A stretch of 64,000 nt of DNA. Origin: Bacteroidetes bacterium GWF2_33_16. Lineage in GTDB: Bacteria > Bacteroidota > Bacteroidia > Bacteroidales > UBA12077. This document shows, piece after piece, positions 1 to 64,000 of this stretch (within the stretch, counting starts at the first letter, position 1; every line of letters begins with the position of its first letter). The position numbers and the translations under genes are program-made. The stretch covers positions 223,215 to 287,214 of the forward strand of contig MEOE01000023.1 in the NCBI GenBank assembly GCA_001768565.1, read 5' to 3'. Under the pieces are notes generated by a model. The model did not search any database, had not been told where the DNA came from, and was given only the letters and a program-made list of their open reading frames with translations.

Positions 1-34
1 TTAATATGCTCTTTTTCATAATATTAAGTATTAA

Positions 35-3000
35 TTATTTCAGATTTTTCGAATAAACATTTGTTTCAAAGTTAACCAATCTAGGATTAAATCTAAAATT
101 TAACATCTTTTCTTGCATTACTATTTTATTTTTCATCGCACTCTGTAAAGTCGAATTATCAAAACCATTTTTATTTTTTCCATCAATACTATAAGTTACT
201 ATTTCTCTCTTATTTCGGTCATCTTCAATAGCTTCATCACCTGATTTGGACTGCTTTCTTTTTAACTTTTTCGATTTCCCGAATAATAAATCACTTAATT
301 TTATCTTTAAATGATATTCATAGTCCTCGCCAAAGCTTTGCATTCCATATGCAGTAATATCAACAGCATTACTTGAAATAAATGTTTCTGGCACATATAT
401 AGCGTTTTTAAAGATAAAAATATTGCTTTCTAGTGTCTTAAATTTAATATTATCTAACTCATCAATACCGGTAAATTTTGACATATTTGTTGCAGGCTCA
501 AAATTATACACTCCACCATTTTCAAGTTTTAAATCCCCTTTTACGCGAATATCTTTTTGAACTAAAGAGTCTTTTTCCATAACAATACGGGAAAATAAAT
601 CAGTTGAAAACAACCCACTTATATTTTCTGCCTTAATAGATGGTTCATAATAATCTTCAAAATTATTAAAACCAACTAAAAGCTTTTTCACATCCATTTT
701 CTGAATAACATGGTGTGTTTCTACTATCGCTTTGTTCTCAGGCCTAATCGTATATCTTATGGAACTGTTCATATTACCATCAAATGCTTTAAATTTAAAT
801 TGATCAATGATATACACACTATCCTGAACGTTAAACAAACTTGAAATATCTTTAATTAGAACTTTATCATAAGTAACACTATTCACTTTTAACACTCCCT
901 TTATAAGCATTGTAAAGTTTTTTGTGTACAGTTCTGCCCTTTCATTTTGTGGCTCTGCTAATTTTGTTTCAGATTGAGTTGAATCTGTTGCCATAAATAA
1001 AGCAAGCATAGCGTAATCCAAATCGCCTAAACTTAAGCGTGTATTTACAACTAGTTTCTCTGGCTCATTTTTAATTACTGATTTGTATAAATTTTCAATT
1101 ATTGTAGAATCGATCCCAAATTCTATTCCACCCACCAAACCATTCATATGATTAATAGTAATTTCTTGGGGGTCAGTTTTAATTTGGCCATTTAAATTTT
1201 CAATTTTGTATAAAGGATTATCTGCCATGATAGCAGTTACATTATTCAAATCAACATTTACTATGCTATTATTAAATGCAGCATATATTGCCTGATCTGC
1301 TATTGAATCGAGATCGAAAGTAGCCTTTGAATGAATATCAACTGCAACATTTCCTGTTAATTGTTTTAACAAATTAGCAGGCATTATTGATATTGTTTCT
1401 TCAAGATTAATTTTGATTTTAGTTTCGGTTTCATAACTTGGCCTTTTAAGATTTTCCACTTTAAGAAATCCCGAAATTTTTGCTCCCTTTGTTTCAATAT
1501 GATAATCTTTTATATTTAATTTCAATTCTGATGTATTATTTATACTTCCATAAAAATCCGTATTGAACGAAGTATTTCGAAGCTCGAAATGATATGTAGG
1601 AATATCAATATTTAAATTGCTAATCGTAAAATTATTAGGCTTATATGCGAAGAGAGTTGAAAAATTCTTAATAGACATTGACGAAGCCATATCTACATTA
1701 ATATCTTTAAACTGAATATTTGCTCTACTGTTTGCCATAATGTAATCCACAAAATCGTCTGTAATGGAATCGGGAAATTCTCCCTTCGTAAAAATGCTTG
1801 CTTTAATATCTCCATCAATATTTTGAATAATGGAGTCGGGCATAAATTTTCTAAACTCATTTATATCAATATTCAAATCGGCTTCAACATTATATTTTGG
1901 ATGATCAATGTCTAATACCGAAAAAGCAAAATCAAACTGACTCTTTTCTGTTTCAAAATGAAATAAGCTAAAACTGGCTTGAGATGATTGATTGTTTTTA
2001 AGAATACCATTAGTAACATCGCCTTTAAATGCGATGTTTTTTAAATTCGGATAATCCTTTATTTTAATATTTCCATTTACCAAATCCACCTTTAAATCCA
2101 CTTTTGGCATTTCTGATTCAGAATAAAACCCGTTAATTGTTGCATTCAGATTTAAGTTTCCTGAAACATGCTGCACTCCAAACTCCTTAAGCATTTCTTC
2201 AGGCACATATTTTATAAGCTCGCCTAAAATTAATTCGGTTCCGATTATGTTTACATTCGTTTTAATTTGATTTCCTAAAATTGCATTTCCAACGATGTTT
2301 AATTTAGCACCATCAGTGTTTATGTCTAGTTCTTTAATAGTAATTAAATCATTATCATAATCTGCATCAAAATCAATATTTGTTTTTTTCATTAAATGCA
2401 AATTCGTTGCTCCATATATACAATTTGATAAACTAACTTTTCCTTTTGCCGATGCTATTATATCTTCTCCTTTAAGCTTTCCTTTTATCTTTAATTCCGG
2501 AATAAATACATTAGCTGCTGCTTTCATTTTTTGATCAACAAAATTCAAATCAATATTCTTTAAAGAAAGATCGGTTAAGGTTAAGTCTATTGGCTTAGAT
2601 GGAGTTGTATCCTCTAATTCTGTTTCATTTGGTGCTATTAGGAAATCAATATTTGAAACACCATTTGTATCAACCAAATAATTAATATTTGCCCCATCCA
2701 CGTCCACTTTCATTACTTCTACTATCCCTTTAAATAAAGGCTTTGATTTTACCGAAATATATAATTTACTAATGCTAATAATTGTATCTAAATTAAAAGA
2801 ACCAGAATCGACCTTAGATTTGTGTGCACTTAAAAGAACATGATTTAATTCAATAGTTGCTAAAGGGAATTTTCGAAGTAAATTGAACGATACATTGTCC
2901 ACAATAACAGGAGCTTCAATATTTTCGCTTAGCTTCTTCAAAACCATATCTGTAATATCATCTTCCAATAATTTTGCAACAATGGTTAACACAATAGCTA

Positions 3001-3052
3001 ATGCAATAACAATAATAATAAAGTAAGTTAAAATTTTAAAAAGCTTTTTCAT
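35..3052 (-). CDS. AsmA family / AsmA-like envelope biogenesis protein (N-terminally anchored, 1005 aa)
   Basis: ATG start. There is a single N-terminal TM helix (ILTYFIIIVIALAIVLTIVA). It is followed by the pattern ...VSFNLLRKFPLATIELNHV..., typical of AsmA-family N-termini, and then a long beta-rich repetitive body. Confidence 0.7.
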   Translation of the reverse strand: MKKLFKILTYFIIIVIALAIVLTIVAKLLEDDITDMVLKKLSENIEAPVIVDNVSFNLLRKFPLATIELNHVLLSAHKSKVDSGSFNLDTIISISKLYISVKSKPLFKGIVEVMKVDVDGANINYLVDTNGVSNIDFLIAPNETELEDTTPSKPIDLTLTDLSLKNIDLNFVDQKMKAAANVFIPELKIKGKLKGEDIIASAKGKVSLSNCIYGATNLHLMKKTNIDFDADYDNDLITIKELDINTDGAKLNIVGNAILGNQIKTNVNIIGTELILGELIKYVPEEMLKEFGVQHVSGNLNLNATINGFYSESEMPKVDLKVDLVNGNIKIKDYPNLKNIAFKGDVTNGILKNNQSSQASFSLFHFETEKSQFDFAFSVLDIDHPKYNVEADLNIDINEFRKFMPDSIIQNIDGDIKASIFTKGEFPDSITDDFVDYIMANSRANIQFKDINVDMASSMSIKNFSTLFAYKPNNFTISNLNIDIPTYHFELRNTSFNTDFYGSINNTSELKLNIKDYHIETKGAKISGFLKVENLKRPSYETETKIKINLEETISIMPANLLKQLTGNVAVDIHSKATFDLDSIADQAIYAAFNNSIVNVDLNNVTAIMADNPLYKIENLNGQIKTDPQEITINHMNGLVGGIEFGIDSTIIENLYKSVIKNEPEKLVVNTRLSLGDLDYAMLALFMATDSTQSETKLAEPQNERAELYTKNFTMLIKGVLKVNSVTYDKVLIKDISSLFNVQDSVYIIDQFKFKAFDGNMNSSIRYTIRPENKAIVETHHVIQKMDVKKLLVGFNNFEDYYEPSIKAENISGLFSTDLFSRIVMEKDSLVQKDIRVKGDLKLENGGVYNFEPATNMSKFTGIDELDNIKFKTLESNIFIFKNAIYVPETFISSNAVDITAYGMQSFGEDYEYHLKIKLSDLLFGKSKKLKRKQSKSGDEAIEDDRNKREIVTYSIDGKNKNGFDNSTLQSAMKNKIVMQEKMLNFRFNPRLVNFETNVYSKNLK

Positions 3053-3165
3053 TTAAATACACATTGAATATATACAATCGAACATCACAGCAAATTATAA
3101 GCCGAATTTACTGATTTTCGAGTGATAATAAAATCTATAATTAAAAGAAATAATAGATGTAGTTT

Positions 3166-4551
3166 TTATTCTAAACCATACTTATCAATTAAGTAAACCA
3201 AAGATGCTATTGTTGCAGCACCTTTTTGCATATCGGAGGGTTTAACTTTGTCGAATGTATCATTTGCAGAATGATGGTAGTCGAAATAATGTTTTGGATC
3301 GGTAAGTAAACCCATAAGTACTGCTCCGTGATCTTTTAATGGAGCAATATCAACACCGCCACCACCTGCAATAAAAACATCCACATTATATGGTATAAAT
3401 AGCTCTTTCCATCCTGTAATCTTAAGCAATTTATCAGATGATGCATCGATTGAAAAACCAAGAGGTGTGTCGACACCGCGATCACTTTCTATTGCAGCAA
3501 TATGTATTTCTCCATTAAGTTTTGCTTGTTCTGCATAAGCACGTCCACCACCTTGCGATATTTCTTCATCCATATACATTACTGCACGAATAGATCTCTT
3601 TGGTCTTATTCCCAACTCTTTAAAAATCCGCAATACCTCAATTGCCTGCATACATCCTCCACCGTCGTCGTGAGCTCCGGGGCTGTTATCCCATGCATCG
3701 AGATGACCACCAATAATAATATATTCGTTAGGAAACTCCGTGCCTGTCATTTCTCCTATTGTATTATAGGTAATTGTATCAGGTAGGTTTTCACAATCTG
3801 TTTTAAAATAGAATTTGAGGTCTGGATTTTGCTTTAAATATTCGCTAAGAAGATTTGCATGTTGTGTGGCAATCGCAACTGCCGGAACCGTAGGTTCTCC
3901 TTCAACTTTACGAGTTACACCGGTATGAGGAAAAGTGTCAGTTGCACAAGTTAATGAACGTATAACTACACCCACAGCTCCTTTTTCTGCTGCTATTATT
4001 GGTCCCATAAAACGTTGACCAGCTGCTTCGCCATATGCCTGAAAAGGATTTTGAAGATTCGGATTCATGGCTTGATTTAAAAATACTATTTTCCCTTCCA
4101 CATAGTTTGTTTGTAATTGAGCAAGAGCATCCAAACCATTTACCTCAATAACAGTAGCTTCAATTCCATTTTCAGGAGTTGCTATACCACGACCCAATGC
4201 ACATACATTAACCGGAATTAATTGATCTTTAATTTTTATATTCCCAATTTCCTGCGATCCACGTTTCCAGTTCATAACCGTAGCTTCCTGCAAAAATACC
4301 TTGTCGAAATTTAAATCCTCCATTATTGATTGGGTCCACTTTGCTGCTTCGATACTTTGCGGATAACAAGCCAGCCGTTTTGTATAGTTCTTTGTTAAAT
4401 AACGAAGGTTTTCATATGACTGGGTATTATTTTCTGCCTCATAATAAATTAATCCTATAACTATATCATCGGCAAGTTTATCGATTGATTTTGGAGTTGA
4501 ACACGATGCTAAAAGTGAAATGCAAATTATTAAAGTGATTATTTTTTTCAT
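3166..4551 (-). CDS. M28 family metallopeptidase (aminopeptidase) lipoprotein with PA-like insert
   Basis: Lipoprotein signal (LLASCS). The M28 zinc-ligand block IIIGGHLDAWDNSPGAHDDGGGC is present, plus a downstream EE and a His-containing motif (YHHSANDT). Confidence 0.85.
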   Translation of the reverse strand: MKKIITLIICISLLASCSTPKSIDKLADDIVIGLIYYEAENNTQSYENLRYLTKNYTKRLACYPQSIEAAKWTQSIMEDLNFDKVFLQEATVMNWKRGSQEIGNIKIKDQLIPVNVCALGRGIATPENGIEATVIEVNGLDALAQLQTNYVEGKIVFLNQAMNPNLQNPFQAYGEAAGQRFMGPIIAAEKGAVGVVIRSLTCATDTFPHTGVTRKVEGEPTVPAVAIATQHANLLSEYLKQNPDLKFYFKTDCENLPDTITYNTIGEMTGTEFPNEYIIIGGHLDAWDNSPGAHDDGGGCMQAIEVLRIFKELGIRPKRSIRAVMYMDEEISQGGGRAYAEQAKLNGEIHIAAIESDRGVDTPLGFSIDASSDKLLKITGWKELFIPYNVDVFIAGGGGVDIAPLKDHGAVLMGLLTDPKHYFDYHHSANDTFDKVKPSDMQKGAATIASLVYLIDKYGLE

Positions 4552-4609
4552 TGTACAGAATTATGTTCTTTGACTATCGTAACTAAATTTAGATTAAACC
4601 AAGACTCAC

Positions 4610-6919
4610 TTAATTATTAATTGAAACTATCAAATCATCGATCCAGCAAGTATCTCCATCTGGGTTCCAGATATAAAAACTCAGTATATGTCCGTTGTAC
4701 TGATCAATATTCAAAAATATCCTGAATTGATTTTCATTCCAACTGTCAGAAAATAATTTATCAAGAGATTTGCTCGTCCAGAAAGCAGGTTTTCCATCTT
4801 TTTCGATTGAAAGAACAACTAATGAATTGGATTTTTTATTTAAGAAAGCCTGACATGATGCAAAAAACTCAATATATCCTGTTTCAGAATTTATACTATC
4901 TACCGGTATTACATATGATGCAGAGAAGCCATTTCTTTTAATTCTGTTTGAAAATTTCCCAGAATAAACCTTGAGAGAATCATGGTTTTCGGAATTCCAG
5001 CTCCAACAATCTGGTTTGCTTTCAAAATCATTTTTTGAATAAATAATAGGTTCTTTTATAGGAGCTTGAAGATTCTCTAAATAAGATAAGTCAGTCGAAT
5101 CTGTACATTCGATTACATTCCATTCAAGATTAATCTGCTGGTCTAATAAATCTTGTCCATTGGATGAGAGTCGAATAAACTCAACATTTTTATTTAGTTC
5201 AGGTTTATTTATATCGATAATAAATGGATTTATCCACAGGCCCGAAATAGCTGTTTCGGGATTAAAACGGTACAAATAAATTGTTCCATCAGTAAATTTA
5301 TACTCAATCTGAAAGAATTCTCCTTTATATAAAAACGATTTAATTTTAGCCAACAATTTTTCTGAATAGTAAAATTTAACCCGAAGAATTCCATTCTCGC
5401 TATGAGGAACGCCTATCCATTCCTTCCATTTTCTCGATTCTCTTTTTATTAATTTCGGTTCAGAGAAAACCGATTCTGGTCGTTTGGCAAGCAAAGCATA
5501 TTCGGTGGTACTTTGTACAATTTTATAATTCGAAAGCAGGTTTAAAATTGATAATGGTTCGTCGTTCAATATATATCGACCATCCAATGACCCCAATTTT
5601 GTGTAATTCGGACAATCATTAAAATGAAATAAAACATACTCCGGGCCTGTTGTTAGTAAAAATGCGCTAGCCGAAATACTATCAATCCATAAACTATATG
5701 CTCCTGCCTGTAAAGTTGCTCGTGGTTTCCAGTTCAGTGAATTTGAAGGAATATAACTAAGTTCCCACGGAAAAATATCGATCGATTTATCGCCTATTAT
5801 ACTTCTTGTTGAATTATCCAGAATTGCTACTTTTAATGATTCATTAACTGAATTTTCACCTTTCAGCCTACTAGTTTTAAAATTGATTATACTTTTGTAA
5901 AAATTCACTGGACTATTGGAGAAATGAATAGGCTTGTCATATCCCGGAATATTTCTCATATTCAATGCAAAAAATAAAATTGATAAAAGCATTGGAATAA
6001 AAACCCATCGCTTTTTCTCTTGAGTAATAATCAATAAAAAACCAAAAAAGATGATCAGAAAATCGAGGAATATCCGATTATGAAAAATATCTTCGCGTAC
6101 GATCGCATGTTTCCATGCGGCAAAACTTGCAAACGCCATTAATGCATAAAGCAAATAGGTTTCTTTTTTTCGAAGAATAAATGGTATGGTTGCAAATAGA
6201 ATGAGGCTCAGGCTTAGAAAAAACCAGTTATTATCAGGAAAAAGACTTAAAGCAGATGAATATCCTGAAATCATCTTGACCGTGGAAAACAGAAAATGAA
6301 AAAGCCCATAAAAACTACCAATCAGTATCACTCCAATAACACTAAGCGTTAAAAACCAAACTGGTAATAGATAATACTTTTTATATAGAAATTGGTATGC
6401 TGAATAAACTAAAATAATAGAAAAACAGCTCAAACCCAGTGATGATTTAATAAAAACAGCCGTAACCGAAATTATAACGGAGACTAATAAATACCAAATT
6501 TTATTTGTTTTTTGGTGTAGTAAAATACCAGCCAGAACCAATCCTATAATTGAATTATCGAATGTTGAAAAAAACAAGATTAGAAGGATTACTCCAGCAG
6601 CATATGTAACTTTTAGTTTGTTTTTTCGTGACAAAATCAATAAAAACGAAACAAGCAAACCTCGTACAAGTGAGTAGAAGATGATTCCGGTTTGATAATT
6701 AGCCCCAATAAAGAAGGGGCTTTTTAAAAATCCAAGCGGACCAAAGGGATAAATTAATGTGCCAAAGGTTTCCTTATAATCGGCAAAAAAATAGTTTAAT
6801 GCCCAAAAGTACGAAGCATCGAGTCCGTTATAATGTGTAATAACAAACGAAGGAAAGGTTAAAAGAAAAATTACTAATCCAATTGAGAAGTAAACAATAT
6901 TGCTTTTTGAATCTTTCAA
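4610..6919 (-). CDS. Uncharacterised polytopic membrane protein with a large C-terminal extracytoplasmic beta-rich domain; possible GT-C type glycosyltransferase
   Basis: 769-aa ORF. About 11-13 hydrophobic helices occupy the first ~330 aa, followed by a ~430-aa soluble region. The region ends in a jelly-roll/CBM-like tail (...CWIDDLIVSINN). The only canonical start is TTG at 6919, 12 nt after the stop of the upstream GT2 gene. Confidence 0.6.
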   Translation of the reverse strand: MKDSKSNIVYFSIGLVIFLLTFPSFVITHYNGLDASYFWALNYFFADYKETFGTLIYPFGPLGFLKSPFFIGANYQTGIIFYSLVRGLLVSFLLILSRKNKLKVTYAAGVILLILFFSTFDNSIIGLVLAGILLHQKTNKIWYLLVSVIISVTAVFIKSSLGLSCFSIILVYSAYQFLYKKYYLLPVWFLTLSVIGVILIGSFYGLFHFLFSTVKMISGYSSALSLFPDNNWFFLSLSLILFATIPFILRKKETYLLYALMAFASFAAWKHAIVREDIFHNRIFLDFLIIFFGFLLIITQEKKRWVFIPMLLSILFFALNMRNIPGYDKPIHFSNSPVNFYKSIINFKTSRLKGENSVNESLKVAILDNSTRSIIGDKSIDIFPWELSYIPSNSLNWKPRATLQAGAYSLWIDSISASAFLLTTGPEYVLFHFNDCPNYTKLGSLDGRYILNDEPLSILNLLSNYKIVQSTTEYALLAKRPESVFSEPKLIKRESRKWKEWIGVPHSENGILRVKFYYSEKLLAKIKSFLYKGEFFQIEYKFTDGTIYLYRFNPETAISGLWINPFIIDINKPELNKNVEFIRLSSNGQDLLDQQINLEWNVIECTDSTDLSYLENLQAPIKEPIIYSKNDFESKPDCWSWNSENHDSLKVYSGKFSNRIKRNGFSASYVIPVDSINSETGYIEFFASCQAFLNKKSNSLVVLSIEKDGKPAFWTSKSLDKLFSDSWNENQFRIFLNIDQYNGHILSFYIWNPDGDTCWIDDLIVSINN

Positions 6920-6930
6920 TTTTATTGTTC

Positions 6931-7827
6931 CTACTTAATAGGTTTACTTATTAGCAAACCAAGTTTATAAAAAGCAAATAAATTAATGCTAATAAAACCC
7001 GATAGTAATAAGGCTCTAATCATGGGCTTAAAAATCCAAAAAAACACTTTTACAACAAACAAAATCCTGAATTTTGTAAGTGCATTAAAGGTTTTTAATA
7101 AAGCAATTTCCTTTTCAAAATCTGAATCTTTGGAAATATCTCTAATATATAACAAGCTTTCAATTGATTGCTCTGTTTTTATAATAAATTGTTCATTGGT
7201 TTCGAGCTGAGTATGTAAAACAGGATTATTGATATGTTTTATTTGAACACCGGATTTCTTAAGCTGAAACCCAAACCAAGTATCTTCGTGCCCATAACCA
7301 GCTATTCGCTCATCAAACTTTACCGACTTAAAAACATCTCTTCTAATAAGAAAGTTAATTGTTTTAAACGATTTGTATGGATTTTTCGCTCTTTTTTCAG
7401 GAGAAACAACTTCATTGGCGTGTCCGTATTTCCATCGTAATAAAAAATCTTTTTCAGGTCTCTTGTTCGAATAAAATAATCCGCCACAAATAATAGGGTA
7501 ATCGATAGATATTGATGTAATATAATCTAAAACAAATGATTCGGAAACAATCGCTGCGTCGCAATCGAGAAAAAGCATGTTGTCGAACAAGGCATAATCT
7601 AGAAATAAATTACGAATTTTTGATCTTCCAATGTTTTTCTGCAATTCAACATACTTTACATTATCCAATCTAGAAATTGATTCGTTCTGAAGTTTAAAAT
7701 GGATATCAGAGAAATCATCAATTAAAATAATTTCAAACGCAACACTTAACCCTGATGCCTGTTTGTGCAAATCACCAACTAGTTTTACAACATTGTAATT
7801 ATATATAGGGATACAAATTGAAAGCAT
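6931..7827 (-). CDS. Glycosyltransferase family 2 protein with C-terminal hydrophobic segments
   Basis: N-terminus is MLSICIPIYNY...EIILIDDFSD (GT-A fold with a DxD-like motif). LDCDA and GHED motifs are present. Two hydrophobic segments lie at the C-terminus (ILFVVKVFFWIF, ALLLSGFISINLFAFYKLGLLI). Confidence 0.85.
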   Translation of the reverse strand: MLSICIPIYNYNVVKLVGDLHKQASGLSVAFEIILIDDFSDIHFKLQNESISRLDNVKYVELQKNIGRSKIRNLFLDYALFDNMLFLDCDAAIVSESFVLDYITSISIDYPIICGGLFYSNKRPEKDFLLRWKYGHANEVVSPEKRAKNPYKSFKTINFLIRRDVFKSVKFDERIAGYGHEDTWFGFQLKKSGVQIKHINNPVLHTQLETNEQFIIKTEQSIESLLYIRDISKDSDFEKEIALLKTFNALTKFRILFVVKVFFWIFKPMIRALLLSGFISINLFAFYKLGLLISKPIK

Positions 7828-7883
7828 AAGAGTTGTTTGTAATTTGATTCAAATACCCAATATTAAGAATAATTGCACAGATT

Positions 7884-7980
7884 ATAATGGACTGAAGTCC
7901 ATTTTTTAGTTAATAAATAACCCCAGCCTTAAGACCAGGGTTATACAAACTCTTATATTAGGGATTTAGAACCCAAATTA
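7884..7980. repeat. Intergenic triple-hairpin repeat, copy A (related to 44906-45000)
   Basis: HP1 is AATGGACT-GA-AGTCCATT (7886-7903, a perfect 8-bp stem). HP2 is ATAACCC...GGGTTAT (7917-7944). HP3 is GGG-ATTTAGAA-CCC (7961-7974). The modules occur in the same order, and with near-identical sequence, as copy B. Confidence 0.7.
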
Positions 7981-7992
7981 TTTTACAGCTTA

Positions 7993-10368
7993 TTATTCGT
8001 ATCGCAACGAATTTACCGGATTTTGAATTGCTGCTTTGTATATTCTCCAGCTAATAGTTAATAATGCCGAAATAAAAAGTATAATTATTGGAATAATAAA
8101 ACTATATGCATTGGCTGAAACATATTCCTTCCAAATGCTAGCCATAAGCATATCGGAACTATAATAACCCAATCCGCATCCTATGAGCGCTGCAATACCG
8201 AGGATTATTATAAATGGCTTCGAAATATTTTGTGAGATATTGCCAATACCTGCTCCCATCACTTTTCGTATTCCAATTTCTTTTGTTCGGTTTAAAATAC
8301 TAAGACTAACTAATGTATAAAGACCTATTACTGATGACAACAATGCACAAATAGCCAGAAAAACGAACATTATTTTAATGTTTTTATTTATCTGTTTCGC
8401 TTCATTCAATAACTCAACCTGAAATCTTCCATTGTAAGGATAATTAGGAATAATCGCTGCCCACTCTTTCTTAAGATACTCATTTATATCATTTAAGTTT
8501 TCTTTTGATGCACGAACAGCAATCTGCCTGTACTCATCTTCAGGATCGAGTCTAAATATTAATGGTTCAACAGGCGCCCAAAAACCATACAAATAAATAT
8601 CTTTTGAAACGCCAATAATCTGCAAGGCCAATGTGTCATTCATATAAACTGTTTTACCAACAGGTTCTTCCAATCCAAAATCATTTACAAATTTTTCATT
8701 TACAATTACTGATTGACCCTCAATATCGGCCGATTGATTTTCTAAACCGAAATTTCTTCCTTGTAAAACTTTAACACCCATTGTTTTGAGGTAATCATAT
8801 CCGATATGCATAATATTTGTTTCGACCTGTTGATCGAGGTATTTAATTGATCGGTTATAATTTCCATAACCAATATGATAACTTGTTCCGGCATACATTT
8901 CAATTTTGGGATTACTCCGTATTACCTGTTCAAATGGTTTATAATCATTTTTATTATTAACTGATAGAATAATAATGTTGTCTTTATCGTAACCAAACTC
9001 AGCCTCATCCTGAAAAATAGCATTCTGGGTAAAAATAACTCCCGAAACAATTGCCATAACCGAGATTGAGAATTGTACTACAAGTAAAATTTTTGATAAT
9101 GCATTTCTACCACTTAACTTTAGCTTTTCGCGAAATATTTTTACAGGATTAAAACGACTAACATAAAACGCAGGGTATGCACCAGCCAGAAGTGCTGTAA
9201 CAATCCATAAAAGAAAAACAAACACAATAAGCGAAGGGGTTTGCTTAAAATCCATTACCAGATCCATATATTCCCACATTGATGAATAGGCAGGCACAAG
9301 GAACCCTGCAAAAGCAACACCCAGAATAACGGCAATTAAGCTTATTATAAGGTTCTCGCTAATAAACTGTATAATAATATGCCGCCTTAATCCGCCAAAG
9401 ACTTTTCGAAGACCAATTTCCTTTAACCGCTTTCCTGCAAATGAAATAGCTGAGTTCATAAAGTTAAATGCTGCAATTATCAATATAAATATTGCCATAA
9501 TTGGAGGTGCAATTACTGCTGCCGGATGAAAACTTGGGCGCAACCACATTGCCCATACTTCGCGATCTTCGGCAACATCTTTTAACGATTTGGTAAAAAA
9601 CCTTGTGATCTTCCAATCTTGGCGTGCATCGTTCTGAACAGGAATAAATTTGCTTAGTAGTTCGTTAATTTGTGAGATTTTATTTTGATCCTTTACTAGT
9701 AAAAATGTAGCTGCAACCCAGTTATCCCATTTCTGATCATCAATTTGCCACATATCTCTATAATTATCAATTTGAGTAATGGCTTCGTGAAAAAATATTG
9801 TATTTAAAGGCAAGGTTTTAAAAATACCTCCTACAATAAATGCTGTTTCCTGACCTTGATCATTAAATATTGTTATCACTTTTCCAATAGGATCTTCATT
9901 GCCAAAATAAATTGATGCCAGGTTTTCATTTATTAGAATCTTACCTTTATCGCGTATTGCATCTTTGCTCCCCTTTACCATATCAACCGAAAAAACCTCA
10001 AAATAATTTGGATCAGCATAACCTATTCGTTTACTGAATATTTTATCATCGTATTTTATGGGTGAAAACGAAGTAATATATCGACAAACCTGATCAATAC
10101 CTGATATGTCTTGTTTAATTAATTGGGCCAGAGCAAATGGGGTAATTCCATATTCCTGCTCACGGCTTTGCATATCGCGGGTTATGTTTATCTTATAAAT
10201 TTGATTATAGTTTGCATGCGTTTTATCCCAATCGGAATCATACTTTGTATTTAAGTATGCTGTAATACATAGAGCCAAGGCAATGGCTAATCCAAGAATA
10301 TTAATTCCAACAAAAAGGAAATTCTTCGATATATATCGAAGAGAAAGTATAAAATAATTTTTAAACAT
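7993..10368 (-). CDS. ABC transporter permease, FtsX/MacB-like (about 791 aa)
   Basis: N-terminus MFKNYFILSLRYISKN is typical of Bacteroidota FtsX-family permeases. There are two TM bundles, each followed by an FtsX-type block (GLRKVFGG..., GIRKVMGAG...). Large periplasmic domains lie between them. I prefer ATG at 10368 over the TTG at 10395 used by the ORF track. Confidence 0.85.
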   Translation of the reverse strand: MFKNYFILSLRYISKNFLFVGINILGLAIALALCITAYLNTKYDSDWDKTHANYNQIYKINITRDMQSREQEYGITPFALAQLIKQDISGIDQVCRYITSFSPIKYDDKIFSKRIGYADPNYFEVFSVDMVKGSKDAIRDKGKILINENLASIYFGNEDPIGKVITIFNDQGQETAFIVGGIFKTLPLNTIFFHEAITQIDNYRDMWQIDDQKWDNWVAATFLLVKDQNKISQINELLSKFIPVQNDARQDWKITRFFTKSLKDVAEDREVWAMWLRPSFHPAAVIAPPIMAIFILIIAAFNFMNSAISFAGKRLKEIGLRKVFGGLRRHIIIQFISENLIISLIAVILGVAFAGFLVPAYSSMWEYMDLVMDFKQTPSLIVFVFLLWIVTALLAGAYPAFYVSRFNPVKIFREKLKLSGRNALSKILLVVQFSISVMAIVSGVIFTQNAIFQDEAEFGYDKDNIIILSVNNKNDYKPFEQVIRSNPKIEMYAGTSYHIGYGNYNRSIKYLDQQVETNIMHIGYDYLKTMGVKVLQGRNFGLENQSADIEGQSVIVNEKFVNDFGLEEPVGKTVYMNDTLALQIIGVSKDIYLYGFWAPVEPLIFRLDPEDEYRQIAVRASKENLNDINEYLKKEWAAIIPNYPYNGRFQVELLNEAKQINKNIKIMFVFLAICALLSSVIGLYTLVSLSILNRTKEIGIRKVMGAGIGNISQNISKPFIIILGIAALIGCGLGYYSSDMLMASIWKEYVSANAYSFIIPIIILFISALLTISWRIYKAAIQNPVNSLRYE

Positions 10369-10528
10369 ATGATAATTATTATTTATGATTTCCAATGAAT
10401 TATTAAATCATTTTTGAAATATTGTAATTTTTTAAGATATCCCAATTGTCTAAGAGACGAAATTAGTTTTTAATTGATGCATGTAAAATAAAAAAAACGG
10501 TTATACACCGCTATTTAAGAAGATCAGG

Positions 10529-11029
10529 TTAGCTTTCAAGCACTTCAAAATCCTTATCGTGTCCATTTCCTTTTATAGTTTCCCAATAACGAATAGAAAT
10601 CTCTCCAGTTTTTCCGGTAAGTAGGTTTTTAACCAGAATTCGTTTTTTATTTCTTATTTCGGTTTCAATTTCTATAAATTCGAATGGTATTTTAAGCATT
10701 GATTCTAATTCAAAACCTGTTTCCTTTGCCGATTCGTCATTTTGTTCGTAGGTCCAGTAAATCTTCATATCGAAACCCTTTCTGAATTTCTGATCCAGCG
10801 TTCGTAGCAAGTCGCTAATAATTTTCATAGAGCAACTGTTTGCATAGGTCAAATACAAATCTATTTTAGTAAAAGCAGCAGGATTTTCAATATATTTTTT
10901 GATCCAATTTGTTATTGGGTCGAAAAAAATTAACACATTTTCCGGCATCGATCGCCCATTAATTTCAATATGTCCATCTTCTAAGTGGACGAAAGGGGTA
11001 TCGTTTGTTTTTTCAATTAATAAGCTCAT
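10529..11029 (-). CDS. DUF1987 / SiaC-family protein (partner-switching type regulatory phosphoprotein homologue)
   Basis: The TPFVHLEDGHIEINGRSMPEN...W...Y pattern is present. It is followed by LYLTYANSCSMKIISDLL and IYWTYEQNDE...PFEF. These align by eye with the SiaC (DUF1987) family. There is an extra ~40-aa C-terminal tail. Confidence 0.75.
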   Translation of the reverse strand: MSLLIEKTNDTPFVHLEDGHIEINGRSMPENVLIFFDPITNWIKKYIENPAAFTKIDLYLTYANSCSMKIISDLLRTLDQKFRKGFDMKIYWTYEQNDESAKETGFELESMLKIPFEFIEIETEIRNKKRILVKNLLTGKTGEISIRYWETIKGNGHDKDFEVLES

Positions 11030-11137
11030 TAATACTAATATTCGGTTAAATCTTACAATTCATGGCTAAGAATAAGTTGATTATATTTCTATCTAAAATT
11101 AATAATAAAATAATTATCATTTAATGATATAACAAAT

Positions 11138-14100
11138 TTAAAACAAGTTAGTTTCCTTTCGTTTTTCTTTAAGATTTAAATGTTGAAAATACTTTATTGT
11201 AACTCGCAACAAATCAATAAAAAGCGTTAAATATAATAGACCAATACCAAACCACATCATAAGTAGATTAAACCACAAAGTGTCAATTTTCAGACCCAGA
11301 ATAATTTTAACCGGCGAATAAAAATGAGAGCGCCCATAATCAGAAGTTGGCTCCATAAAAATCGGATCTTTTTTCTGAATTAACCTTGACTCTGTTTGAT
11401 AAACCTTAAACAATTCGTTTCTATTTAAAACCAGATCTGCAAGCTTTTTATTATAATACCTTTGTCTAAACTTAACAAACTCATCATTTCCCAATTGCTG
11501 AATAAGGTCATTATACCTTTGTTCTTTACGGTCGTTGGCTTGCTTCTGTTCTTCAGAAAAGGTCATTTTTAGAAAATATATATATCCATACGTTGCTTCT
11601 GCTACTTCTTCTGTAAAATTTTCATAATCTAAAAGAAGTATGTTATCAAACGGAGGAACACCAGCACTATTTGTAAGATACTCAAATTCATTTCTAATTA
11701 ACTTGATGTCTTTAGTAACGGTTGCAGAATCTATATTCTCGAATCGCTTGCGGCCAATCATTTCTAATTTATTTTCGAGTTGAGGTAGTAAAAAAGCTAT
11801 ACGATAATCGTTGTTACTTATTATTTGTTCATCTTTAAAAAAGTTCTTCTCGAATTTGTTATTCTTAAACTGCTCCACAGCCAAAGCTTCATAAGCCCAT
11901 CGGGTAGGCATAATGTTACCTATTAATGGAACATATATGCGCGAGGTTAAACTTTTGTGTAAGTCGTCAAAAGGAATCATGGCTCCACCCAAAAGCAACT
12001 GAGGAACCAGAATTAATGGAATAAGTACATAAATAGCAATAACAGAATCTAATCCGGACGATATATTTAAACCAATAATATTTCCTAAACAAGATGCTGA
12101 AAAAAGAACTAACCAAAAGGGAATAAGCATTCCATGAATCTCCAGAATGCTATTGCCTACTATTGTATACAAAAGAGTTTGCAGGGCCGACAACCCAAAT
12201 AAAAAGACAAGTTTAGAATTAATATAACTAAACCAGCTTAATTGAAGAAACGATTCACGCTCAAGAATTTTTCTATCTTTAATAATTTCCTCTGCACTAA
12301 CTGTTAATCCAAGGAAAATTGCGACCACAACAGACATAAACAAAAATACCGGAAGGTTTTTATTATCTGCAAATACATATCCTGTGGGTGTTAAATACTT
12401 GGTAAAGAAACCAAGAATAAATGCAAGTAAAGGAGCCTCGAATAAATTTATAAGCAAGTATTGCTTATTCTCTAATTTCGAAATTAAATTACGCATGCTG
12501 AATACACCGAATTGTCTTAAAAAATCGGGTACTTTAAACTCAGAATCGGGTAGCTTTTCTTCAGAATGTTTTACAGGAATATCCTTTTCAATATTTTCTA
12601 AATACCTGTAATACCAAGCCTCAGGTTTTGTTCTTCGAACACGTGTTTCTTTTCCATATTCATCAATCTCTTTGGCTTCAACAATTTGTAGAATTTGATC
12701 AGGATTAATTGTCCCGCAACAAGCACATTCGCTTTCGGCAGCATTTACAAGAGAAGTAATGGTTTTAAAGTAAACAATAGCATCAACCGGATTACCTTGA
12801 TATATTGGATATCCCCCTTTATCAAAAACCCATAATTTATCAAATAGTTTAAAAATATCAGATGATGGTTGGTGAATATTTGCAATTACAAGTCTGCCTT
12901 TAAGAGTTTGTTCCTTTAAAAGATTCATAACATTTTCCGAATCCATTGATGACAATCCAGATGTTGGCTCATCAACAAACAAAATTAAGGGTTCACGCAT
13001 TAACTCCAATCCAATATTAAGTCTTTTACGCTGTCCTCCGCTTATAAACTTTTTCAATGGATTACCAACCTGCAGATTTCGGGCATCGTATAAATCAAGA
13101 TCAATTAAAACTGAATTTACTTTTTCTTTTATCTGATATTCGTTATAATCGCTAAAACATAGACGGGCATTATAATATAGATTTTGATATACTGTAAGCT
13201 CATCGAATAATAAATCGTCCTGAGGAACAAAACCTATGATTCCTGTTATTATTTTTTGATGATAATGAACATTGTAATTATTAATTTTAACCTTCCCTTT
13301 TGTAGGATATAGCTTGCCACTAAGCAAGTTTAGCAGAGTTGATTTACCTACTCCGCTACCTCCCATTATCCCAATAAACTGACCAGATTCTTCAGAGAAA
13401 TTAAATTTCTGTATTCCATTTTTACTGTTTCTGAACTTAAATTCGAGATCCGTGGCCGAAAATACCAATCGTTGATCGTATGCCAGACTTATAAATTTCG
13501 AAGCAACATCGTTATAATAAATTGAATCAATATTGGGACCTTTAATAATTGATCCATTATTAAAGAAATAGGGTCTTCCGGAAATTATTTTCTGCCCTTC
13601 GATATACAAATTAAGTTCGCCAAAATACCTGAATATAAAAGATTTAATTGATTGAATATAAAATACAACTATTTTCCCATAGAGATTTTTTCTATATAAA
13701 AATTTATGCCCCTGATCGGGAGAAACCTTTTTTTTCATAACCCAAGCCAGACTATCAGACCATTCTCTTATTTGGTTATCAATAACCAATACTTTTTCTG
13801 CTTCGAGATTATCCGGGTTACCATCAAAAATAAACGACTTAAAATTAGCCGATTCGCTATCGGAAAGATTAAATACCTTGGCCACTGTTTTAATAAATTC
13901 AAGCTCCTGGTCAGTTACTACCTGATCTTCGTGAACAAATTCGAGTAACTGCAAAAAAACAATTACTCTTTCATTTCTTAAGAGGCCTTTTTTTATCTGG
14001 CTGCAAACATTGGATATCTGAAATGAGATTAAAGAAACATTTTCTGAAATATCTATATTCTCATCTGAGCGCAATTCTCTATTGTAAAATTCGTAGTAAT

Positions 14101-14260
14101 TATCGAATAAGCGCAAATATTCTTTAACCAGATCGGCATTTAAATACCGATGAAGGTATAACTCAACAATTCTTCTCCCTTTTGCAGTAATGCCATCTGG
14201 ATTTACATTTGCAACAATGGCAAATAAATGAATAAGAGCATTTAATACGGATTCGCTCAT
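11138..14260 (-). CDS. Fused ABC transporter ATP-binding/permease protein (ABC-2/ABCG-like) with ~260-aa N-terminal and ~250-aa C-terminal extra regions
   Basis: Walker A is GGSGVGKST (aa 299-306). The signature is SGGQRKRL and Walker B is LILFVDEPTSGLS. An ABC-2 type six-helix region follows. After it comes a soluble segment and one terminal TM helix. Confidence 0.9.
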   Translation of the reverse strand: MSESVLNALIHLFAIVANVNPDGITAKGRRIVELYLHRYLNADLVKEYLRLFDNYYEFYNRELRSDENIDISENVSLISFQISNVCSQIKKGLLRNERVIVFLQLLEFVHEDQVVTDQELEFIKTVAKVFNLSDSESANFKSFIFDGNPDNLEAEKVLVIDNQIREWSDSLAWVMKKKVSPDQGHKFLYRKNLYGKIVVFYIQSIKSFIFRYFGELNLYIEGQKIISGRPYFFNNGSIIKGPNIDSIYYNDVASKFISLAYDQRLVFSATDLEFKFRNSKNGIQKFNFSEESGQFIGIMGGSGVGKSTLLNLLSGKLYPTKGKVKINNYNVHYHQKIITGIIGFVPQDDLLFDELTVYQNLYYNARLCFSDYNEYQIKEKVNSVLIDLDLYDARNLQVGNPLKKFISGGQRKRLNIGLELMREPLILFVDEPTSGLSSMDSENVMNLLKEQTLKGRLVIANIHQPSSDIFKLFDKLWVFDKGGYPIYQGNPVDAIVYFKTITSLVNAAESECACCGTINPDQILQIVEAKEIDEYGKETRVRRTKPEAWYYRYLENIEKDIPVKHSEEKLPDSEFKVPDFLRQFGVFSMRNLISKLENKQYLLINLFEAPLLAFILGFFTKYLTPTGYVFADNKNLPVFLFMSVVVAIFLGLTVSAEEIIKDRKILERESFLQLSWFSYINSKLVFLFGLSALQTLLYTIVGNSILEIHGMLIPFWLVLFSASCLGNIIGLNISSGLDSVIAIYVLIPLILVPQLLLGGAMIPFDDLHKSLTSRIYVPLIGNIMPTRWAYEALAVEQFKNNKFEKNFFKDEQIISNNDYRIAFLLPQLENKLEMIGRKRFENIDSATVTKDIKLIRNEFEYLTNSAGVPPFDNILLLDYENFTEEVAEATYGYIYFLKMTFSEEQKQANDRKEQRYNDLIQQLGNDEFVKFRQRYYNKKLADLVLNRNELFKVYQTESRLIQKKDPIFMEPTSDYGRSHFYSPVKIILGLKIDTLWFNLLMMWFGIGLLYLTLFIDLLRVTIKYFQHLNLKEKRKETNLF

Positions 14261-14376
14261 AAAACTAAATTTCTAATCTTACTAAATCTGGTAATAGAAA
14301 AATATCCAATACCTCAATATATAAAAATAGCTCAATTTGGCCTATTAGTGCAAATTTTTACAAAAATTAATTCAAT

Positions 14377-14410
14377 AAAAAAGCTCATACCTTACAGTAT
14401 GAGCTTTTTT
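14377..14410 (-). terminator. Rho-independent terminator downstream of 14429..15265
   Basis: GCTCATA / TATGAGC stem (14383-14389 / 14398-14404). It is flanked by A6 and T6 runs. Confidence 0.7.
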
Positions 14411-14428
14411 AAAATATTTTAAGTAGTA

Positions 14429-15265
14429 CTATGCAATTATTTTTTCACGAAGAGCTTCGGTTTGAGTAATAATATCTTCCATTTGCTTCTGTGTAATGCC
14501 TTTTTCATCAATACTATCATAAACCAATTTTATTGGATTTAAATCGTTAAGTAATGATTGAATTGTTTCGTGACTATTGTGCGGAGCCAATAATTCGATA
14601 AGCTTATATAAAGCTGATTTTTGGTGCATAATAACTTTAACCAATTCAGGATTACTATAAACAGTATTTGAAATATTGCAGGAGATATACATTGCCTCAA
14701 CCCAACTTCCAGTTAAAACTAACAATGATAAATCTTCTTTATTATTTTTAACAAGATATTCATATGTATCGTAAAAAGACTCAGTAATTAATTCAACAAG
14801 CAAATCTTTATTGTCGATATTTAGTTCAACTTCTTCGATAAAATCAGAACTAAAAGCGCCTGTAATGCCAAGTTCTTTTACTAGTTTTTCTGAAACATCC
14901 ATAAAATTCATTACTTCCTGTTTCATATTATATGTACTGGCATAACTAAGATCTGCACTATAAACACCTAGGTTAAGTGCTTGTGATTTATCGGTAAAAT
15001 ACTTATCCACATTGGCCAATGGATTGGTTAACCCAATAATATAACTGGCTTCGATTTTATTAATCATATTAATTACCTCGAACGATGTTGGCAATGGATA
15101 AACCACCTCACGAACAGTTTTTTCAATACTTGCTTTATCTAATTTCGAATCAGAACCTTCAATTGGTTCTCCCTTTTTACCAGTACAATTGATTAAAGAT
15201 GTAACCAAAATACCTGATAATAAAAGTATACTGAATTTTTTAAACTGATTTTTTAGTGTTTTCAT
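14429..15265 (-). CDS. Hypothetical lipoprotein
   Basis: Signal peptide with a lipobox-like LINCTG. The body is helical and acidic. I recognise no family motif. Confidence 0.6.
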   Translation of the reverse strand: MKTLKNQFKKFSILLLSGILVTSLINCTGKKGEPIEGSDSKLDKASIEKTVREVVYPLPTSFEVINMINKIEASYIIGLTNPLANVDKYFTDKSQALNLGVYSADLSYASTYNMKQEVMNFMDVSEKLVKELGITGAFSSDFIEEVELNIDNKDLLVELITESFYDTYEYLVKNNKEDLSLLVLTGSWVEAMYISCNISNTVYSNPELVKVIMHQKSALYKLIELLAPHNSHETIQSLLNDLNPIKLVYDSIDEKGITQKQMEDIITQTEALREKIIA

Positions 15266-15357
15266 TGATATAATTGTTTTATTTATTCTTCTTGTTTTTA
15301 TCCCCTTTTAGATATAATTTCAAGGGCGTAAGTTACTGCTTTTTTTAAAAATTTCAT

Positions 15358-16257
15358 TTACCGAGCAAATAATTTTCTGTATCTAAAACCCCAAAGTTCT
15401 ATTCTCTTCTCTAAATATGCAAATAATATAGTGCTAAAAAATGTTAATGAACCATAAACTACTGAAACCATCGACATATCATAATTGTTCAATAAACTTT
15501 GAGCAACATAAATACCTACAATACTATTTTTTAGACCAACCTCAATACTTATTGTTATATTGTTTTTACCACCCAGTCGCAATCTTCGTGCAATAAAATA
15601 AACTGTAACCATTGATATAAAATTTAATCCAACAACCCAGGGTGCAAGAAAATAATAATCGCTTATATGAGTGTCCATTCCTTTTTTATCGAAGAAAATA
15701 ATTACAACAAATACAATTAATAAAATTAAAGGTAAAATAATCTTTAGCGGTTTTTCAGCCTTAACAGCAAATCGATAATAATTGTAACGAATAATCATAC
15801 CAACAAGTGTTGGAATTAATATGGTTAAAACAATATTTAATATAGTACCGAAAACAGGTAAATGGATTTCTCTCTCTACCCCAATAAAGATTATTAAGCC
15901 AAGGTTTACAACAAGAGGTAATGTTACCAAAATAATAATACTGTTAATAGCAGTAAGCGCTACCGATAGAGCAAGATTGCCACGCAGCATATGAGTAATA
16001 ATGTTTGTTGCAGATCCTCCTGCACAAGCCGTGATAAGAATAAATCCGACTTTAAAAACCGGATCGAGATTCGAAAAACCAACCAATAAAAAAGCAATAA
16101 GTGGGAGAATAATTGCCTGGCATAAAATACCTGTTAAAATTGCTTTCGGATATTTGAAAATACTTACAAAGTCCCTTTTCTCAAGCGACAAGCCCATTCC
16201 CATCATTATTATAATGAGCGATAAGGGTAAGAGATATATGGAAAAAAAAGATTGCAT
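15358..16257 (-). CDS. Bile acid:sodium symporter (BASS/SBF) family transporter
   Basis: About 9-10 TM helices. The N-terminal pattern LSLIIIMMGMGLSL...F...PKA...G...Q....P is typical of the SBF family. Confidence 0.85.
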   Translation of the reverse strand: MQSFFSIYLLPLSLIIIMMGMGLSLEKRDFVSIFKYPKAILTGILCQAIILPLIAFLLVGFSNLDPVFKVGFILITACAGGSATNIITHMLRGNLALSVALTAINSIIILVTLPLVVNLGLIIFIGVEREIHLPVFGTILNIVLTILIPTLVGMIIRYNYYRFAVKAEKPLKIILPLILLIVFVVIIFFDKKGMDTHISDYYFLAPWVVGLNFISMVTVYFIARRLRLGGKNNITISIEVGLKNSIVGIYVAQSLLNNYDMSMVSVVYGSLTFFSTILFAYLEKRIELWGFRYRKLFAR

Positions 16258-16303
16258 CGATACTAAATTACTTAACTTCGGATGAATATTAAAAGAAATG
16301 TGA

Positions 16304-16331
16304 ACAAAAAAACGGGCTTTATTGCCCGTTT
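16304..16331 (-). terminator. Rho-independent terminator downstream of 16356..16973
   Basis: AACGGGC-TTTATT-GCCCGTT hairpin. It is preceded on the plus strand by an A-run, which is a U-run on the minus strand. Confidence 0.75.
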
Positions 16332-16355
16332 AATAAAATACTCTTTTGCTTTTAC

Positions 16356-16973
16356 CTATTCCTTAACATAATTCTTGTCCTTAATAGTACATCCAATCGC
16401 TTTTGTAAAATCAGTATCTGGATTCTTGCCATCAAGTAATGTATTTACTGCATTGGCCAAGTATTTCTGAGTTACAGCCGAGGCATCTTTGTAATTATCA
16501 TCTATTGCGCCAATATATTTAACAACAAAATCTTTTCCTTCTTTCTTTAACAAATAGATATGAGGTGTTCGTTTAGCTCCATAAATTTTATATACTTCCT
16601 GGTTTGAATCGAACAGATAAGAGAATGTAAACTCTTTTTCTTTTGCGCGTACAATCATTTTCTCGTACGAATCTTCTGGTGACAATACCGGATCGTTTGG
16701 ATTAATTGCAATTACCGGATATCCTTTTGCTCTGAATTCTTTATCTAATTCAATAATCCTGTCTTCGTAAGCAATGGCATACGGACAATGATTGCATGTA
16801 AAAATTACAATTGCACCTTTCTCTGCTGGTTTATAACTATAAAGAGAAATTTCTTTACCATCCACATCTTTCAATTTAAAGTCGGCTGCTTTGTCACCTG
16901 ATTTGTATCCTTGTGCAAAAATTGAGGACAAGCTAATACTCATAATTAAAATTATAAAAATTGTTTTTTTCAT
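16356..16973 (-). CDS. Thioredoxin-fold (redoxin/AhpC-TSA-like) secreted protein
   Basis: Signal peptide present. CNHCPY (CxxC) motif sits in a thioredoxin-fold context (VIFTCNHCPYA). Confidence 0.8.
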   Translation of the reverse strand: MKKTIFIILIMSISLSSIFAQGYKSGDKAADFKLKDVDGKEISLYSYKPAEKGAIVIFTCNHCPYAIAYEDRIIELDKEFRAKGYPVIAINPNDPVLSPEDSYEKMIVRAKEKEFTFSYLFDSNQEVYKIYGAKRTPHIYLLKKEGKDFVVKYIGAIDDNYKDASAVTQKYLANAVNTLLDGKNPDTDFTKAIGCTIKDKNYVKE

Positions 16974-17083
16974 GATATTTTGGATTTAGTTTAACTTATT
17001 TTATTTGGTTGCTGGTTTCTAGTAAATTGTTTTAATAATACTGTTTACTGCCTACTGCTACTAATAATAACTACCAATACTAA

Positions 17084-17146
17084 TGTCCTCGTTTTCTTAC
17101 TCTCTCAATCTCACTCTGTCTTCATCTCCCCCTCTCTAATTTTCTC
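17084..17146. other. Polypyrimidine (plus strand) tract in an ORF-free 200-nt spacer
   Basis: 53 of 63 nt are C or T (tgtcctcgttttcttactctctcaatctcactctgtcttcatctccccctctctaattttctc). The tract is preceded by ctactgctactaataataactaccaatactaat. It is followed by cgcagagccgcaaag. Confidence 0.6.
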
Positions 17147-17174
17147 GCAGAGCCGCAAAGCATCTAAAACATTA

Positions 17175-17657
17175 TTAACTGATTACTCTCTTCAGCTCTT
17201 TCACTAGTTCTTCGTATGTAAATGATTGCTCAAAGAACAATCGCATATTCTTGTTAAAAATCAGTGTTGCAGGCAATGCTCCCGACCAGTCTGGACTTAC
17301 TTTATCAATCCAGAAATTGCTGTTAGGATCATCTAGAATTACAATGCGAGGTTTTAGCGAATGTCTTTCAGCAAAATTTTTCACTCTTGTTTGATAGTCT
17401 TTCCCAAAATCAAGGCTAACCAAAATAACAACTACTTTTTTATTTTTATAATTGGCATCCAATTGATTAAAGGCAGGCATTTCCTCAACACAGGGCTTGC
17501 ACCATGTTGCCCAAAAATTAATTACGTAGGTAGTGTCATCCTTCTGGTTTAGCAAAGGCTCTAGCTGCTCAAAATTATAAATTGGATAATGCTGCGAATA
17601 GCTATTTTGAGCAACTACGATAAAAAAAATAATGCTTATAAGAATTTTAATTTTCAT
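17175..17657 (-). CDS. TlpA family thiol:disulfide oxidoreductase
   Basis: Signal peptide present. FWATWCKPC active-site motif. Confidence 0.85.
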   Translation of the reverse strand: MKIKILISIIFFIVVAQNSYSQHYPIYNFEQLEPLLNQKDDTTYVINFWATWCKPCVEEMPAFNQLDANYKNKKVVVILVSLDFGKDYQTRVKNFAERHSLKPRIVILDDPNSNFWIDKVSPDWSGALPATLIFNKNMRLFFEQSFTYEELVKELKRVIS

Positions 17658-17790
17658 TTATATCTCCTAAATTTATCTGATAAACAGCATTTATGTAAAA
17701 ATTGTTCAATTTTCAATCATTAAACGATTGAAGCGTTCCATAAGTCTAATTGCTAAATTTACCTTATCCTAAAATTTATACTCAATACCT

Positions 17791-20421
17791 ATGAAACAAA
17801 TACTTTTTTTCACGCGGATCATTAGTTTTTGTATGATTGCCCAGCTCCTTCTGTTAAACAATAATACATTGCTGGCACAACAAACCACAATTCCAACACC
17901 CGAAAGTTATTTTGGATTTAAGCCCGGAACCGACAAAATGCTTTTTAACTACGAAAGCTTAACTGCCTACTTACTAAAACTGGATGAATCATCGCCTATG
18001 GTAAAAATGATTCAGATAGGTAAGTCGCCCATGGGAAAACCAATGTATCTTGTTTTTATTTCATCAGCAGAAAATATTAATAACCTCGACAGACTTAAGT
18101 TTATTAATCGTGAGTTGGCATTAAATCCGAATCTTACTACTACGCAGGTTAACGAATATGTAAACGAAGGCAAAGTTTTCTCACTTTTCACTCTATCAAT
18201 GCATTCGAACGAAGTTGCACCAGCACAGGCAGCCCCACTTATTGCTTACGAAATGGTTACATCAACAGATAAAAATTTAACCAAATGGCTCAATGATGTA
18301 GTTTATATGGTAGTGCCAAATCATAATCCGGATGGGATGAACATGGTTGTTGACAATTACAACAAATACAAAGAAACAAAATATGATGGAGCATCGTTGC
18401 CAGGGTTATATCATAAATATGTTGGTCATGATAATAACCGCGACTTTGTTGCCTTAACACAAGACGACACAAAAGCCATTGCGGCTATTTTTAACAAAGA
18501 TTGGTTTCCTCAGGTTATGGTAGAAAAACACCAGATGGGATCGAACGGACCTCGCTATTTTGTGTCACCTCCTCACGATCCAATTGCAGAGAATATTGAT
18601 GCTGGATTGTGGAACTGGATGAAAATTTTTGGCGCAAACACTATCACCAAAATGACTGATGCTGGACTTACTGGCGTTTCGCAAAACTATTTGTTTGATG
18701 ATTATTGGCCAGGAGCTACTGAAACTTGTATATGGAAAAACGTAATTGGAATGCTAACAGAAGCTGCAAGTGTAAAATATGCAACCCCAATCTATATCGA
18801 ACCGAATGAATTAAGAGTTGGCGGAAAAGGAATGGGAGAATACAAGAAGAGTATTAACATGCCCGAGCCATGGACTGGTGGATGGTGGCGTTTAAGTGAC
18901 CTTGTGAATTATGAGATTGTTTCTACCATGTCGTATATCGAAACATCATCTATTTATAAAAAAGAAATACTCCAATTTAGAAATGATATTTGTAAAAAAG
19001 AAGTAAATAAAGGACTTACAGAAGCTCCTTACTATTATATTTTCCCAAAGAATCAAGCCGATCAAAGCGAATTGGTAAACCTGGTAAATCTTTTAGACGA
19101 ACAAGGAGTAAATGTTTTTGAACTCGATAAGGATGTTCAGATTAACAACACAAGCTATTATAAAGGTGATATTATTGTACCATTAAATCAGCCATTCAGA
19201 TCGTTTATAAAAGAAATGCTCGAATCGCAGGAATTTCCTGCTCGCCATTATACTCCCGATGGACTTTTAATTGAACCATACGATATTACTTCGTGGTCGT
19301 TGCCTTTGCATCGGGGAGTCAAAGTAAAAGAAATAAATAAAAATTTTGTTCAGCTTAAAGAGGCATACAAACCAGTTTCAATTCCATTTACATGGTTTAA
19401 CACAAAGAATGAAAATTACACATCAATTCTTTTAACATCGTCAAACAATAACAGTTACAAAGCTGCATTTACTGCTCTTAATGCTGGTCTTAAAACCGAA
19501 CAAATTACCGAAGATTATTTGTATAACAACACATTGGTTCCGGCAGGCAGTTTTATTATTTACAAAGGTAGTAATATGAATAAAGTTTTTGATGTGTTAA
19601 CTGTAGATCCAACTTATATTACTGGCGATTTTAATGCGAAAAAGAAGGCTGTTACCATGCCACGAATAGCATTTGTTGAAAGCTGGTTTCATGCTATGGA
19701 TGCTGGATGGACAAGGTTTGTGCTTGACTCGTATGGTATTCCGTTTAAGGTTTTACGACCTGCAGATATTGAAACAGCAGATTTGGAAAAAACCTTTGAT
19801 CTGATAATTATTCCTGATGAACAAAAATCAGTTTTACTGGATGGTAAATACTCAAGACAAAACGAGCAATATTTTATGTCTTATCCGCCAGAATACTTAA
19901 AAGGAATGGGTAAAAAAGGACATGAAAAATTACTGAAATATATCAATAACGGAGGCAAGGCTATTGCCTGGAGCGATGCAACAGAGCTTTTCTCAGGGCT
20001 TCAATCCTATGCAATTGACGAGAAAACAACTGAGCAGTTTGAATTTCCTGTTAAAAATGTTTCGGAGCAAATTCAAAAATCAGGTTTTCAATGCCCCGGA
20101 TCATTATTAAGAATTGATCTTATAAAACATCCTATAACGTATGGATTACCAAGTGAAATAGGTGTTTTTCATCGCGAAGGACCCATTTTCAGAACCTGGC
20201 AGCCTAGCTTTGATGTTGACCGAAGAGTAATAGGGACATTTCCAGAAAAGGATATATTACTTAGTGGTTATGCCGAAAATGAAGAAAAGATTGGTAACGC
20301 AACTTCCATTGTTTGGTTGAAAAAAGGCAAAGGACAAGTTGTTTTGTTTAGTTTCAGTCCGCAATTCAGAGCCTCAACACCCGGAACGTATAAGTTGCTG
20401 TTTAACTCGATACTTTTATAA
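17791..20421 (+). CDS. M14 family zinc carboxypeptidase-like protein (876 aa)
   Basis: Signal peptide present. HSNE (HxxE zinc motif) and the VPNHNPDG block are characteristic of M14. A long C-terminal extension follows. Confidence 0.85.
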   Translation: MKQILFFTRIISFCMIAQLLLLNNNTLLAQQTTIPTPESYFGFKPGTDKMLFNYESLTAYLLKLDESSPMVKMIQIGKSPMGKPMYLVFISSAENINNLDRLKFINRELALNPNLTTTQVNEYVNEGKVFSLFTLSMHSNEVAPAQAAPLIAYEMVTSTDKNLTKWLNDVVYMVVPNHNPDGMNMVVDNYNKYKETKYDGASLPGLYHKYVGHDNNRDFVALTQDDTKAIAAIFNKDWFPQVMVEKHQMGSNGPRYFVSPPHDPIAENIDAGLWNWMKIFGANTITKMTDAGLTGVSQNYLFDDYWPGATETCIWKNVIGMLTEAASVKYATPIYIEPNELRVGGKGMGEYKKSINMPEPWTGGWWRLSDLVNYEIVSTMSYIETSSIYKKEILQFRNDICKKEVNKGLTEAPYYYIFPKNQADQSELVNLVNLLDEQGVNVFELDKDVQINNTSYYKGDIIVPLNQPFRSFIKEMLESQEFPARHYTPDGLLIEPYDITSWSLPLHRGVKVKEINKNFVQLKEAYKPVSIPFTWFNTKNENYTSILLTSSNNNSYKAAFTALNAGLKTEQITEDYLYNNTLVPAGSFIIYKGSNMNKVFDVLTVDPTYITGDFNAKKKAVTMPRIAFVESWFHAMDAGWTRFVLDSYGIPFKVLRPADIETADLEKTFDLIIIPDEQKSVLLDGKYSRQNEQYFMSYPPEYLKGMGKKGHEKLLKYINNGGKAIAWSDATELFSGLQSYAIDEKTTEQFEFPVKNVSEQIQKSGFQCPGSLLRIDLIKHPITYGLPSEIGVFHREGPIFRTWQPSFDVDRRVIGTFPEKDILLSGYAENEEKIGNATSIVWLKKGKGQVVLFSFSPQFRASTPGTYKLLFNSILL

Positions 20422-20446
20422 ATAGCTACTAGCTTTTAGCTATCAG

Positions 20447-20488
20447 AAAAAAGAGTAAAGACGCCAAGTTTGGCGTCTTTACTCTTTT
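20447..20488. terminator. Strong bidirectional rho-independent terminator
   Basis: AAGAGTAAAGACGCC / GGCGTCTTTACTCTT, a ~15-bp perfect stem (20451-20465 / 20472-20486). A-runs and T-runs flank both sides. Confidence 0.85.
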
Positions 20489-20510
20489 AAAAATTAACCC
20501 TATTTTACCT

Positions 20511-20626
20511 AAAAAAGCAGAGCAAGATCGCCAAACCAACCGGGCAAATCGGGGATAAACATGAAGGTTTAATTTCAGGGGATGTGATTTACTAACCCGG
20601 GTAAATCAACTAACTTCTTGCTCTGC
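20511..20626 (-). ncRNA. Candidate small structured RNA (rod-like; family unknown, possibly 6S-like)
   Basis: A 10-bp perfect closing helix pairs 20517-20526 with 20617-20626. Inner helices are 20540-20544/20596-20600, 20546-20550/20586-20590 and 20556-20560/20567-20571. The element is locally GC-enriched. On the minus strand the closing helix is followed directly by U6 (A6 at 20511-20516). A promoter-like box lies immediately upstream. Confidence 0.4.
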
Positions 20627-20657
20627 CAAAATTGCTCTACAACAATAAGATTAACAA
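20627..20657 (-). promoter_or_regulatory. Putative Bacteroidota-type promoter for the candidate sRNA
   Basis: Read on the minus strand: TTG (20657-20655), a 20-nt spacer, then CAATTTTG (20634-20627). This is 7/8 to the TAnnTTTG -7 consensus. It abuts the closing helix. Confidence 0.35.
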
Positions 20658-20843
20658 GAATAATTTTACCCTATTGGTTTTATACTATTATTAACTTTGT
20701 GCACCAAATGGCAGGATTACATTTTACAAGTCTTGAGATTGGTGAGAATTCATTATTCAAACCCATTTTCTATAATTATTGTGCTTCTCTGGAATTATTT
20801 TGAACGTAACCGCAAAAACAATGAATTAATAAAACGAACTTTT

Positions 20844-21563
20844 TTATTTTGAATTGATTCTATTAAAGAAATGTTCCCTGTAGCTATAACCAATTGGAAT
20901 CTTATTTTGCCCAATAGTTATCTGATGTTTTTCAATTAAATCTATTTGATTTAAATTAATTATATATGACTTATGAATCCTTATAAACCTTTCGTCAGAT
21001 ATCAGATCAAGCACTTCTTTCATAGTAAAAACTGAAATGATTCGTTCTACCTGAGTAAAAAAGTAAACATAGTTACTATCGCTCTGGATATATAAAATAT
21101 CATCTTTTAAGAGCTTATGTATTTTGGTGCCACTTTTTACCAGAATAAAAGGATCGGATTTTTTACTTTCTTTTTGCGACAATTCAATTTCATTTTTTTC
21201 GTGATGTTGTAAATTGAATTGTTTAAGTGCCTTGTTAACAGATTTTACAAACCTGTTAAAATCAATTGGCTTAAGCAGGTAATCAACAACATTAAACTCG
21301 AAGCTATCAACGGCATACTCAGAATAAGCAGTTGTAAAAACCACCATGGGTTGTGCTTCTAGTGTTCTAAGAAAATCTAAACCTGATAAATTAGGCATTT
21401 CGATATCAAGAAAAATCAAATCAATTTTATTCTTTTGCAGGTATTCAATTGCCTTGAGCGAATTCGTAAAGGTTTCTTTTAATGTCATAAACGGAACTTT
21501 CGATGCATAATTTTTTATAACATCCAGAGCTCTAGGTTCATCATCAATTGCTATGCAGTTCAT
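20844..21563 (-). CDS. LytTR family DNA-binding response regulator
   Basis: MNCIAIDDEPRALDVI receiver N-terminus with DIEMP. The C-terminal LytTR block is FIRIHKSYIINL. I prefer ATG at 21563 over the TTG at 21581. Confidence 0.9.
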   Translation of the reverse strand: MNCIAIDDEPRALDVIKNYASKVPFMTLKETFTNSLKAIEYLQKNKIDLIFLDIEMPNLSGLDFLRTLEAQPMVVFTTAYSEYAVDSFEFNVVDYLLKPIDFNRFVKSVNKALKQFNLQHHEKNEIELSQKESKKSDPFILVKSGTKIHKLLKDDILYIQSDSNYVYFFTQVERIISVFTMKEVLDLISDERFIRIHKSYIINLNQIDLIEKHQITIGQNKIPIGYSYREHFFNRINSK

Positions 21564-21570
21564 AGAAATA

Positions 21571-22572
21571 TTATAATTCAATTTTTAAATCCACAAAAAA
21601 GAAATGATCATCCGAATTAATTATTAAATTATGTCTTTTTGGATAAACTAAGTTAAGTCTTCTTTTAACATTATCAAGACCAATTCCCGAATTCCTTTTA
21701 TCATTTCTGCTATTTAAATTGCCAATAGGATTTTTAACAATCAGGTTAAGCATGCGATTATCAATTGTAAGCGAGATATCAATATAATTGTGACTATCGA
21801 CACTTAAACCATGTTTAAATGCATTTTCGATAAACGGAATAAGAATCATTGGGCAAATGAATATTGATTTAAAGTTATCTGTTATTTGAAGGTTTACTTT
21901 TAATAAATCCTGATTTTCGAAACGAAGTTTTTGAAGCTCTATAAAGTTTCTGATATATGTAATTTCTTTTTCTAAACTCACTAGTTCCACATTACTTTCA
22001 TATATCATGTATCGCATTAATTGAGATAATTTAAGCAATCCATTTGCTGTTTCGTTATCATTATTTTTTTGAGCAATAGAAAAAAGGTTGTTAAGTGTAT
22101 TAAATAAAAAATGAGGGTTTACCTGGCTTTTTAACAAATTCAATTCCGCCTTTAATTGTTTGGCTTCCATTTCCTGCATCATGTATTGTTGATTTATTCC
22201 TCTTCGAAAATATCGTAAGCTTGTTGTTATAGTCAGTATTATTAAAACATCAGTATATCCTGATCTTTCAAAAACACTTTCATAAAGGATTTTATTAACT
22301 GATAATTCTGATAAATAGCCAAAAAGCAATATGATAAGTATTATTAATCCGGAATAAATTAAATATTTACGTTTGTTGAAAAAACGGGTGTGAATATAAA
22401 AATGGGAATAAGATGCAAGCATCCATGGGAAAATAAAAGCAAAACTCATTCGTATACCATAGTTTATAGATTGATTTCTCGATCCAAAAAAAATGAAAAC
22501 GGCATAAAGTAGACTCCAGAAATAGAAATGGTATGCAATGCGGTGATTTAGAATGCCGAAAATCTTATTCAT
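21571..22572 (-). CDS. LytS/YehU-type sensor histidine kinase (His_kinase PF06580-like)
   Basis: Four N-terminal TM helices. The QVNPHFLFNTLNNL H-box is typical of LytS-type kinases. A C-terminal ATPase block is present (GIGLDNVKRRL). Confidence 0.85.
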   Translation of the reverse strand: MNKIFGILNHRIAYHFYFWSLLYAVFIFFGSRNQSINYGIRMSFAFIFPWMLASYSHFYIHTRFFNKRKYLIYSGLIILIILLFGYLSELSVNKILYESVFERSGYTDVLIILTITTSLRYFRRGINQQYMMQEMEAKQLKAELNLLKSQVNPHFLFNTLNNLFSIAQKNNDNETANGLLKLSQLMRYMIYESNVELVSLEKEITYIRNFIELQKLRFENQDLLKVNLQITDNFKSIFICPMILIPFIENAFKHGLSVDSHNYIDISLTIDNRMLNLIVKNPIGNLNSRNDKRNSGIGLDNVKRRLNLVYPKRHNLIINSDDHFFFVDLKIEL

Positions 22573-22754
22573 AATAATATCAATTATTTGTCAAAGTAAC
22601 AAAATGAAATACAAATACTCCAAATTAAACATGCGAACCGATGTTTTACTACTTTTTTATTTGTTTGTCATAATTTATTGATACTTCATAAGGTTTAATT
22701 TTTTTATATCTTGTTATCACCCAAATTTGTACTCAGAAACTAATAATAATAATT

Positions 22755-23657
22755 ATGAAAACAATAATAAAAGCAAATCAGTTATTCACTCAAAAAGAGA
22801 CAAAATCGAAATTATCAAGAATAGTTCAGTTTCCATTAAGCAGGATGATTATAGTAATCCTTTTTATTGCCCCAATCTTGGTTTTACGTGCCGTATTCTC
22901 ATATGTTGTATTAGATAATCTTGAGGGAAATATTGAAATTTTAATTCACTATACAGAAACTATTATATCAATTGTTTTAATTTTTCTTGCCTACCGGTAT
23001 TATACAAAAAAAATTGAAAACAGACCTGCTTTTGAATTAAATCATGAAAAATGGTATGTTGAATTTGCACAAGGTATTGGAATTGGTGGTGGACTTGTTG
23101 TTATTATTGTCGCTTTATTAGCACTTTTTGGGATGTATAAAATTGCTAATTTCAATTCTCCTTTTGTTTTATTTGAGCGTATTTTCCGATATGGGATAGG
23201 TTCTTTTGTTGAAGAGATGATATTTACCATTATCATTTTTCGATTAATTGAAGAATTTGCAGGAACTATCACATCAACAATTTTCGTTTCTTTATTATTT
23301 GGAATAATGCACCTTGGTAACGATAATGCTACCATTTTAAGCTCTTTTTCAATTAGCTTTGAACATCTAATCATTTTAGCTCCATTTATTCTTACACGCC
23401 GGATTTGGATGGTTTGGGCAATTCATTTCAGTTGGAATTATTTTCAAACTGCAGTTTTCGGAATGAATAACTCGGGAATGGCTCATGGTGGATTTATTAA
23501 ACCTTTAATAAGTGGACCAGAATGGGTCACCGGAGGCAGTTTTGGTATAGAAGGATCACATATTTCTATTGCTTTAAATATTATTGTTGGAGTTATCATA
23601 TTATGGTATGCAATTAAGCAACAACAATTGGTTAAAGCATCGTGGAGGAGAAGATAA
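22755..23657 (+). CDS. CPBP family intramembrane glutamic endopeptidase (CAAX protease/Abi)
   Basis: Polytopic membrane protein. Motifs are VEEMIFT..FR (EExxxR-like), FGIMH and HFSWN (FxxxH / HxxxN). Confidence 0.8.
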   Translation: MKTIIKANQLFTQKETKSKLSRIVQFPLSRMIIVILFIAPILVLRAVFSYVVLDNLEGNIEILIHYTETIISIVLIFLAYRYYTKKIENRPAFELNHEKWYVEFAQGIGIGGGLVVIIVALLALFGMYKIANFNSPFVLFERIFRYGIGSFVEEMIFTIIIFRLIEEFAGTITSTIFVSLLFGIMHLGNDNATILSSFSISFEHLIILAPFILTRRIWMVWAIHFSWNYFQTAVFGMNNSGMAHGGFIKPLISGPEWVTGGSFGIEGSHISIALNIIVGVIILWYAIKQQQLVKASWRRR

Positions 23658-23685
23658 CGATTTAGTAACACAAAATACAGAAAAT

Positions 23686-23712
23686 GAAAAAGGAGCCTTT
23701 CAGCTCCTTTCC
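23686..23712. terminator. Bidirectional terminator between convergent genes
   Basis: AAAGGAGC-CTTTCA-GCTCCTTT hairpin (23689-23710). Confidence 0.7.
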
Positions 23713-23732
23713 CTATTTTCCTTTATTCAAGA

Positions 23733-24686
23733 TCAAAACCAACCCGACTCCTGAATATCAAATGTTGCAGTGCCAATTTGTGCTCCATCGCCAAATAGAT
23801 ATACTTCGTATTTTCCAGGTATTAATGCACCATTATTGTCCCAATAAATTGTAACTTCAAGATCGTTACCTATAAAATCAATCGGACGTTTGGCCGAGAA
23901 AACAATTTGTTTGCCTTCGAATTCGAACAAATCATCTTCTGATTTAGCAAGAATATAATCATCTGGTCCTGCTATACGAACAAAAATATCACGTTCGCCT
24001 TGTTTTGCCAATACATTTTCTTTAATAGTAAAATCAATTTTAATTTTTTCAATTTTGTTGATCTTATTATTTTCTTTACCACGCTTATTAATACAAATAG
24101 CTTTTAAATTCTCAGTACGTAAAACACTTGCAAATTCAACTTTGCCTGTAAGATCTTTATTTTTTTCTTCCAGCTCTTTTTTCTCGGTTTGAAAAACTGT
24201 TATTTCGTTTTTAACCTTAATGTTTTCTGCAACCAAAGCCTGATTCATTGTATTTAACGAATCAATCTGGCGAACATAGCTTTGAGCAACTTCACGCAAC
24301 GTTCCTAATTCAGCTTCCAGTTGTTTAATCTTTGTAAAATTGGTTGCTTTTGTAGTTTTTAACTCTGCAATTAAATTATCAATTTTTTTCTTCTCTAAAT
24401 TTAATTGTTCGTTTATTGAGTCGTTATCAGTCATTAATTCGTCGTACTCAGCTTTTAATTGCTCCAAATGCGTTTGCAAAGAATCTTTTTCTGCTGTTAG
24501 TACTGTTTGAATTTCTTCAGTAGTATTGCGCTGATTAATATATAACCAGGTTACAACACCAAGTAATATTACAAGTAAAAACAATAAGAAAATTAATCCG
24601 CTATTTGATTTTTTTGGCTGATTAACTACCTGTTTATTTTGTTGTTGAGTATTTTCAGGATTTTGGTTTTTGTTTTGATCTTCCAT
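23733..24686 (-). CDS. Hypothetical membrane-anchored coiled-coil protein
   Basis: Q/N-rich N-terminal tail, then one TM helix (GLIFLLFLLVILLGVVTWLYI). About 150 aa of heptad-like sequence follows. The protein ends in a ~130-aa beta-rich C-terminal domain. Confidence 0.6.
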   Translation of the reverse strand: MEDQNKNQNPENTQQQNKQVVNQPKKSNSGLIFLLFLLVILLGVVTWLYINQRNTTEEIQTVLTAEKDSLQTHLEQLKAEYDELMTDNDSINEQLNLEKKKIDNLIAELKTTKATNFTKIKQLEAELGTLREVAQSYVRQIDSLNTMNQALVAENIKVKNEITVFQTEKKELEEKNKDLTGKVEFASVLRTENLKAICINKRGKENNKINKIEKIKIDFTIKENVLAKQGERDIFVRIAGPDDYILAKSEDDLFEFEGKQIVFSAKRPIDFIGNDLEVTIYWDNNGALIPGKYEVYLFGDGAQIGTATFDIQESGWF

Positions 24687-24797
24687 GATTTATAAAAAAT
24701 TTATGTATACAATTTAGCTTGCAAAATTAGTCTTTATTTTTAATTTGTTCGAATTTTTAGACACATTAATTAAACGCATTATTTAGTAAAATAGTAT

Positions 24798-25928
24798 TTA
24801 CTCTTCTGTATCAGTCTCTGTCATAAGAAAATATGTTCCATCGACAACGATTTCCGAGCTTAGAAGATCAGCTGATGGATTAATTATTTCAATATATTCA
24901 TCTTTTACAAGTCCTGTTTTTATCAATTGTTTTTCAAAACCCATCTCCTTTTTAACAAAAATATAAGATTTATCTTTATGTTCAGCAACAGCCGAACTGG
25001 GTAAACAAAATACTTCTTTTTCGTTTAACAGAATAGATGCGCCAATATACATTCCTGGGTGCAATTCACCCTTGACATTATTATATTTGCAAATAGCTTT
25101 CACTACTCTGTCAGTATTATCAATCTGTACACCAATGTTTTGAATAGTTGTAATAAATTTATTTTTATTATCATTAACCATAAAAAATACAACTCTTTGT
25201 CCTGTTTTAAGTTTATTAAGATCTTTTTCATAAATATTAAGGTTTATCATAACTAACGAAAAATTTATTACTTCACATATAGCATCAGCGGGTTCAATTA
25301 TCCTTCCCTTATTTATCCTTAAATTTGATACATATCCGGCAATAGGTGCTTTAACTTTAAATTCTTTAATAAAATCACCCTTGTCAATAATTGCTGGATC
25401 AATACCCAATAATTCGAGATTTGTTTTTGCCGATTTGTAAGCAGCCTGTGCTGTCCAATATTCAGCTTGAGCTTTTTGCATATTCTTTATTGATGCTGCA
25501 TTTTCAACAGTTAATTCGCCCTGCCTTTTAAACTCTTGTTCAAAATAATTTACCTGGCTTTTATTCTCTAAATATTGTTGTTGTAATGCAATAAAGTCGG
25601 GATGCGAAAGTGAAACTAGAATTGCTCCGGCTTTGACATAATCACCTTCATTTACAAAAACATCATTCACAAATCCAGAAATTACTGGCGAAATTGTAGC
25701 TCTATCTTTTGGCAAAACATCAATATTACCGGAACATTCCAATGATTCTGACAGTTTTCTCTTTTCAATTTTTCCTGCTTTTATTCCTGACTCATCAATT
25801 TGTTCTTGCGATAATTTAATGATGTAATCTGGAATTTCTTCGGGTTGAGCAACTATAGTTTCTGTTTTTTTATTTGTACAGGCCGAAATTATTGCTAATA
25901 CAAACAGAATAGTCATTACTTTTCTCAT
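24798..25928 (-). CDS. Efflux RND transporter periplasmic adaptor (MFP/HlyD-CzcB family) lipoprotein
   Basis: Lipobox IISAC. It has the biotinyl-lipoyl-like, hairpin and beta-barrel layout typical of MFPs. It starts 9 nt after the stop of the RND gene. I prefer ATG at 25928. Confidence 0.85.
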   Translation of the reverse strand: MRKVMTILFVLAIISACTNKKTETIVAQPEEIPDYIIKLSQEQIDESGIKAGKIEKRKLSESLECSGNIDVLPKDRATISPVISGFVNDVFVNEGDYVKAGAILVSLSHPDFIALQQQYLENKSQVNYFEQEFKRQGELTVENAASIKNMQKAQAEYWTAQAAYKSAKTNLELLGIDPAIIDKGDFIKEFKVKAPIAGYVSNLRINKGRIIEPADAICEVINFSLVMINLNIYEKDLNKLKTGQRVVFFMVNDNKNKFITTIQNIGVQIDNTDRVVKAICKYNNVKGELHPGMYIGASILLNEKEVFCLPSSAVAEHKDKSYIFVKKEMGFEKQLIKTGLVKDEYIEIINPSADLLSSEIVVDGTYFLMTETDTEE

Positions 25929-25937
25929 AAACAAAAA

Positions 25938-28900
25938 TTATTTAGTATAAAATTCAAGTTCAATAGCTGTTTTATTATAATTGTAAAGTGTTGTTAAATA
26001 CTCTGATTTTATATCTTGAGCCGTTTTAATACTTTGCAAAAATTCGAAATATTCTATCTCTTCTTTTTCAAATTGGATTTGAGCTGTTTGCGATAGCACT
26101 TCAGCTTTCTTCAATGCATTTTCATAATAATAAATAAGATCATTTTGTAATTGATCGAGTTGAATCACAAGATTTTCTATTTCTTTTGAAAGATTAAACC
26201 GTTGGTACTCTAATGTATTGAAAGCTTTTTCCTTCTCAATTTTTGCTTGTTGTACAGATGAATTTTGTGGTAAAAACCACAATGGAACAGATATGCCAAT
26301 GCTCCATCCTGTAAAACCTGAAACCTGATCAATCTGTTGACTAAAATATCCAGCTGAAATCTCAGGAAAATATTTTGATCGCTCCAAATTGTATTTTGTG
26401 TTTTCGAGGTTATATTTATTCTGGTAAAAGTCTGTTATTATTGAATTATCAAATCTTTCGCTGTCTTTCTGCACTGCAGGGAGCTGATAAATATACATAG
26501 AATCGGAAGCAGGCAAAAAATCTCCTTCTGAGTTCATAATTTGCTTTAGATTATTCTCTGCAATTAAAAGTTGCTCATTTATTTTCTGTAATTCATTTTT
26601 CGATTTAGCAAACTCCGTTTCGGCTAAGGTTTGTTCCAAGAGGTTCGTCTCACCCATTTTATATTTTAATTGCGCAATTCTAACAAACTCACTAAAAAGG
26701 CTAACTTGCTCCTGCTTTATTTTAAACTGATTAATTAGATGAATCCAATTGAACCAGGCAATTTTTGTTTGTACCGTTATTTCCTTTTTAGCAATTTCAA
26801 ATTCAGTATGGCTTAAGGCAATATTCTGGTTTACAAATTTTGAAGTTTGATAATGTGTTAGTAATGATCCAAAATTCTGATTAATCTCCCATGAATGATC
26901 TATTAGTTTGGAATTCATTTGCCCTTTTTGATATGAAAACTCAGTTGGGGCAAAATTTAAAATCGCTTGTTTGCCTTTTTTAGCACTTTGAATTGATAAT
27001 CCGGCATTTTTTAAAACAGGATTATTCGTTAAAGCCATTTCTACTGCCTGATCAATAGTAATATTTTGTGTTTCAGAATTACCTTCTTGTGCATACAAAG
27101 AACTTGAAGCTCCGACAATACCTAATAATAAAATAGTTTTAATCATTTTCGAAAACCTTGATAGCTTGAACTTATGTTTTGTATTAAAAACCATAAATAA
27201 CAATGGAAGAGCAATCATTGTTAGCATTGTTGATGTCACAAGGCCACCAATTACTACAGTAGCTAAAGGTCGTTGAACCTCTGCACCTGAAGATGTAGAA
27301 ATAGCCATTGGCAGAAATCCTAATGCTGCTGCTGCGGCAGTTAGCATTACCGGGCGAAGTCTTTCTCGGGTTGCTTTTAAAATCAATTCGCGCATATCGG
27401 TCATTCCTGATTCTTTTAAATCCTTTAAATGTTCAATAAGAACAATTCCATTTAATACGGCTACTCCAAAAAGAGCAATAAAACCAATACCTGCAGACAC
27501 ACTAAATGGCATTCCCCGAATCCATAAAAACAAAACTCCCCCAACAGCTGATAAAGGAACTGCTGTAAAAATAAGTACTGCATCTTTAATCGATTTAAAG
27601 GCAAAATGAAGGAATATAAAAATCAATAAAAGAGCTACTGGTACTGCGAGCATTAATCTTCGTGTTGCGTTTTGTAGGTTTTCAAATTGTCCTCCATAGG
27701 TTATGTAGGTTCCAGGATTTAACTTTACATTTTCACCTATCGAAGCCTGAATATCTTTTATAACCGATTCCAAATCACGATTACGAACATTAACACTTAC
27801 CACAACTCTGCGATGTGTATTTTCTCTTGAAATCTTGGCTGGTCCGGTTGTATAGAAAATATCTGCCAGCTCTGTCAATGGCACCTGATTTCCATTGTGC
27901 AATCCAATTTGTAATCCCTTTATATGATCAATATCTTTGCGAAAAGGTTCCTGAAAACGAACAACCATATCAAATCGTTTTTCACCTTCGAAAACACTTC
28001 CTGCCATTTCTCCGCCAAAAGCCATTGTTAATTGTTGATTTAGTTCTTCAATATTCAATCCATAAGCAGCAATCTTTTGGCGCTGATACGTAACACTTAT
28101 TTGAGGTAGTCCGGCTGTTTTTTCTAGTATTACATCGGCTGCGCCTGGAATTTTATCAATTAGTTTTTTTATTTCAATTGCTTTGTCATTTAAATAATCC
28201 AGGTCTTCACCAAAAATTTTAACTGCTATATCTGATCGTACTCCAGTTATTAATTCATTAAACCTCATCTCTATCGGTTGGGTAAATTCATAATCGATAC
28301 CAGGAATAACCAAAAGTGCTTCCTTAAACTTGTCTGCCAGCTCTTCTTTTGATTTAGCAGAAACCCATTCTTTTTTGGGCTTGAGTTTTATAATCATATC
28401 AATTTCTTCCATCGACATAGGGTCGGTAGGAACTTCGGCAGCACCAATACGACATACAATCTGATCGACTTCAGGAAATGTTTCTTTCAGGATTTTTTCC
28501 ATTTGTGTAGTTAACTCAACCGTTTTTGAAAGCGATGTCCCAGTTTTTAAAACAGGTTGAATTACAAAATCACCTTCATCAAGTGTTGGAACAAACTCTC
28601 CCCCCATCCGACCAAATAAATATCCTGTTAGAATAAGAGAAGCAATGGCCATTGCAAATATTATATTTTTATGATCGTAAGACCATTTTATTACGGGACA
28701 ATATGACCTATATGCAATATTCATGATCCATTTCGAAAGACTCTTTTTATTTTCTTTCTCAGGTTTTAAAAACAATGAAGAAGCTACCGGAAGCCATGTT
28801 AATCCCAGTATCATTGCTCCTAAAATTGCAAAACTAAAAGAGGTTGCCATTGGCCTGAACATTTTCCCTTCAACTCCACTCAATGTAAAAATTGGGATTA

Positions 28901-30290
28901 ATACAACCAAAATAATAATCTGACCAAATATTGCAGAATTAATCATTTTTGATGCCCCATCGAATGTAATTTTATCCATAAGCGACTGCCGCTGATCATC
29001 ATCAGCGCTTTCGTATTCATCTTTGCTTGTGGTTATTTTTATGGCTATATATTCGACAATAATTACGGCTCCGTCAATAATAATCCCAAAATCGAGTGCT
29101 CCCAAGCTCATTAGGTTTGCATCGACACCAAAAATATACATTAACGAAATAGTAAATAATAAAGCAAGCGGAATTATTGATGCTATAACCAATGCTGAGC
29201 GAATATTTCCGAGAAGAATAACTACAATAAACATTACTATTAAACAACCTAAAATCAGGTTTTCGGCAACTGTAAATGAAGTTTTCGAAATCAGTTCGCT
29301 TCTTTCAATAATTGGATTTATAAAAACCCCTTCAGGGAGGCTTTTCTGAACTTCATCAACGCGCTTCTTAACTTCATTTATAACCTTTTTTGAATTGGCA
29401 TCTTTAAGCATCATAATCTGACCAAGAACTTTTTCTCCTTCGCCATTAGCAGTAATAGCACCAAATCGATTAGCATATCCAAAGTGTATAGCTGCAATAT
29501 CTTGTAAAAGAACAGGAATACCATTCTTGTTTTTTACTACAATAGAGCCTATTTCTTCAATAGATTTCACCATTCCATCACCACGAATAAAGTAACTCTT
29601 ATTTTGCTTTTCAATATAGGCTCCTCCTGCTACACTATTATTACTATTTAGTGCATTAAAAACTTCGAGTAAAGTAATATTTAAGGCTTTTAGTTGTTCT
29701 GGGTTAATTGCTATTTCGTATTGTTTTAAAAATCCACCCCAGGTATTAACTTCAACAACACCTGTAATCCCAGAAAGTTGTCTTTTTACAATCCAATCCT
29801 GAATGGTTCTAAGCTCCATGGGTGAATATCGATTTGCGTACCCTGGTTTTGTGTCAAGAATATATTGGTAAACTTCACCTAAACCAGTGGTTATTGGTCC
29901 CATTTCGGGAGTTCCAAAACCTTCCGGAATATTAGCAGCAGCAGTTTTTATTTTCTCTGCAATAAGTTGGCGTGGTAAATAAGTACCCAGATCATCATCA
30001 AAAACAATCGTTACCACGGATAATCCAAACTTTGAAATAGATCTTATTTCCTTAACACCTGGCAAATTTGCCATCTCTAACTCAACTGGATATGTAATAA
30101 ACTGTTCAACATCCTGAGTCGAAAGATTCGATGAAACGGTAATTACCTGAACCTGGTTATTGGTAATATCAGGAACTGCACCAACCGGAATTTTAAGAAC
30201 TGCAAATATACCAAAGGCAGCAATTGTTAGAGTAAACAAAATAATAATTAGCTTATTTCGAATACTAAAATTTATGATTTGATTAATCAT
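25938..30290 (-). CDS. CzcA/CusA family heavy-metal efflux RND permease fused in frame to a TolC/CzcC-like outer-membrane factor (1450 aa)
   Basis: Residues 1 to ~1040 have the canonical 12-TM RND layout with CzcA-like blocks. From Met1049 (nt 27146) comes MIKTILLLGIVGASSSLYAQE (signal peptide). About 380 aa of TolC-like repeats follow (NNPVLKNAGLSIQSAKKGK...). There is no stop codon between the two parts. Confidence 0.85.
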   Translation of the reverse strand: MINQIINFSIRNKLIIILFTLTIAAFGIFAVLKIPVGAVPDITNNQVQVITVSSNLSTQDVEQFITYPVELEMANLPGVKEIRSISKFGLSVVTIVFDDDLGTYLPRQLIAEKIKTAAANIPEGFGTPEMGPITTGLGEVYQYILDTKPGYANRYSPMELRTIQDWIVKRQLSGITGVVEVNTWGGFLKQYEIAINPEQLKALNITLLEVFNALNSNNSVAGGAYIEKQNKSYFIRGDGMVKSIEEIGSIVVKNKNGIPVLLQDIAAIHFGYANRFGAITANGEGEKVLGQIMMLKDANSKKVINEVKKRVDEVQKSLPEGVFINPIIERSELISKTSFTVAENLILGCLIVMFIVVILLGNIRSALVIASIIPLALLFTISLMYIFGVDANLMSLGALDFGIIIDGAVIIVEYIAIKITTSKDEYESADDDQRQSLMDKITFDGASKMINSAIFGQIIILVVLIPIFTLSGVEGKMFRPMATSFSFAILGAMILGLTWLPVASSLFLKPEKENKKSLSKWIMNIAYRSYCPVIKWSYDHKNIIFAMAIASLILTGYLFGRMGGEFVPTLDEGDFVIQPVLKTGTSLSKTVELTTQMEKILKETFPEVDQIVCRIGAAEVPTDPMSMEEIDMIIKLKPKKEWVSAKSKEELADKFKEALLVIPGIDYEFTQPIEMRFNELITGVRSDIAVKIFGEDLDYLNDKAIEIKKLIDKIPGAADVILEKTAGLPQISVTYQRQKIAAYGLNIEELNQQLTMAFGGEMAGSVFEGEKRFDMVVRFQEPFRKDIDHIKGLQIGLHNGNQVPLTELADIFYTTGPAKISRENTHRRVVVSVNVRNRDLESVIKDIQASIGENVKLNPGTYITYGGQFENLQNATRRLMLAVPVALLLIFIFLHFAFKSIKDAVLIFTAVPLSAVGGVLFLWIRGMPFSVSAGIGFIALFGVAVLNGIVLIEHLKDLKESGMTDMRELILKATRERLRPVMLTAAAAALGFLPMAISTSSGAEVQRPLATVVIGGLVTSTMLTMIALPLLFMVFNTKHKFKLSRFSKMIKTILLLGIVGASSSLYAQEGNSETQNITIDQAVEMALTNNPVLKNAGLSIQSAKKGKQAILNFAPTEFSYQKGQMNSKLIDHSWEINQNFGSLLTHYQTSKFVNQNIALSHTEFEIAKKEITVQTKIAWFNWIHLINQFKIKQEQVSLFSEFVRIAQLKYKMGETNLLEQTLAETEFAKSKNELQKINEQLLIAENNLKQIMNSEGDFLPASDSMYIYQLPAVQKDSERFDNSIITDFYQNKYNLENTKYNLERSKYFPEISAGYFSQQIDQVSGFTGWSIGISVPLWFLPQNSSVQQAKIEKEKAFNTLEYQRFNLSKEIENLVIQLDQLQNDLIYYYENALKKAEVLSQTAQIQFEKEEIEYFEFLQSIKTAQDIKSEYLTTLYNYNKTAIELEFYTK

Positions 30291-30428
30291 GAGCTTACTC
30301 TTTAATTAAAAATGCTAAGAATTAATGAGTTTTAAATTTAAAACTTTTTTCTGGTTAATAGAATTTTAAGAATTACAAAAATTTAATTAACATTTATTTA
30401 AAGAAAGCGAATTCAAAACTAATTTAAT

Positions 30429-30452
30429 AAAAAACGCGCATTGCTGCGCGTT
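30429..30452 (-). terminator. Rho-independent terminator downstream of lgt
   Basis: CGCGCA-GCAA-TGCGCG hairpin read on the minus strand, followed by T6. Confidence 0.8.
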
Positions 30453-30458
30453 AGGTTA

Positions 30459-31253
30459 TTATTTAATCTGTGGTTGCCAAAAACTTCGAAATAGAAGAAA
30501 AATACCCACAAGGATAAATGGTATACTCAACCACTGACCCATATTCAGAGACATCCCAGTTTCAAAATCAACCTGAACCTCTTTTATAAATTCGATGAAA
30601 AATCGCACAGTAAACAACGATATTAAGAAAATCCCAAATAGTAAACCCTGCTTTAGCTGTTTTCCTTTTTTGCTATAAATAAGCAATAAAACAACAAAAA
30701 TTATAAGATAAGATAATGCTTCATATATCTGCGTAGGGTGCTTTGGTACAATTTGGCCATCACGAACAAATATAAAACCCCATGGAAGGCTTGTTTCGAT
30801 TCCATAAATTTCGGAGTTCATTAAATTACCCATTCTTATAAAAAATCCGGCAAGAGCAACAACAATAACTATACGATCAAGTATCCACAAATAGGGCTTT
30901 TTATTTTTCTTACCAAAATAATACAGTGCAATCAATATTCCAATTGCAGCACCATGACTGGCTAATCCGCCGTGCCATATAAACAATATTTCCCATGGAT
31001 TTCTAAGATAATACTCGGGCTGATAAAAAAAACAATGTCCCAGCCGGGCACCTAAAACTGTTCCAATTGCCATATAAATTGTAAGATTATCAAGTAACTC
31101 TATTGGTAAGTTTTCTTTTTTGAACATTTTTTGCATAATCAAATATCCAAAAAAGAAAGATGCAGCAAACAATACACCGTAATATCTAATGCTTATTATC
31201 CAAAACCCAATAAGTTCGGGATCAACATTCCAGGTAATATAATCTAAAATCAT
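30459..31253 (-). CDS. lgt: Prolipoprotein diacylglyceryl transferase
   Basis: Motifs YGVLFAASFFFGY, GARLGHCFFYQPEYY, HGGLASHGAAIG and PTQIYE are present. I prefer ATG at 31253 over the TTG at 31280. Confidence 0.9.
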   Translation of the reverse strand: MILDYITWNVDPELIGFWIISIRYYGVLFAASFFFGYLIMQKMFKKENLPIELLDNLTIYMAIGTVLGARLGHCFFYQPEYYLRNPWEILFIWHGGLASHGAAIGILIALYYFGKKNKKPYLWILDRIVIVVALAGFFIRMGNLMNSEIYGIETSLPWGFIFVRDGQIVPKHPTQIYEALSYLIIFVVLLLIYSKKGKQLKQGLLFGIFLISLFTVRFFIEFIKEVQVDFETGMSLNMGQWLSIPFILVGIFLLFRSFWQPQIK

Positions 31254-31439
31254 GGAGTTTTTTTTAGTTGTAAAGTACAAATGTAAAAAAAAATCTTTGG
31301 CTTATCCTTAACTTCCTATCATCATAATGTTATAAAATTTAAAATGAAGGTATTTATGGTATCTATTTTGCAAATCTTATTCTCAATTATTTAAATAAAC
31401 TTTATAAGTTTGTACCTTGTACTTTTAAAATTAAAATTG

Positions 31440-33266
31440 ATGTTCAGAATAAAAGCCATTTCGTTTTGTTATATAGGGATTATATTTATTGCTATGGGTT
31501 GTGCTCAAGTTGTTACACCAACTGGTGGATCGAAAGACTCTGAGCCACCGGTTATTAAATTAAGCAAACCTGAAAACTTTTCAACCAACTTTAAAAATAA
31601 AAATGTAAGTATAACTTTTGACGAGTACATTCAATTAAAAGACCTTAATAAAAGTCTCATTATTTCGCCACCAATGGAAGAGAAACCCATGATCAGGGTT
31701 AAGGGAAAAACATTAAATATTAATTTCGATTCTTTTTTAAAGGATTCAACCACCTACAATTTATATTTTGGAAATGCATTGCAAGATTTTAATGAGGGCA
31801 ATCCATACTTAAACTTTCAATATGTTTTTTCTACTGGCAGTTATATCGATTCATTGTCTATTAAAGGAAAAATTTTGAATGCATTCGATCTTGTTTCTGT
31901 TGAAGATGTTTTTGTTATGTTATACTCAGAACTTACTGATTCAGTGCCTTACAAGCAAATTCCTGAATATATTTCTAAAACAGATAAGGAAGGTACTTTT
32001 AGAATCAATAATATACGGAACGATAAATTTAAAATTTTCGCATTAAAAGATGCTAATAATAACTATCTCTTTGATAACAGTAGCGAGGAAATTGCTTTCA
32101 GTGATTCTATTATAACATTCGCTCCGGAAACCATTAATCATATTGATACTATTTTTAAAATACAAGATAATAATACTAAGAATTCGTCAGAAAAAGACGA
32201 CCTTGTTTTGAAAAAGCAAGCAAAAAAACCAGAAATTGATACAATTATCGAGCACTCGTATGTGGGTTATCCAATAAAAAGCTATACTCTATTGATGTTT
32301 GCCGAAGATTTTGAAACACAATATCTACTGAATTATAAACGTGATGAAAAATATAAATTAGAATTTATATTTAATCGACCTGTAAAGGATAGTTTAATTT
32401 TCGAAGTTCTTGATAATTCCAATGCTCAATATATTAAGGAGGTTAGTACCCAAAAAGATACTTTTATATATTGGTTAACAGATACGTTAGATTTTAATGA
32501 GAAAGAAATATCTTGTTTAGTATCATACCAAAAACTTGATTCAACCAAGCAATATTATTGGAAAACAGATACACTTAAAATGCAATATCTTGAAGTAAAA
32601 AAATCAAAAAAAGACGAAATCGAATCTGATTTTAAAATAGACCTAAATATAAAAGATAAATCAACTCTTGACCTAAATAACACTATTACCATAAACCTGG
32701 GAAACCCTATTCAATATATTGATACGACGAACCTAGCGTTATTTTCAATAACTGATTCGGTTGAAACAATAGTTCCCTTCAACCTTAATTTAGATAAAGC
32801 TAAGTTGAGAAAATATTCATTATCAGCAAACTGGCAAGAAAACACAAATTATCGTTTCGAAATTCTGCCATCAGCCATTAAAGATATTTATGGTAATACG
32901 AATGATACTCTTATTACAAAATTCAGAACCCAAAAACTTGATTTTTATGGAAAATTGCTAATAAAAATTAATGGAATAGAGAACAATAAAAATGTTATAG
33001 TACAGCTAATTACTTCAAGTAAAAACTCAGAAGATGTAATTAGAGAAAAATATATTAATGAAAATCAGGAAGTTGAATTTAGTTTTCTTCCACCAAAAGA
33101 ATTTTTGGTAAAATTAATTTTCGACGAAAATAATAATAAGGTATGGGATACTGGTAACTATTTAAAACACATTCAACCAGAGGAAGTGCTTTATTTTGAG
33201 AAACCTGCAAAAATAAGATCCAACTGGGATGTTGAAATTGCTATTGATTTAACAAAACGAAAATAA
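31440..33266 (+). CDS. Ig-like domain-containing lipoprotein (Bacteroidota conserved)
   Basis: Lipobox AMGCAQ followed by VVTPTGGSKDSEPPVI, which is typical of SbsA/Big_5-like N-termini. I prefer ATG at 31440. A TAAGTTTG box at 31405-31412 lies inside the TTG-extended ORF. Confidence 0.7.
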   Translation: MFRIKAISFCYIGIIFIAMGCAQVVTPTGGSKDSEPPVIKLSKPENFSTNFKNKNVSITFDEYIQLKDLNKSLIISPPMEEKPMIRVKGKTLNINFDSFLKDSTTYNLYFGNALQDFNEGNPYLNFQYVFSTGSYIDSLSIKGKILNAFDLVSVEDVFVMLYSELTDSVPYKQIPEYISKTDKEGTFRINNIRNDKFKIFALKDANNNYLFDNSSEEIAFSDSIITFAPETINHIDTIFKIQDNNTKNSSEKDDLVLKKQAKKPEIDTIIEHSYVGYPIKSYTLLMFAEDFETQYLLNYKRDEKYKLEFIFNRPVKDSLIFEVLDNSNAQYIKEVSTQKDTFIYWLTDTLDFNEKEISCLVSYQKLDSTKQYYWKTDTLKMQYLEVKKSKKDEIESDFKIDLNIKDKSTLDLNNTITINLGNPIQYIDTTNLALFSITDSVETIVPFNLNLDKAKLRKYSLSANWQENTNYRFEILPSAIKDIYGNTNDTLITKFRTQKLDFYGKLLIKINGIENNKNVIVQLITSSKNSEDVIREKYINENQEVEFSFLPPKEFLVKLIFDENNNKVWDTGNYLKHIQPEEVLYFEKPAKIRSNWDVEIAIDLTKRK

Positions 33267-33269
33267 GCT

Positions 33270-33581
33270 ATGTCTGTATTACTGGAGTTTGCTATGTTCC
33301 CAACCGATAAAGGAGCAAGTGTAAGTGAATATGTGAGTAAAATTATCCTAAAGATTAAAAATAAAGGTTATAATTACAAACTAACTGCTATGGGAACTAT
33401 TGTAGAAACAGAAACTCTTTCTGAAGCATTGCAGGTAATACAAGAGTCTTATAATGTTTTAGAACCATTCTCTGAAAGAGTATATTCTTCTGTAAAATTT
33501 GATATTCGAAAAGGAAAATCAAATTGTCTGGAACAAAAGATCTCCTCTATTGAGGCTAAGATTGGAAAAATTAACACCTAA
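33270..33581 (+). CDS. MTH1187/YkoF family thiamine-binding protein (UPF0045/DUF77)
   Basis: MSVLLEFAMFPTDKGASVSEYV...TAMGTIVE...RV pattern. The size (~100 aa) is characteristic. Confidence 0.85.
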   Translation: MSVLLEFAMFPTDKGASVSEYVSKIILKIKNKGYNYKLTAMGTIVETETLSEALQVIQESYNVLEPFSERVYSSVKFDIRKGKSNCLEQKISSIEAKIGKINT

Positions 33582-33681
33582 TCTTTACTATTTATCAATA
33601 ATAAAAATGAACAAAAAGAGATTTTATTCGTATAAACTTTAATATCTTGCAAAACTCTAATTAGTAACATTCATATTTATT

Positions 33682-36600
33682 ATGAAGAAATTATTCATAT
33701 CTCTTTTAGTTTTTGGAATTGCTTTTACCCAGAGCTATTCTCAGAAACAGACCAAAATTAAGATTCAGGAGAAAACCGCGCTTCAATCTTTACAACAAGA
33801 AAAGATTACATCTCTTGACAGATTTATAATTAAAGAAAGTATTTCAGATATTATTGTTATAGAAAGATTAACAAAAGAAGGAGTATTCGGAGAAATTACA
33901 GCTGATGGAATGAGTAAAACTTATTCATCAGGAAACCCTGATTTACCTTTATTTGGCAAGCTAATAGAAATTCCTGCTAATCAAACTGTTAAACTTGCGG
34001 TTATTAATTATAAAGAGAAACAAATACAACTTGCGAATTATAGCATTACTGAAAAGATAATTCCAGCCCAGGAATCCATGTCAAAAAGCGATGATCCAGA
34101 AAAAATTCCTTTCAAAATTAACAAAGACATATATTCACGAAATAGATTTTACAAGAACGAATTTATTACTTTCGAAGATCGTGGTTATTTGAGAGACAAG
34201 CACCTTGGTTTTATTCAGATATCGCCTTTCGAATATAATCCAGTTACAAATACTTTGTTGGTTAAATACGATTTTGAGATAGAAGTACAATTTGTTCCCG
34301 ACAATAAAAGCAACATTAAGATAGATGATAGATTAAAATCATCCTATTTCGAAAACTTACCAATACAAACTATAAACGAGATTTCCGATACAAAAGCATT
34401 AATACAGGGTCCGGTTAAGTATGTAATTGTTTCAGATCCGATGTTCGAAACTACATTGCAACCATTTATTGAATGGAAAAAACTAAAAGGATTTGATGTA
34501 ATTTCTGCTTATACAAATAATCCGTTAGTTGGCAATACAGCAACTACAATAAAAGCTTACTTAAAGGACTTATATGATAATCCTTCAAATGGTATTTCGC
34601 CTACCTTCGTTCTACTAGTTGGTGATGTGGCTCAAGTTCCTGCCTCGTATGTATCCAGCCATAGTTCTGATCTATATTATTATGAATACACAGGAGATAA
34701 GTTACCTGAAGTATTTGGTGGAAGATTCTCAGCAACAACTATTGAGCAACTTCAGCCTCAAATTGATAAAACATTACAAGTTGAGAAATATTTAATGCCT
34801 GATCCCTCGTACCTTAACAATGTTGTTATAATTGCCGGAGCAGATGCATCTTATGCACCAACATATGGAAACGGATTTGTAAATTATACCAACACCTATT
34901 ATACAAATAGTGCCAATGGAATAAACTCTATTTCTTATTTATACCCCACATCAGCAAGTGCCGACGAAACAATAAGAACAAACATTTCGAATGGTGTTGC
35001 ACTCGCAAATTATACTGCACATTGCAGCAGCTCTGGCTGGTCAGATCCAACGTTTTCCATTGACAATGTTGCATCAATGACTAATGCAAACAAATATCCA
35101 TTAATGATAGGAAATTGTTGTGAGTCGCTATCGTTTGGAGGCAATTGTTTTGGAGAGGAATTATTGAGAGCGGCCAATAAAGGTGCTGTAGGTTATATTG
35201 GTGCATCAAATCTTTCTTATTGGGATGAAGATTTTTACTGGGCTATTGGTGTAGCACCTATTTCGGCTAACCCAACTTATGAAGGAAGTGGACTTGGTGC
35301 ATATGACCGATTCTTCCATCTAAATAATGAAGCAAAAAATGATTGGTTTATTACGCAGGGACAAATTAATGTTGCTGGTAATTTGGCTGTAGAAGCATCT
35401 TCTTCGACTCGAAAAGCATATTATTGGGAAATCTACCATCTAATGGGTGATCCTTCATTAACCCCATTTGTAAAAGTCCCTACAATATTATCTTCATCTT
35501 ACAACAACGAGATTATAGTTGGTTCACCAAACTATGAAGTAATTACTGAAGAAGACGCTTTCGTAGCATTATCATTCAATGGAGTATTACTTGATGCAAA
35601 AATGGCCGGATCTGACGGACTGGTAGTATTATCTTTTAGTGCACTACCTGAAGTTGGAATCGCAAACCTGGTTATTACAAAACAAAATAGGATTCCGGTT
35701 ATTGAAGAGATAAGTATTATCCCATCAACTACGCCTTATATAATTAAAGACTTGGTTAATGCAATTGATATTACAGGGAATAATAATGGGATCTTAGAAT
35801 ATGGAGAAAACATTTCATTAAACGTTCAATTAAAAAATGTATCTACAATTTACGATGCTTTTGCTGTTGTTGCTAAGTTACAAACAAGTGACTCTGTAAT
35901 TACCCCAATAGATTCGATAGAAAACTATGGAACGATTCTTAAGGATACCGTTTCGTTAATTGAAAATGCATATCAATTCGTACTTAAAAACACTATTCAG
36001 GATCAACATCTGTTGCAATTTAACTTCCAGATTACAGGTAGCGATGCAAGTTCAAACCCATATATATGGAACTCAAAAGCTAGTTATCTTATTAATGCTC
36101 CAAACCTTATAATTGGAAATCTAATTATTGATGATTCTGGTTTTAATGCCAATGGAATTGTTGATCCGGGAGAAACGGTAACTCTTAAGTGGATTGTGCA
36201 AAACACAGGTCATGCTGATATCTCTGGATTAACTGGTTTGCTTGAATATGTTAGTGGAAGCACACTGGTAACAATAAATCAAAACACAACCAATGAATTC
36301 ATATTGATTGCAGGAGAAACTGACACCCTTGAATTAACAATAACCGTATCGGCTCTTGAAAATAAAGAAACGCCTGTTGAACTTAAATTTTCCTTAGTTG
36401 ATAATCAGTTTGATTTTTATACAAAATCGAAAACCGAAACAATTATTATTGGAGAAATACCCGAACATAACATTTCTGATGGAGGTAGAATAAGTATTTA
36501 TGATTCTGCCTTATTTTACGATTCTGGAGGAAGTATAAATGATTATAAGAATGACGAAAACTATACAATTACTTTCGTGCCATATGAAAAAGTGGGTTTA

Positions 36601-37821
36601 TTAAAAGTAAAATTCATTAGTTTTGATGTAGAACAAAAAAGTACTGGTGGCTGCTGGGATAAATTAACAATCTATGATGATACTATTACTAATGTTGAAA
36701 AAATAATAGGTGAGTTTTGCAGTTACAATCCTCCTTCAGAATATATTGCTACAAACTCAGCAGGAGCATTAACATTCAAATTCTATTCAGACGAATCAGT
36801 TGTAAAACCAGGATGGAAAGCAGAAATTACTCGTATAGATTTGTTTTCAGTAAAATTTATTGTTACAACAGCAGGTATTCCTGTTGAAAATGCACTTGTG
36901 AAGTTTAATTCGCAAGAAAAATATACCAATGCTATTGGAGAAGTAATATTTGATGAAGTGAATGGTGGCTCACAATTACCTTATGAAATAAGAAAAACCG
37001 GCTACAACAATGTATTTGGGAATATTGATGTTACATCAAATATTACAAAAGAAATATCTCTTGTAGAAGGGGTAGTATATTACACAATAGATTTTACTGT
37101 TACTAATGGAACAAATCCAATAAGCGGCGCAACTATTCTATTCGATAATATGGAAGGACAAACCGATACAAGCGGCAAATATTCTTTTGACTCCATTGCA
37201 TATGAATTAAATAAGAAATTTACTGTTTCAAAAGAAAAATACCTTCCATATATTGATTCTATTGATGTAGACACAAATTATTCCATTCATGTAGTTTTAG
37301 TTTTAGAAACATATACGGTTACTTTTCAGGTTACAAGTAATGCAAATTCAGGGCCTCTGGAAGGTGTAAATATTAGTTTCAATACACAGGAACAAATAAC
37401 AAACACTAATGGAGTTGCTATTTTTATTCAAGTTGAGCCAAAATCAGGAATAAACTACACCTTGACAAAATCTGGATTTGTTGATCTTTTGGGTAATGTT
37501 GATATTGTTAGTGAAAATAAAATTCTAAATCTAACCATGTCTATTATTTCATCAATAAACGATATCATCCAAGAGTCTATTTCTATATATCCTAATCCAT
37601 CACAGGGCTTAATTAATATTGACATGGGACTTATTAAAAATGGACTTGCTTTGATTGATGTTTTTGATATTTTGGGAAAATCAATCTTTAGAAAAGAGGT
37701 TATGGTTAGTGAAAATACCAAAGAAATAATAGATCTTACAGAGCAACCAAAAGGCATTTATTTTATTTCTGTTAAAACATCATCTGGAGAGCAATTTAGT
37801 AGAAAAATAATTATTAAATAA
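33682..37821 (+). CDS. Gingipain-like C25 family cysteine peptidase with CUB-like domain, three tandem Ig/CarboxypepD_reg-like repeats and a T9SS C-terminal sorting domain
   Basis: Signal peptide present. The C25 core is YVIVSDPMFETTLQPFIEWKKLKGFDV. Candidate catalytic residues are His (YTAHCSSSGW) and Cys (IGNCCESL). A CUB-like block lies at ~36470-36840. Three ~75-aa repeats lie at ~36841-37530. The CTD is SIYPNPSQG...GIYFISVKT...KIIIK. Confidence 0.85.
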   Translation: MKKLFISLLVFGIAFTQSYSQKQTKIKIQEKTALQSLQQEKITSLDRFIIKESISDIIVIERLTKEGVFGEITADGMSKTYSSGNPDLPLFGKLIEIPANQTVKLAVINYKEKQIQLANYSITEKIIPAQESMSKSDDPEKIPFKINKDIYSRNRFYKNEFITFEDRGYLRDKHLGFIQISPFEYNPVTNTLLVKYDFEIEVQFVPDNKSNIKIDDRLKSSYFENLPIQTINEISDTKALIQGPVKYVIVSDPMFETTLQPFIEWKKLKGFDVISAYTNNPLVGNTATTIKAYLKDLYDNPSNGISPTFVLLVGDVAQVPASYVSSHSSDLYYYEYTGDKLPEVFGGRFSATTIEQLQPQIDKTLQVEKYLMPDPSYLNNVVIIAGADASYAPTYGNGFVNYTNTYYTNSANGINSISYLYPTSASADETIRTNISNGVALANYTAHCSSSGWSDPTFSIDNVASMTNANKYPLMIGNCCESLSFGGNCFGEELLRAANKGAVGYIGASNLSYWDEDFYWAIGVAPISANPTYEGSGLGAYDRFFHLNNEAKNDWFITQGQINVAGNLAVEASSSTRKAYYWEIYHLMGDPSLTPFVKVPTILSSSYNNEIIVGSPNYEVITEEDAFVALSFNGVLLDAKMAGSDGLVVLSFSALPEVGIANLVITKQNRIPVIEEISIIPSTTPYIIKDLVNAIDITGNNNGILEYGENISLNVQLKNVSTIYDAFAVVAKLQTSDSVITPIDSIENYGTILKDTVSLIENAYQFVLKNTIQDQHLLQFNFQITGSDASSNPYIWNSKASYLINAPNLIIGNLIIDDSGFNANGIVDPGETVTLKWIVQNTGHADISGLTGLLEYVSGSTLVTINQNTTNEFILIAGETDTLELTITVSALENKETPVELKFSLVDNQFDFYTKSKTETIIIGEIPEHNISDGGRISIYDSALFYDSGGSINDYKNDENYTITFVPYEKVGLLKVKFISFDVEQKSTGGCWDKLTIYDDTITNVEKIIGEFCSYNPPSEYIATNSAGALTFKFYSDESVVKPGWKAEITRIDLFSVKFIVTTAGIPVENALVKFNSQEKYTNAIGEVIFDEVNGGSQLPYEIRKTGYNNVFGNIDVTSNITKEISLVEGVVYYTIDFTVTNGTNPISGATILFDNMEGQTDTSGKYSFDSIAYELNKKFTVSKEKYLPYIDSIDVDTNYSIHVVLVLETYTVTFQVTSNANSGPLEGVNISFNTQEQITNTNGVAIFIQVEPKSGINYTLTKSGFVDLLGNVDIVSENKILNLTMSIISSINDIIQESISIYPNPSQGLINIDMGLIKNGLALIDVFDILGKSIFRKEVMVSENTKEIIDLTEQPKGIYFISVKTSSGEQFSRKIIIK

Positions 37822-37837
37822 TAAAGACTTACTTTTT

Positions 37838-37862
37838 AAACCCGGGCATCCGGGTTTTTTTT
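37838..37862 (+). terminator. Rho-independent terminator
   Basis: AAACCCGG-GCAT-CCGGGTTT followed by a T-run. Confidence 0.85.
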
Positions 37863-37903
37863 ATTGCTAAAAATGCTGATATTTACCTAAACAAAAACGG
37901 ATT

Positions 37904-38572
37904 ATGAGCATAGAACGAAAACGATTTTTGTTAAGCTTAATTTCTCCTGGTATTTTTATTTTAATTATCTGGTTTGTTAAGATTTTTGAAACTAGTTTAT
38001 CTCTCGATTTTACTTATCTTGGAATTTTTCCATTAAAAAAAACAGGACTTATTGGGATAATAACTGCACCATTAATACATGCCGATTTTGGACATTTAAT
38101 TTCTAATAGTGGACCTTTACTTATTCTGGGTACCGGACTTTTCTATTTTTACAATAAAATAGCATTTAGGGTTTTCTTTTTAGTATACATTATTACTAAT
38201 ATCTGGATTTGGTTTGGGGCACGCCATGCTTATCATATAGGTGCCAGTGGATTGGTTTACGCATTAGCTTCATTCCTTTTTTTTAGTGGCGTGTTTAGCA
38301 AGAATATGCGTCTTATGGCTATTTCACTGCTTGTAGTTTTCCTTTATGGGAGTATGATTTGGGGGATTTTCCCCATTCAACCCCAGATATCATGGGAGTC
38401 GCATTTAATGGGGGCAATTTGTGGTATTGTTCTTGCTATTTATTATAAAGATCAGGGGCCCAGACCCAAAAAATACAGTTGGGAGCTTGAAGATGAAAAG
38501 GATGAAGATGATCCTGAAAACGAATATTGGAAAATAACTCCTTTAGAAAATGAAGATGAAAAAAATATATAA
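37904..38572 (+). CDS. Rhomboid family intramembrane serine protease
   Basis: Six TM helices. The catalytic GASG motif ([11 protein letters not shown]) and a downstream His ([10 protein letters not shown]) are present. The C-terminal tail is acidic. Confidence 0.85.
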
Positions 38573-39260
38573 AACAATCGGAGTATTTATTTGTGGATTT
38601 TTTGTTTTACTTGCAGCACTCTCTTTTGGACAACAAAAGGGATTTGAACAAACCGGAATTGCAAGTTTCTACGCTAACAAATTTGAAGGACGAACTACAT
38701 CAAACGGAGAAATCTATTTTCACGATAAAAAAACAGCTGCACATCCTACCTTACCATTTGGAAGTATTGTAAAAGTTACAAACCTTGAGAATAATAAATT
38801 TGTAGTTGTTCGCATTAACGACCGAGGTCCTTTTATTGTGGGGCGTATTATTGACCTTTCACAATCTGCGGCCAAAGAACTGGGTTTTATTGAAAAAGGA
38901 GTTGTAAAAGTTAAAATTGTTGTAATTGCTTCTACCGAAGATATGCCTGATATAGTGCCAGATATTGCTGTAAAAACAAACGAACCCCGGTATTATAAAA
39001 TAGATGTTTCTGTTGCTATCCCAGCTGGCAAAGGAGTTCAGATTGGCAGTTTTAAAAACGATGAGAATGTATTCCGTTTAGCCGAACGCCTAAAATCAAA
39101 ATATAGCGAAGAGGTTTTTGTTGAAACAGCCGAAGTTAATGGGCAACGGGTTTACAGAGTTATTGTAGGTAATTCAGTAAACGAAATCCATCTTCAAAAA
39201 CTAAAATCGAAACTGGCAACCGAATACCTCGATTGTTTTATAGTTAAGTATAAAAAGTGA
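38550..39260 (+). CDS. rlpA: Septal ring lytic transglycosylase RlpA family protein (DPBB + SPOR domains)
   Basis: [19 protein letters not shown]...[15 protein letters not shown]...[10 protein letters not shown] is present. The C-terminal domain is SPOR-like ([12 protein letters not shown]...YRVIVG). Confidence 0.85.
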
Positions 39261-39271
39261 AATTATCTGTA

Positions 39272-40123
39272 TTATCCGTTTGTACTAAATGCTCCTGAAA
39301 CATGCAGCTCTTTTGGATTCATACTCATAACCGGAATAGACGATTTATTAAGCATTTGCTGGGCATAACTACCAAGTATAAGATTCGAAACATCTACCGA
39401 TTGCTCTGTCATAATTGAGATTAATCCGGCATGGACTTTTTGAGCATATTCAATTGTAATATCAGTAAGGTTCGCTCCAACCAGCATTTCAGTAGTGTAA
39501 TTAATTCCTCTCTCTTTGAGATAATCACAAACCTGTGCTGAATAAGAATTCAGTTTTTTAACTATATCATCAGCTTTGTAAGTAGTTAAAGTAACAACAT
39601 GAACCTCTGCATTAAACCATTTTGCAATTTCGGCAGTAAATGGTAGCTTTTGGCGTGTATCTGAAGTAATATCAAGAGGCAACACTATTTTACTTATTAA
39701 TCGCGGTGGCTTATTTCCCTGTAATGTAATAACTGGTCTTATTGTGGCAGAAATAATTTTTAACGCATTACTTCCAATAAAGAATTGCTCAAAACCCGAT
39801 GCTCCATGAGTTGAAGTAACAATAAAAGAGTTTTCAAAAGATTCAGCCTGACTTACTACCTCTTTGTAAATCTTTCCCGACTTGATAATATAGTCTAACT
39901 TTATTTCTTTTGGAAGCAATGGTTGATACTCTTTAACAATTTCTTTAAATCGCTTTTCGGCATATTTCTTCTCTTCCTTTGATCCGGCATTGTAGTCGCC
40001 ACTTTTTTTCCGAACATATACCATTTGCATTTCACATTCAATTTTTTTGGCAAATAAAATCGCCAGCTCAAGACCTTTTAATGATTCTTCTGAAAAGTCG
40101 ATAGGAACAATAATATGATACAT
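39272..40123 (-). CDS. Universal stress protein (tandem UspA domains)
   Basis: Two Usp-like halves. MYHIIVPIDFSEES starts the first. GASGFEQFFIGSNA and the SVDVSNLILGSYAQQML glycine motifs are present. Confidence 0.8.
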   Translation of the reverse strand: MYHIIVPIDFSEESLKGLELAILFAKKIECEMQMVYVRKKSGDYNAGSKEEKKYAEKRFKEIVKEYQPLLPKEIKLDYIIKSGKIYKEVVSQAESFENSFIVTSTHGASGFEQFFIGSNALKIISATIRPVITLQGNKPPRLISKIVLPLDITSDTRQKLPFTAEIAKWFNAEVHVVTLTTYKADDIVKKLNSYSAQVCDYLKERGINYTTEMLVGANLTDITIEYAQKVHAGLISIMTEQSVDVSNLILGSYAQQMLNKSSIPVMSMNPKELHVSGAFSTNG

Positions 40124-40242
40124 ATTGGTAGTTTTTGAAATTTAATACCAATTAACAACAATTTTTCGAAAATTGGAAATTTTTTAACAACGACCTATCA
40201 TATCATTTATAAAAGGATCTCATACGATAATTAAGATGAGAC

Positions 40243-40851
40243 TTAATTATGTTTAAAAAAAGATCTTTCGAAGATTAAAATGTATGCAACGCCAATTGTT
40301 ATTGCAGAATCTGCAATATTAAAAACAGGTCTGAAAAAAACAAAAGTCTGTTTAGCGAAAAAAGGAAACCAATCAGGATACTGGCCTTTAACAACTGGAA
40401 AATAGAACATATCAACTACTCTTCCTTGCAACCAGGTTGAATACCCTCCATCTAAAGGTAAAAATGTGGCTGTTTGATAGAAACTTTCATCAAAAATTAC
40501 TCCATAAAAAACGCTATCGATAATATTACCCATTGCTCCAGCCATAATGAGAGCAATACTTAAGACCAACATATTGGGTGCTTTTTCTTTTATCAGATGT
40601 TTTAAATACCAACCTATACCGATAACGGCTACAATTCGAAAAAGAGTAAGAAAAATTTTACCACTTGTTCCCCAAAACTCTAATCCAAATGCCATTCCAT
40701 TATTCTCAGTAAAGTGTATTATAAACCAATCTCCCAAAACCCTAAATTCCTGACCCAGTGTCATATTGGTTTTAATCCATATTTTTAGTGTTTGGTCGAT
40801 TAATAAAACAATAAAAATAAGTAAGATGGAGTTTCTTGTAATCGATTTCAT
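40243..40851 (-). CDS. lspA: Lipoprotein signal peptidase (signal peptidase II)
   Basis: NNGMAFG and FNIADSAI catalytic-Asp blocks. Four TM helices. Confidence 0.9.
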   Translation of the reverse strand: MKSITRNSILLIFIVLLIDQTLKIWIKTNMTLGQEFRVLGDWFIIHFTENNGMAFGLEFWGTSGKIFLTLFRIVAVIGIGWYLKHLIKEKAPNMLVLSIALIMAGAMGNIIDSVFYGVIFDESFYQTATFLPLDGGYSTWLQGRVVDMFYFPVVKGQYPDWFPFFAKQTFVFFRPVFNIADSAITIGVAYILIFERSFFKHN

Positions 40852-40878
40852 ATTCTACTTTTTAGGTCACAAATCTAT

Positions 40879-40915
40879 TAAAAAAATGATTGAATCTTTT
40901 ACGATTCAATCATTT
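40879..40915 (-). terminator. Strong hairpin plus U-run between the dksA-like gene and lspA (terminator/attenuator)
   Basis: AAATGATTGAATC-TTTTAC-GATTCAATCATTT, a perfect 13-bp stem (40884-40915). On the minus strand it is followed by T7. Confidence 0.7.
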
Positions 40916-40943
40916 AATTTAGTATAATGCTATGTAAAAATAT

Positions 40944-41321
40944 CTACTTTTGATTTTGTTTTGCTTCAATACTTAGGGTTGCATGAGGAACAGCTCTAAG
41001 TCTTTCTTTAGAAATAAGCTTGCCTGTTTCGCGACAAATGCCATATGTTTTGTTTTCTATTCTAATAAGTGCAGCTTTTAAATGCTGTATAAACTTTAAC
41101 TGGCGTTGTGCTAATCGTCCGGCTTCTTCTTTTGATAAGGTTGCAGCTCCTTCTTCCAATACTTTAAAAGTAGGCGAAGTATCTTCGGTATCGTTGCTTT
41201 CGCTGTGAGTTATTGTCTTTCTTAAAAGATCATAATCCTGAAATGCTTTATCGAGTTTATGTATAATAAGCTCTTTAAACTCTAGCAGCTCATCATCTGA
41301 ATATCTTGTCTTTTCTGCCAT
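40944..41321 (-). CDS. DksA/TraR family protein (Cys-poor, zinc-finger-degenerate variant)
   Basis: Coiled-coil N-terminal part with an acidic tip (NDTEDTS). The C-terminal YGICRETGKLISKERLRAVPHATLSIEAK matches the DksA C-terminus. The whole protein contains only one Cys. Confidence 0.8.
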   Translation of the reverse strand: MAEKTRYSDDELLEFKELIIHKLDKAFQDYDLLRKTITHSESNDTEDTSPTFKVLEEGAATLSKEEAGRLAQRQLKFIQHLKAALIRIENKTYGICRETGKLISKERLRAVPHATLSIEAKQNQK

Positions 41322-41385
41322 ATCTCTTCTTTTTTATAATTGAGTTAAAGATAACAAATTTTTTAATTTAAAAAAGCAAATACAA

Positions 41386-44300
41386 TTATAACTTCGTTAT
41401 TTTGATATTGGTTTTTATATCCTCATCAATTTCAATGTAATGCACTGTATTTTGCTCGAACTTATCGACTAAATCTATTGATTTTGCGAGTGTTTGTGTT
41501 CCAATATATTCTTTATGTTTTTCAATTGCAGTATTTATTAAGTCGTGCCTTTGTATTTGTATTTCAATTTTATCGGTAACATCAAAATTACTGTCTTTTC
41601 GTATATTCTGAATACGGTTAATGAATTCACGTGCAATACCTTCGTATTTAAGATCTTCTGATATGTTAATATCAAGAGCAACTGTAAGTTTGCCATCGTT
41701 AGCCACAAGCCATCCTGGAATATCTTCCGATGTTATTTCAACATCTTCCAATGATAGATTAATCTTCTCTGATCCAGCAACTATTCCGAAGGCACCACTG
41801 CGTTCTAAAGCAACAATGTCTTCCTGAGTCATTTTCGTAACCGCTTGTGAAACCTCTTTCATCAGCTTTCCATATTTAGGCCCAAGTGTTTTAAAATTAG
41901 GTTTAATCTTTTTAACCAGAATACCTGTTGTGTCGGTTATATATTCAACTTCTTTAACATTAACCTCTGCTAACACCAGATTACGAACCATTTCGAAATT
42001 CTCTTGTAATGATTTATCCAAAACAGGGATAATTAATTTGCTCAAAGGTTGACGAACTTTGATATTTACTTTTCGTCGCAATGCCAAAATCATTGAAGAA
42101 ACACGTTGAGCAATATCCATTCTTTCCTCAAGCACTTTATCAATATACTGCTCGTTGTATGTTGGAAAGGTGGAAATATGTACTGATTCTGTTTTATCTT
42201 TTCCTGTTACACTATTTAAATCAATAAAAATTCGGTCGGCAAAAAATGGAGCAATTGGAGCCATTAATCTTGCAACTGTTTCTAAACAAGTATATAAGGT
42301 TTGATAGGCAGCAATTTTATCTTTCGAGTATTCGCCTCCCCAATATCGTTTTCGGTTTAACCGAACATACCAGTTACTCAAATTCTCAGTAACAAAATCC
42401 TGAATTGCTCTTCCGGCTCGAGTAGGTTCATAGTTTTCATAATCATTCTGAACTTCCTTAACTAAAGTATTTAGCAAAGAGATAATCCATTGGTCAATTT
42501 CTGGTCGCTCATTAACAGGTATTTCTTCTTCGCTATATTTAAAGCCATCTACATTGGCATATAGAGTAAAAAACGAATACGTATTATAAAGTGTACCAAA
42601 GAATTTACGTTTTACTTCATCCAAACCACTATGGTCAAACTTTAAATTATCCCATGGTTGAGAATTAGTAATCATATACCAGCGTAATGGATCGGATCCA
42701 TGTTTTTCTATCGTTTCGAATGGATCAACAGCATTTCCAAGTCTTTTCGACATTTTATTGCCATTCTTATCAAGTACCAAACCATTCGAGATAATATTTT
42801 TAAATGCAACAGAATCAAATAGCATTGTAGCTATTGCGTGCAGCGTAAAGAACCAACCTCGCGTCTGGTCAACACCTTCAGCTATAAAATCCGCAGGGTA
42901 AACTTCGTTGAAGGTATCTTTGTTTTCGAATGGATAATGAATTTGAGCATAAGGCATCGCACCTGAATCGAACCATACATCGATAAGATCAAGCTCGCGA
43001 ACCATTTTCTTTCCATCAGCTGAAACCAGAATTATACCATCAACATATGGTCTGTGAAGATCAATTTTATTGTAGTTTTCTTTCGAATTGTTTCCAAGCT
43101 CGAAACCAGCATACGGATTCTCTTTCATAAATCCAGCTTTAACCGATTTCTCTATTTCGTAATATAATTCTTCAACTGAGCCAATGCATTTTAATTCACT
43201 GCGATCTTCTGTAACCCAAATCGGCAGTGGTGTTCCCCAATAACGCGAGCGTGAAAGATTCCAATCCTGAAGATTTTCGAGCCATTTTCCAAAACGTCCT
43301 GTTCCGGTTGATTCTGGTTTCCAGTTGATGGTTTTATTAAGCTCAATCATCCGATCTTTTAGAGCAGTCGTTTTTATAAACCACGAATCGAGTGGATAAT
43401 ATAATATTGGCTTATCCGTTCTCCAGCAATGAGGATAATTGTGAACATGTTTTTCAATCTTGAATGCTTTATTTTCTTTTTTAAGCATTACAGAAATATC
43501 TACATCAATTGTAGCATCATTTTCTGTTAATGAAGGATCGTACTCATTTTTTACAAATCGTCCGGCAAAAAGGCTGTAAGTTTCCTTATTTACATTTTTA
43601 GCAACAAATTCGGGATCCAGATCTTCGATAAGATACATTCGTCCTCTCTTTTCAACAAGAGGATGCATTATTCCTTCTTTGTCATAAACAACCAATGGTG
43701 GAATATTGCTTTGTTTTGCCACACGGTCGTCGTCGGCACCAAAAGTTGGTGCAATATGAACAACTCCAGTACCATCTTCGGTAGTAACAAAATCGCCGCT
43801 TATAACTCTGAAAGCTTCGCGCTCTGGCTTAACCCAGTCAATTAATTGTTCATAAACAATATCTTTAAGATCTTTCCCGCTAAATTCATCAAGTACTTTA
43901 AATGGAATTTTTTTATCACCTTCTTTATACTCATCAAGACCAAGCTCTTCTGATTTCTTATCAAAATAAGAATACAACAAATCTTTTGCAAGAATAACAG
44001 TAATTGGTATTCCGGTATATTGATTAAATGATCTTACTTTAACATATTTAATGTTTTCGCCAACAGCAAGAGCAGTATTCGATGGCAGTGTCCAGGGAGT
44101 TGTTGTCCAGGCTAATATGAATATATCTGTATCGGCCTCTTTAAAAAGAAACTCTGATTTTTGGTTTCGGATTACCTTAAACTGAGCAACACAGGTTGTA
44201 TCTTTAACATCTTTGTAACAACCCGGCTGATTAAGCTCATGTGTGCTTAATCCTGTTCCTGCAGCAGGTGAATAGGGTTGTATAGTGTATCCTTTGTATA

Positions 44301-44820
44301 ACAATCCTTTTTCGTAAAGTTGTTTCAGAAGAAACCACAAAGTTTCAATATAGCGATTATCGTATGTAATATACGGATCGTCCATATTAACCCAATAGCC
44401 CATTTTGTGAGTAAGATCTTCCCACAAATCGGTATATTTCATTACCTCTTTACGACAGGCATTATTGTAATCATCGATAGATATTTTTTTACCAATATCT
44501 TCTTTTGTAATTCCAAGTGTTTTTTCTACACTAAGTTCAATAGGTAAACCATGAGTATCCCAACCAGCCTTTCTGTGAACCAAGAAACCCTGCATTGTTT
44601 TATAACGGCAAAAAATATCTTTTATAGCGCGTGCCATAACGTGATGAATACCAGGAATGCCATTTGCCGAAGGGGGTCCTTCGTAAAACACAAAGGTTGG
44701 ATTTCCTTTTCGGGTACTTATGCTTTTATGAAATGTATCATTCTTCTCCCAACGCGCAAGGATATCTTTATTTATCTGTGATAAATCAAACTGTTTATAT
44801 TCCGGAAACTTTGAACTCAT
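41386..44820 (-). CDS. ileS: Isoleucine--tRNA ligase (long, type 2-like form)
   Basis: PPSANGIPGIHHVMAR (HIGH region), KMSKRLGN (KMSKS) and editing-domain blocks (WTTTPWTLPSN) are present. Length is 1144 aa. Confidence 0.97.
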   Translation of the reverse strand: MSSKFPEYKQFDLSQINKDILARWEKNDTFHKSISTRKGNPTFVFYEGPPSANGIPGIHHVMARAIKDIFCRYKTMQGFLVHRKAGWDTHGLPIELSVEKTLGITKEDIGKKISIDDYNNACRKEVMKYTDLWEDLTHKMGYWVNMDDPYITYDNRYIETLWFLLKQLYEKGLLYKGYTIQPYSPAAGTGLSTHELNQPGCYKDVKDTTCVAQFKVIRNQKSEFLFKEADTDIFILAWTTTPWTLPSNTALAVGENIKYVKVRSFNQYTGIPITVILAKDLLYSYFDKKSEELGLDEYKEGDKKIPFKVLDEFSGKDLKDIVYEQLIDWVKPEREAFRVISGDFVTTEDGTGVVHIAPTFGADDDRVAKQSNIPPLVVYDKEGIMHPLVEKRGRMYLIEDLDPEFVAKNVNKETYSLFAGRFVKNEYDPSLTENDATIDVDISVMLKKENKAFKIEKHVHNYPHCWRTDKPILYYPLDSWFIKTTALKDRMIELNKTINWKPESTGTGRFGKWLENLQDWNLSRSRYWGTPLPIWVTEDRSELKCIGSVEELYYEIEKSVKAGFMKENPYAGFELGNNSKENYNKIDLHRPYVDGIILVSADGKKMVRELDLIDVWFDSGAMPYAQIHYPFENKDTFNEVYPADFIAEGVDQTRGWFFTLHAIATMLFDSVAFKNIISNGLVLDKNGNKMSKRLGNAVDPFETIEKHGSDPLRWYMITNSQPWDNLKFDHSGLDEVKRKFFGTLYNTYSFFTLYANVDGFKYSEEEIPVNERPEIDQWIISLLNTLVKEVQNDYENYEPTRAGRAIQDFVTENLSNWYVRLNRKRYWGGEYSKDKIAAYQTLYTCLETVARLMAPIAPFFADRIFIDLNSVTGKDKTESVHISTFPTYNEQYIDKVLEERMDIAQRVSSMILALRRKVNIKVRQPLSKLIIPVLDKSLQENFEMVRNLVLAEVNVKEVEYITDTTGILVKKIKPNFKTLGPKYGKLMKEVSQAVTKMTQEDIVALERSGAFGIVAGSEKINLSLEDVEITSEDIPGWLVANDGKLTVALDINISEDLKYEGIAREFINRIQNIRKDSNFDVTDKIEIQIQRHDLINTAIEKHKEYIGTQTLAKSIDLVDKFEQNTVHYIEIDEDIKTNIKITKL

Positions 44821-44862
44821 TATTTTAACTTATTTTTATGAACTACAATTATTTAAAACGTA

Positions 44863-44893
44863 CAAAGATAGATTTCTGATTAAAAAAAAACAA
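44863..44893 (-). promoter_or_regulatory. Putative Bacteroidota-type promoter of ileS
   Basis: Read on the minus strand: TTG (44893-44891), a 20-nt spacer, then TATCTTTG (44870-44863). This is an exact TAnnTTTG. It lies ~43 nt upstream of the ATG. Confidence 0.45.
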
Positions 44894-44905
44894 TCAATTT
44901 CTTAA

Positions 44906-45000
44906 ATAATGGACTAAAGTTCATTATAAGCCTGACTTTTATAACTTCAGCCTTAAAGCTGGGGTTATAAAATAGATCATTTACCGGGCTTTAGCCCATT
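44906..45000. repeat. Intergenic triple-hairpin repeat, copy B (related to 7884-7980)
   Basis: HP1 is AATGGACT-AA-AGTTCATT (44908-44925). HP2 is ATAACTTCAGC-CTTAAA-GCTGGGGTTAT (44941-44968). HP3 is GGGC-TTTA-GCCC (44986-44997). The copy lies between the ribE terminator and the ileS promoter. Confidence 0.7.
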
Positions 45001-45023
45001 AATTTTATCAAAAAATATTAACC

Positions 45024-45050
45024 AAAAAAGCCCCATTTTTTATGAGGCTT
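45024..45050 (-). terminator. Rho-independent terminator downstream of ribE
   Basis: Read on the minus strand: GCCTCAT-AAAAA-ATGGGGC (one G-U pair), followed by T6. Confidence 0.7.
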
Positions 45051-45071
45051 TTACAAATTTTTAGAAATATG

Positions 45072-45677
45072 TTACTTGCCCAATTGTTGCCTCACAATTT
45101 TTGCCACATATTTACCAATAATATCGAATTCGAGATTTACCACCGTTCCTACCTTAAACTGATGAAAATTTGTAATATCATAAGTAAATGGAATTATAGC
45201 GACCTGAAATGATTTATCTTTTGAATTTACAACCGTAAGACTTACTCCGTTAACAGAAATTGATCCCTTCTCGACAGTAATATAATCTTCTTTCGATGGA
45301 TTATACTCAAATGTAAAGTACCAGCTTCCGTCGGCCTCTTTAACTTCGGTACAAACAGCAGTTTGATCAACATGTCCTTGAACCATGTGCCCATCGAGCA
45401 AACTATCAATACGCATGCTACGTTCCAGATTAACTTTATCGCCAAGTTGGAGCAAACCCAGATTTGATTTTTCAAGTGTTTCCTGAATAGCTGTTACTGT
45501 AAAATGTTTCTTTGATTTATCAACTTTTACAACTGTTAAGCAAACACCATTGTGACAAACACTCTGATCAATTTTTAACTGATCAGCAAATGAGCACTCC
45601 ATTGTAATATGCAAGTTGCCTTTATCTCTTTCAAGATTTACAACCTTTGCAGCTTCTTCTACTATACCTGAAAACAT
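45072..45677 (-). CDS. ribE: Riboflavin synthase (alpha subunit)
   Basis: MFSGIVEE N-terminus. Lumazine-binding repeats are duplicated (NGVCLTV / NGVSLTV). Confidence 0.92.
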   Translation of the reverse strand: MFSGIVEEAAKVVNLERDKGNLHITMECSFADQLKIDQSVCHNGVCLTVVKVDKSKKHFTVTAIQETLEKSNLGLLQLGDKVNLERSMRIDSLLDGHMVQGHVDQTAVCTEVKEADGSWYFTFEYNPSKEDYITVEKGSISVNGVSLTVVNSKDKSFQVAIIPFTYDITNFHQFKVGTVVNLEFDIIGKYVAKIVRQQLGK

Positions 45678-45738
45678 AATCTTTTGTTTTTTTGATTCTG
45701 CGAATTTAGGAAGATTTACACTATTTACAAAGTTAAAT

Positions 45739-46854
45739 TTAAATCGTATTTAACCATTGCTTAAGAAAAACATCATAAACTGAATATTGTTTAGTGCCAT
45801 TTAAAAATAGGGTCATATATATTAATTCTTTATCTTGAAGCGCTTTAAGAGACCTTAACACTGTAGCTGGGCTTCCTAATGAATGCTTACTAATAAATTC
45901 CTTTGATGTTGGTGAACTTACATTTCCTTCTTTTGCTATTGCTTTTAATAAATTCCATTGATGCTTGGTTAATAAATCTCGATACCCAAGAAAGATTATT
46001 TGTTGTTCTTTCAATAATTCAAAAGCTTGATTTTTCCATGTTTGTTCATCAACTATCTTATTAGATGAAGAATATACTTTATTGCAAAGTAACTGAACAT
46101 AATAAGTATAATCTTCGGTCCAATCCAAAATTTGATTAATAACCTCATCAGAAATTTGTTTTTTGCCATTAGTAAATTTTAAAGCAATAAATTTTCTGTA
46201 ATCTGATCTATCAATTTTTTCAATTGAAATAAGTTGTGTACTTCTATAAAATGGCTTTGATGGATTAGCAAATAAATTCTTCATTAAATGTTGATGACTT
46301 CCGGTAAATATAAAAACAACATTATCTAGTTGTTGCATAATTGTTCTTAAAAAAGCATGTGTATTTTTTTCAGGATAATTAGTAATTTGTTGAAACTCAT
46401 CAATAATTATAACAACTTTTCTATTAAGATTTTGTAAAAAAGAAAATAGTGAATGAATATTCTCTTTGGTTTTATCTTGTTGGTTTTTTAATTCAACCTG
46501 AGGTAATCCGCTTAGTGGATCAAAGCTTAATGTTGGACGTAAGGATTGAATAAATTTCATAACTGCTTTCCCAAATTTATGACTAGCTGGCATTTCTCTA
46601 ATTATAGCTGTTGCAAGCTTTTCAGTAAAATCGTTTAGGTTTTCTGTAGGGAAAATATCTAAATAAACCGTAATTATTTCATTCGGTAATTTAGAAATTA
46701 CATGTTTTACCAAGCCGGTTTTCCCAATACGCCGTAAGGCTATTATGCTTGTTGACAAATTGTTATCTATATTTTCCAATAATAATTTGGTTTCTTTCTC
46801 GCGGTTACAGAAATACTCAACACCTGCATAACCAGAAGTAATAAATGGGTTCAT
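45739..46854 (-). CDS. AAA-type ATP-binding protein (Arch_ATPase/ATPase_2-like with C-terminal wHTH, DUF234-like)
   Basis: Walker A-like LRRIGKTGL and Walker B VVIIIDEFQ. The C-terminal part has a winged-helix-like segment (ATVLRSLKALQDKELI). Confidence 0.8.
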   Translation of the reverse strand: MNPFITSGYAGVEYFCNREKETKLLLENIDNNLSTSIIALRRIGKTGLVKHVISKLPNEIITVYLDIFPTENLNDFTEKLATAIIREMPASHKFGKAVMKFIQSLRPTLSFDPLSGLPQVELKNQQDKTKENIHSLFSFLQNLNRKVVIIIDEFQQITNYPEKNTHAFLRTIMQQLDNVVFIFTGSHQHLMKNLFANPSKPFYRSTQLISIEKIDRSDYRKFIALKFTNGKKQISDEVINQILDWTEDYTYYVQLLCNKVYSSSNKIVDEQTWKNQAFELLKEQQIIFLGYRDLLTKHQWNLLKAIAKEGNVSSPTSKEFISKHSLGSPATVLRSLKALQDKELIYMTLFLNGTKQYSVYDVFLKQWLNTI

Positions 46855-46874
46855 AATAATATACGATTAAGATA

Positions 46875-46916
46875 TAATTTACAAATCGCAATTTACAAAT
46901 TGTAAATTACAAAGTG
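46875..46916. repeat. Three tandem 14-bp repeats (TAATTTACAAATCG / CAATTTACAAATTG / TAAATTACAAAGTG) containing a 9-1-9 palindrome
   Basis: The period is exactly 14 nt. AATTTACAA-A-TTGTAAATT at 46890-46908 is a perfect inverted repeat. The array lies 21-62 nt upstream of the ATPase start codon, in a divergent promoter region. Confidence 0.75.
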
Positions 46917-47033
46917 TAATAATATTGTTGTTTTTTTATAATAAATATTAAATCACTAAATAATAATTTTCAATTATTATTTTATGCTTAGCTTTGTTAA
47001 ACAAAACATAGACAAAACTGTTTACTATTTAAT

Positions 47034-47486
47034 ATGACCCAAGTTGACAAAAGAATAGTCGAATTTATTAAGAAACATCACGTTTTAACGCTAGCCACCA
47101 CCTATCAGAACACACCTTATTGCGCCAACTGTTTTTATGTGTATAGCGAAGAGGATAATATACTGATTTTTACATCCGATTACGAAACGAAACATGTTAA
47201 AGACTTACAAAAACAAGATATTGTTGCTGGCTCAATCGTTTTAGAAACAACTGTTATTGGTAAAATTCAGGGGGTTCAATTTCAAGGAAAAATTTTTGAA
47301 CCAAAAGATAATCTACTTGATAAAGTAAAAAAGAAATATTTAACTCGCTTTCCGATAGCTATGCTAATGAAAACAACTCTTTGGGTAGTAGATCTAAGCT
47401 TTTTAAAATTTACTGATAACCGCCTTGGATTTGGGAAAAAACTAATTTGGGGTACTATAGAATCAGAGAAACATCATGAACAATAA
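47034..47486 (+). CDS. Pyridoxamine 5'-phosphate oxidase-like (YhbP/UPF0306-type) FMN-binding split-barrel protein
   Basis: The pattern ...HHVLTLATTYQNTPYCANCFYVY... and the size of ~150 aa match. The call rests on overall resemblance only. Confidence 0.7.
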   Translation: MTQVDKRIVEFIKKHHVLTLATTYQNTPYCANCFYVYSEEDNILIFTSDYETKHVKDLQKQDIVAGSIVLETTVIGKIQGVQFQGKIFEPKDNLLDKVKKKYLTRFPIAMLMKTTLWVVDLSFLKFTDNRLGFGKKLIWGTIESEKHHEQ

Positions 47487-48504
47487 AAAGATTTTAGTTA
47501 CCGGTGGAACCGGATTGGTTGGATCACATCTTCTTTATGAATTAGTTTCTAAAGGAAGCTTTGTTAGAGCTTTAATTCGTGATAAAGCTAGCATTGAAAA
47601 AGTTCGCAAAGTATTCTCATATTATTCAAATAACGAAAATAATCTAATCGATACTATCGAATGGATTAAAGGAGATATTTTGGATATAGTTTCTCTTGAA
47701 GAAGCTTTCGAAAATATTTCCATTGTTTACCATTGTGCAGCGGTTGTTTCCTTCAACAATAAAAATAAATCTGCATTACTAAAAACAAATATTGAAGGAA
47801 CCGAAAACATTGTAAACCTTTGTATTGAAAAACAAATCGAAAAACTTTGTTATGTAAGTTCGGTAGCTGCAATAGGAAGTACCGATAATGGGGATCTGGT
47901 TTCTGAAAAAGAAATGTGGATACCTGCCGATAACCACTCCCTATACTCAATTAGCAAGTTTAAGTCTGAGATGGAAGTTTGGCGAGGTGTTCAGGAAGGA
48001 TTGAATGCAGTAATTGTAAATCCATCCATTATTTTAGGTCCTGGATTTTGGGAAACAGGTAGTGGAGAGATATTTAAAAAAGCAAGTAAAGGAATGCTTT
48101 TTTATACACTTGGAAAAACAGGTTTTGTTGATGTTAGAGATGTAACCAGTGCAATGATACAATTAACCGAGAGCAATATCTCCGGCGAAAGGTTTATTCT
48201 GAACTCCGAAAACCATAGTTATAAAGATCTTTTTACTGAAATAACTGAAGCATATGGAGTTAAGAGCCCACGTTTTAATGCCGGTAAAAAATTAATGAAT
48301 CTGGCTTATTATATAGATTCTCTTTTAAGTGCGGTTGGAATAAAAAAGCAAGAGATTACAAAAAGCATTGTTAAGTCAAGTTTGAATAGTACAAACTACA
48401 CGAATAATAAAATAAAAGAAACCCTTGGTTTTGAATTTATCACCATAAAAGAATCAATACGTTTTGCAGTAGAAAAATTTAACCAGGAAATAAAAGCAAG
48501 TTAA
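47476..48504 (+). CDS. NAD-dependent epimerase/dehydratase family (extended SDR) protein
   Basis: KILVTGGTGLVGSHL Rossmann motif and YSISK (YxxxK) catalytic motif. It overlaps the upstream gene by 11 nt. Confidence 0.85.
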   Translation: MNNKKILVTGGTGLVGSHLLYELVSKGSFVRALIRDKASIEKVRKVFSYYSNNENNLIDTIEWIKGDILDIVSLEEAFENISIVYHCAAVVSFNNKNKSALLKTNIEGTENIVNLCIEKQIEKLCYVSSVAAIGSTDNGDLVSEKEMWIPADNHSLYSISKFKSEMEVWRGVQEGLNAVIVNPSIILGPGFWETGSGEIFKKASKGMLFYTLGKTGFVDVRDVTSAMIQLTESNISGERFILNSENHSYKDLFTEITEAYGVKSPRFNAGKKLMNLAYYIDSLLSAVGIKKQEITKSIVKSSLNSTNYTNNKIKETLGFEFITIKESIRFAVEKFNQEIKAS

Positions 48505-48552
48505 TGATTTGGTTACAAAAAGATTGTAACTTGCTTATTTAAAATTATCAAA

Positions 48553-50709
48553 ATGAAAAAAGACAAAAAATCAAAAAAAGGAAAAAAGTCGCAAGACAAA
48601 TTAAATAAGAAAATATTAAGCAGTAAAATACTCGCGTATTTTTCAAATAATCCATCGAAAATATTTAATTACAAGCAGGTTGCAAGCAAACTCGAGGTAA
48701 AAGACGAAACAGTACGAAACCTAATTGTTAACATATTAACCGAATTGAGAGATTACGGTGCAATTACCGAAATATCGAGAGGAAAATACAAATTTGTATC
48801 TCAAGGTGGGTATGTAACCGGCAAGGTTATGCTTACACTAAAAGGATCAGGATTTATAATTCCAGAAGAAGAAGACGGAGGTGAAGATATCTTTGTAAAT
48901 CAATCTAATTTAAATCATGCCTTAAATGGAGATATTGTTAAGGTTTATTTGTATGCACGAAAAAGAGGCAAACAGCCCGAAGGCGAAGTTGTTGAAATTA
49001 TTAAACGATCAAAAGAAAATATTGTAGGAGTTATAGATATTTCAAAAACCTATGCATTTATTATTGCAAATAGCCGTCAAATGCCATACGATGTTTTTGT
49101 ACCTCTGGGTAAGCTAAATAACGCTCAGAATGGCGATAAAGTAGTTGCCCGAATTACCGACTGGCCGGCAGAATACCGGAATCCATTTGGTGAAGTTATT
49201 GAAGTGTTAGGTAAACCCGGCGAGAATGAAACAGAGATGCATGCTATACTGGCTGAGTTTGACTTACCTTACAAGTTTGATCCATTGGTTGAGCAAGAAG
49301 CTGAAAAGATTCCTGATATAATTACCGATTCGGATTATAAATCGCGTCGCGACTTTCGAAATATTACAACATTTACTATTGACCCGGCTGATGCAAAAGA
49401 TTTTGATGATGCATTATCATTACAAAAACTTAAAAACGGAAATTGGGAAATAGGCGTTCATATTGCTGATGTTACACATTATGTAGGAAAAGGTACAATT
49501 CTAGATCAGGAGGCTTATAATAGAGGTACATCCGTTTATTTAGTTGATCGTGTTGTTCCAATGCTACCGGAAAAACTGTCGAACAACGTTTGTAGTTTGC
49601 GTCCAAATGAAGAAAAGCTTTGTTATAGTATCGTTTTTGAAATGGACGACAATGGAGACATATGGGATCAGTGGATTGGCAGAACAGTTATTAAATCGGA
49701 CAAACGTTTTTCGTATGAGGAAGCGCAAGAACTTATTGAAGGAGGTGATGGTGAGTTAAAGGATGAAATACTCATTTTAAATGGCCTCGCACAAAAACTC
49801 AGAAAGAAAAGATTCAAAAATGGATCAATAGATTTTGAGAGAGTTGAAGTAAAATTCAATATAGATGAGAAAGGAAAACCTCTGGGAGTATTTTTTAAAG
49901 AAAGTAAAGATTCAAATAAGCTTATTGAAGAGTTTATGTTACTTGCCAACAAGCATGTTGCGGCATCTATTGGAGATGTTAAAAAGGGAGAGAATGCTAA
50001 AACATTTGTTTACAGGATTCATGACAAACCAAATCCTGATAAGCTGATGAATTTTGCACGGTTTATTCAGCGATTTGGATATTCAATTAATCCAACAGGC
50101 CATAAAAATATAACCACTTCGATTAATAATTTACTTGATGAAGTTCAAGGTAAGAAAGAACAAAATGTAATCGAAACATTAGCTATTAGAGCGATGGCCA
50201 AAGCAGTTTATTCAACAAAAAATATCGGGCATTACGGATTGTCGTTTGATTTCTATTCGCACTTTACCTCTCCTATCCGCCGTTACCCTGATATGATGGT
50301 ACACCGATTATTAACCGATTACATGAATGGAGCAAAGAGCAAAGAAAAGGATAAATACGAAAAAATGTGTGAGTATGCTTCAGAAATGGAACGTCGTGCT
50401 GCCGAAGCAGAACGTTCATCGATTAAATACAAGCAGGTTGAGTTTATGAAAGACCATGTGGGTGAAGATTTTGATGGAATTATTTCGGGTGTTACCGAGT
50501 GGGGATTTTATGTTGAGCTAAACGAAAGCAAATGTGAAGGACTAGTTCACATACGTGAACTCGATGATGATTATTATTTCTTTGATGAAGATAATTATTC
50601 AATTATTGGCCGAACCAATAAAAAGGTATTCCAGTTAGGTGATCCGGTTCGAATAAAAATTGTTCGTGCCGATTTGGAAAAGAAACAGCTGGATTATACT
50701 CTAGCATAA
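48553..50709 (+). CDS. rnr: Ribonuclease R
   Basis: Lys-rich N-terminus, cold-shock-like domains and RNB blocks (TIDPADAKDFDDALS, HYGL...YSHFTSPIRRYPD). A C-terminal S1 domain is present. Confidence 0.95.
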   Translation: MKKDKKSKKGKKSQDKLNKKILSSKILAYFSNNPSKIFNYKQVASKLEVKDETVRNLIVNILTELRDYGAITEISRGKYKFVSQGGYVTGKVMLTLKGSGFIIPEEEDGGEDIFVNQSNLNHALNGDIVKVYLYARKRGKQPEGEVVEIIKRSKENIVGVIDISKTYAFIIANSRQMPYDVFVPLGKLNNAQNGDKVVARITDWPAEYRNPFGEVIEVLGKPGENETEMHAILAEFDLPYKFDPLVEQEAEKIPDIITDSDYKSRRDFRNITTFTIDPADAKDFDDALSLQKLKNGNWEIGVHIADVTHYVGKGTILDQEAYNRGTSVYLVDRVVPMLPEKLSNNVCSLRPNEEKLCYSIVFEMDDNGDIWDQWIGRTVIKSDKRFSYEEAQELIEGGDGELKDEILILNGLAQKLRKKRFKNGSIDFERVEVKFNIDEKGKPLGVFFKESKDSNKLIEEFMLLANKHVAASIGDVKKGENAKTFVYRIHDKPNPDKLMNFARFIQRFGYSINPTGHKNITTSINNLLDEVQGKKEQNVIETLAIRAMAKAVYSTKNIGHYGLSFDFYSHFTSPIRRYPDMMVHRLLTDYMNGAKSKEKDKYEKMCEYASEMERRAAEAERSSIKYKQVEFMKDHVGEDFDGIISGVTEWGFYVELNESKCEGLVHIRELDDDYYFFDEDNYSIIGRTNKKVFQLGDPVRIKIVRADLEKKQLDYTLA

Positions 50710-50728
50710 ATTTTTTAATCTTCATATT

Positions 50729-50766
50729 AAAAATCCGGAATACATAAGTCTTTCGGATTTTTTTTA
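50729..50766 (+). terminator. Rho-independent terminator downstream of rnr
   Basis: AAAATCCG...CGGATTTT stem followed by a T-run. Confidence 0.65.
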
Positions 50767-50864
50767 TAGCTGTTTTGCCGTATTTTGAAAAATTATTGTC
50801 GAATAATTTTGAAACGGTTTTTTCACAGCGTAATTTTAGACCAAAATGTTTTACTATTCGAAAA

Positions 50865-51473
50865 ATGGAAAAAGAGCATATTAAGCAAAAACAAAAAGCT
50901 ATAAGCTTAAAAATTCTAAGTCAGGCATCACAGGTATTTAGCAAGTATGGCTTTAAAAAGGCAACCATGGATGATATAGCCAAAGCTTCGGGTATGGGTA
51001 AAAGTTCGTTGTATTATTATTTTAAAAGCAAGGAAGAAGTTTTTGAGGCAGTTGTAAAGAAAGAAGCCGATCTTCTTCGCATTGAGCTTGAAAGAAGAGT
51101 AGTTAATAGCCACGACAATCCTAAAGAGAAAATTAGAAACTATGTTCTTATCCGAATGAAGTTTCTCAAAGAGATGGTAAATTTTTACGATGCATTAAAA
51201 AATGATTATCTTGGAAATCTTGCTTTTACAGAAAGGATAAGGGAAAAGTACGACCGCGAAGAGCAGCAGATAATTCAGGTTTTATTGCAGCAGGGAATAG
51301 ATTCAGGGATTTTTGATTTAAAGGAAACAAAAATATCGTCCATGGCCTTGGCAACAGCATTAAAGGGACTCGAAACAGCACTGCTAATAAAAAATACAAT
51401 TCCTCTGGAACAATTGGAAAAACATCTTGATCAAACCCTGCAAATTCTTTTTTATGGAATTGTTAAGCAATAG
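50865..51473 (+). CDS. TetR/AcrR family transcriptional regulator
   Basis: The HTH block is FSKYGFKKATMDDIAKASGMGKSSLYYYFKSKEEVF. I prefer ATG at 50865 over the TTG at 50775. Confidence 0.85.
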   Translation: MEKEHIKQKQKAISLKILSQASQVFSKYGFKKATMDDIAKASGMGKSSLYYYFKSKEEVFEAVVKKEADLLRIELERRVVNSHDNPKEKIRNYVLIRMKFLKEMVNFYDALKNDYLGNLAFTERIREKYDREEQQIIQVLLQQGIDSGIFDLKETKISSMALATALKGLETALLIKNTIPLEQLEKHLDQTLQILFYGIVKQ

Positions 51474-51628
51474 TCTCTGTATATATTCGAGCTATGAGTC
51501 CTTTTAATTCAAGAATATTAATATAGTAATGTTAACACGTTATCTTTCTAAATTTAATTATTTACATGTATTACTATTTATAAAAATTCTGTAAATTGCT
51601 CCTCATTACAAACTAAATTAAGAGAAAC

Positions 51629-52096
51629 ATGAAAACAAAATTCTTTACTCTTTTTGCACTTGTTTTATTCTTTTCCACATCATGCCTTTTTGCACAGGAT
51701 GCAGATAAATTTCTTGGGTATTGGTTAACTCAGGATGGCGATTCGCAAGTAAAAATTTTTAAAGCCAAAGATGGAAAATATTATGGTGATATTAAATGGT
51801 TAAAAACACCTAACGAGCCAGATGGTACAGCAAAACTTGACAAAAACAATTCAGATGAGCAATTGAAAAAAAGACCTGTTCTTGGTTTACAAATTCTCAA
51901 ATCATTTGAATATGATGCCAAAGACAAGGAATGGGTTGATGGAACAATTTATGATCCCAAAAATGGTAAAACTTACAAATGCTTTATCCGTTTTAAAGAT
52001 GGTGACGAAAATACATTGTTGGTAAAAGGATTTATTGGTATTTCATTACTTGGAAGAGAAGTTATTTGGCAAAGAGAAGAAAAATTAAGAGAATAA
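51629..52096 (+). CDS. DUF2147 domain-containing secreted protein
   Basis: Signal peptide present. The pattern is GYWLTQDGDSQVKIF...GKYYGDIKWL...RP.LGL.IL...W.DGTIYDPKNGKTYKC. Confidence 0.8.
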   Translation: MKTKFFTLFALVLFFSTSCLFAQDADKFLGYWLTQDGDSQVKIFKAKDGKYYGDIKWLKTPNEPDGTAKLDKNNSDEQLKKRPVLGLQILKSFEYDAKDKEWVDGTIYDPKNGKTYKCFIRFKDGDENTLLVKGFIGISLLGREVIWQREEKLRE

Positions 52097-52116
52097 ATTT
52101 CTTTTATATATTTTTA

Positions 52117-52141
52117 TAACCCGCAACTGCGGGTTTTTTTA
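52117..52141 (+). terminator. Rho-independent terminator
   Basis: AACCCGC-AACT-GCGGGTT followed by T7. Confidence 0.85.
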
Positions 52142-52151
52142 TTCTTCTATT

Positions 52152-52802
52152 ATGGATAATCAAAAAGTCATTTCAAATACAATTGAATTTGTAAAAGACA
52201 AACTTAAAGGAGACAGTTCTGGCCACGACTGGTGGCATATTTATAGAGTTCTAACACTTTCGAAAAGAATTCAGAAAATTGAAGGAGGAAATCTTTTTGT
52301 AATTGAGCTTGCAGCCCTTTTACACGATGTTGCCGATTGGAAATTCAATACCAATGAAAATGAGGGAATCGAAGTAGTTTCAAATTGGTTAAAATCTCAG
52401 CATGTTGATTCAACCGCAATTATGGATGTTTTGCATATAATTCAGAATATTTCATATAAGGGTGAGAGTGAAAAAAATAAAATGATTTCGATTGAGGGAT
52501 TGATTGTTCAAGATGCCGATCGTATTGATGCCATGGGTGCTATTGGTATTGCACGCACATTTGCATTTGGGGGTTATAAGGGAAATGAAATGCATAATCC
52601 AACAATAAAGCCAATAGCTCAAATGAAATTTGATCAATATAAAAAATCGAATGGAACAACCATAAACCATTTTTATGAAAAGTTGCTTTTATTAAAAGAC
52701 AGAATGAATACCGAAACGGCAAAGAAAATAGCAGATTCACGACATCCATTTATGCAAGATTATCTTGATAGATTTTATAAAGAATGGGAAGGATTAGAAT
52801 AA
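52152..52802 (+). CDS. HD domain-containing phosphohydrolase
   Basis: H...HD...D signature: GHDWWHIYRV, ALLHDVAD, VQDADRIDAMGAIG. Confidence 0.85.
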   Translation: MDNQKVISNTIEFVKDKLKGDSSGHDWWHIYRVLTLSKRIQKIEGGNLFVIELAALLHDVADWKFNTNENEGIEVVSNWLKSQHVDSTAIMDVLHIIQNISYKGESEKNKMISIEGLIVQDADRIDAMGAIGIARTFAFGGYKGNEMHNPTIKPIAQMKFDQYKKSNGTTINHFYEKLLLLKDRMNTETAKKIADSRHPFMQDYLDRFYKEWEGLE

Positions 52803-52949
52803 GTAATAAATTGAAATCATCATTTAAGTTCAGTAAAAATAATGTTTTTGTGACAATTTATGCCCCGGAGTCTTCCTGACATAAAAATTTCAGTAACAAC
52901 GCATTTAAAGAATTCACGAATCCAGTTTATAAAACAGAAAACTTTTAGA

Positions 52950-53642
52950 ATGAAAACTATCGTAAAATACTTTACTGATTTTTTTGGACTATTTTTTCCG
53001 GAACTATGTGTTGTTTGTAGCAAGCATCTTTTTGTTCAGGAAAAACTTATTTGTACGAAATGTTTATACCATCTGCCTAAAACCAATTTTCACAACGATA
53101 TAGAAAATCCAGTTGCACAGCTTTTCTGGGGTAGAGCAAAAATTGAATATGCAACTGCTTTTTTTTATTTTAATAAAGGAAGTCAATACCAGGATTTGAT
53201 GCATCATTTTAAATATCATGGAAAAAAAGAAATCGGATTTGTTATGGGAAGGGCATTTGGATTGCAGTTAATAGAAAGTCCATTTAAAGAAATAGATATA
53301 ATTATTCCAGTTCCTTTGCATCCAAAGAAGCAAAAAAAACGAGGTTATAACCAAAGTGATTGGATTGCAATGGGTTTAGCAAATTCGCTTAAAAAAGATG
53401 CGGACACAACCACACTTGTTCGTTCGGTTTCGACAGCAACGCAAACCCGCAAAACGAGATTTGAACGATGGCAAAATGTAGAGAACATATTTAAGATTAT
53501 TGATCCATCAAAAATTGAAGGAAAGCACATTTTGTTAGTAGACGATGTAGTTACAACGGGATCTACCTTAGAAGCCTGCGCAAATGCTATTCTGGAAATT
53601 AAAAATACAAAGGTAAGCATTGCCACACTGGCAGTAGCGTAG
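52950..53642 (+). CDS. comF: ComF family protein (phosphoribosyltransferase domain)
   Basis: N-terminal Cys pairs (CVVCSK...CTKCLYHL). The C-terminal PRT motif is ILLVDDVVTTGSTLEAC. I prefer ATG at 52950. Confidence 0.8.
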   Translation: MKTIVKYFTDFFGLFFPELCVVCSKHLFVQEKLICTKCLYHLPKTNFHNDIENPVAQLFWGRAKIEYATAFFYFNKGSQYQDLMHHFKYHGKKEIGFVMGRAFGLQLIESPFKEIDIIIPVPLHPKKQKKRGYNQSDWIAMGLANSLKKDADTTTLVRSVSTATQTRKTRFERWQNVENIFKIIDPSKIEGKHILLVDDVVTTGSTLEACANAILEIKNTKVSIATLAVA

Positions 53643-53674
53643 AATTTGCAATTATATTAGTCCTGGATTAATAA

Positions 53675-54244
53675 CTAATCTTTTTCACCCCATCTTTTCG
53701 TCTCAATTTCAAATCCTGCCAGATCAAGTATTCGATTTACAACAGTATTAACAACATCATCGATAGTTAAAGGTTTGGTATAAAAAGATGGTGTTGCCGG
53801 GCAAATAATTCCTCCTGCTTCGGTTATGGTTTTCATGTTATTAATATGAATAAGGCTATATGGTAGCTCACGAGGAACCAAAATGAGTTTTTTTCTTTCT
53901 TTCAACATTACATCAGCAGCCCGTGTAATTAAATCATCTGAAATTCCATTCGCTATTCTGCCCAAGGTACCCATTGAACAAGGACAAATAATCATTGTTT
54001 CATATTGTGCCGAGCCCGATGCAAAAGGAGCATAAAAATCATTGGCAGTATAAATTTTAAATGAATACTCTTTATAGGATTTCGTTCCTAATTCATATTC
54101 CCATATTTCTTCTGCATTTTTTGAAAAAACAATTCCAATATCTTGTAATTGATTAGAGATAGTTGTCAACTTGTCCAACAGTAATTTGGCATATATTGAT
54201 CCACTGGCTCCTGTAACTGCAATAACTACTTTTTGTTTTTTCAT
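53675..54244 (-). CDS. ubiX: Flavin prenyltransferase UbiX
   Basis: KVVIAVTGASGSIYA and downstream flavoprotein blocks are present. ATG at 54244 overlaps the upstream stop (ATGA overlap). Confidence 0.9.
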   Translation of the reverse strand: MKKQKVVIAVTGASGSIYAKLLLDKLTTISNQLQDIGIVFSKNAEEIWEYELGTKSYKEYSFKIYTANDFYAPFASGSAQYETMIICPCSMGTLGRIANGISDDLITRAADVMLKERKKLILVPRELPYSLIHINNMKTITEAGGIICPATPSFYTKPLTIDDVVNTVVNRILDLAGFEIETKRWGEKD

Positions 54245-54849
54245 TTTGTTCCAAAATTTGCCAATTGAAAATAAAGGCATATTGTAATAACGCTATTGTA
54301 CTGTCCTTGGTTCAAATAAAAGCTTTGTCCACCAGGATGTTCACGAACAGGGAGAATTGAGTAATTGAACCTGGCATTAAAAAGCAACCAATCTAAAACA
54401 TTATAATTAACACCAATTAGGCCAGAAAATTCCATTTCTTTAAATGAAGGATCAGCTGGCAGGTCTCCTCCACCATCCTTATCCTCTAAGGATTTCTGTA
54501 AATACCCAAATGCAAGACCAATATCGGCAGAAAATTTTGAATATACCTTATATCTCAGAAACAATGGCAATTCAATATAATTTAGTTTAGAACTATAAAA
54601 ATTGAGACTCTTGCTCTCTGAATGACTCCCCTTTTGCACATAGCGTAATTCAAGCTGAACATCAACCCGATTACTTATTGTTGTATAGGTATAAATTCCA
54701 CCCGCTAAGCCAGCCTTGTTAAAGCCACCCCAGGCATCGCCATCTAACTGCGACATTGATAGTCCCGCCAAAAATCCACCCCCAAATGTTTGGGCAAATA
54801 AAACAGGATATAAAAAAGTAAAAACTAACACCAGATAATATTTCCTCAT
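54241..54849 (-). CDS. Small outer-membrane beta-barrel protein (porin/PorT-like family)
   Basis: Signal peptide present. It has alternating beta-strand sequence rich in G/Y/F and is ~200 aa. This is typical of the 8-10 strand OMP_b-brl family in Bacteroidota. Confidence 0.7.
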   Translation of the reverse strand: MRKYYLVLVFTFLYPVLFAQTFGGGFLAGLSMSQLDGDAWGGFNKAGLAGGIYTYTTISNRVDVQLELRYVQKGSHSESKSLNFYSSKLNYIELPLFLRYKVYSKFSADIGLAFGYLQKSLEDKDGGGDLPADPSFKEMEFSGLIGVNYNVLDWLLFNARFNYSILPVREHPGGQSFYLNQGQYNSVITICLYFQLANFGTK

Positions 54850-55040
54850 TTTGTACTTTTAAAACTATCCTAAAATTACTCAAAAAAAATAGATTAATTT
54901 TAAATTAGTTAATATTACGAGTTTATATCTCTGCAAAACAGACATATAGCTCTTTATATAACTTATGCCATTGTAATAGTATCAATTAAATTTTAAATTC
55001 GTACCGATTTAATTCAACCTTAACCTTTAAAATTTAACTT

Positions 55041-56048
55041 ATGAACGCTCTAACGAAACACCTATTTTTTCTATTAACATTATTGATCTTCTTTTCTTGC
55101 GAAGAAGACTCTACGATTATTAAAGTTACACTTGAAGCTGATAAAGAATATATATTAGCCGATGAAACTGAAACAATTACTTTCACCTTAAAAACTAGTG
55201 ATGGCGAAGATGTTACATCTAAAGCAATCTTTAGAGTAAACGGAGAAACGTTGGAAGGAAATGTTTTTAAATCAAACGTTGTTGGATCTTATTTTTGTAG
55301 GGCCGAATATAAAACAGGTGTAAGCAATGATCTTGCATTCGAAGTTAATGAAGTACCTATTTTTACAAGAAATGTATTGATTGAAAATTATACAGCAACA
55401 TGGTGTGGATATTGCCCCAGGGTACATGATGCAATTATTGATGCATTAAGTGAAGAAAGCAGAATTATTCCAATAGCAATCCATGGAAGTAACGATCCTT
55501 ATTATTTTACATCAATTGGAACACTTGCAACCGTATTCGAAGTAGCAGGCTATCCAACAGCAATTATTGACAGAGATTATAGCTGGCCTTATCCAGAAGA
55601 ATTTGCTGGATTAAATAAAGCCCTCGATAAAAGTGCAGGTATGGGATTAGCAATTAATTCAGAAATTTCAGGAGATAATATAATTGCTAATGTAAAAGTT
55701 AAATTTGGCAGAACTTATTCTGAAGATCTTAAATTGGTTGTGTGCCTGGTAGAAGGCCAACTAATTTATAATCAAACTAATTATTATAGTGATGGAAGAG
55801 GTGACCCAATTGTTGGTTATATTCACAATAACGTTTTACGTAAATTCGAGACAGATTTTTTTGGAGATGCAATCCCAGGAACATCTACTGTAAAAGATAA
55901 TGAGTTTTTAAAAACTATTACTATTGATGCAACAGGTTATATAAAAAATAACTGTAAAATAGTTGCCTTTGTAGTTTCATCAAATAACAAAGTAATAAAT
56001 GCACAATCTTGTGTCTCTAATGGGGCCAAGGATTATGAAGTATTATAA
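55041..56048 (+). CDS. Omp28-related / thioredoxin-like outer-membrane lipoprotein
   Basis: Lipobox FFSCEE. An N-terminal Ig-like segment is followed by ENYTATWCGYCPRVHDA (WCGYC CxxC motif). This matches Omp28-family lipoproteins. Confidence 0.7.
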   Translation: MNALTKHLFFLLTLLIFFSCEEDSTIIKVTLEADKEYILADETETITFTLKTSDGEDVTSKAIFRVNGETLEGNVFKSNVVGSYFCRAEYKTGVSNDLAFEVNEVPIFTRNVLIENYTATWCGYCPRVHDAIIDALSEESRIIPIAIHGSNDPYYFTSIGTLATVFEVAGYPTAIIDRDYSWPYPEEFAGLNKALDKSAGMGLAINSEISGDNIIANVKVKFGRTYSEDLKLVVCLVEGQLIYNQTNYYSDGRGDPIVGYIHNNVLRKFETDFFGDAIPGTSTVKDNEFLKTITIDATGYIKNNCKIVAFVVSSNNKVINAQSCVSNGAKDYEVL

Positions 56049-56052
56049 AAAT

Positions 56053-56080
56053 AAAAACCGATCAAAAAGATCGGTTTTTT
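56053..56080. terminator. Bidirectional rho-independent terminator
   Basis: AAAAACCGATC-AAAAA-GATCGGTTTTT, a perfect hairpin between convergent genes. Confidence 0.85.
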
Positions 56081-56083
56081 CTT

Positions 56084-57670
56084 TTAAAAAGATGTGGTAA
56101 TCGAAAAATTTATGCCTGTATAAGCCTCTACCTGATTACATATTCCTCCAACACATTCTAGTCCTTCTTTATGGCGTCCTGCAGATATCATAAACTTGGT
56201 AACTTCATGTGTAAATGCAAAACCTCCACTAAGGTAATGGATATTTGTATAGCCATAGTTGAACATATCTGAGGCAAATACAGAAAATTTAGGGGCAAAA
56301 CTATATTCTACTAATCCATAAACCCAGTTTTTCTCATCTTGCTTTGTCCACAAATGCTGTATCTCAGATCGAACTGAAGAACGTGAGTTTAACTTATACT
56401 GAACATCAACAACCGCAATCTTGGAATTTATAAAATCATTACCACCAGACACAATAGCTCCCTTATTATATTGCATATCTATATACGATAGGTTTATTTT
56501 TAACACAGATGATACTTTTTTCTCTAACTCCACATTAAAATCCTGAAATAATTTTTTATCACCAAACGAAAGGAATTTCTGATATTCTTCATTTCTATAA
56601 TCCAGATTCTGATAATACGAAAAGTTTGCAGAAATATTCATGCCATATTTTCCGCCCAGAAATGAATCTTTGTTAAACCGATAAAATACATCTATTTGCC
56701 CACCTATTTCGCCTCTGGCCATTGCCCCATAGGGATGCAGGTTTGCCAGTGCATATTTATGCTGACGAGTAAGTGCAGGCAAGTAATTTAATAACAGAGT
56801 ATGACTAACAGCTTCTCTTTCTGACCTGAATTCCATGTTTTTTAAACACCTGAAATTTATATTAACACCAATATTATTGCCAATAAACGAAGGAGATATT
56901 AATAGTGCATTCCCTATTTCCTGTGAGTTCTGATTATTTATTGTAGGTTCGTTAGTTTTTTCTACAAATTCTGAATAAAAACTAAAGAAACCATGTTCAA
57001 ACTGCATTCTTGCCGACCACGCATCTACTGTTGAAGGATAATCCTCAACTATTCCGGTATAAGTTTGAAACCTGCTAACCCAACTTCCACCCATTAATAA
57101 AATAGTACTGTTTTGGTCTTGATGTATTGCATTCATGATATCGATTTCGCCATCTATACCACGAACAACACCGCTTCCATTCTTAAGATATTTACGTTGC
57201 TTACCCCAAAATGCTTTAAGATTAATGTACGAAACAGGTTTAAAATTAATTCTTACACCATCCATTGCTGTATTTAGTCCAATTGCTCTCTCTTCGAAAG
57301 ACCTAAATATTAATCCACTTCCAAACTGCTCATAGAAATTGCCTGCAGTAATATTTAAATAATTATTTGCAAACTGAATATATTTGAAAACAAACTCATT
57401 GCCCTCTAAAAGAGGATTATAACCAACCAATGGTGCTAAATAGGCTTCGTACTGGATGCCTGCCGAGAAAAGTCCTTTTCTGTAATCTAGTTTTAAATAA
57501 TTATTCGATCCAAAAGGATTTTCAGGTTGAAGAGCATTTGTAGTTATGTCGTTAAAATAATAGATATTATTTGACTCAAAGCTACCTGTTAAATCACCAT
57601 TAAGTATTTGACCAAATGAGACTTGATAGTAAAGAGTAAGTAATATCAAAATTAAAAATGCTTTTTTCAT
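56084..57670 (-). CDS. Uncharacterised large outer-membrane beta-barrel protein (DUF6029-like as far as I can recall)
   Basis: Signal peptide present. The beta-strand periodicity is amphipathic throughout. The terminal residue is aromatic (...SITTSF). An ECVGGIC Cys pair lies near the C-terminus. The gene sits 30 nt downstream of a TlpA gene. Confidence 0.65.
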   Translation of the reverse strand: MKKAFLILILLTLYYQVSFGQILNGDLTGSFESNNIYYFNDITTNALQPENPFGSNNYLKLDYRKGLFSAGIQYEAYLAPLVGYNPLLEGNEFVFKYIQFANNYLNITAGNFYEQFGSGLIFRSFEERAIGLNTAMDGVRINFKPVSYINLKAFWGKQRKYLKNGSGVVRGIDGEIDIMNAIHQDQNSTILLMGGSWVSRFQTYTGIVEDYPSTVDAWSARMQFEHGFFSFYSEFVEKTNEPTINNQNSQEIGNALLISPSFIGNNIGVNINFRCLKNMEFRSEREAVSHTLLLNYLPALTRQHKYALANLHPYGAMARGEIGGQIDVFYRFNKDSFLGGKYGMNISANFSYYQNLDYRNEEYQKFLSFGDKKLFQDFNVELEKKVSSVLKINLSYIDMQYNKGAIVSGGNDFINSKIAVVDVQYKLNSRSSVRSEIQHLWTKQDEKNWVYGLVEYSFAPKFSVFASDMFNYGYTNIHYLSGGFAFTHEVTKFMISAGRHKEGLECVGGICNQVEAYTGINFSITTSF

Positions 57671-57700
57671 TTTGTAAGGATTAATAAATTTGTAATGAGT

Positions 57701-58183
57701 TTATAAATCTTTTAGCTTTTTAAACAAGAATTCTTCGTCGCCCACAGTATATCCTGAATGCTCGTAAACTATTTCTCCTTCTTTGTTAATAATTATTAAA
57801 AAAGGAACCATATTAATATTCAATGCTCTTTTTAAATCCTGGTTTGGGTCGAGATAAAAATCAAAGGGCCAGCCTTTTCCTGCAACCAATGATTTCACCT
57901 TCGAACTTGATCTTGAATCATCAGTAGAAACAGCAATAAACTTAAATGCTTTTTCTTTTTGCCAATCGTCAAAAACATCTGAAATAGTTTGCATCTCTAC
58001 CAAACAAGGCTTACACCAGGTAGCCCAAAAACTAATTACAACAGGCATATCACTACTTACAAATGATTGGGTTGATACAATTTGTCCCTTAAGATTTTGA
58101 ATATCAATTTTTGGTAGTTTCTTTTGAGCTTTTAGTTCAAATAAAGAAATACAAGCAATAAAAAGGATTAACACTTTTTTCAT
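57701..58183 (-). CDS. TlpA family thiol:disulfide oxidoreductase
   Basis: Signal peptide present. FWATWCKPC active-site motif. Confidence 0.85.
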   Translation of the reverse strand: MKKVLILFIACISLFELKAQKKLPKIDIQNLKGQIVSTQSFVSSDMPVVISFWATWCKPCLVEMQTISDVFDDWQKEKAFKFIAVSTDDSRSSSKVKSLVAGKGWPFDFYLDPNQDLKRALNINMVPFLIIINKEGEIVYEHSGYTVGDEEFLFKKLKDL

Positions 58184-58442
58184 AATACTTTTTTAGTTTA
58201 TGTTATAGATTAATAATTAACTGTTTTACAAATGACTAATTAATAAAACACAATTTTCTGAAAAAACAGGTTAAAAGAACATTAATTCCATCATTTCTCC
58301 AAAAAGAACTTTTCCAAATTGAAATTAGGAGTTTAAAAAGATTAATGGTTTTCTCCTATTTAACTATTATTCACAAACTTTAACAAAAAGAATTCGTATA
58401 TTTAGGTATAAATTTTGTTATATTGCTTTAAAATTGACTAAA

Positions 58443-58799
58443 ATGAAAAAATATTTACTCACTATATTCGTTATTTTTAGTTCTCTTGTTCTTTTTGCAC
58501 AGCAGAATCATTATTCTTCAGATTCACTCGCTATTAAGTTGCAATCAATGCAGGAGCTAAAAGTTTATCCAAATCCAGTTACAGAATACTTTTATTTTGA
58601 TTATTCAACTACATTTATTAAAAATGCAAAATTACAGGTATACAATACACTTGGAAAAGTTGTAATCACAAAAGAATTAACAGACAGACAAGGTACTGAG
58701 AAGGTTTTAGTTAGCGATCTTGAAAAAGGATTATATTTTTGTTCTTTAGTGGTAGATGATACTCGTGTAATAACTAAGAAAATACTTATTAATAGATAG
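58443..58799 (+). CDS. Small secreted protein consisting almost only of a T9SS type A C-terminal sorting domain
   Basis: Signal peptide MKKYLLTIFVIFSSLVLFAQQ, then a ~17-aa linker. The CTD pattern follows: LKVYPNPVTEYFYFDY...GLYFCSLVV...KKILINR. I prefer ATG at 58443. Confidence 0.7.
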   Translation: MKKYLLTIFVIFSSLVLFAQQNHYSSDSLAIKLQSMQELKVYPNPVTEYFYFDYSTTFIKNAKLQVYNTLGKVVITKELTDRQGTEKVLVSDLEKGLYFCSLVVDDTRVITKKILINR

Positions 58800-59490
58800 A
58801 ACAATATTTGTTTTTCAATTCATTAATCAGAAGAGGCACTCCAGTAGTTGCCTTTTGTTTTATACATATTACTGGTTTTCTAATTGAAACGTTTATATCG
58901 CCTGGATCGACAATATAAATTGGTGAATTTTGGGGAACATAATCGACTAAACCAGCTGCAGGATATACATTCATAGAGGTTCCAATAACCACAAAAACAT
59001 CTGCTTTACTACACAATAAAGATGCATTTGCAATTTCAGGTACAGCCTCGCCAAACCAAACCACATGTGGCCTTAACTGAGATTCCTTCTCGCATTTATC
59101 GCCCAACTTAAGTTCCCATCCTTTAATATCATAAATAAGATTTGGATCAACAGTGCTTCTCGATTTTCTGATTTCTCCATGTAAATGCAAGATTTTTTTA
59201 CTACCTGCTCTTTCGTGCAAATCATCAACATTCTGGGTAATAATTTGAACATCAAAAAATTGCTCAAGCTCTACCAAACCATAATGACCTATATTAGGTT
59301 CAGATTCTAACAATTTTTTTCTACGTTCGTTATAAAATCTCAAAACTAACTCTTTATCTTTTTGCCACGCTTCAGGACTCGCCACGTCAATAAAATTATA
59401 TTGCTCCCACAAGCCTCCCATATCTCGAAAAGTTGGAATACCACTTTCTGCACTTATTCCTGATCCGGTTAATACTACAAGTTTTTTCAT
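58789..59490 (-). CDS. cobB: NAD-dependent protein deacylase (Sir2/CobB family)
   Basis: VLTGSGISAESGIPTFRD, QNVDDLHERAG, HG and a C-terminal GTS block are present. I prefer ATG at 59490. The 3' end overlaps the convergent gene by 11 nt. Confidence 0.9.
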   Translation of the reverse strand: MKKLVVLTGSGISAESGIPTFRDMGGLWEQYNFIDVASPEAWQKDKELVLRFYNERRKKLLESEPNIGHYGLVELEQFFDVQIITQNVDDLHERAGSKKILHLHGEIRKSRSTVDPNLIYDIKGWELKLGDKCEKESQLRPHVVWFGEAVPEIANASLLCSKADVFVVIGTSMNVYPAAGLVDYVPQNSPIYIVDPGDINVSIRKPVICIKQKATTGVPLLINELKNKYCSIY

Positions 59491-59619
59491 AAGTTTGTTT
59501 TTTAAACGTGGATTCAAAAACTATAATTCAAATTTATTAAAAATTTTGCCTTAATTTTTAGTATTTTAGCCATTGCACATAAAAACATCAACCATCAGAT
59601 ATTCTGACAATTAAACTAA

Positions 59620-61566
59620 ATGATAGACCATAATACAATACAACGCATTATAGATACAGCTGAAATAATTGATGTTATTCAGGATTTTGTTAGTTTAAAG
59701 AAACGTGGTGTAAATTATCTTGGTTTATGTCCATTCCACAACGAAAAGACACCTTCATTTACAGTTTCGGCAGTTAAGGGAATCTATAAATGCTTTGGAT
59801 GTGGCAAGGGTGGAAATGCTGTTAATTTTATTATGGAGCATGAGCATTTAGGTTATCCCGAAGCATTAAAATATCTTGCCAAAAAATATAATATTGATGT
59901 AGTAGAGAAAGAACTTACTGCCGAAGAAATCCAACAACAGAATGAACGAGATAGTCTTCTGGTTGTATCTAAATACGCAAATACTTATTATCAGGATAAA
60001 CTCCATAAGCATACCGATGGTCGTGCAATTGGACTAAGTTATTTTAAAGAAAGAGGTTTTCGTGATGAGATTATTCAGAAATTTGAGTTAGGATTTAGTC
60101 TCGATATTCGCGATGCCTTTACAAAAGCGGCTATTGAAAATGGATACAAGCTTGAATTTCTAGAAAAGGCTGGTTTTACTATTGTTAAGGATGACGATAA
60201 ATATGATCGGTTCAGAGGAAGAGTGATGTTCCCCATTCATGGTCTATCGGGTAATGTTATTGGTTTTGGTGGCAGGGTTCTAAAAAAAGACGAGAAAACA
60301 GCCAAATACCTGAACTCACCAGAGTCAGAGATATATCACAAAAGCAAGGTTTTATATGGTATGTTTCAGGCAAAAACAGCTATTACCCAAGCAGATAAAT
60401 GCTACCTTGTGGAAGGATATACCGATGTAATCTCAATGCACCAATCAGGGATTGAAAATGTTGTGGCTTCATCTGGAACATCATTAACTATTGATCAGAT
60501 AAGGCTTATAAAACGATTTACACCGAATGTAACCATAATTTACGATGGCGATGCAGCAGGGATTAAAGCATCGTTGAGAGGAATTGATCTGGTGCTTGAA
60601 CAAGGCTTAAATGTTCGTGTTTTGCTATTGCCTGATGGTGAAGATCCCGATTCGTTTGCCAAATCGCATAGTGCATCGGAGCTTATTGATTTTATTACAA
60701 AAAACGAAGAAGATTTTATAAAATTTAAAACACGACTTCTTTCAAAAGATGCCAAGAATGATCCAGTAAAAAAAGCAAGTCTTATAACCGATATTGTTAG
60801 ATCGATCTCTGTAATTCCAGATGGTATTACCCGTACTGTATATATTAAAGAGTGTAGTCGGATTCTTGATATTGACGAGAAAATACTATATTCGGAAAGC
60901 AATAAGATAAGGAGAAAATCGACTGATGCGGAAACAAAATCGATTTCGCCTGATGAGGTTTATAAAACAGCATCTCCGTCGGTACCATCATTTATAGAAG
61001 GATATTACGCCGAACATCAGGAAAGAGAATTAATTCGATTGCTATTGCATTACGGACCACTGGTTCTTTATACATACCAGGAAGACAAATACGATGAGCC
61101 ACGTGAAGTAAAAGTTGCCGAATATATTATAAGTGAAATACTAAATGATGATCTTGAATTTAAAAATCTAATTTACAAACAGATTTTTCAAGAATATCTT
61201 GATGGAATGGCAAAAAAGGAATTGCCCGAAAGCAAACAGTTTATATACCATACAGATCAACATATTAGCAAATTGGCTGCCGATTTATTAAGTCCGGGAT
61301 ATACAATTAGCAAAATTTTTAAAAAGGGTGGTGTTTTAATTGAAACAGAAGAAATGAAATTAAAGCAGATGGTTCCGGAAACTATTGTTGCCTATAAGAG
61401 AAAAATTCTAGAAATAGCCCAACAAGATATCTCAGAAAAATTAAAAGATTTGGCTGATAAGAATCTTTCAAATGAAGAAATAAATACTATTCAAAAAGAG
61501 TATATGCAAATTACTACGGCAATAAGAGCTATTTCGAAAGATCGAGGTTGGGTAGTTTTTCGGTAG
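59620..61566 (+). CDS. dnaG: DNA primase
   Basis: Zinc finger is CPFHNEKTPSF...CFGCG. The RNA polymerase core is present. TOPRIM blocks are EGYTDV and DGDAAG. Confidence 0.95.
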   Translation: MIDHNTIQRIIDTAEIIDVIQDFVSLKKRGVNYLGLCPFHNEKTPSFTVSAVKGIYKCFGCGKGGNAVNFIMEHEHLGYPEALKYLAKKYNIDVVEKELTAEEIQQQNERDSLLVVSKYANTYYQDKLHKHTDGRAIGLSYFKERGFRDEIIQKFELGFSLDIRDAFTKAAIENGYKLEFLEKAGFTIVKDDDKYDRFRGRVMFPIHGLSGNVIGFGGRVLKKDEKTAKYLNSPESEIYHKSKVLYGMFQAKTAITQADKCYLVEGYTDVISMHQSGIENVVASSGTSLTIDQIRLIKRFTPNVTIIYDGDAAGIKASLRGIDLVLEQGLNVRVLLLPDGEDPDSFAKSHSASELIDFITKNEEDFIKFKTRLLSKDAKNDPVKKASLITDIVRSISVIPDGITRTVYIKECSRILDIDEKILYSESNKIRRKSTDAETKSISPDEVYKTASPSVPSFIEGYYAEHQERELIRLLLHYGPLVLYTYQEDKYDEPREVKVAEYIISEILNDDLEFKNLIYKQIFQEYLDGMAKKELPESKQFIYHTDQHISKLAADLLSPGYTISKIFKKGGVLIETEEMKLKQMVPETIVAYKRKILEIAQQDISEKLKDLADKNLSNEEINTIQKEYMQITTAIRAISKDRGWVVFR

Positions 61567-61734
61567 TTATATTTTAAATACCTGAAATCCTTAGAATTAA
61601 ATTTGTAACGAAAAGAAAGTCATTACGTTTCAAAATAAAGCACCTCTCAAAAATGAGTATTAGGTCTTTTAATTACTTCCATCAATTTGCAACATTTAAA
61701 AATGCACTAATTAAGGAAGAATTAGAGAATGATT

Positions 61735-61769
61735 AATATCTTCAAGGTTTTAAAAACCTTGAAGATATT
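61735..61769. terminator. Bidirectional terminator (34-nt perfect palindrome)
   Basis: AATATCTTCAAGGTTTT/AAAACCTTGAAGATATT between the convergent dnaG and creD. Confidence 0.8.
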
Positions 61770-61780
61770 ATTATACCAAT

Positions 61781-63085
61781 CTATTCTTCTATGCTATTAT
61801 ACCAATTAACTTTACGTGACAAGTACATAATAATTGCAAGTGTTACAAATAATCCTATACTTCCGATTAATAAAGAATAGTCCTGCAGTTGAAGAATTGT
61901 AAATAAAAACGTATATAGAATAATTAAAACAAAACAAACAATTACAGCTAGTTTTATATTTTTAAAAATACTATAAGAATATCCTGTAATTAAAGTAATT
62001 ATAGATAAGCTGGCTATAAGGTAAGCCAGATTATAGTTTATCTGTTCAGAGAGCGAAACTAGCAAAGAATAAAAAATACTTAATCCCAATCCAACCAATA
62101 AGTACTGTATTGGATGTATTCGCTTTTTGTTTAATATTTCGGTAAAGAAAAACACCAGAAAAGTGAGAGCAATAAACATTATAGCATATTTTGCAGATCG
62201 TAAAGATTTTTGATAGTGATCTACGGGTAATAGCAAATTAACCCCAAAAGCGGCCTTCCCAGTAGAATATTCATTATCAATCCATTTTTGGGGAAATGAT
62301 CTGTTTAAATGAAGAGCTTTCCATTTGGCTTTAAAACCGTTTTCGTTTATTACTCTTTCGTAGGGAAGAAAGGAACCTTCGAAGCTTGGGTTTTTCCATC
62401 CCGAATTTATTTCAACATGCGTTTCTTTGCCAACAGGAATAAAATTTATTACATCACTACCATTTAAATTCAGATTGAAAGAAAACTCAAACATATCTGA
62501 TTCAACAATTTTTATTTTAGTTGATACACCAGTATAGTTCAAATAATTAATCCCAGGGTTTACATCATATTCCGTATTACCAAATTTTATTTTCAGGGCA
62601 TCTTTAATTCCTCTCATATCAGGAATGCCAATCGAAATACTTGCATCTTCCCACAGAATATCTGAATCTTTAATCTTCCATTCTCCAAAATCTGGTTTTA
62701 TAAAAACCCCATTAAAATTTAGTAAACTACTATAAACTACAACTTCATAGATTCCTCGATTTCTGATTTCAGGAATTAGTTTTCCTTCAATAGTAAGATT
62801 CTCGGGTAAAAAATGAGCATAATGAATTTCTTCAATAATCTTGTTTTCATTTTTGTAAAATTTTTTGAAAGGAATCGTTAAAACAGGGCCAGAAATAGTT
62901 TGAGGGTTACCCCATTTTTGACTTATTTCTGAAACAACTGAATTACGTAACGTATTACGTTCCTTTATCAGATCTTTAATCATTCCTGCAGGAATGAGCA
63001 ACACCAGAATGAGAAATCCAATAATTATAGATTTAAACGTAATTGAATCTCTAACCCAGCTTTTAATTTCGTTTTTTTCGGCCAT
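61781..63085 (-). CDS. creD: Cell envelope integrity protein CreD
   Basis: N-terminal TM helix, then KERNTLRNSVVSEISQKWGNPQTISGPVLTIPF, which is characteristic of CreD. A periplasmic domain and five C-terminal TM helices follow. Confidence 0.85.
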   Translation of the reverse strand: MAEKNEIKSWVRDSITFKSIIIGFLILVLLIPAGMIKDLIKERNTLRNSVVSEISQKWGNPQTISGPVLTIPFKKFYKNENKIIEEIHYAHFLPENLTIEGKLIPEIRNRGIYEVVVYSSLLNFNGVFIKPDFGEWKIKDSDILWEDASISIGIPDMRGIKDALKIKFGNTEYDVNPGINYLNYTGVSTKIKIVESDMFEFSFNLNLNGSDVINFIPVGKETHVEINSGWKNPSFEGSFLPYERVINENGFKAKWKALHLNRSFPQKWIDNEYSTGKAAFGVNLLLPVDHYQKSLRSAKYAIMFIALTFLVFFFTEILNKKRIHPIQYLLVGLGLSIFYSLLVSLSEQINYNLAYLIASLSIITLITGYSYSIFKNIKLAVIVCFVLIILYTFLFTILQLQDYSLLIGSIGLFVTLAIIMYLSRKVNWYNSIEE

Positions 63086-63215
63086 ATTTATTTGGTATTT
63101 GTTTCCTTTAAGTACTTAAAAGGCAAAAAAATATTGTTCTAATAACAGTTAATATATGTTAAAGTATTTAAAAAGTTAATAATAATGGGGATATTTATTT
63201 TCTATAACGATTTGT

Positions 63216-64000
63216 TTAGTCAATATTCAATGAAAAGCTAAAAGTACTTCCTTTACTAGGCTCGCTGGTAACCTTTATAGTTCCTCCATTTTGCTGGATA
63301 AACTCTTTGCATAGGATTAAACCAAGACCAGATCCTTTTTCGTTTTGTGTGCCAGGAGTTGTATGATGTTGATCTATTCTGAAAAGCTTATCAAGATGTT
63401 CTTTGCTAATACCTATTCCGTTATCTGAAACACTTACAGTACAAATTTTATCTTCAGCATTGCAACTGATTCTAATTTCTCCATTTTCGTTAGTAAACTT
63501 AGCGGCGTTAGAGATTAAATTACGAACAACAGTATTAATCATATTTTCATCAGCAAAAACATCTAATTTCGATGGAACATCTATGTAAAGAGAAATGTTT
63601 TTTGAGTCTAGTTTGTTTTTTATCAATTCAATATTTTCCTTTAATACGCCAACAATATCTATTGTTCTGGGATTAAATTTTATTTCGCCCATTTGCGAGG
63701 TCGACCAATCTAATAAATTCTCAAGCAAGTTATAGGTTGTTTGAGATAGTTTGTTAAGATCAGATATGAATTTTTTGGTTTTTTCTTTACTAAAATCCTC
63801 AATATCAGTCAAAATATAGGTAGTGGAGTTTAAGAAAGTACTTATTGGATTACGTAAATCGTGAGCAATAATTCGAAAGAACTTATTTTTTGTTGCATTA
63901 CTAATCTCCAGTTGGTCTTTCTTTTTCTGTATTTCTTCTTTCTGATTTTCAAGTTCAATATTTTTGGCACTAATCCATTCATTGGCATCTTTTAGGTGTT
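63216..64000 (-). CDS. Sensor histidine kinase, 5'-partial (continues beyond the window end)
   Basis: The reading frame stays open upstream of the track's TTG at 63812. My translation gives ...KNKFFRIIAHDLRNPISTFLN (H-box) preceded by a coiled coil. The C-terminal HATPase_c blocks are N (VVRNLISNAAKFT), G1 (DNGIGI) and G2 (GSGLGL). Confidence 0.85.
   Translation of the reverse strand, partial: HLKDANEWISAKNIELENQKEEIQKKKDQLEISNATKNKFFRIIAHDLRNPISTFLNSTTYILTDIEDFSKEKTKKFISDLNKLSQTTYNLLENLLDWSTSQMGEIKFNPRTIDIVGVLKENIELIKNKLDSKNISLYIDVPSKLDVFADENMINTVVRNLISNAAKFTNENGEIRISCNAEDKICTVSVSDNGIGISKEHLDKLFRIDQHHTTPGTQNEKGSGLGLILCKEFIQQNGGTIKVTSEPSKGSTFSFSLNID

Follow-up and report, generated by a model that had tools for sequence, protein, structure and literature searches.

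The 6S RNAs form an extended rod of about 150–200 nt that spans the footprint of the RNA polymerase and has a large central bubble, open on both strands and conserved in position. They bind the polymerase holoenzyme, serve as templates for product RNAs, and conserve their shape rather than their sequence. GibS and similar trans-acting small RNAs of Bacteroides have their own promoter and terminator. In general, regulatory RNAs of the Bacteroidota are poorly charted, and the uncultured lineages are almost blank in this respect. The Bacteroidota representative of 6S is the 6S-Flavo motif (RF01685; PMC2864571), and the authors of the 2010 alignment thought that it was possibly only part of a longer 6S hairpin (PMC2864571). 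Comparative genomics also identified Bacteroidales-1, Flavo-1, and Bacteroides-1 as orphan structured RNA motifs of Bacteroidota (Weinberg et al. 2010, PMC2864571).

Here, we analyzed an element from an intergenic region of the window, by which we mean the whole 64-kb stretch of DNA under study. The element resembles 6S and 6S-Flavo (RF00013, RF01685) as a stand-alone, single-copy rod with a closing stem, internal loops, and a distal stem. Unlike these RNAs, it has a length fixed by a terminator and an asymmetric, non-conserved main loop, and its conservation is concentrated in the apex. With Bacteroidales-1, Flavo-1, and Bacteroides-1 it shares the intergenic location, the support by covariation, the restriction to a lineage, and the frequent metagenomic origin, but there was no match to these motifs, and sequence, fold, and host clade are different. 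The host clade here consists of uncultured Bacteroidales from groundwater, sediment, and marine sources. The GibS-type small RNAs are similar in being independent units of about 100–150 nt with a conserved single-stranded region as a possible seed. Their sequence is unrelated, and in the element described here almost all of the RNA folds into a single long hairpin in which the 5' and 3' ends pair with each other. The bacterial small SRP (4.5S) RNA (RF00169) is likewise a rod-like single hairpin of about 110 nt in which the stems vary and the apical domain is conserved, but the element lacks a GNRA tetraloop and the loop motifs of domain IV, and its apex has a different sequence. From the comparison of sequences presented below, we consider it probable that the element constitutes an autonomous gene on the minus strand, which gives rise to a non-coding, rod-shaped RNA of about 110–125 nt from an undescribed family of uncultured Bacteroidales.

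The Intergenic Region and the Predicted RNA in the Window

The intergenic region comprises 422 bp (20422–20843) between the gene for an M14 peptidase on the left side (17791–20421, plus strand) and the gene for a LytTR response regulator on the right side (20844–21581, minus strand), which is followed by the gene for its histidine kinase. The original prediction of a small RNA at this site had described the gap as free of credible open reading frames and as harboring a GC-enriched segment, and our analysis agreed with both statements. Open reading frames for 17, 36, 51, and 61 aa are present but not conserved as proteins; a coding function was rejected, as the tblastn matches reflected nucleotide conservation only. 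The GC content is 0.38–0.42 over the element versus 0.25–0.32 in the AT-rich gap to the right. The element is present once in the window. Thiol-redox genes are abundant around the locus (16365–17657, minus strand).

The core of the putative small RNA, from closing helix to closing helix, comprises about 112 nt (20516–20627, minus strand). It was delimited by the match to the covariance model and by the rod fold, and the 5' end may be located up to about 13 nt further upstream. The covariance models matched positions 20509–20628 of the minus strand with 117–130 bits. Folding of the minus-strand RNA (114 nt) resulted in a rod with a minimum energy of −35.2 kcal/mol and a z-score of −3.2; with extra flanks, the z-score of the window element was −1.9.

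The closing helix had been described as a perfect inverted repeat of 10 bp. The repeat is in fact perfect over 11 bp (20517–20527 with 20616–20626), and as RNA it forms 12 pairs including an outer G.U pair. This helix, P1, consists of the 5' arm GGCAGAGCAAGA (20616–20627, minus strand) and the 3' arm UCUUGCUCUGCU (20516–20527, minus strand), and 96.6% of the cells are paired over the alignment. The 3' arm is directly followed by a tract of six U (20511–20516, minus strand), which corresponds to the T6 run noticed before and which together with P1 is the presumed intrinsic terminator and 3' end. The nucleotides between the closing helix and the inner helices had been regarded as unpaired (14–15 nt on each side). 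This was correct for only a part of them, since positions 20606–20610 pair with 20530–20534 in a G.U-rich helix. We named this helix P1b; its arms on the minus strand are GUUGA (20606–20610) and UUGGC (20530–20534), and 93.7% of the cells are paired.

Helix P2 is formed by CCGGGU (20595–20600, minus strand) and GCCCGG (20540–20545, minus strand), and the apical hairpin P3 has the sequence UAAAC-CUUCAU-GUUUA (20556–20571, minus strand), with 97% of the cells paired and a varying loop. The CCGGG/CCCGG pairing (20540–20544 with 20596–20600) and the TAAAC-loop-GTTTA hairpin (20556–20571) had both been recognized in the original prediction, and both are backed by covariation in relatives. An additional helix, AAATC/GATTT, forms all five pairs in the window but only 0–3 of five pairs in 14 relatives; it is specific for the window and not a helix of the family. 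The 5' side of the apical region, UUAGUAAAUCACAUCCCCUGAAAU (20572–20594, minus strand), is mostly unpaired and conserved, as judged from conserved columns in the 15-member alignment, with the family consensus AU-N-CC-Y-Y-U-R-A-A.

Homologs and Their Gene Contexts

We identified 16 distinct homologs on contigs of related uncultured Bacteroidales from genome and metagenome collections. Each positive locus always had a single copy. The family is composed of two subgroups with a mutual identity of only 40–50%.

A search that used the M14 protein as anchor, with one genome per species, revealed a copy in 1 of 80 related loci. This copy in L002 (GWB2_32_14) is 77% identical and is located directly after the stop codon of the M14 gene, and the gene on the side away from M14 is different from that in the window. 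Scanning of metagenome contigs with a DNA pattern gave six more matches from six different samples, and three loci (L088, L089, and L094) were added when closer M14 proteins were looked up. The close homologs are found in L002 and L094, L081 and L084, L082, L085, L088, and L089, and the RNA of these close relatives is 72–97% identical. Four gene contexts occur among them: the element follows the M14 gene and a hairpin terminator, directly joins the stop codon of the M14 gene, follows a DUF1761 gene and a terminator, or lies between a gene for a TPR histidine kinase and a gene for a SnoaL-like lipoprotein. In L002 (6616–6631) and L094 (about 7607–7622), the M14 open reading frame is three codons longer and ends with ...LLPDL because the downstream flank of the RNA abuts the coding sequence; the M14 gene and the RNA are not separated by a terminator hairpin in these two loci.

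The first covariance model was built from the elements of six close relatives and gave full-length matches of 24–30 bits in L004, L007, L008, and L017. Three more loci (L015, L019, and L093) were detected with a second model. These distant members are 40–50% identical to the copy in the window. We consider them as true homologs since the architecture and the upstream sequence blocks are common to both subgroups. Relatives keep the element as a unit of about 170 bp.

Six of the distant loci (L004, L007, L008, L015, L019, and L093) have the same gene order, with the M14 gene and a TPR/PAS kinase gene on the plus strand, the RNA on the minus strand, and a gene for a 192-aa redoxin on the plus strand. 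The order is the same in L017, except that another gene takes the position of the redoxin gene. Consequently, all seven distant loci have a convergent kinase gene on one side of the RNA and a divergent gene on the promoter side, and there is no gene on the same strand upstream or downstream of the RNA. The RNA can therefore be neither a 3' UTR nor a leader at these loci, and it would need its own promoter there. In the window and in L002, a gene on the same strand is located upstream of the RNA.

The synteny with the kinase and redoxin genes spans lineages with M14 proteins that are only 65–70% identical to the protein in the window. In the distant subgroup, the RNA is present in 7 of about 15 loci with an adjoining TPR/PAS kinase gene versus 0 of 8 loci without it, and in L084 the RNA also adjoins a kinase gene. 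This is a weak hint to a functional link between the RNA and the kinase, or the gene order was simply inherited.

Further thiol-redox genes were seen at these loci. Two genes for proteins of the AhpC-TSA/thioredoxin fold are located upstream of the M14 gene in nearly all loci (including L087–L098), and in the distant subgroup (L004–L019, L093) the 192-aa redoxin gene is oriented divergently to the RNA. The TPR/PAS histidine kinase that adjoins the RNA in other lineages has a homolog in the window at 63228–63938 (minus strand), which is 41–44% identical to its C-terminal kinase portion and is encoded at a distance of 43 kb from the RNA.

Covariation, Fold, and Strand of the RNA

Pair statistics were calculated for 32 pairs in an alignment of 15 members. 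Of all cells, 93.3% were paired versus 34–52% when the 3' partners were slid by 1–3 columns; the alignments behind these counts were fitted to the model structure, so that the pairing is somewhat inflated. Both sides were changed in 18 of the 32 pairs, and the observed covariation score was not matched by any of 500 column shuffles. Every helix contributed to these compensatory changes: both sides were changed in 8 of 12 pairs of P1, in 3 of 5 pairs of P1b, in 3 of 6 pairs of P2, in 2 of 4 pairs of P3a, and in 2 of 5 pairs of P3. As the members fall into two tight subgroups, fewer independent substitutions have occurred than the cell counts suggest. Examples for P2 are CCGGG:CCCGG versus CAGA:UCUG and UAGG:CCUG. 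Two pairs of P3 alternate between the subgroups (A-U/U-A and C-G/G.U). RNAalifold predicted the same rod when no stored structure was provided, and the rod was also found by folding of nine members, with z-scores between −2.4 and −6.8.

The helix cells contained 68 G.U but only 9 A.C combinations. Due to this imbalance, the pairing amounts to 93% on the minus strand versus 80% on the plus strand. Helix P1b consists mostly of G.U pairs in the window and can therefore only form on the minus strand. All 15 members have 4–7 U within the 8 nt after P1. The closing helix in front of this tract is GC-rich, which gives the RNA strand a 3' end like that of an intrinsic terminator. The stretch of about 88 nt that is enclosed by P1 is unusual for such a terminator. 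The excess of G.U pairs together with the U tract points to an RNA that is read from the minus strand.

The length of the RNA between the ends of the closing helix varies from 96 to 116 nt among the members. An apical region of about 45 nt is conserved, and even more so within each subgroup, while the stems drift. This region is made up of the P3a/P3 hairpin and the nucleotides on the 5' side of the large internal loop, and its consensus is AU-N-CCYCU-RAA-AUUAARCC ... UUUAA. The largest internal loop has about 18 nt on the 5' side versus about 5 nt on the 3' side in the subgroup of the window, and its shape is different in the distant subgroup.

The close subgroup also retains a local hairpin that competes with the rod, UGAUUUAC...GUAAAUCA. 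The distant subgroup lacks it, and it was left out of the family model for this reason. In the close subgroup only, the loop of this hairpin may form a pseudoknot with CCCGG. An upstream AGAGCAA block could pair with the 3' arm of P1 in the subgroup of the window, but this pairing is not conserved in the distant subgroup and was discarded. The same applied to other motifs searched by eye, since k-turn or C/D boxes, loop E (AGUA/GAA), and attC cores were each present in only some members and the CUGAUGA of a hammerhead core only in L093.

Putative Signals for Transcription Upstream and Downstream of the RNA

According to the original prediction, the RNA was preceded by a promoter-like box, TTG-N20-CAATTTTG. 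The sequence is indeed present in the window (20657–20655 ... 20634–20627), but as a promoter it fits the −33/−7 consensus of Bacteroidota only in the close subgroup. The distant members have CAATATATA instead of CAATTTTG and no TTG at the matching position. Across 14 upstream regions, there was no family-wide match to the Bacteroidota consensus TTTG/TAnnTTTG (−33/−7). The last G of the CAATTTTG box also takes part in the first pair of P1, a helix whose outer pairs show covariation. Because this G is paired in a covarying helix, transcription should start at this position or before.

All 14 loci with available upstream sequence share an arrangement of conserved blocks, TAGGGTA-N15-ATCWTA-N7/8-(A)AGAGCAAT, followed by 5–8 nt to P1. 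In the window, the first block is TAGGGTAA (20666–20673, minus strand), which equals the right-hand copy of the octamer ACCCTATT and is found 43 to 50 nt before position 1 of the model in 14 of 14 loci. The second block is ATCTTA (20646–20651, minus strand; family sequence ATCWTA), and its spacing of 15 nt to TAGGGTA is also fixed in 14 of 14 loci. The third block, AGAGCAAU (20631–20638, minus strand), overlaps the CAATTTTG box (20627–20634) and is kept in 12 of the 14 loci, 5–8 nt before P1.

We conclude that the putative promoter, whatever its type, lies in this conserved upstream region. As a candidate geometry, TAGGGT-N16-ATCWTA may represent −35/−10-like elements, with AGAGCAAU as a short 5' tail. 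The AGAGCAAU block would be either such a tail or a promoter-proximal element. Inspection by eye for consensus sequences of sigma-54 and ECF-type promoters did not reveal a convincing match.

The repeated octamer ACCCTATT is present on both flanks of the region, as described before. In most lineages, the RNA gene is bracketed by TAGGGTWA in the same orientation. The distance of the upstream copy is fixed, and the downstream copy follows the U tract after 6–67 nt. The downstream copy in the window, TAGGGTTA (20495–20502, minus strand), is the left-hand octamer and is preceded by TAGGTAAAA; a similar TTAGGGTTA follows the RNA at the distance given above in most lineages. Downstream copies with the sequence TAGGGT(A/T)A were found in the window and in L007, L008, L015, L017, and L093. 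The 64-kb window contains three TAGGGTWA sequences, and two of them flank the RNA. The repeats may be a pair of operators, a −35-like element together with a second site, or the relic of a duplication.

Downstream of the RNA, a perfect 19-bp hairpin with an A run and a T run on its flanks (20449–20488, strand-neutral) matches the second strong terminator of the original prediction. Equivalents are present in L085, L088, L089, and L082. The hairpin looks like a bidirectional terminator of the M14 gene and a backstop of the small RNA.

The plus strand of the window carries a further promoter-like sequence, the box TACATTTT (20718–20725), which lies some 45 nt beyond TAGGGTA and is directed away from the RNA. 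It matches the −7 consensus of Bacteroidota, and its equivalent in L081 is a perfect TACATTTG. This box is probably a divergent promoter. In the window, it is not followed by a gene on the plus strand.

In L084 (9969–10000) and L081 (700–730), a gene for a 160-aa SnoaL_3 lipoprotein has its ATG 31 nt behind the U tract. Since there is no room for a separate promoter, this gene is probably read through from the promoter of the RNA.

Comparison to Known RNA Families

Neither the window nor 13 other loci matched any of the 4227 families of Rfam 15 at the gathering score. When three members (window, L017, and L008) were compared to Rfam at E ≤ 10, only chance matches were obtained, which comprised models of miRNAs and snoRNAs, a Na+ riboswitch, and a CRISPR repeat. 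The original prediction had considered membership in 6S or 6S-Flavo, and this found no support at either the gathering score or E ≤ 10. The small SRP RNA family (RF00169) also gave no match at E ≤ 10 in the three members. The RNA family is absent from Rfam and previously undescribed, and it belongs to a clade of uncultured Bacteroidales.

The match to the Na+ riboswitch aptamer (RF03071) was obtained by cmscan on the plus strand of the window (20551–20606) with 15 bits, compared to a cut-off of 40.5, and E = 0.4. We regard it as a chance match, since the evidence from structure and G.U pairs favors the other strand.

An integron attC site was also considered. In such sites, the base of the folded hairpin carries the R''/R' core sites RYYYAAC ... 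GTTRRRY. The helix ends read GCAGAGC.../...GCTCTGC in the window and GGCGGAG.../...CTCCGCC in distant members, and conserved GTT/AAC cores were not seen in these sequences; this candidate was rejected.

Discussion

Our analysis strengthened the original prediction of an independent small RNA on the minus strand by the covariation in all helices, the strand-specific G.U pairs, the U tract in 15 of 15 members, and the seven loci without neighbors on the same strand. The family combines support by covariation with the lack of an Rfam match, and a variable stem with an invariant apex. It provides a testable entry for catalogues of RNA families and would improve the annotation of these genomes. It does not overturn an existing concept but is a new instance of a familiar type of object. 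Its putative transcription signals depart from the textbook promoter of Bacteroidota, and the conserved upstream blocks could reveal an alternative class of promoter or regulator.

We propose the following mode of action. RNA polymerase would start at P1 or just upstream of it, and TAGGGTA-N15-ATCWTA-N7/8-AGAGCAAT would serve as promoter and either as site for a regulator or as short 5' tail. Transcription would end at P1 and the U tract, with the hairpin at 20449–20488 as backstop. The long stem would provide stability and display the conserved apex as the working surface. The fast evolution of the stems, which nevertheless stay paired, and the little changed apex suggest a stable handle that presents a surface for recognition, and we propose the UUAGUAAAUCACAUCCCCUGAAAU region (20572–20594) as this putative functional surface. 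We favor the view that the RNA would act in trans through its apex, either by pairing with mRNAs or by binding to a conserved protein. For the C/U-rich loop, purine-rich ribosome-binding regions would be possible partners. Calculations with RNAduplex for the whole RNA and 50 start regions in the window were dominated by long, unspecific duplexes and gave nothing interpretable, and a consistently linked protein gene was not found among the loci.

A protein-binding RNA other than 6S would be a scaffold, decoy, or sponge that carries its protein recognition site in the apex on top of a stable stem, like the SRP 4.5S RNA or Y RNAs. Fast-evolving, covarying stems together with an apical internal loop and hairpin of invariant sequence are typical for RNAs recognized by proteins, and a conserved mRNA target did not emerge from the duplex scan. 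We still judge this role to be unlikely, as no conserved partner gene is linked and the neighbors differ even among close relatives, and as SRP, Y RNA, and other protein-binding families of Rfam were not matched. Quite unlikely is also an action in cis, either as a complex terminator or insulator that separates convergent genes or as the 5' leader or attenuator of a downstream gene on the minus strand. P1 and the U tract do resemble a terminator, a gene on the same strand is present upstream in the window and L002, and the U tract in L081 and L084 is so close to the start of the lipoprotein gene (31 nt) that a separate promoter has no room. However, seven loci have no same-strand gene on either side, the downstream gene is different in every context, and most loci already have a separate strong hairpin terminator behind the element. 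A plain terminator would also not need a conserved apex of 45 nt or conserved upstream blocks.

A compact 6S-type RNA, whose rod with an internal bubble would resemble promoter DNA in the open state and sequester the housekeeping polymerase, appears to us the most improbable of the roles discussed. The rod with closing stem, internal loops, and distal stem, the single copy with its own transcription signals, and the similar length of the 6S-Flavo alignment (about 100–115 nt; PMC2864571 supplement) are in favor of it. On the other hand, RF00013 and RF01685 remained unmatched at the gathering score and at E ≤ 10 (window, L017, and L008), and an RNA of 96–116 nt is shorter than the 150–200 nt of 6S RNAs. 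It can also not be extended to this length, because the covarying closing helix and the U tract fix its size. Furthermore, the largest internal loop is strongly asymmetric (about 18 versus 5 nt) and depends on the subgroup, and it is the sequence of the apex that is conserved here. The original prediction had also mentioned a MITE-like insertion as alternative. The element would then be mobile DNA or a relic of it, with the inverted repeat as terminal repeats and ACCCTATT as target-site duplication. MITEs are indeed similar in their size of about 170 bp, the inverted repeat, the short flanking direct repeats (here TAGGGTWA), and the patchy presence among relatives; close relatives harbor the element in four different gene contexts, and several otherwise syntenic loci lack it. 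We nevertheless regard a mobile element as very improbable. MITEs are scattered over a genome in many near-identical copies, and their target-site duplications vary from one insertion to the next. Only a single copy was seen in every place examined, which includes the 64-kb window and each positive locus (about 0.9 Mb of loci), the pattern scan of metagenomes gave only six matches, each from a different sample, and plasmid, phage, and viral collections showed no similarity to the element. The inverted repeat is not terminal, since about 45–50 nt beyond it are conserved, and this on the promoter side only. The flanking motif is identical across lineages, and the right-hand ACCCTATT is not a target-site duplication because it is a family-wide upstream block at a fixed distance. 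The internal helices covary in a strand-specific way and use G.U pairs, and lineages share the position of the element next to the kinase and redoxin genes. The idea of a cassette with an empty site was discarded as well, since the loci with kinase and redoxin genes but no RNA have different 5' regions and show neither clean deletions nor clean empty sites.

Within our preferred reading of the element as an independent RNA gene, a more specific role can be imagined. The RNA gene and the TAGGGTWA repeats may form a cassette that is gained, lost, or relocated as a unit, or the repeats may be operators of a dedicated regulator, and in either case the RNA would be output or partner of the TPR/PAS histidine-kinase module that adjoins it in many lineages. 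We assign a low probability to this proposal. If true, the RNA would be part of a new regulatory ribonucleoprotein or circuit of this Bacteroidales clade and not a generic base-pairing small RNA.

The hairpin at 20449–20488 showed a further peculiarity. Its similarity to the 3' strand of the RNA at 20519–20536 amounts to 78% (TTGGCGTCTTTACTCT versus TTGGCGATCTTGCTCT), and it looks like a palindromised copy of the 3' end of the RNA. The same hairpin is also present in L085 and L089.

Follow-up and report, generated by a model that had tools for sequence, protein, structure and literature searches.

A CzcA/ZneA-type RND permease and an outer-membrane factor in one reading frame, joined by a conserved internal signal-peptide-like segment: a probable efflux-pump polyprotein of Bacteroidota

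In Bacteroidetes bacterium GWF2_33_16, one gene is predicted to code for both an inner-membrane metal-efflux pump and an outer-membrane exit channel. It lies in the 64,000-nucleotide stretch of DNA analysed here (the window) as a single uninterrupted frame of 1450 codons with an ATG start (25938..30290, minus strand), and its product begins with an RND permease (aa 1-1037), continues through ~15 aa of basic linker and a signal-peptide-like segment (M1049-A1067), and ends with an outer-membrane factor (OMF; Q1068-K1450). It is likely that this product is the precursor polyprotein of a tripartite heavy-metal efflux pump, in which the OMF is exported by way of the internal signal and freed by signal peptidase I, leaving the RND with a 13th helix.

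Each half is a complete and genuine member of its family. The RND half matches the Pfam profile ACR_tran over aa 5-1035 (profile positions 1-1020 of 1021, E 1.6e-277) and the NCBIfam CusA/CzcA model TIGR00914 with 1151.7 bits against a cutoff of 701; its top PDB sequence matches are ZneA 4k0e (E 1e-193) and CusA 3k07 (E 9e-180), and its TM4 motif ALDFGIIIDGAVIIVEY aligns with AIDFGIIVDGAIVVMEN of ZneA, in the ZneA/CzcA-type pattern DFG..DGA..VE. A Kyte-Doolittle scan of the whole ORF found the 12 hydrophobic segments of the RND, a 13th at aa 1049-1067, and none after aa 1067. The OMF half is matched by Pfam OEP in two stretches (86.9 bits, cutoff 22), and a PDB profile search retrieved SilC 9rmm (E 2.7e-10) and CusC. 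Its AF2 model (pLDDT 86, pTM 0.78) has two helix-hairpin/beta-hairpin repeats, for which Foldseek returned CusC 3pik as the top structure (E 1.4e-18, TM 0.72), followed by TOprJ1, TolC and OprM. The first-pass annotation of this DNA had described a continuous frame from 30290 to 25938, a complete CzcA/CusA-like 12-TM permease of ~1040 aa and ~380 aa of TolC/CzcC-type sequence behind it, and all of this stands, both domains having been matched in the Pfam search.

Table 1. Features of the fusion gene and of the apparent operon (window coordinates).
Feature	Position	Strand	Remarks
Upstream boundary of transcription unit	30414..30452	-	Consensus matches only
RND permease moiety, aa 1-1037	27180..30290	-	12 TM segments, two large periplasmic loops; CzcA/ZneA-type heavy-metal efflux family
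Basic linker N1036-K1051 (NTKHKFKLSRFSKMIK)	27138..27185	-	Between TM12 and hydrophobic core; 6 K/R, no D/E
Signal-peptide-like segment M1049-A1067	27090..27146	-	h/c region T1052-A1067 (TILLLGIVGASSSLYA)
Mature OMF moiety Q1068-K1450, 383 aa, TolC/CusC fold	25941..27089	-	Pfam OEP, PDB profile search, AF2, Foldseek
Stop codon of the fusion, TAA	25938-25940	-	
Periplasmic adaptor (MFP) gene	24798..25928	-	ATG at 25928, 9 nt past fusion stop
p317	23733..24686	-	Last gene of apparent operon; one TM segment, coiled coil, C-terminal beta-rich domain
Terminator-like hairpin after p317	23686..23713	-	Ends operon; 12-bp stem, then T-run

The gene appears to open an operon. Upstream, a terminator-like hairpin follows lgt (30452-30433), and a Bacteroidetes-type TAnnTTTG motif, a consensus match only, lies at 30421-30414, ~125 nt ahead of the RND ATG. 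The adaptor gene is found 9 nt downstream of the fusion, as had been noted before; its product starts with MRKVMTILFVLAIISAC, in which a lipobox indicates a lipoprotein, and matches Pfam HlyD_D23 (E 2.3e-33) and TIGR01730 RND_mfp (151 bits, cutoff 94.9). An MFP homologue directly follows the OMF in 77 of 80 related loci (the loci without a match being L026, L033 and L065). The p317 product belongs to no known family in Pfam and NCBIfam, where it gave just weak coiled-coil matches; a homologue lies downstream of the MFP in 44 of the 80 loci, RND-less ones included.

Among the 120 best homologues, 116 are full-length fusions of 1443-1466 aa and are not split. RND and OMF stand in one frame at 59 of the 80 related loci, which come from species-representative genomes (51 of the 59 are complete), and an intact RND followed by a stop and a separate OMF gene occurs at none of the 80; that orthologues might uniformly consist of two genes, which the first-pass annotation had named as evidence against a fusion, is therefore not the case. 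The fusion is present in Bacteroidales, Marinilabiliales, Cytophagales, Sphingobacteriales, Chitinophagaceae and Flavobacteriales as well as in Ignavibacterium album, and the complete genomes and isolates that carry it include I. album JCM 16511, Kaistella chaponensis DSM 23145, Cnuella takakiae and Catalinimonas sp. The recurrence of the same architecture and junction in 116 proteins and 59 loci is more than chance would give, and the identities of the RND and OMF parts to the query co-vary (r = 0.94, n = 50), as expected of one old fusion. The RND part has been lost in 14 loci and the OMF part in one relative; some lineages can do without the fusion.

Stand-alone OMFs of the same Bacteroidota subfamily (P0125 and P0127-P0130, for example; 395-417 aa) resemble the fused OMF with 35-41% identity over the whole mature part and are likewise followed by an MFP gene, but they have an ATG start of their own. 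They begin with an N-terminal signal peptide ending in xAQ at the position equivalent to the internal one, and no HME-RND gene was found within 6 kb of them at any of the 14 loci retrieved. Fused genes are the closest relatives of these stand-alone forms, which suggests that the RND part was lost secondarily.

The junction has the features of a signal peptide. The C-terminus of RND permeases is cytoplasmic, as established from AcrB and CusA structures, and the linker N1036-K1051 is likewise predicted to be cytoplasmic, doubling as the n-region of the internal signal peptide. Met1049 (nt 27146-27144) opens MIKTILLLGIVGASSSLYA|QEGNSE, with a predicted signal-peptidase-I site at A1067|Q1068 (nt 27090/27089 boundary), so that the signal peptide reported earlier, with its cleavage-type site after A1067, is recovered at the sequence level. 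The -3 residue of the query is Leu, acceptable although not the optimal Ala; in the homologues, position -3 is S/A/L/V/T in 105 of 116, -1 is A/G/S in 109 and +1 is Gln in 113. The last of these matches the Bacteroidetes "Q-rule", by which signal-peptidase-I substrates carry Gln at +1 (PMC5837995), and eight ordinary secreted proteins encoded elsewhere in the window obey it with N-terminal signal peptides ending in [AGS]Q. Across 42 distinct fused loci the linker holds 3-10 K/R (median 5) with a median of 0 D/E, and the uncharged h+c stretch spans 15-24 aa (median 18). The 116 proteins, and far more divergent loci too, keep the n/h/c organisation together with the -3/-1 rule and Gln at +1, the linker and signal character being held at RND identities down to ~50%, and the segment can be aligned with the true N-terminal signal peptides of the stand-alone OMF homologues. 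The junction conserves the pattern of a signal-peptidase-I substrate even as its residues change.

Three explanations had been offered by the first-pass annotation without a choice among them, namely a polyprotein, internal initiation at Met1049, and loss of a stop codon, recently or by assembly error. Comparison favours the polyprotein, through the junction conserved in 116 proteins and its alignment with the stand-alone signal peptides, cleavage being suggested by this conservation. Under internal initiation the OMF would be made as an ordinary secretory precursor, the full-length fusion being a side product, minor or without function. In the query, codon 1049 is indeed an ATG, and the canonical n/h/c signal peptide behind it could work at an N-terminus; Bacteroidetes need no Shine-Dalgarno sequence, which makes internal starts in A/U-rich sequence conceivable; some in-frame ATG also lies 15-30 codons upstream of the site in 10 of the 42 distinct loci. 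However, the Met1049 column is Met in just one of 116 homologues (elsewhere K, S, N, T, A and so on), 32 of the 42 loci lack a suitably placed ATG, and the ATGs that are present are scattered; in I. album, which has no internal ATG, the junction reads ...IIRNKTLTIILFILIPSLVSFAQ.... A stop after the RND would cost nothing if the OMF were translated separately, yet the 80 loci hold no such arrangement. Nor is there a promoter-type motif upstream of the OMF part (no TAnnTTTG ahead of Met1049 on the minus strand from 27147 to 28828), and no terminator was seen just upstream of it. As a mechanism of the family internal initiation is thus unsupported, and we regard it as quite improbable, though it may act as a minor route in this one gene.

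It is also improbable that the fusion remains uncleaved, with a 13th TM anchor tethering an OMF-like domain to the RND as a two-membrane chain or a periplasmic cap. The continuous frame is conserved, the hydrophobic stretch reaches 24 residues in some homologues, and cleavage at A1067 is read from sequence rather than from direct evidence, all of which would suit a tether. Against it, the near-invariant pair of a small -1 residue and Gln at +1 has no rationale in a plain TM anchor and fits the signal-peptidase-I substrates of the phylum, a TM helix would normally be longer than the median h+c length of 18 aa, and the OMF moiety has the full beta-barrel-forming CusC/TolC fold, its stand-alone homologues being ordinary secreted OMFs. 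Between A1067 and the first structured element of the OMF model lie 7-8 residues in the query, and in many homologues the gap is 3-4; such a tether of 3-8 residues (<= ~30 Å) compares with ~150 Å between the inner membrane and the OMF equatorial domain in the AcrAB-TolC and CusCBA geometry of known tripartite pumps, by which an uncleaved OMF could not reach the outer membrane. That the frame owes its continuity to a mistake in sequencing or assembly, or to a very recent mutation with a non-functional read-through product, is scarcely conceivable. The source is a metagenome-assembled genome and frameshifts interrupt a few related loci (L077-L079), but the identical 1450-aa protein comes from two MAGs (OFX88088.1, OFY04053.1; on 6 contigs), and the counts of fused homologues and loci, the spread over several Bacteroidota orders, the occurrence in complete genomes and isolates, and the junction character kept to ~50% RND identity refute a lost stop.

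The polyprotein reading places the gene beside the HME-RND systems CzcCBA, ZneCBA and CusCBA of Cupriavidus metallidurans and E. coli, with which it shares the three parts RND, OMF and adaptor, the last of the same RND_mfp/HlyD_D23 type; among solved relatives the RND is nearest to ZneA and CusA, and the OMF to SilC and CusC. Unlike in those systems, RND and OMF form one ORF with an internal signal peptide between them, the gene order is A-C-B instead of C-B-A, the OMF signal is of the signal-peptidase-I type and ends in AQ where CusC has a lipobox and Cys, and a further conserved gene, p317, follows the adaptor. A parallel in logic is the FbcH cytochrome b-c1 polyprotein of Bradyrhizobium japonicum, in which, in work said to be that of Thony-Meyer et al. 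from 1989-1991, an inner-membrane protein and an exported downstream moiety are reportedly encoded in one ORF, giving two complex subunits at 1:1. There too an inner-membrane protein is followed by an internal signal exporting what lies behind it; the protein families differ, both FbcH products remain at the inner membrane, whereas the half released here has to go on to the outer membrane, and cleavage by signal peptidase was reportedly demonstrated by experiment, while here it is deduced from sequence. In the flavivirus structural region and similar viral and eukaryotic polyproteins, host signal peptidase cuts at internal signal sequences; such polyproteins follow the same logic, in which stop-transfer and signal sequences alternate and signal peptidase separates the products, but they are eukaryotic ER systems and the analogy is conceptual only. 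Literature searches found no published description of an RND-OMF fusion, and the available text of a 2021 review of tripartite pumps does not mention one (PMC8277102). That text does describe subunit fusions in the RND superfamily, such as the single-chain SecDF of Thermus thermophilus (PMC8277102), whose components are likewise separate genes in some organisms and one polypeptide in others; those it covers join two inner-membrane halves that stay uncleaved, and none joins an inner-membrane transporter to an outer-membrane channel.

In the proposed polyprotein pathway, the 12-TM CzcA/ZneA-type RND would be made first, entering the inner membrane during translation and leaving its C-terminus on the cytoplasmic side; the short lysine/arginine-rich loop would follow. 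The hydrophobic stretch aa 1052-1067 would then enter the Sec translocon N-in/C-out as a 13th transmembrane segment and start translocation of the 383-aa OMF moiety to the periplasm; with 12 TM segments ahead of it, so large a periplasmic domain would have to rely on SecA-driven translocation at a late stage of synthesis, which is a plausible route though a point against the model. Signal peptidase I would cleave after A1067, and the freed OMF would trimerise and insert into the outer membrane, its leading Gln probably having cyclised to pyroglutamate as happens in other proteins exported by Bacteroidetes. The signal peptide would stay with the RND for good as one more helix at its C-terminus, and the separately translated lipoprotein adaptor would bridge RND and OMF. 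Membrane topology, export, cleavage, pyroglutamate formation and the benefit of the fusion are what we infer; if they are as proposed, the fusion would ensure that a single initiation event yields pump and channel in equimolar amounts (3:3) and at the same place.

The gene under study is an uninterrupted reading frame of 1450 codons on the minus strand, with no break in frame, as the first-pass annotation had described it; its product joins an RND permease half (aa 1-1037) to an outer-membrane factor (OMF) half (Q1068-K1450). The RND half matches TIGR00914, the NCBIfam model of CusA/CzcA heavy-metal RND proteins, at 1151.7 bits (cutoff 701.45) over profile positions 1-1040 of 1051, and Pfam ACR_tran spans aa 5-1035 (profile 1-1020 of 1021, E 1.6e-277). 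It is collinear with ZneA and CusA across aa 1-1038, the closest PDB entries by sequence being the Zn pump ZneA (4k0e, E 1e-193) and CusA (E 9e-180). The 12-TM permease claimed earlier was recovered in a hydropathy scan, with large periplasmic loops at about aa 41-337 and 561-875; scanned over its whole length, the fusion has a 13th hydrophobic segment at aa 1049-1067 and none beyond. In TM4 the proton-relay motif of the ZneA/CzcA type, ALDFGIIIDGAVIIVEY, aligns with ZneA AIDFGIIVDGAIVVMEN, and relative to the divalent-cation pattern DFGxxxDGAxxxVEN the D, D and E are kept, with Y in place of the last N. Our best guess for this half is a divalent-cation HME pump, the substrate being read from family membership alone.

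The C-terminal part had been called an OMF, and it does fit OMF models in Pfam as well as in profile and fold matches. Pfam OEP (PF02321) covers two stretches of it at 86.9 bits (cutoff 22). A PDB search with the OMF half as a single sequence returned nothing at E <= 0.01, and a search with a 10-sequence OMF profile returned SilC (E 2.7e-10), CusC, CmeC and OprM; the half is distant from solved structures. In an AlphaFold2 model of aa 1049-1450 (pLDDT 86, pTM 0.78) a duplicated beta-hairpin (strands at model residues 69-93 and 262-286) is combined with long alpha-hairpins whose helices reach up to 69 residues. With this model as query, Foldseek placed CusC (3pik) at the top (E 1.4e-18, TM 0.72), and all 44 significant PDB matches were OMFs; the OMF half is predicted to have a TolC fold. 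Both halves are complete, and neither has the look of a remnant.

Coordinates of the fused gene, its neighbours and genes for signal peptides of the same type in the window
Feature	Position	Strand	Detail
RND-OMF fused gene	25938-30290	minus	1450 codons
RND-OMF junction	Met1049 at 27146-27144	minus	...LPLLFMVFN-TKHKFKLSRFSKMIK-TILLLGIVGASSSLYA/QEGNSETQNITIDQAVE... (slash, predicted signal-peptidase-I site)
Stop codon of the fusion	25940-25938	minus	TAA
MFP, lipoprotein adaptor gene	24798-25928	minus	
p317, gene downstream of MFP	23733-24686	minus	317 aa
Terminator-like hairpin	30452-30433		after lgt
Terminator-like hairpin	23713-23686		after p317
TAnnTTTG motif	30421-30414		upstream of RND start; weak consensus match
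ORF with N-terminal signal peptide ending [AGS]Q	16356-16973		
ORF with N-terminal signal peptide ending [AGS]Q	17175-17657		
ORF with N-terminal signal peptide ending [AGS]Q	38550-39260		
ORF with N-terminal signal peptide ending [AGS]Q	51629-52096		
ORF with N-terminal signal peptide ending [AGS]Q	54241-54849		
ORF with N-terminal signal peptide ending [AGS]Q	56084-57670		
ORF with N-terminal signal peptide ending [AGS]Q	57701-58183		
ORF with N-terminal signal peptide of Q-rule type	33682-37821	plus	1379 aa; signal peptide ending ...FTQSYSQ/KQ

The ATG of the adaptor gene lies 9 nt past the stop codon of the fusion, as had been claimed; indeed, all sequence-level statements of the first-pass annotation were borne out. 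The adaptor scores 151 bits with TIGR01730 (cutoff 94.9) and has the lipobox IISAC in its N-terminus, MRKVMTILFVLAIISAC; in 77 of 80 related loci an MFP homologue directly follows the OMF. The adaptor, a lipidated protein, is required in double amount. The two hairpins and the TAnnTTTG motif, as weak consensus matches, are consistent with a single transcript for RND-OMF, MFP and p317. Across the window TAnnTTTG matches fall below chance, and the scan is used descriptively only; none was found on the same strand in the approximately 1.7 kb upstream of Met1049. A scan for sigma-70-type promoters gave fewer matches than in shuffled sequence and was uninformative. No Pfam or NCBIfam family matched the p317 product, in which a Q/N-rich N-terminus and a single TM segment are accompanied by a long coiled coil and, at the C-terminus, a domain rich in beta structure. 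A homologue stands after the adaptor gene in 44 of the 80 loci, RND-less ones included, with identity down to about 35%; at up to 91%, it is more highly conserved than the genes of the pump. The p317 product is a candidate fourth component, or else its gene is simply in tight synteny.

The fusion is widely conserved. An identical 1450-aa protein is encoded in two MAGs, Bacteroidetes bacterium GWF2_33_16 and GWE2_32_14, on six contigs, and 116 of the best 120 homologues (61-81% identity) are 1443-1466 aa long, most of these 116 with both Pfam domains on record; among the best 120 is the fusion of Ignavibacterium album JCM 16511, a complete genome. The 80 loci come from a search in which an OMF profile was run against a single genome of each species, and they were classed by their reading frames: the RND C-terminus and the OMF share a single open frame in 59 (51 are complete and 8 run into the end of a contig), two are fusions in which a large part of the RND body is deleted in frame, 14 have a stand-alone OMF, three are broken by frameshifts or stops, and two are too short to classify. 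Fused loci carry the labels Bacteroidales, Marinilabiliales, Catalinimonas and Roseivirgaceae (Cytophagales), Sphingobacteriales, Terrimonas, Cnuella and Flavisolibacter (Chitinophagaceae), and Chryseobacterium and Kaistella (Flavobacteriales). Two MAGs labelled Proteobacteria, L017 (JBKHIH010000058.1, 'Thiohalospira sp.') and L075 (JBAQDW010000389.1, 'Rhodoferax sp.'), also have Bacteroidota-type fused genes, the junction of the latter being nearly identical to those of Kaistella and Chryseobacterium; both contigs are probably mis-binned. In L077, L078 (Niabella defluvii CP079215.1) and L079 the RND and OMF parts lie on the same strand, split by stops or frameshifts, and these are either pseudogenes or long-read indel errors. 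Identity to the query co-varies between the two halves (r = 0.94, n = 50, a value that rests largely on two groups of points), which would fit one old fusion inherited together with the operon.

Of the explanations put forward in the first-pass annotation, a recently lost stop codon or an assembly error is refuted by these data, namely by the same protein in two MAGs, the full length of nearly all of the best homologues and the predominance of fused loci. That orthologues might uniformly be two genes was likewise raised, and in no locus (0/80) does an intact RND gene end at a stop with the OMF encoded separately after it. It was also suggested that the OMF may be made separately by internal initiation at Met1049, the residue that opens the internal signal in the query. 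In the alignment of the junction in 116 full-length homologues, this column holds Met in the query only (1/116), the others having K (38), S (22), N (16), T (11), A (8) and further residues. At the DNA level, checked in 42 distinct fused loci, an in-frame ATG occurs 15-30 codons before the putative cleavage site in 10, at scattered positions. An internal start codon is therefore no conserved feature, and internal initiation at Met1049 is not supported as the mechanism of the family.

The feature that the junction does conserve is the grammar of a signal-peptidase-I substrate. The n-region of the query consists of the basic linker (N1036-K1051) with 6 K/R, followed by TILLLGIVGASSS and by L-Y-A at positions -3 to -1. 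Throughout the 42 fused loci the linker after TM12 contains 3-10 K/R (median 5), with D/E essentially absent, and the uncharged stretch that follows it is 15-24 residues long (median 18). Position -3 is S, A, L, V or T in 105 of the 116 homologues, position -1 is A, G or S in 109 and position +1 is Gln in 113, corresponding to Q1068 in the query. Even in the most divergent fused loci (OMF identity 25-30%) the pattern is visible by eye, for example as ...GVSQAQT, ...VKAQT or ...GVKGQI, and an [AGS]Q site can be seen in all 17 loci with K, R or E within the c-region. The "Q-rule" of Bacteroidetes signal-peptidase-I substrates calls for Gln at the first position past the cleavage site, where it is cyclised to pyroglutamate (PMC5837995; PMC10653852). 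Eight ordinary N-terminal signal peptides from other genes of the window also end in [AGS]Q; the source organism thus obeys this rule, as does the internal site. The signal-like segment is internal, beginning at residue 1049 of 1450 and past 12 TM segments; its equivalent in stand-alone homologues is N-terminal.

The stand-alone relatives bear directly on the nature of this segment. Searched against 1.8 billion cluster representatives, the OMF half has 2592 relatives at E <= 0.001, and among the best of these are many stand-alone OMFs of 395-430 aa, the others being full fusions or fusion fragments. Proteins of intermediate length (606-943 aa, with a C-terminal OMF) were considered as other types of fusion and rejected, as all ten tested were RND-OMF fragments with the end of ACR_tran and then OEP. 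The stand-alone OMFs have genuine N-terminal signal peptides that match the internal segment position by position in the alignment and share its xAQ end; the internal segment is therefore the homologue of a working signal peptide.

In the 14 RND-less loci (L015, L016, L023, L034, L035, L037, L043, L045, L049, L050, L051, L057, L062 and L065) the OMF has its own ATG and N-terminal signal peptide, and the 6 kb retrieved to either side contain no HME-RND. The loci L015, L016 and L023 are syntenic with the window (23733-31996), having the genes for a Big_5 protein, lgt, OMF, MFP and p317, with exactly the 3.1-kb RND part missing. Most stand-alone OMFs have a fused gene as their closest relative (L023-L019, 78%; L015/L016-L003/L007, 76%; L043-L047, 72%; L050-L042, 78%), and the RND part has therefore been lost independently at least five times. 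In L032 (1090-2601, protein P0123, 498 aa) and L044 (3485-5257, 590 aa) the RND N-terminus or TM1 is in frame with TM10-12, the linker, the signal and an intact OMF. The deletion joint of L044 falls on a short 'AVP' repeat found at both deletion ends, and P0216 (668 aa) is a possible further fusion with an internal deletion. The converse is represented by P0105 (L081:3001-6300, 1058 aa), which is 83% identical to the RND half of the query, terminates within the basic linker (...KFKRNNKNSLTI*); the next gene encodes a lipoprotein, which makes P0105 an OMF-less variant. Genes for IS1595-type and HTH_Tnp_1 transposases and an ECF sigma factor lie directly upstream of it. Since either half has repeatedly been lost cleanly at the linker, the linker is a real module boundary; none of the 80 loci shows a simple split into two neighbouring genes.

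A polyprotein from which signal peptidase I releases the OMF is the favoured and best-supported model, and we consider it likely, although we infer most of its steps. The RND half would insert co-translationally, leaving its C-terminus in the cytoplasm, a location established for AcrB and CusA. The basic loop would be kept inside according to the positive-inside rule, and the hydrophobic segment after it would enter SecYEG in an N-in/C-out orientation, starting export of the OMF. Signal peptidase I would then cut between A1067 and Q1068; the freed OMF, with an N-terminal (pyro)Gln, would proceed to the outer membrane, and the signal would be retained on the RND protein as a 13th helix. The predicted topology, in which a basic loop links the 12 TM segments to a 13th hydrophobic one, is consistent with the layout of FbcH, the cytochrome b-c1 polyprotein of Bradyrhizobium japonicum, which is split by signal peptidase at an internal signal and is, to our knowledge, the nearest mechanistic precedent. 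From the site to the first structured element of the OMF there are 7-8 residues in the query (AlphaFold2 model) and 3-4 in many homologues. In known tripartite pumps (AcrAB-TolC, CusCBA) the equatorial domain of the OMF, where its chain begins, lies about 150 Å from the inner membrane. Cleavage thus seems necessary, because a tether of 3-8 residues would have to span this gap.

A likely benefit is that a single initiation event yields both trimeric partners in equimolar amounts and at the same place, the adaptor being translated separately. As a speculation, the fusion may have been favoured by weak coupling of translation in a phylum where initiation is not led by Shine-Dalgarno sequences. 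The HME-RND, OMF and MFP parts are ordinary members of their families, and what is new is their covalent link, in the case of pump and channel, through an internal signal peptide. Neither full-text searches nor the accessible portions of a Chemical Reviews survey on tripartite pumps from 2021 turned up an RND-OMF fusion; an earlier mention elsewhere is possible. The architecture, abundant in sequence databases and visible in precomputed Pfam annotations, is apparently uncharacterised. Database names ('multidrug transporter AcrB', 'CzcA', 'CusA/CzcA family...') all pass over the OMF half, and inventories of Bacteroidota pumps will therefore score such operons as OMF-less and under-count OMFs.

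Taken together, it is fairly likely that in much of Bacteroidota pump and channel are made as one precursor, in which an internal signal exports the channel, signal peptidase I releases it and a 13th helix is kept, with p317 perhaps a further component. Tripartite pumps are viewed as assemblies of separate gene products, RND, adaptor and OMF, whose meeting and ratios are debated. A naturally occurring precursor in which the RND:OMF ratio is set at 1:1 and the channel is freed beside the pump would offer a direct handle on assembly and partner specificity, the latter weighing most in a phylum rich in paralogous pumps. If true, this would be a rare bacterial case of biogenesis through a polyprotein processed by signal peptidase, with an RND protein carrying a 13th TM helix; it would also be a natural polyprotein that supplies two products of one machine to two different membranes, and we know of no other signal-peptidase-processed bacterial polyprotein whose products reside in different membranes.
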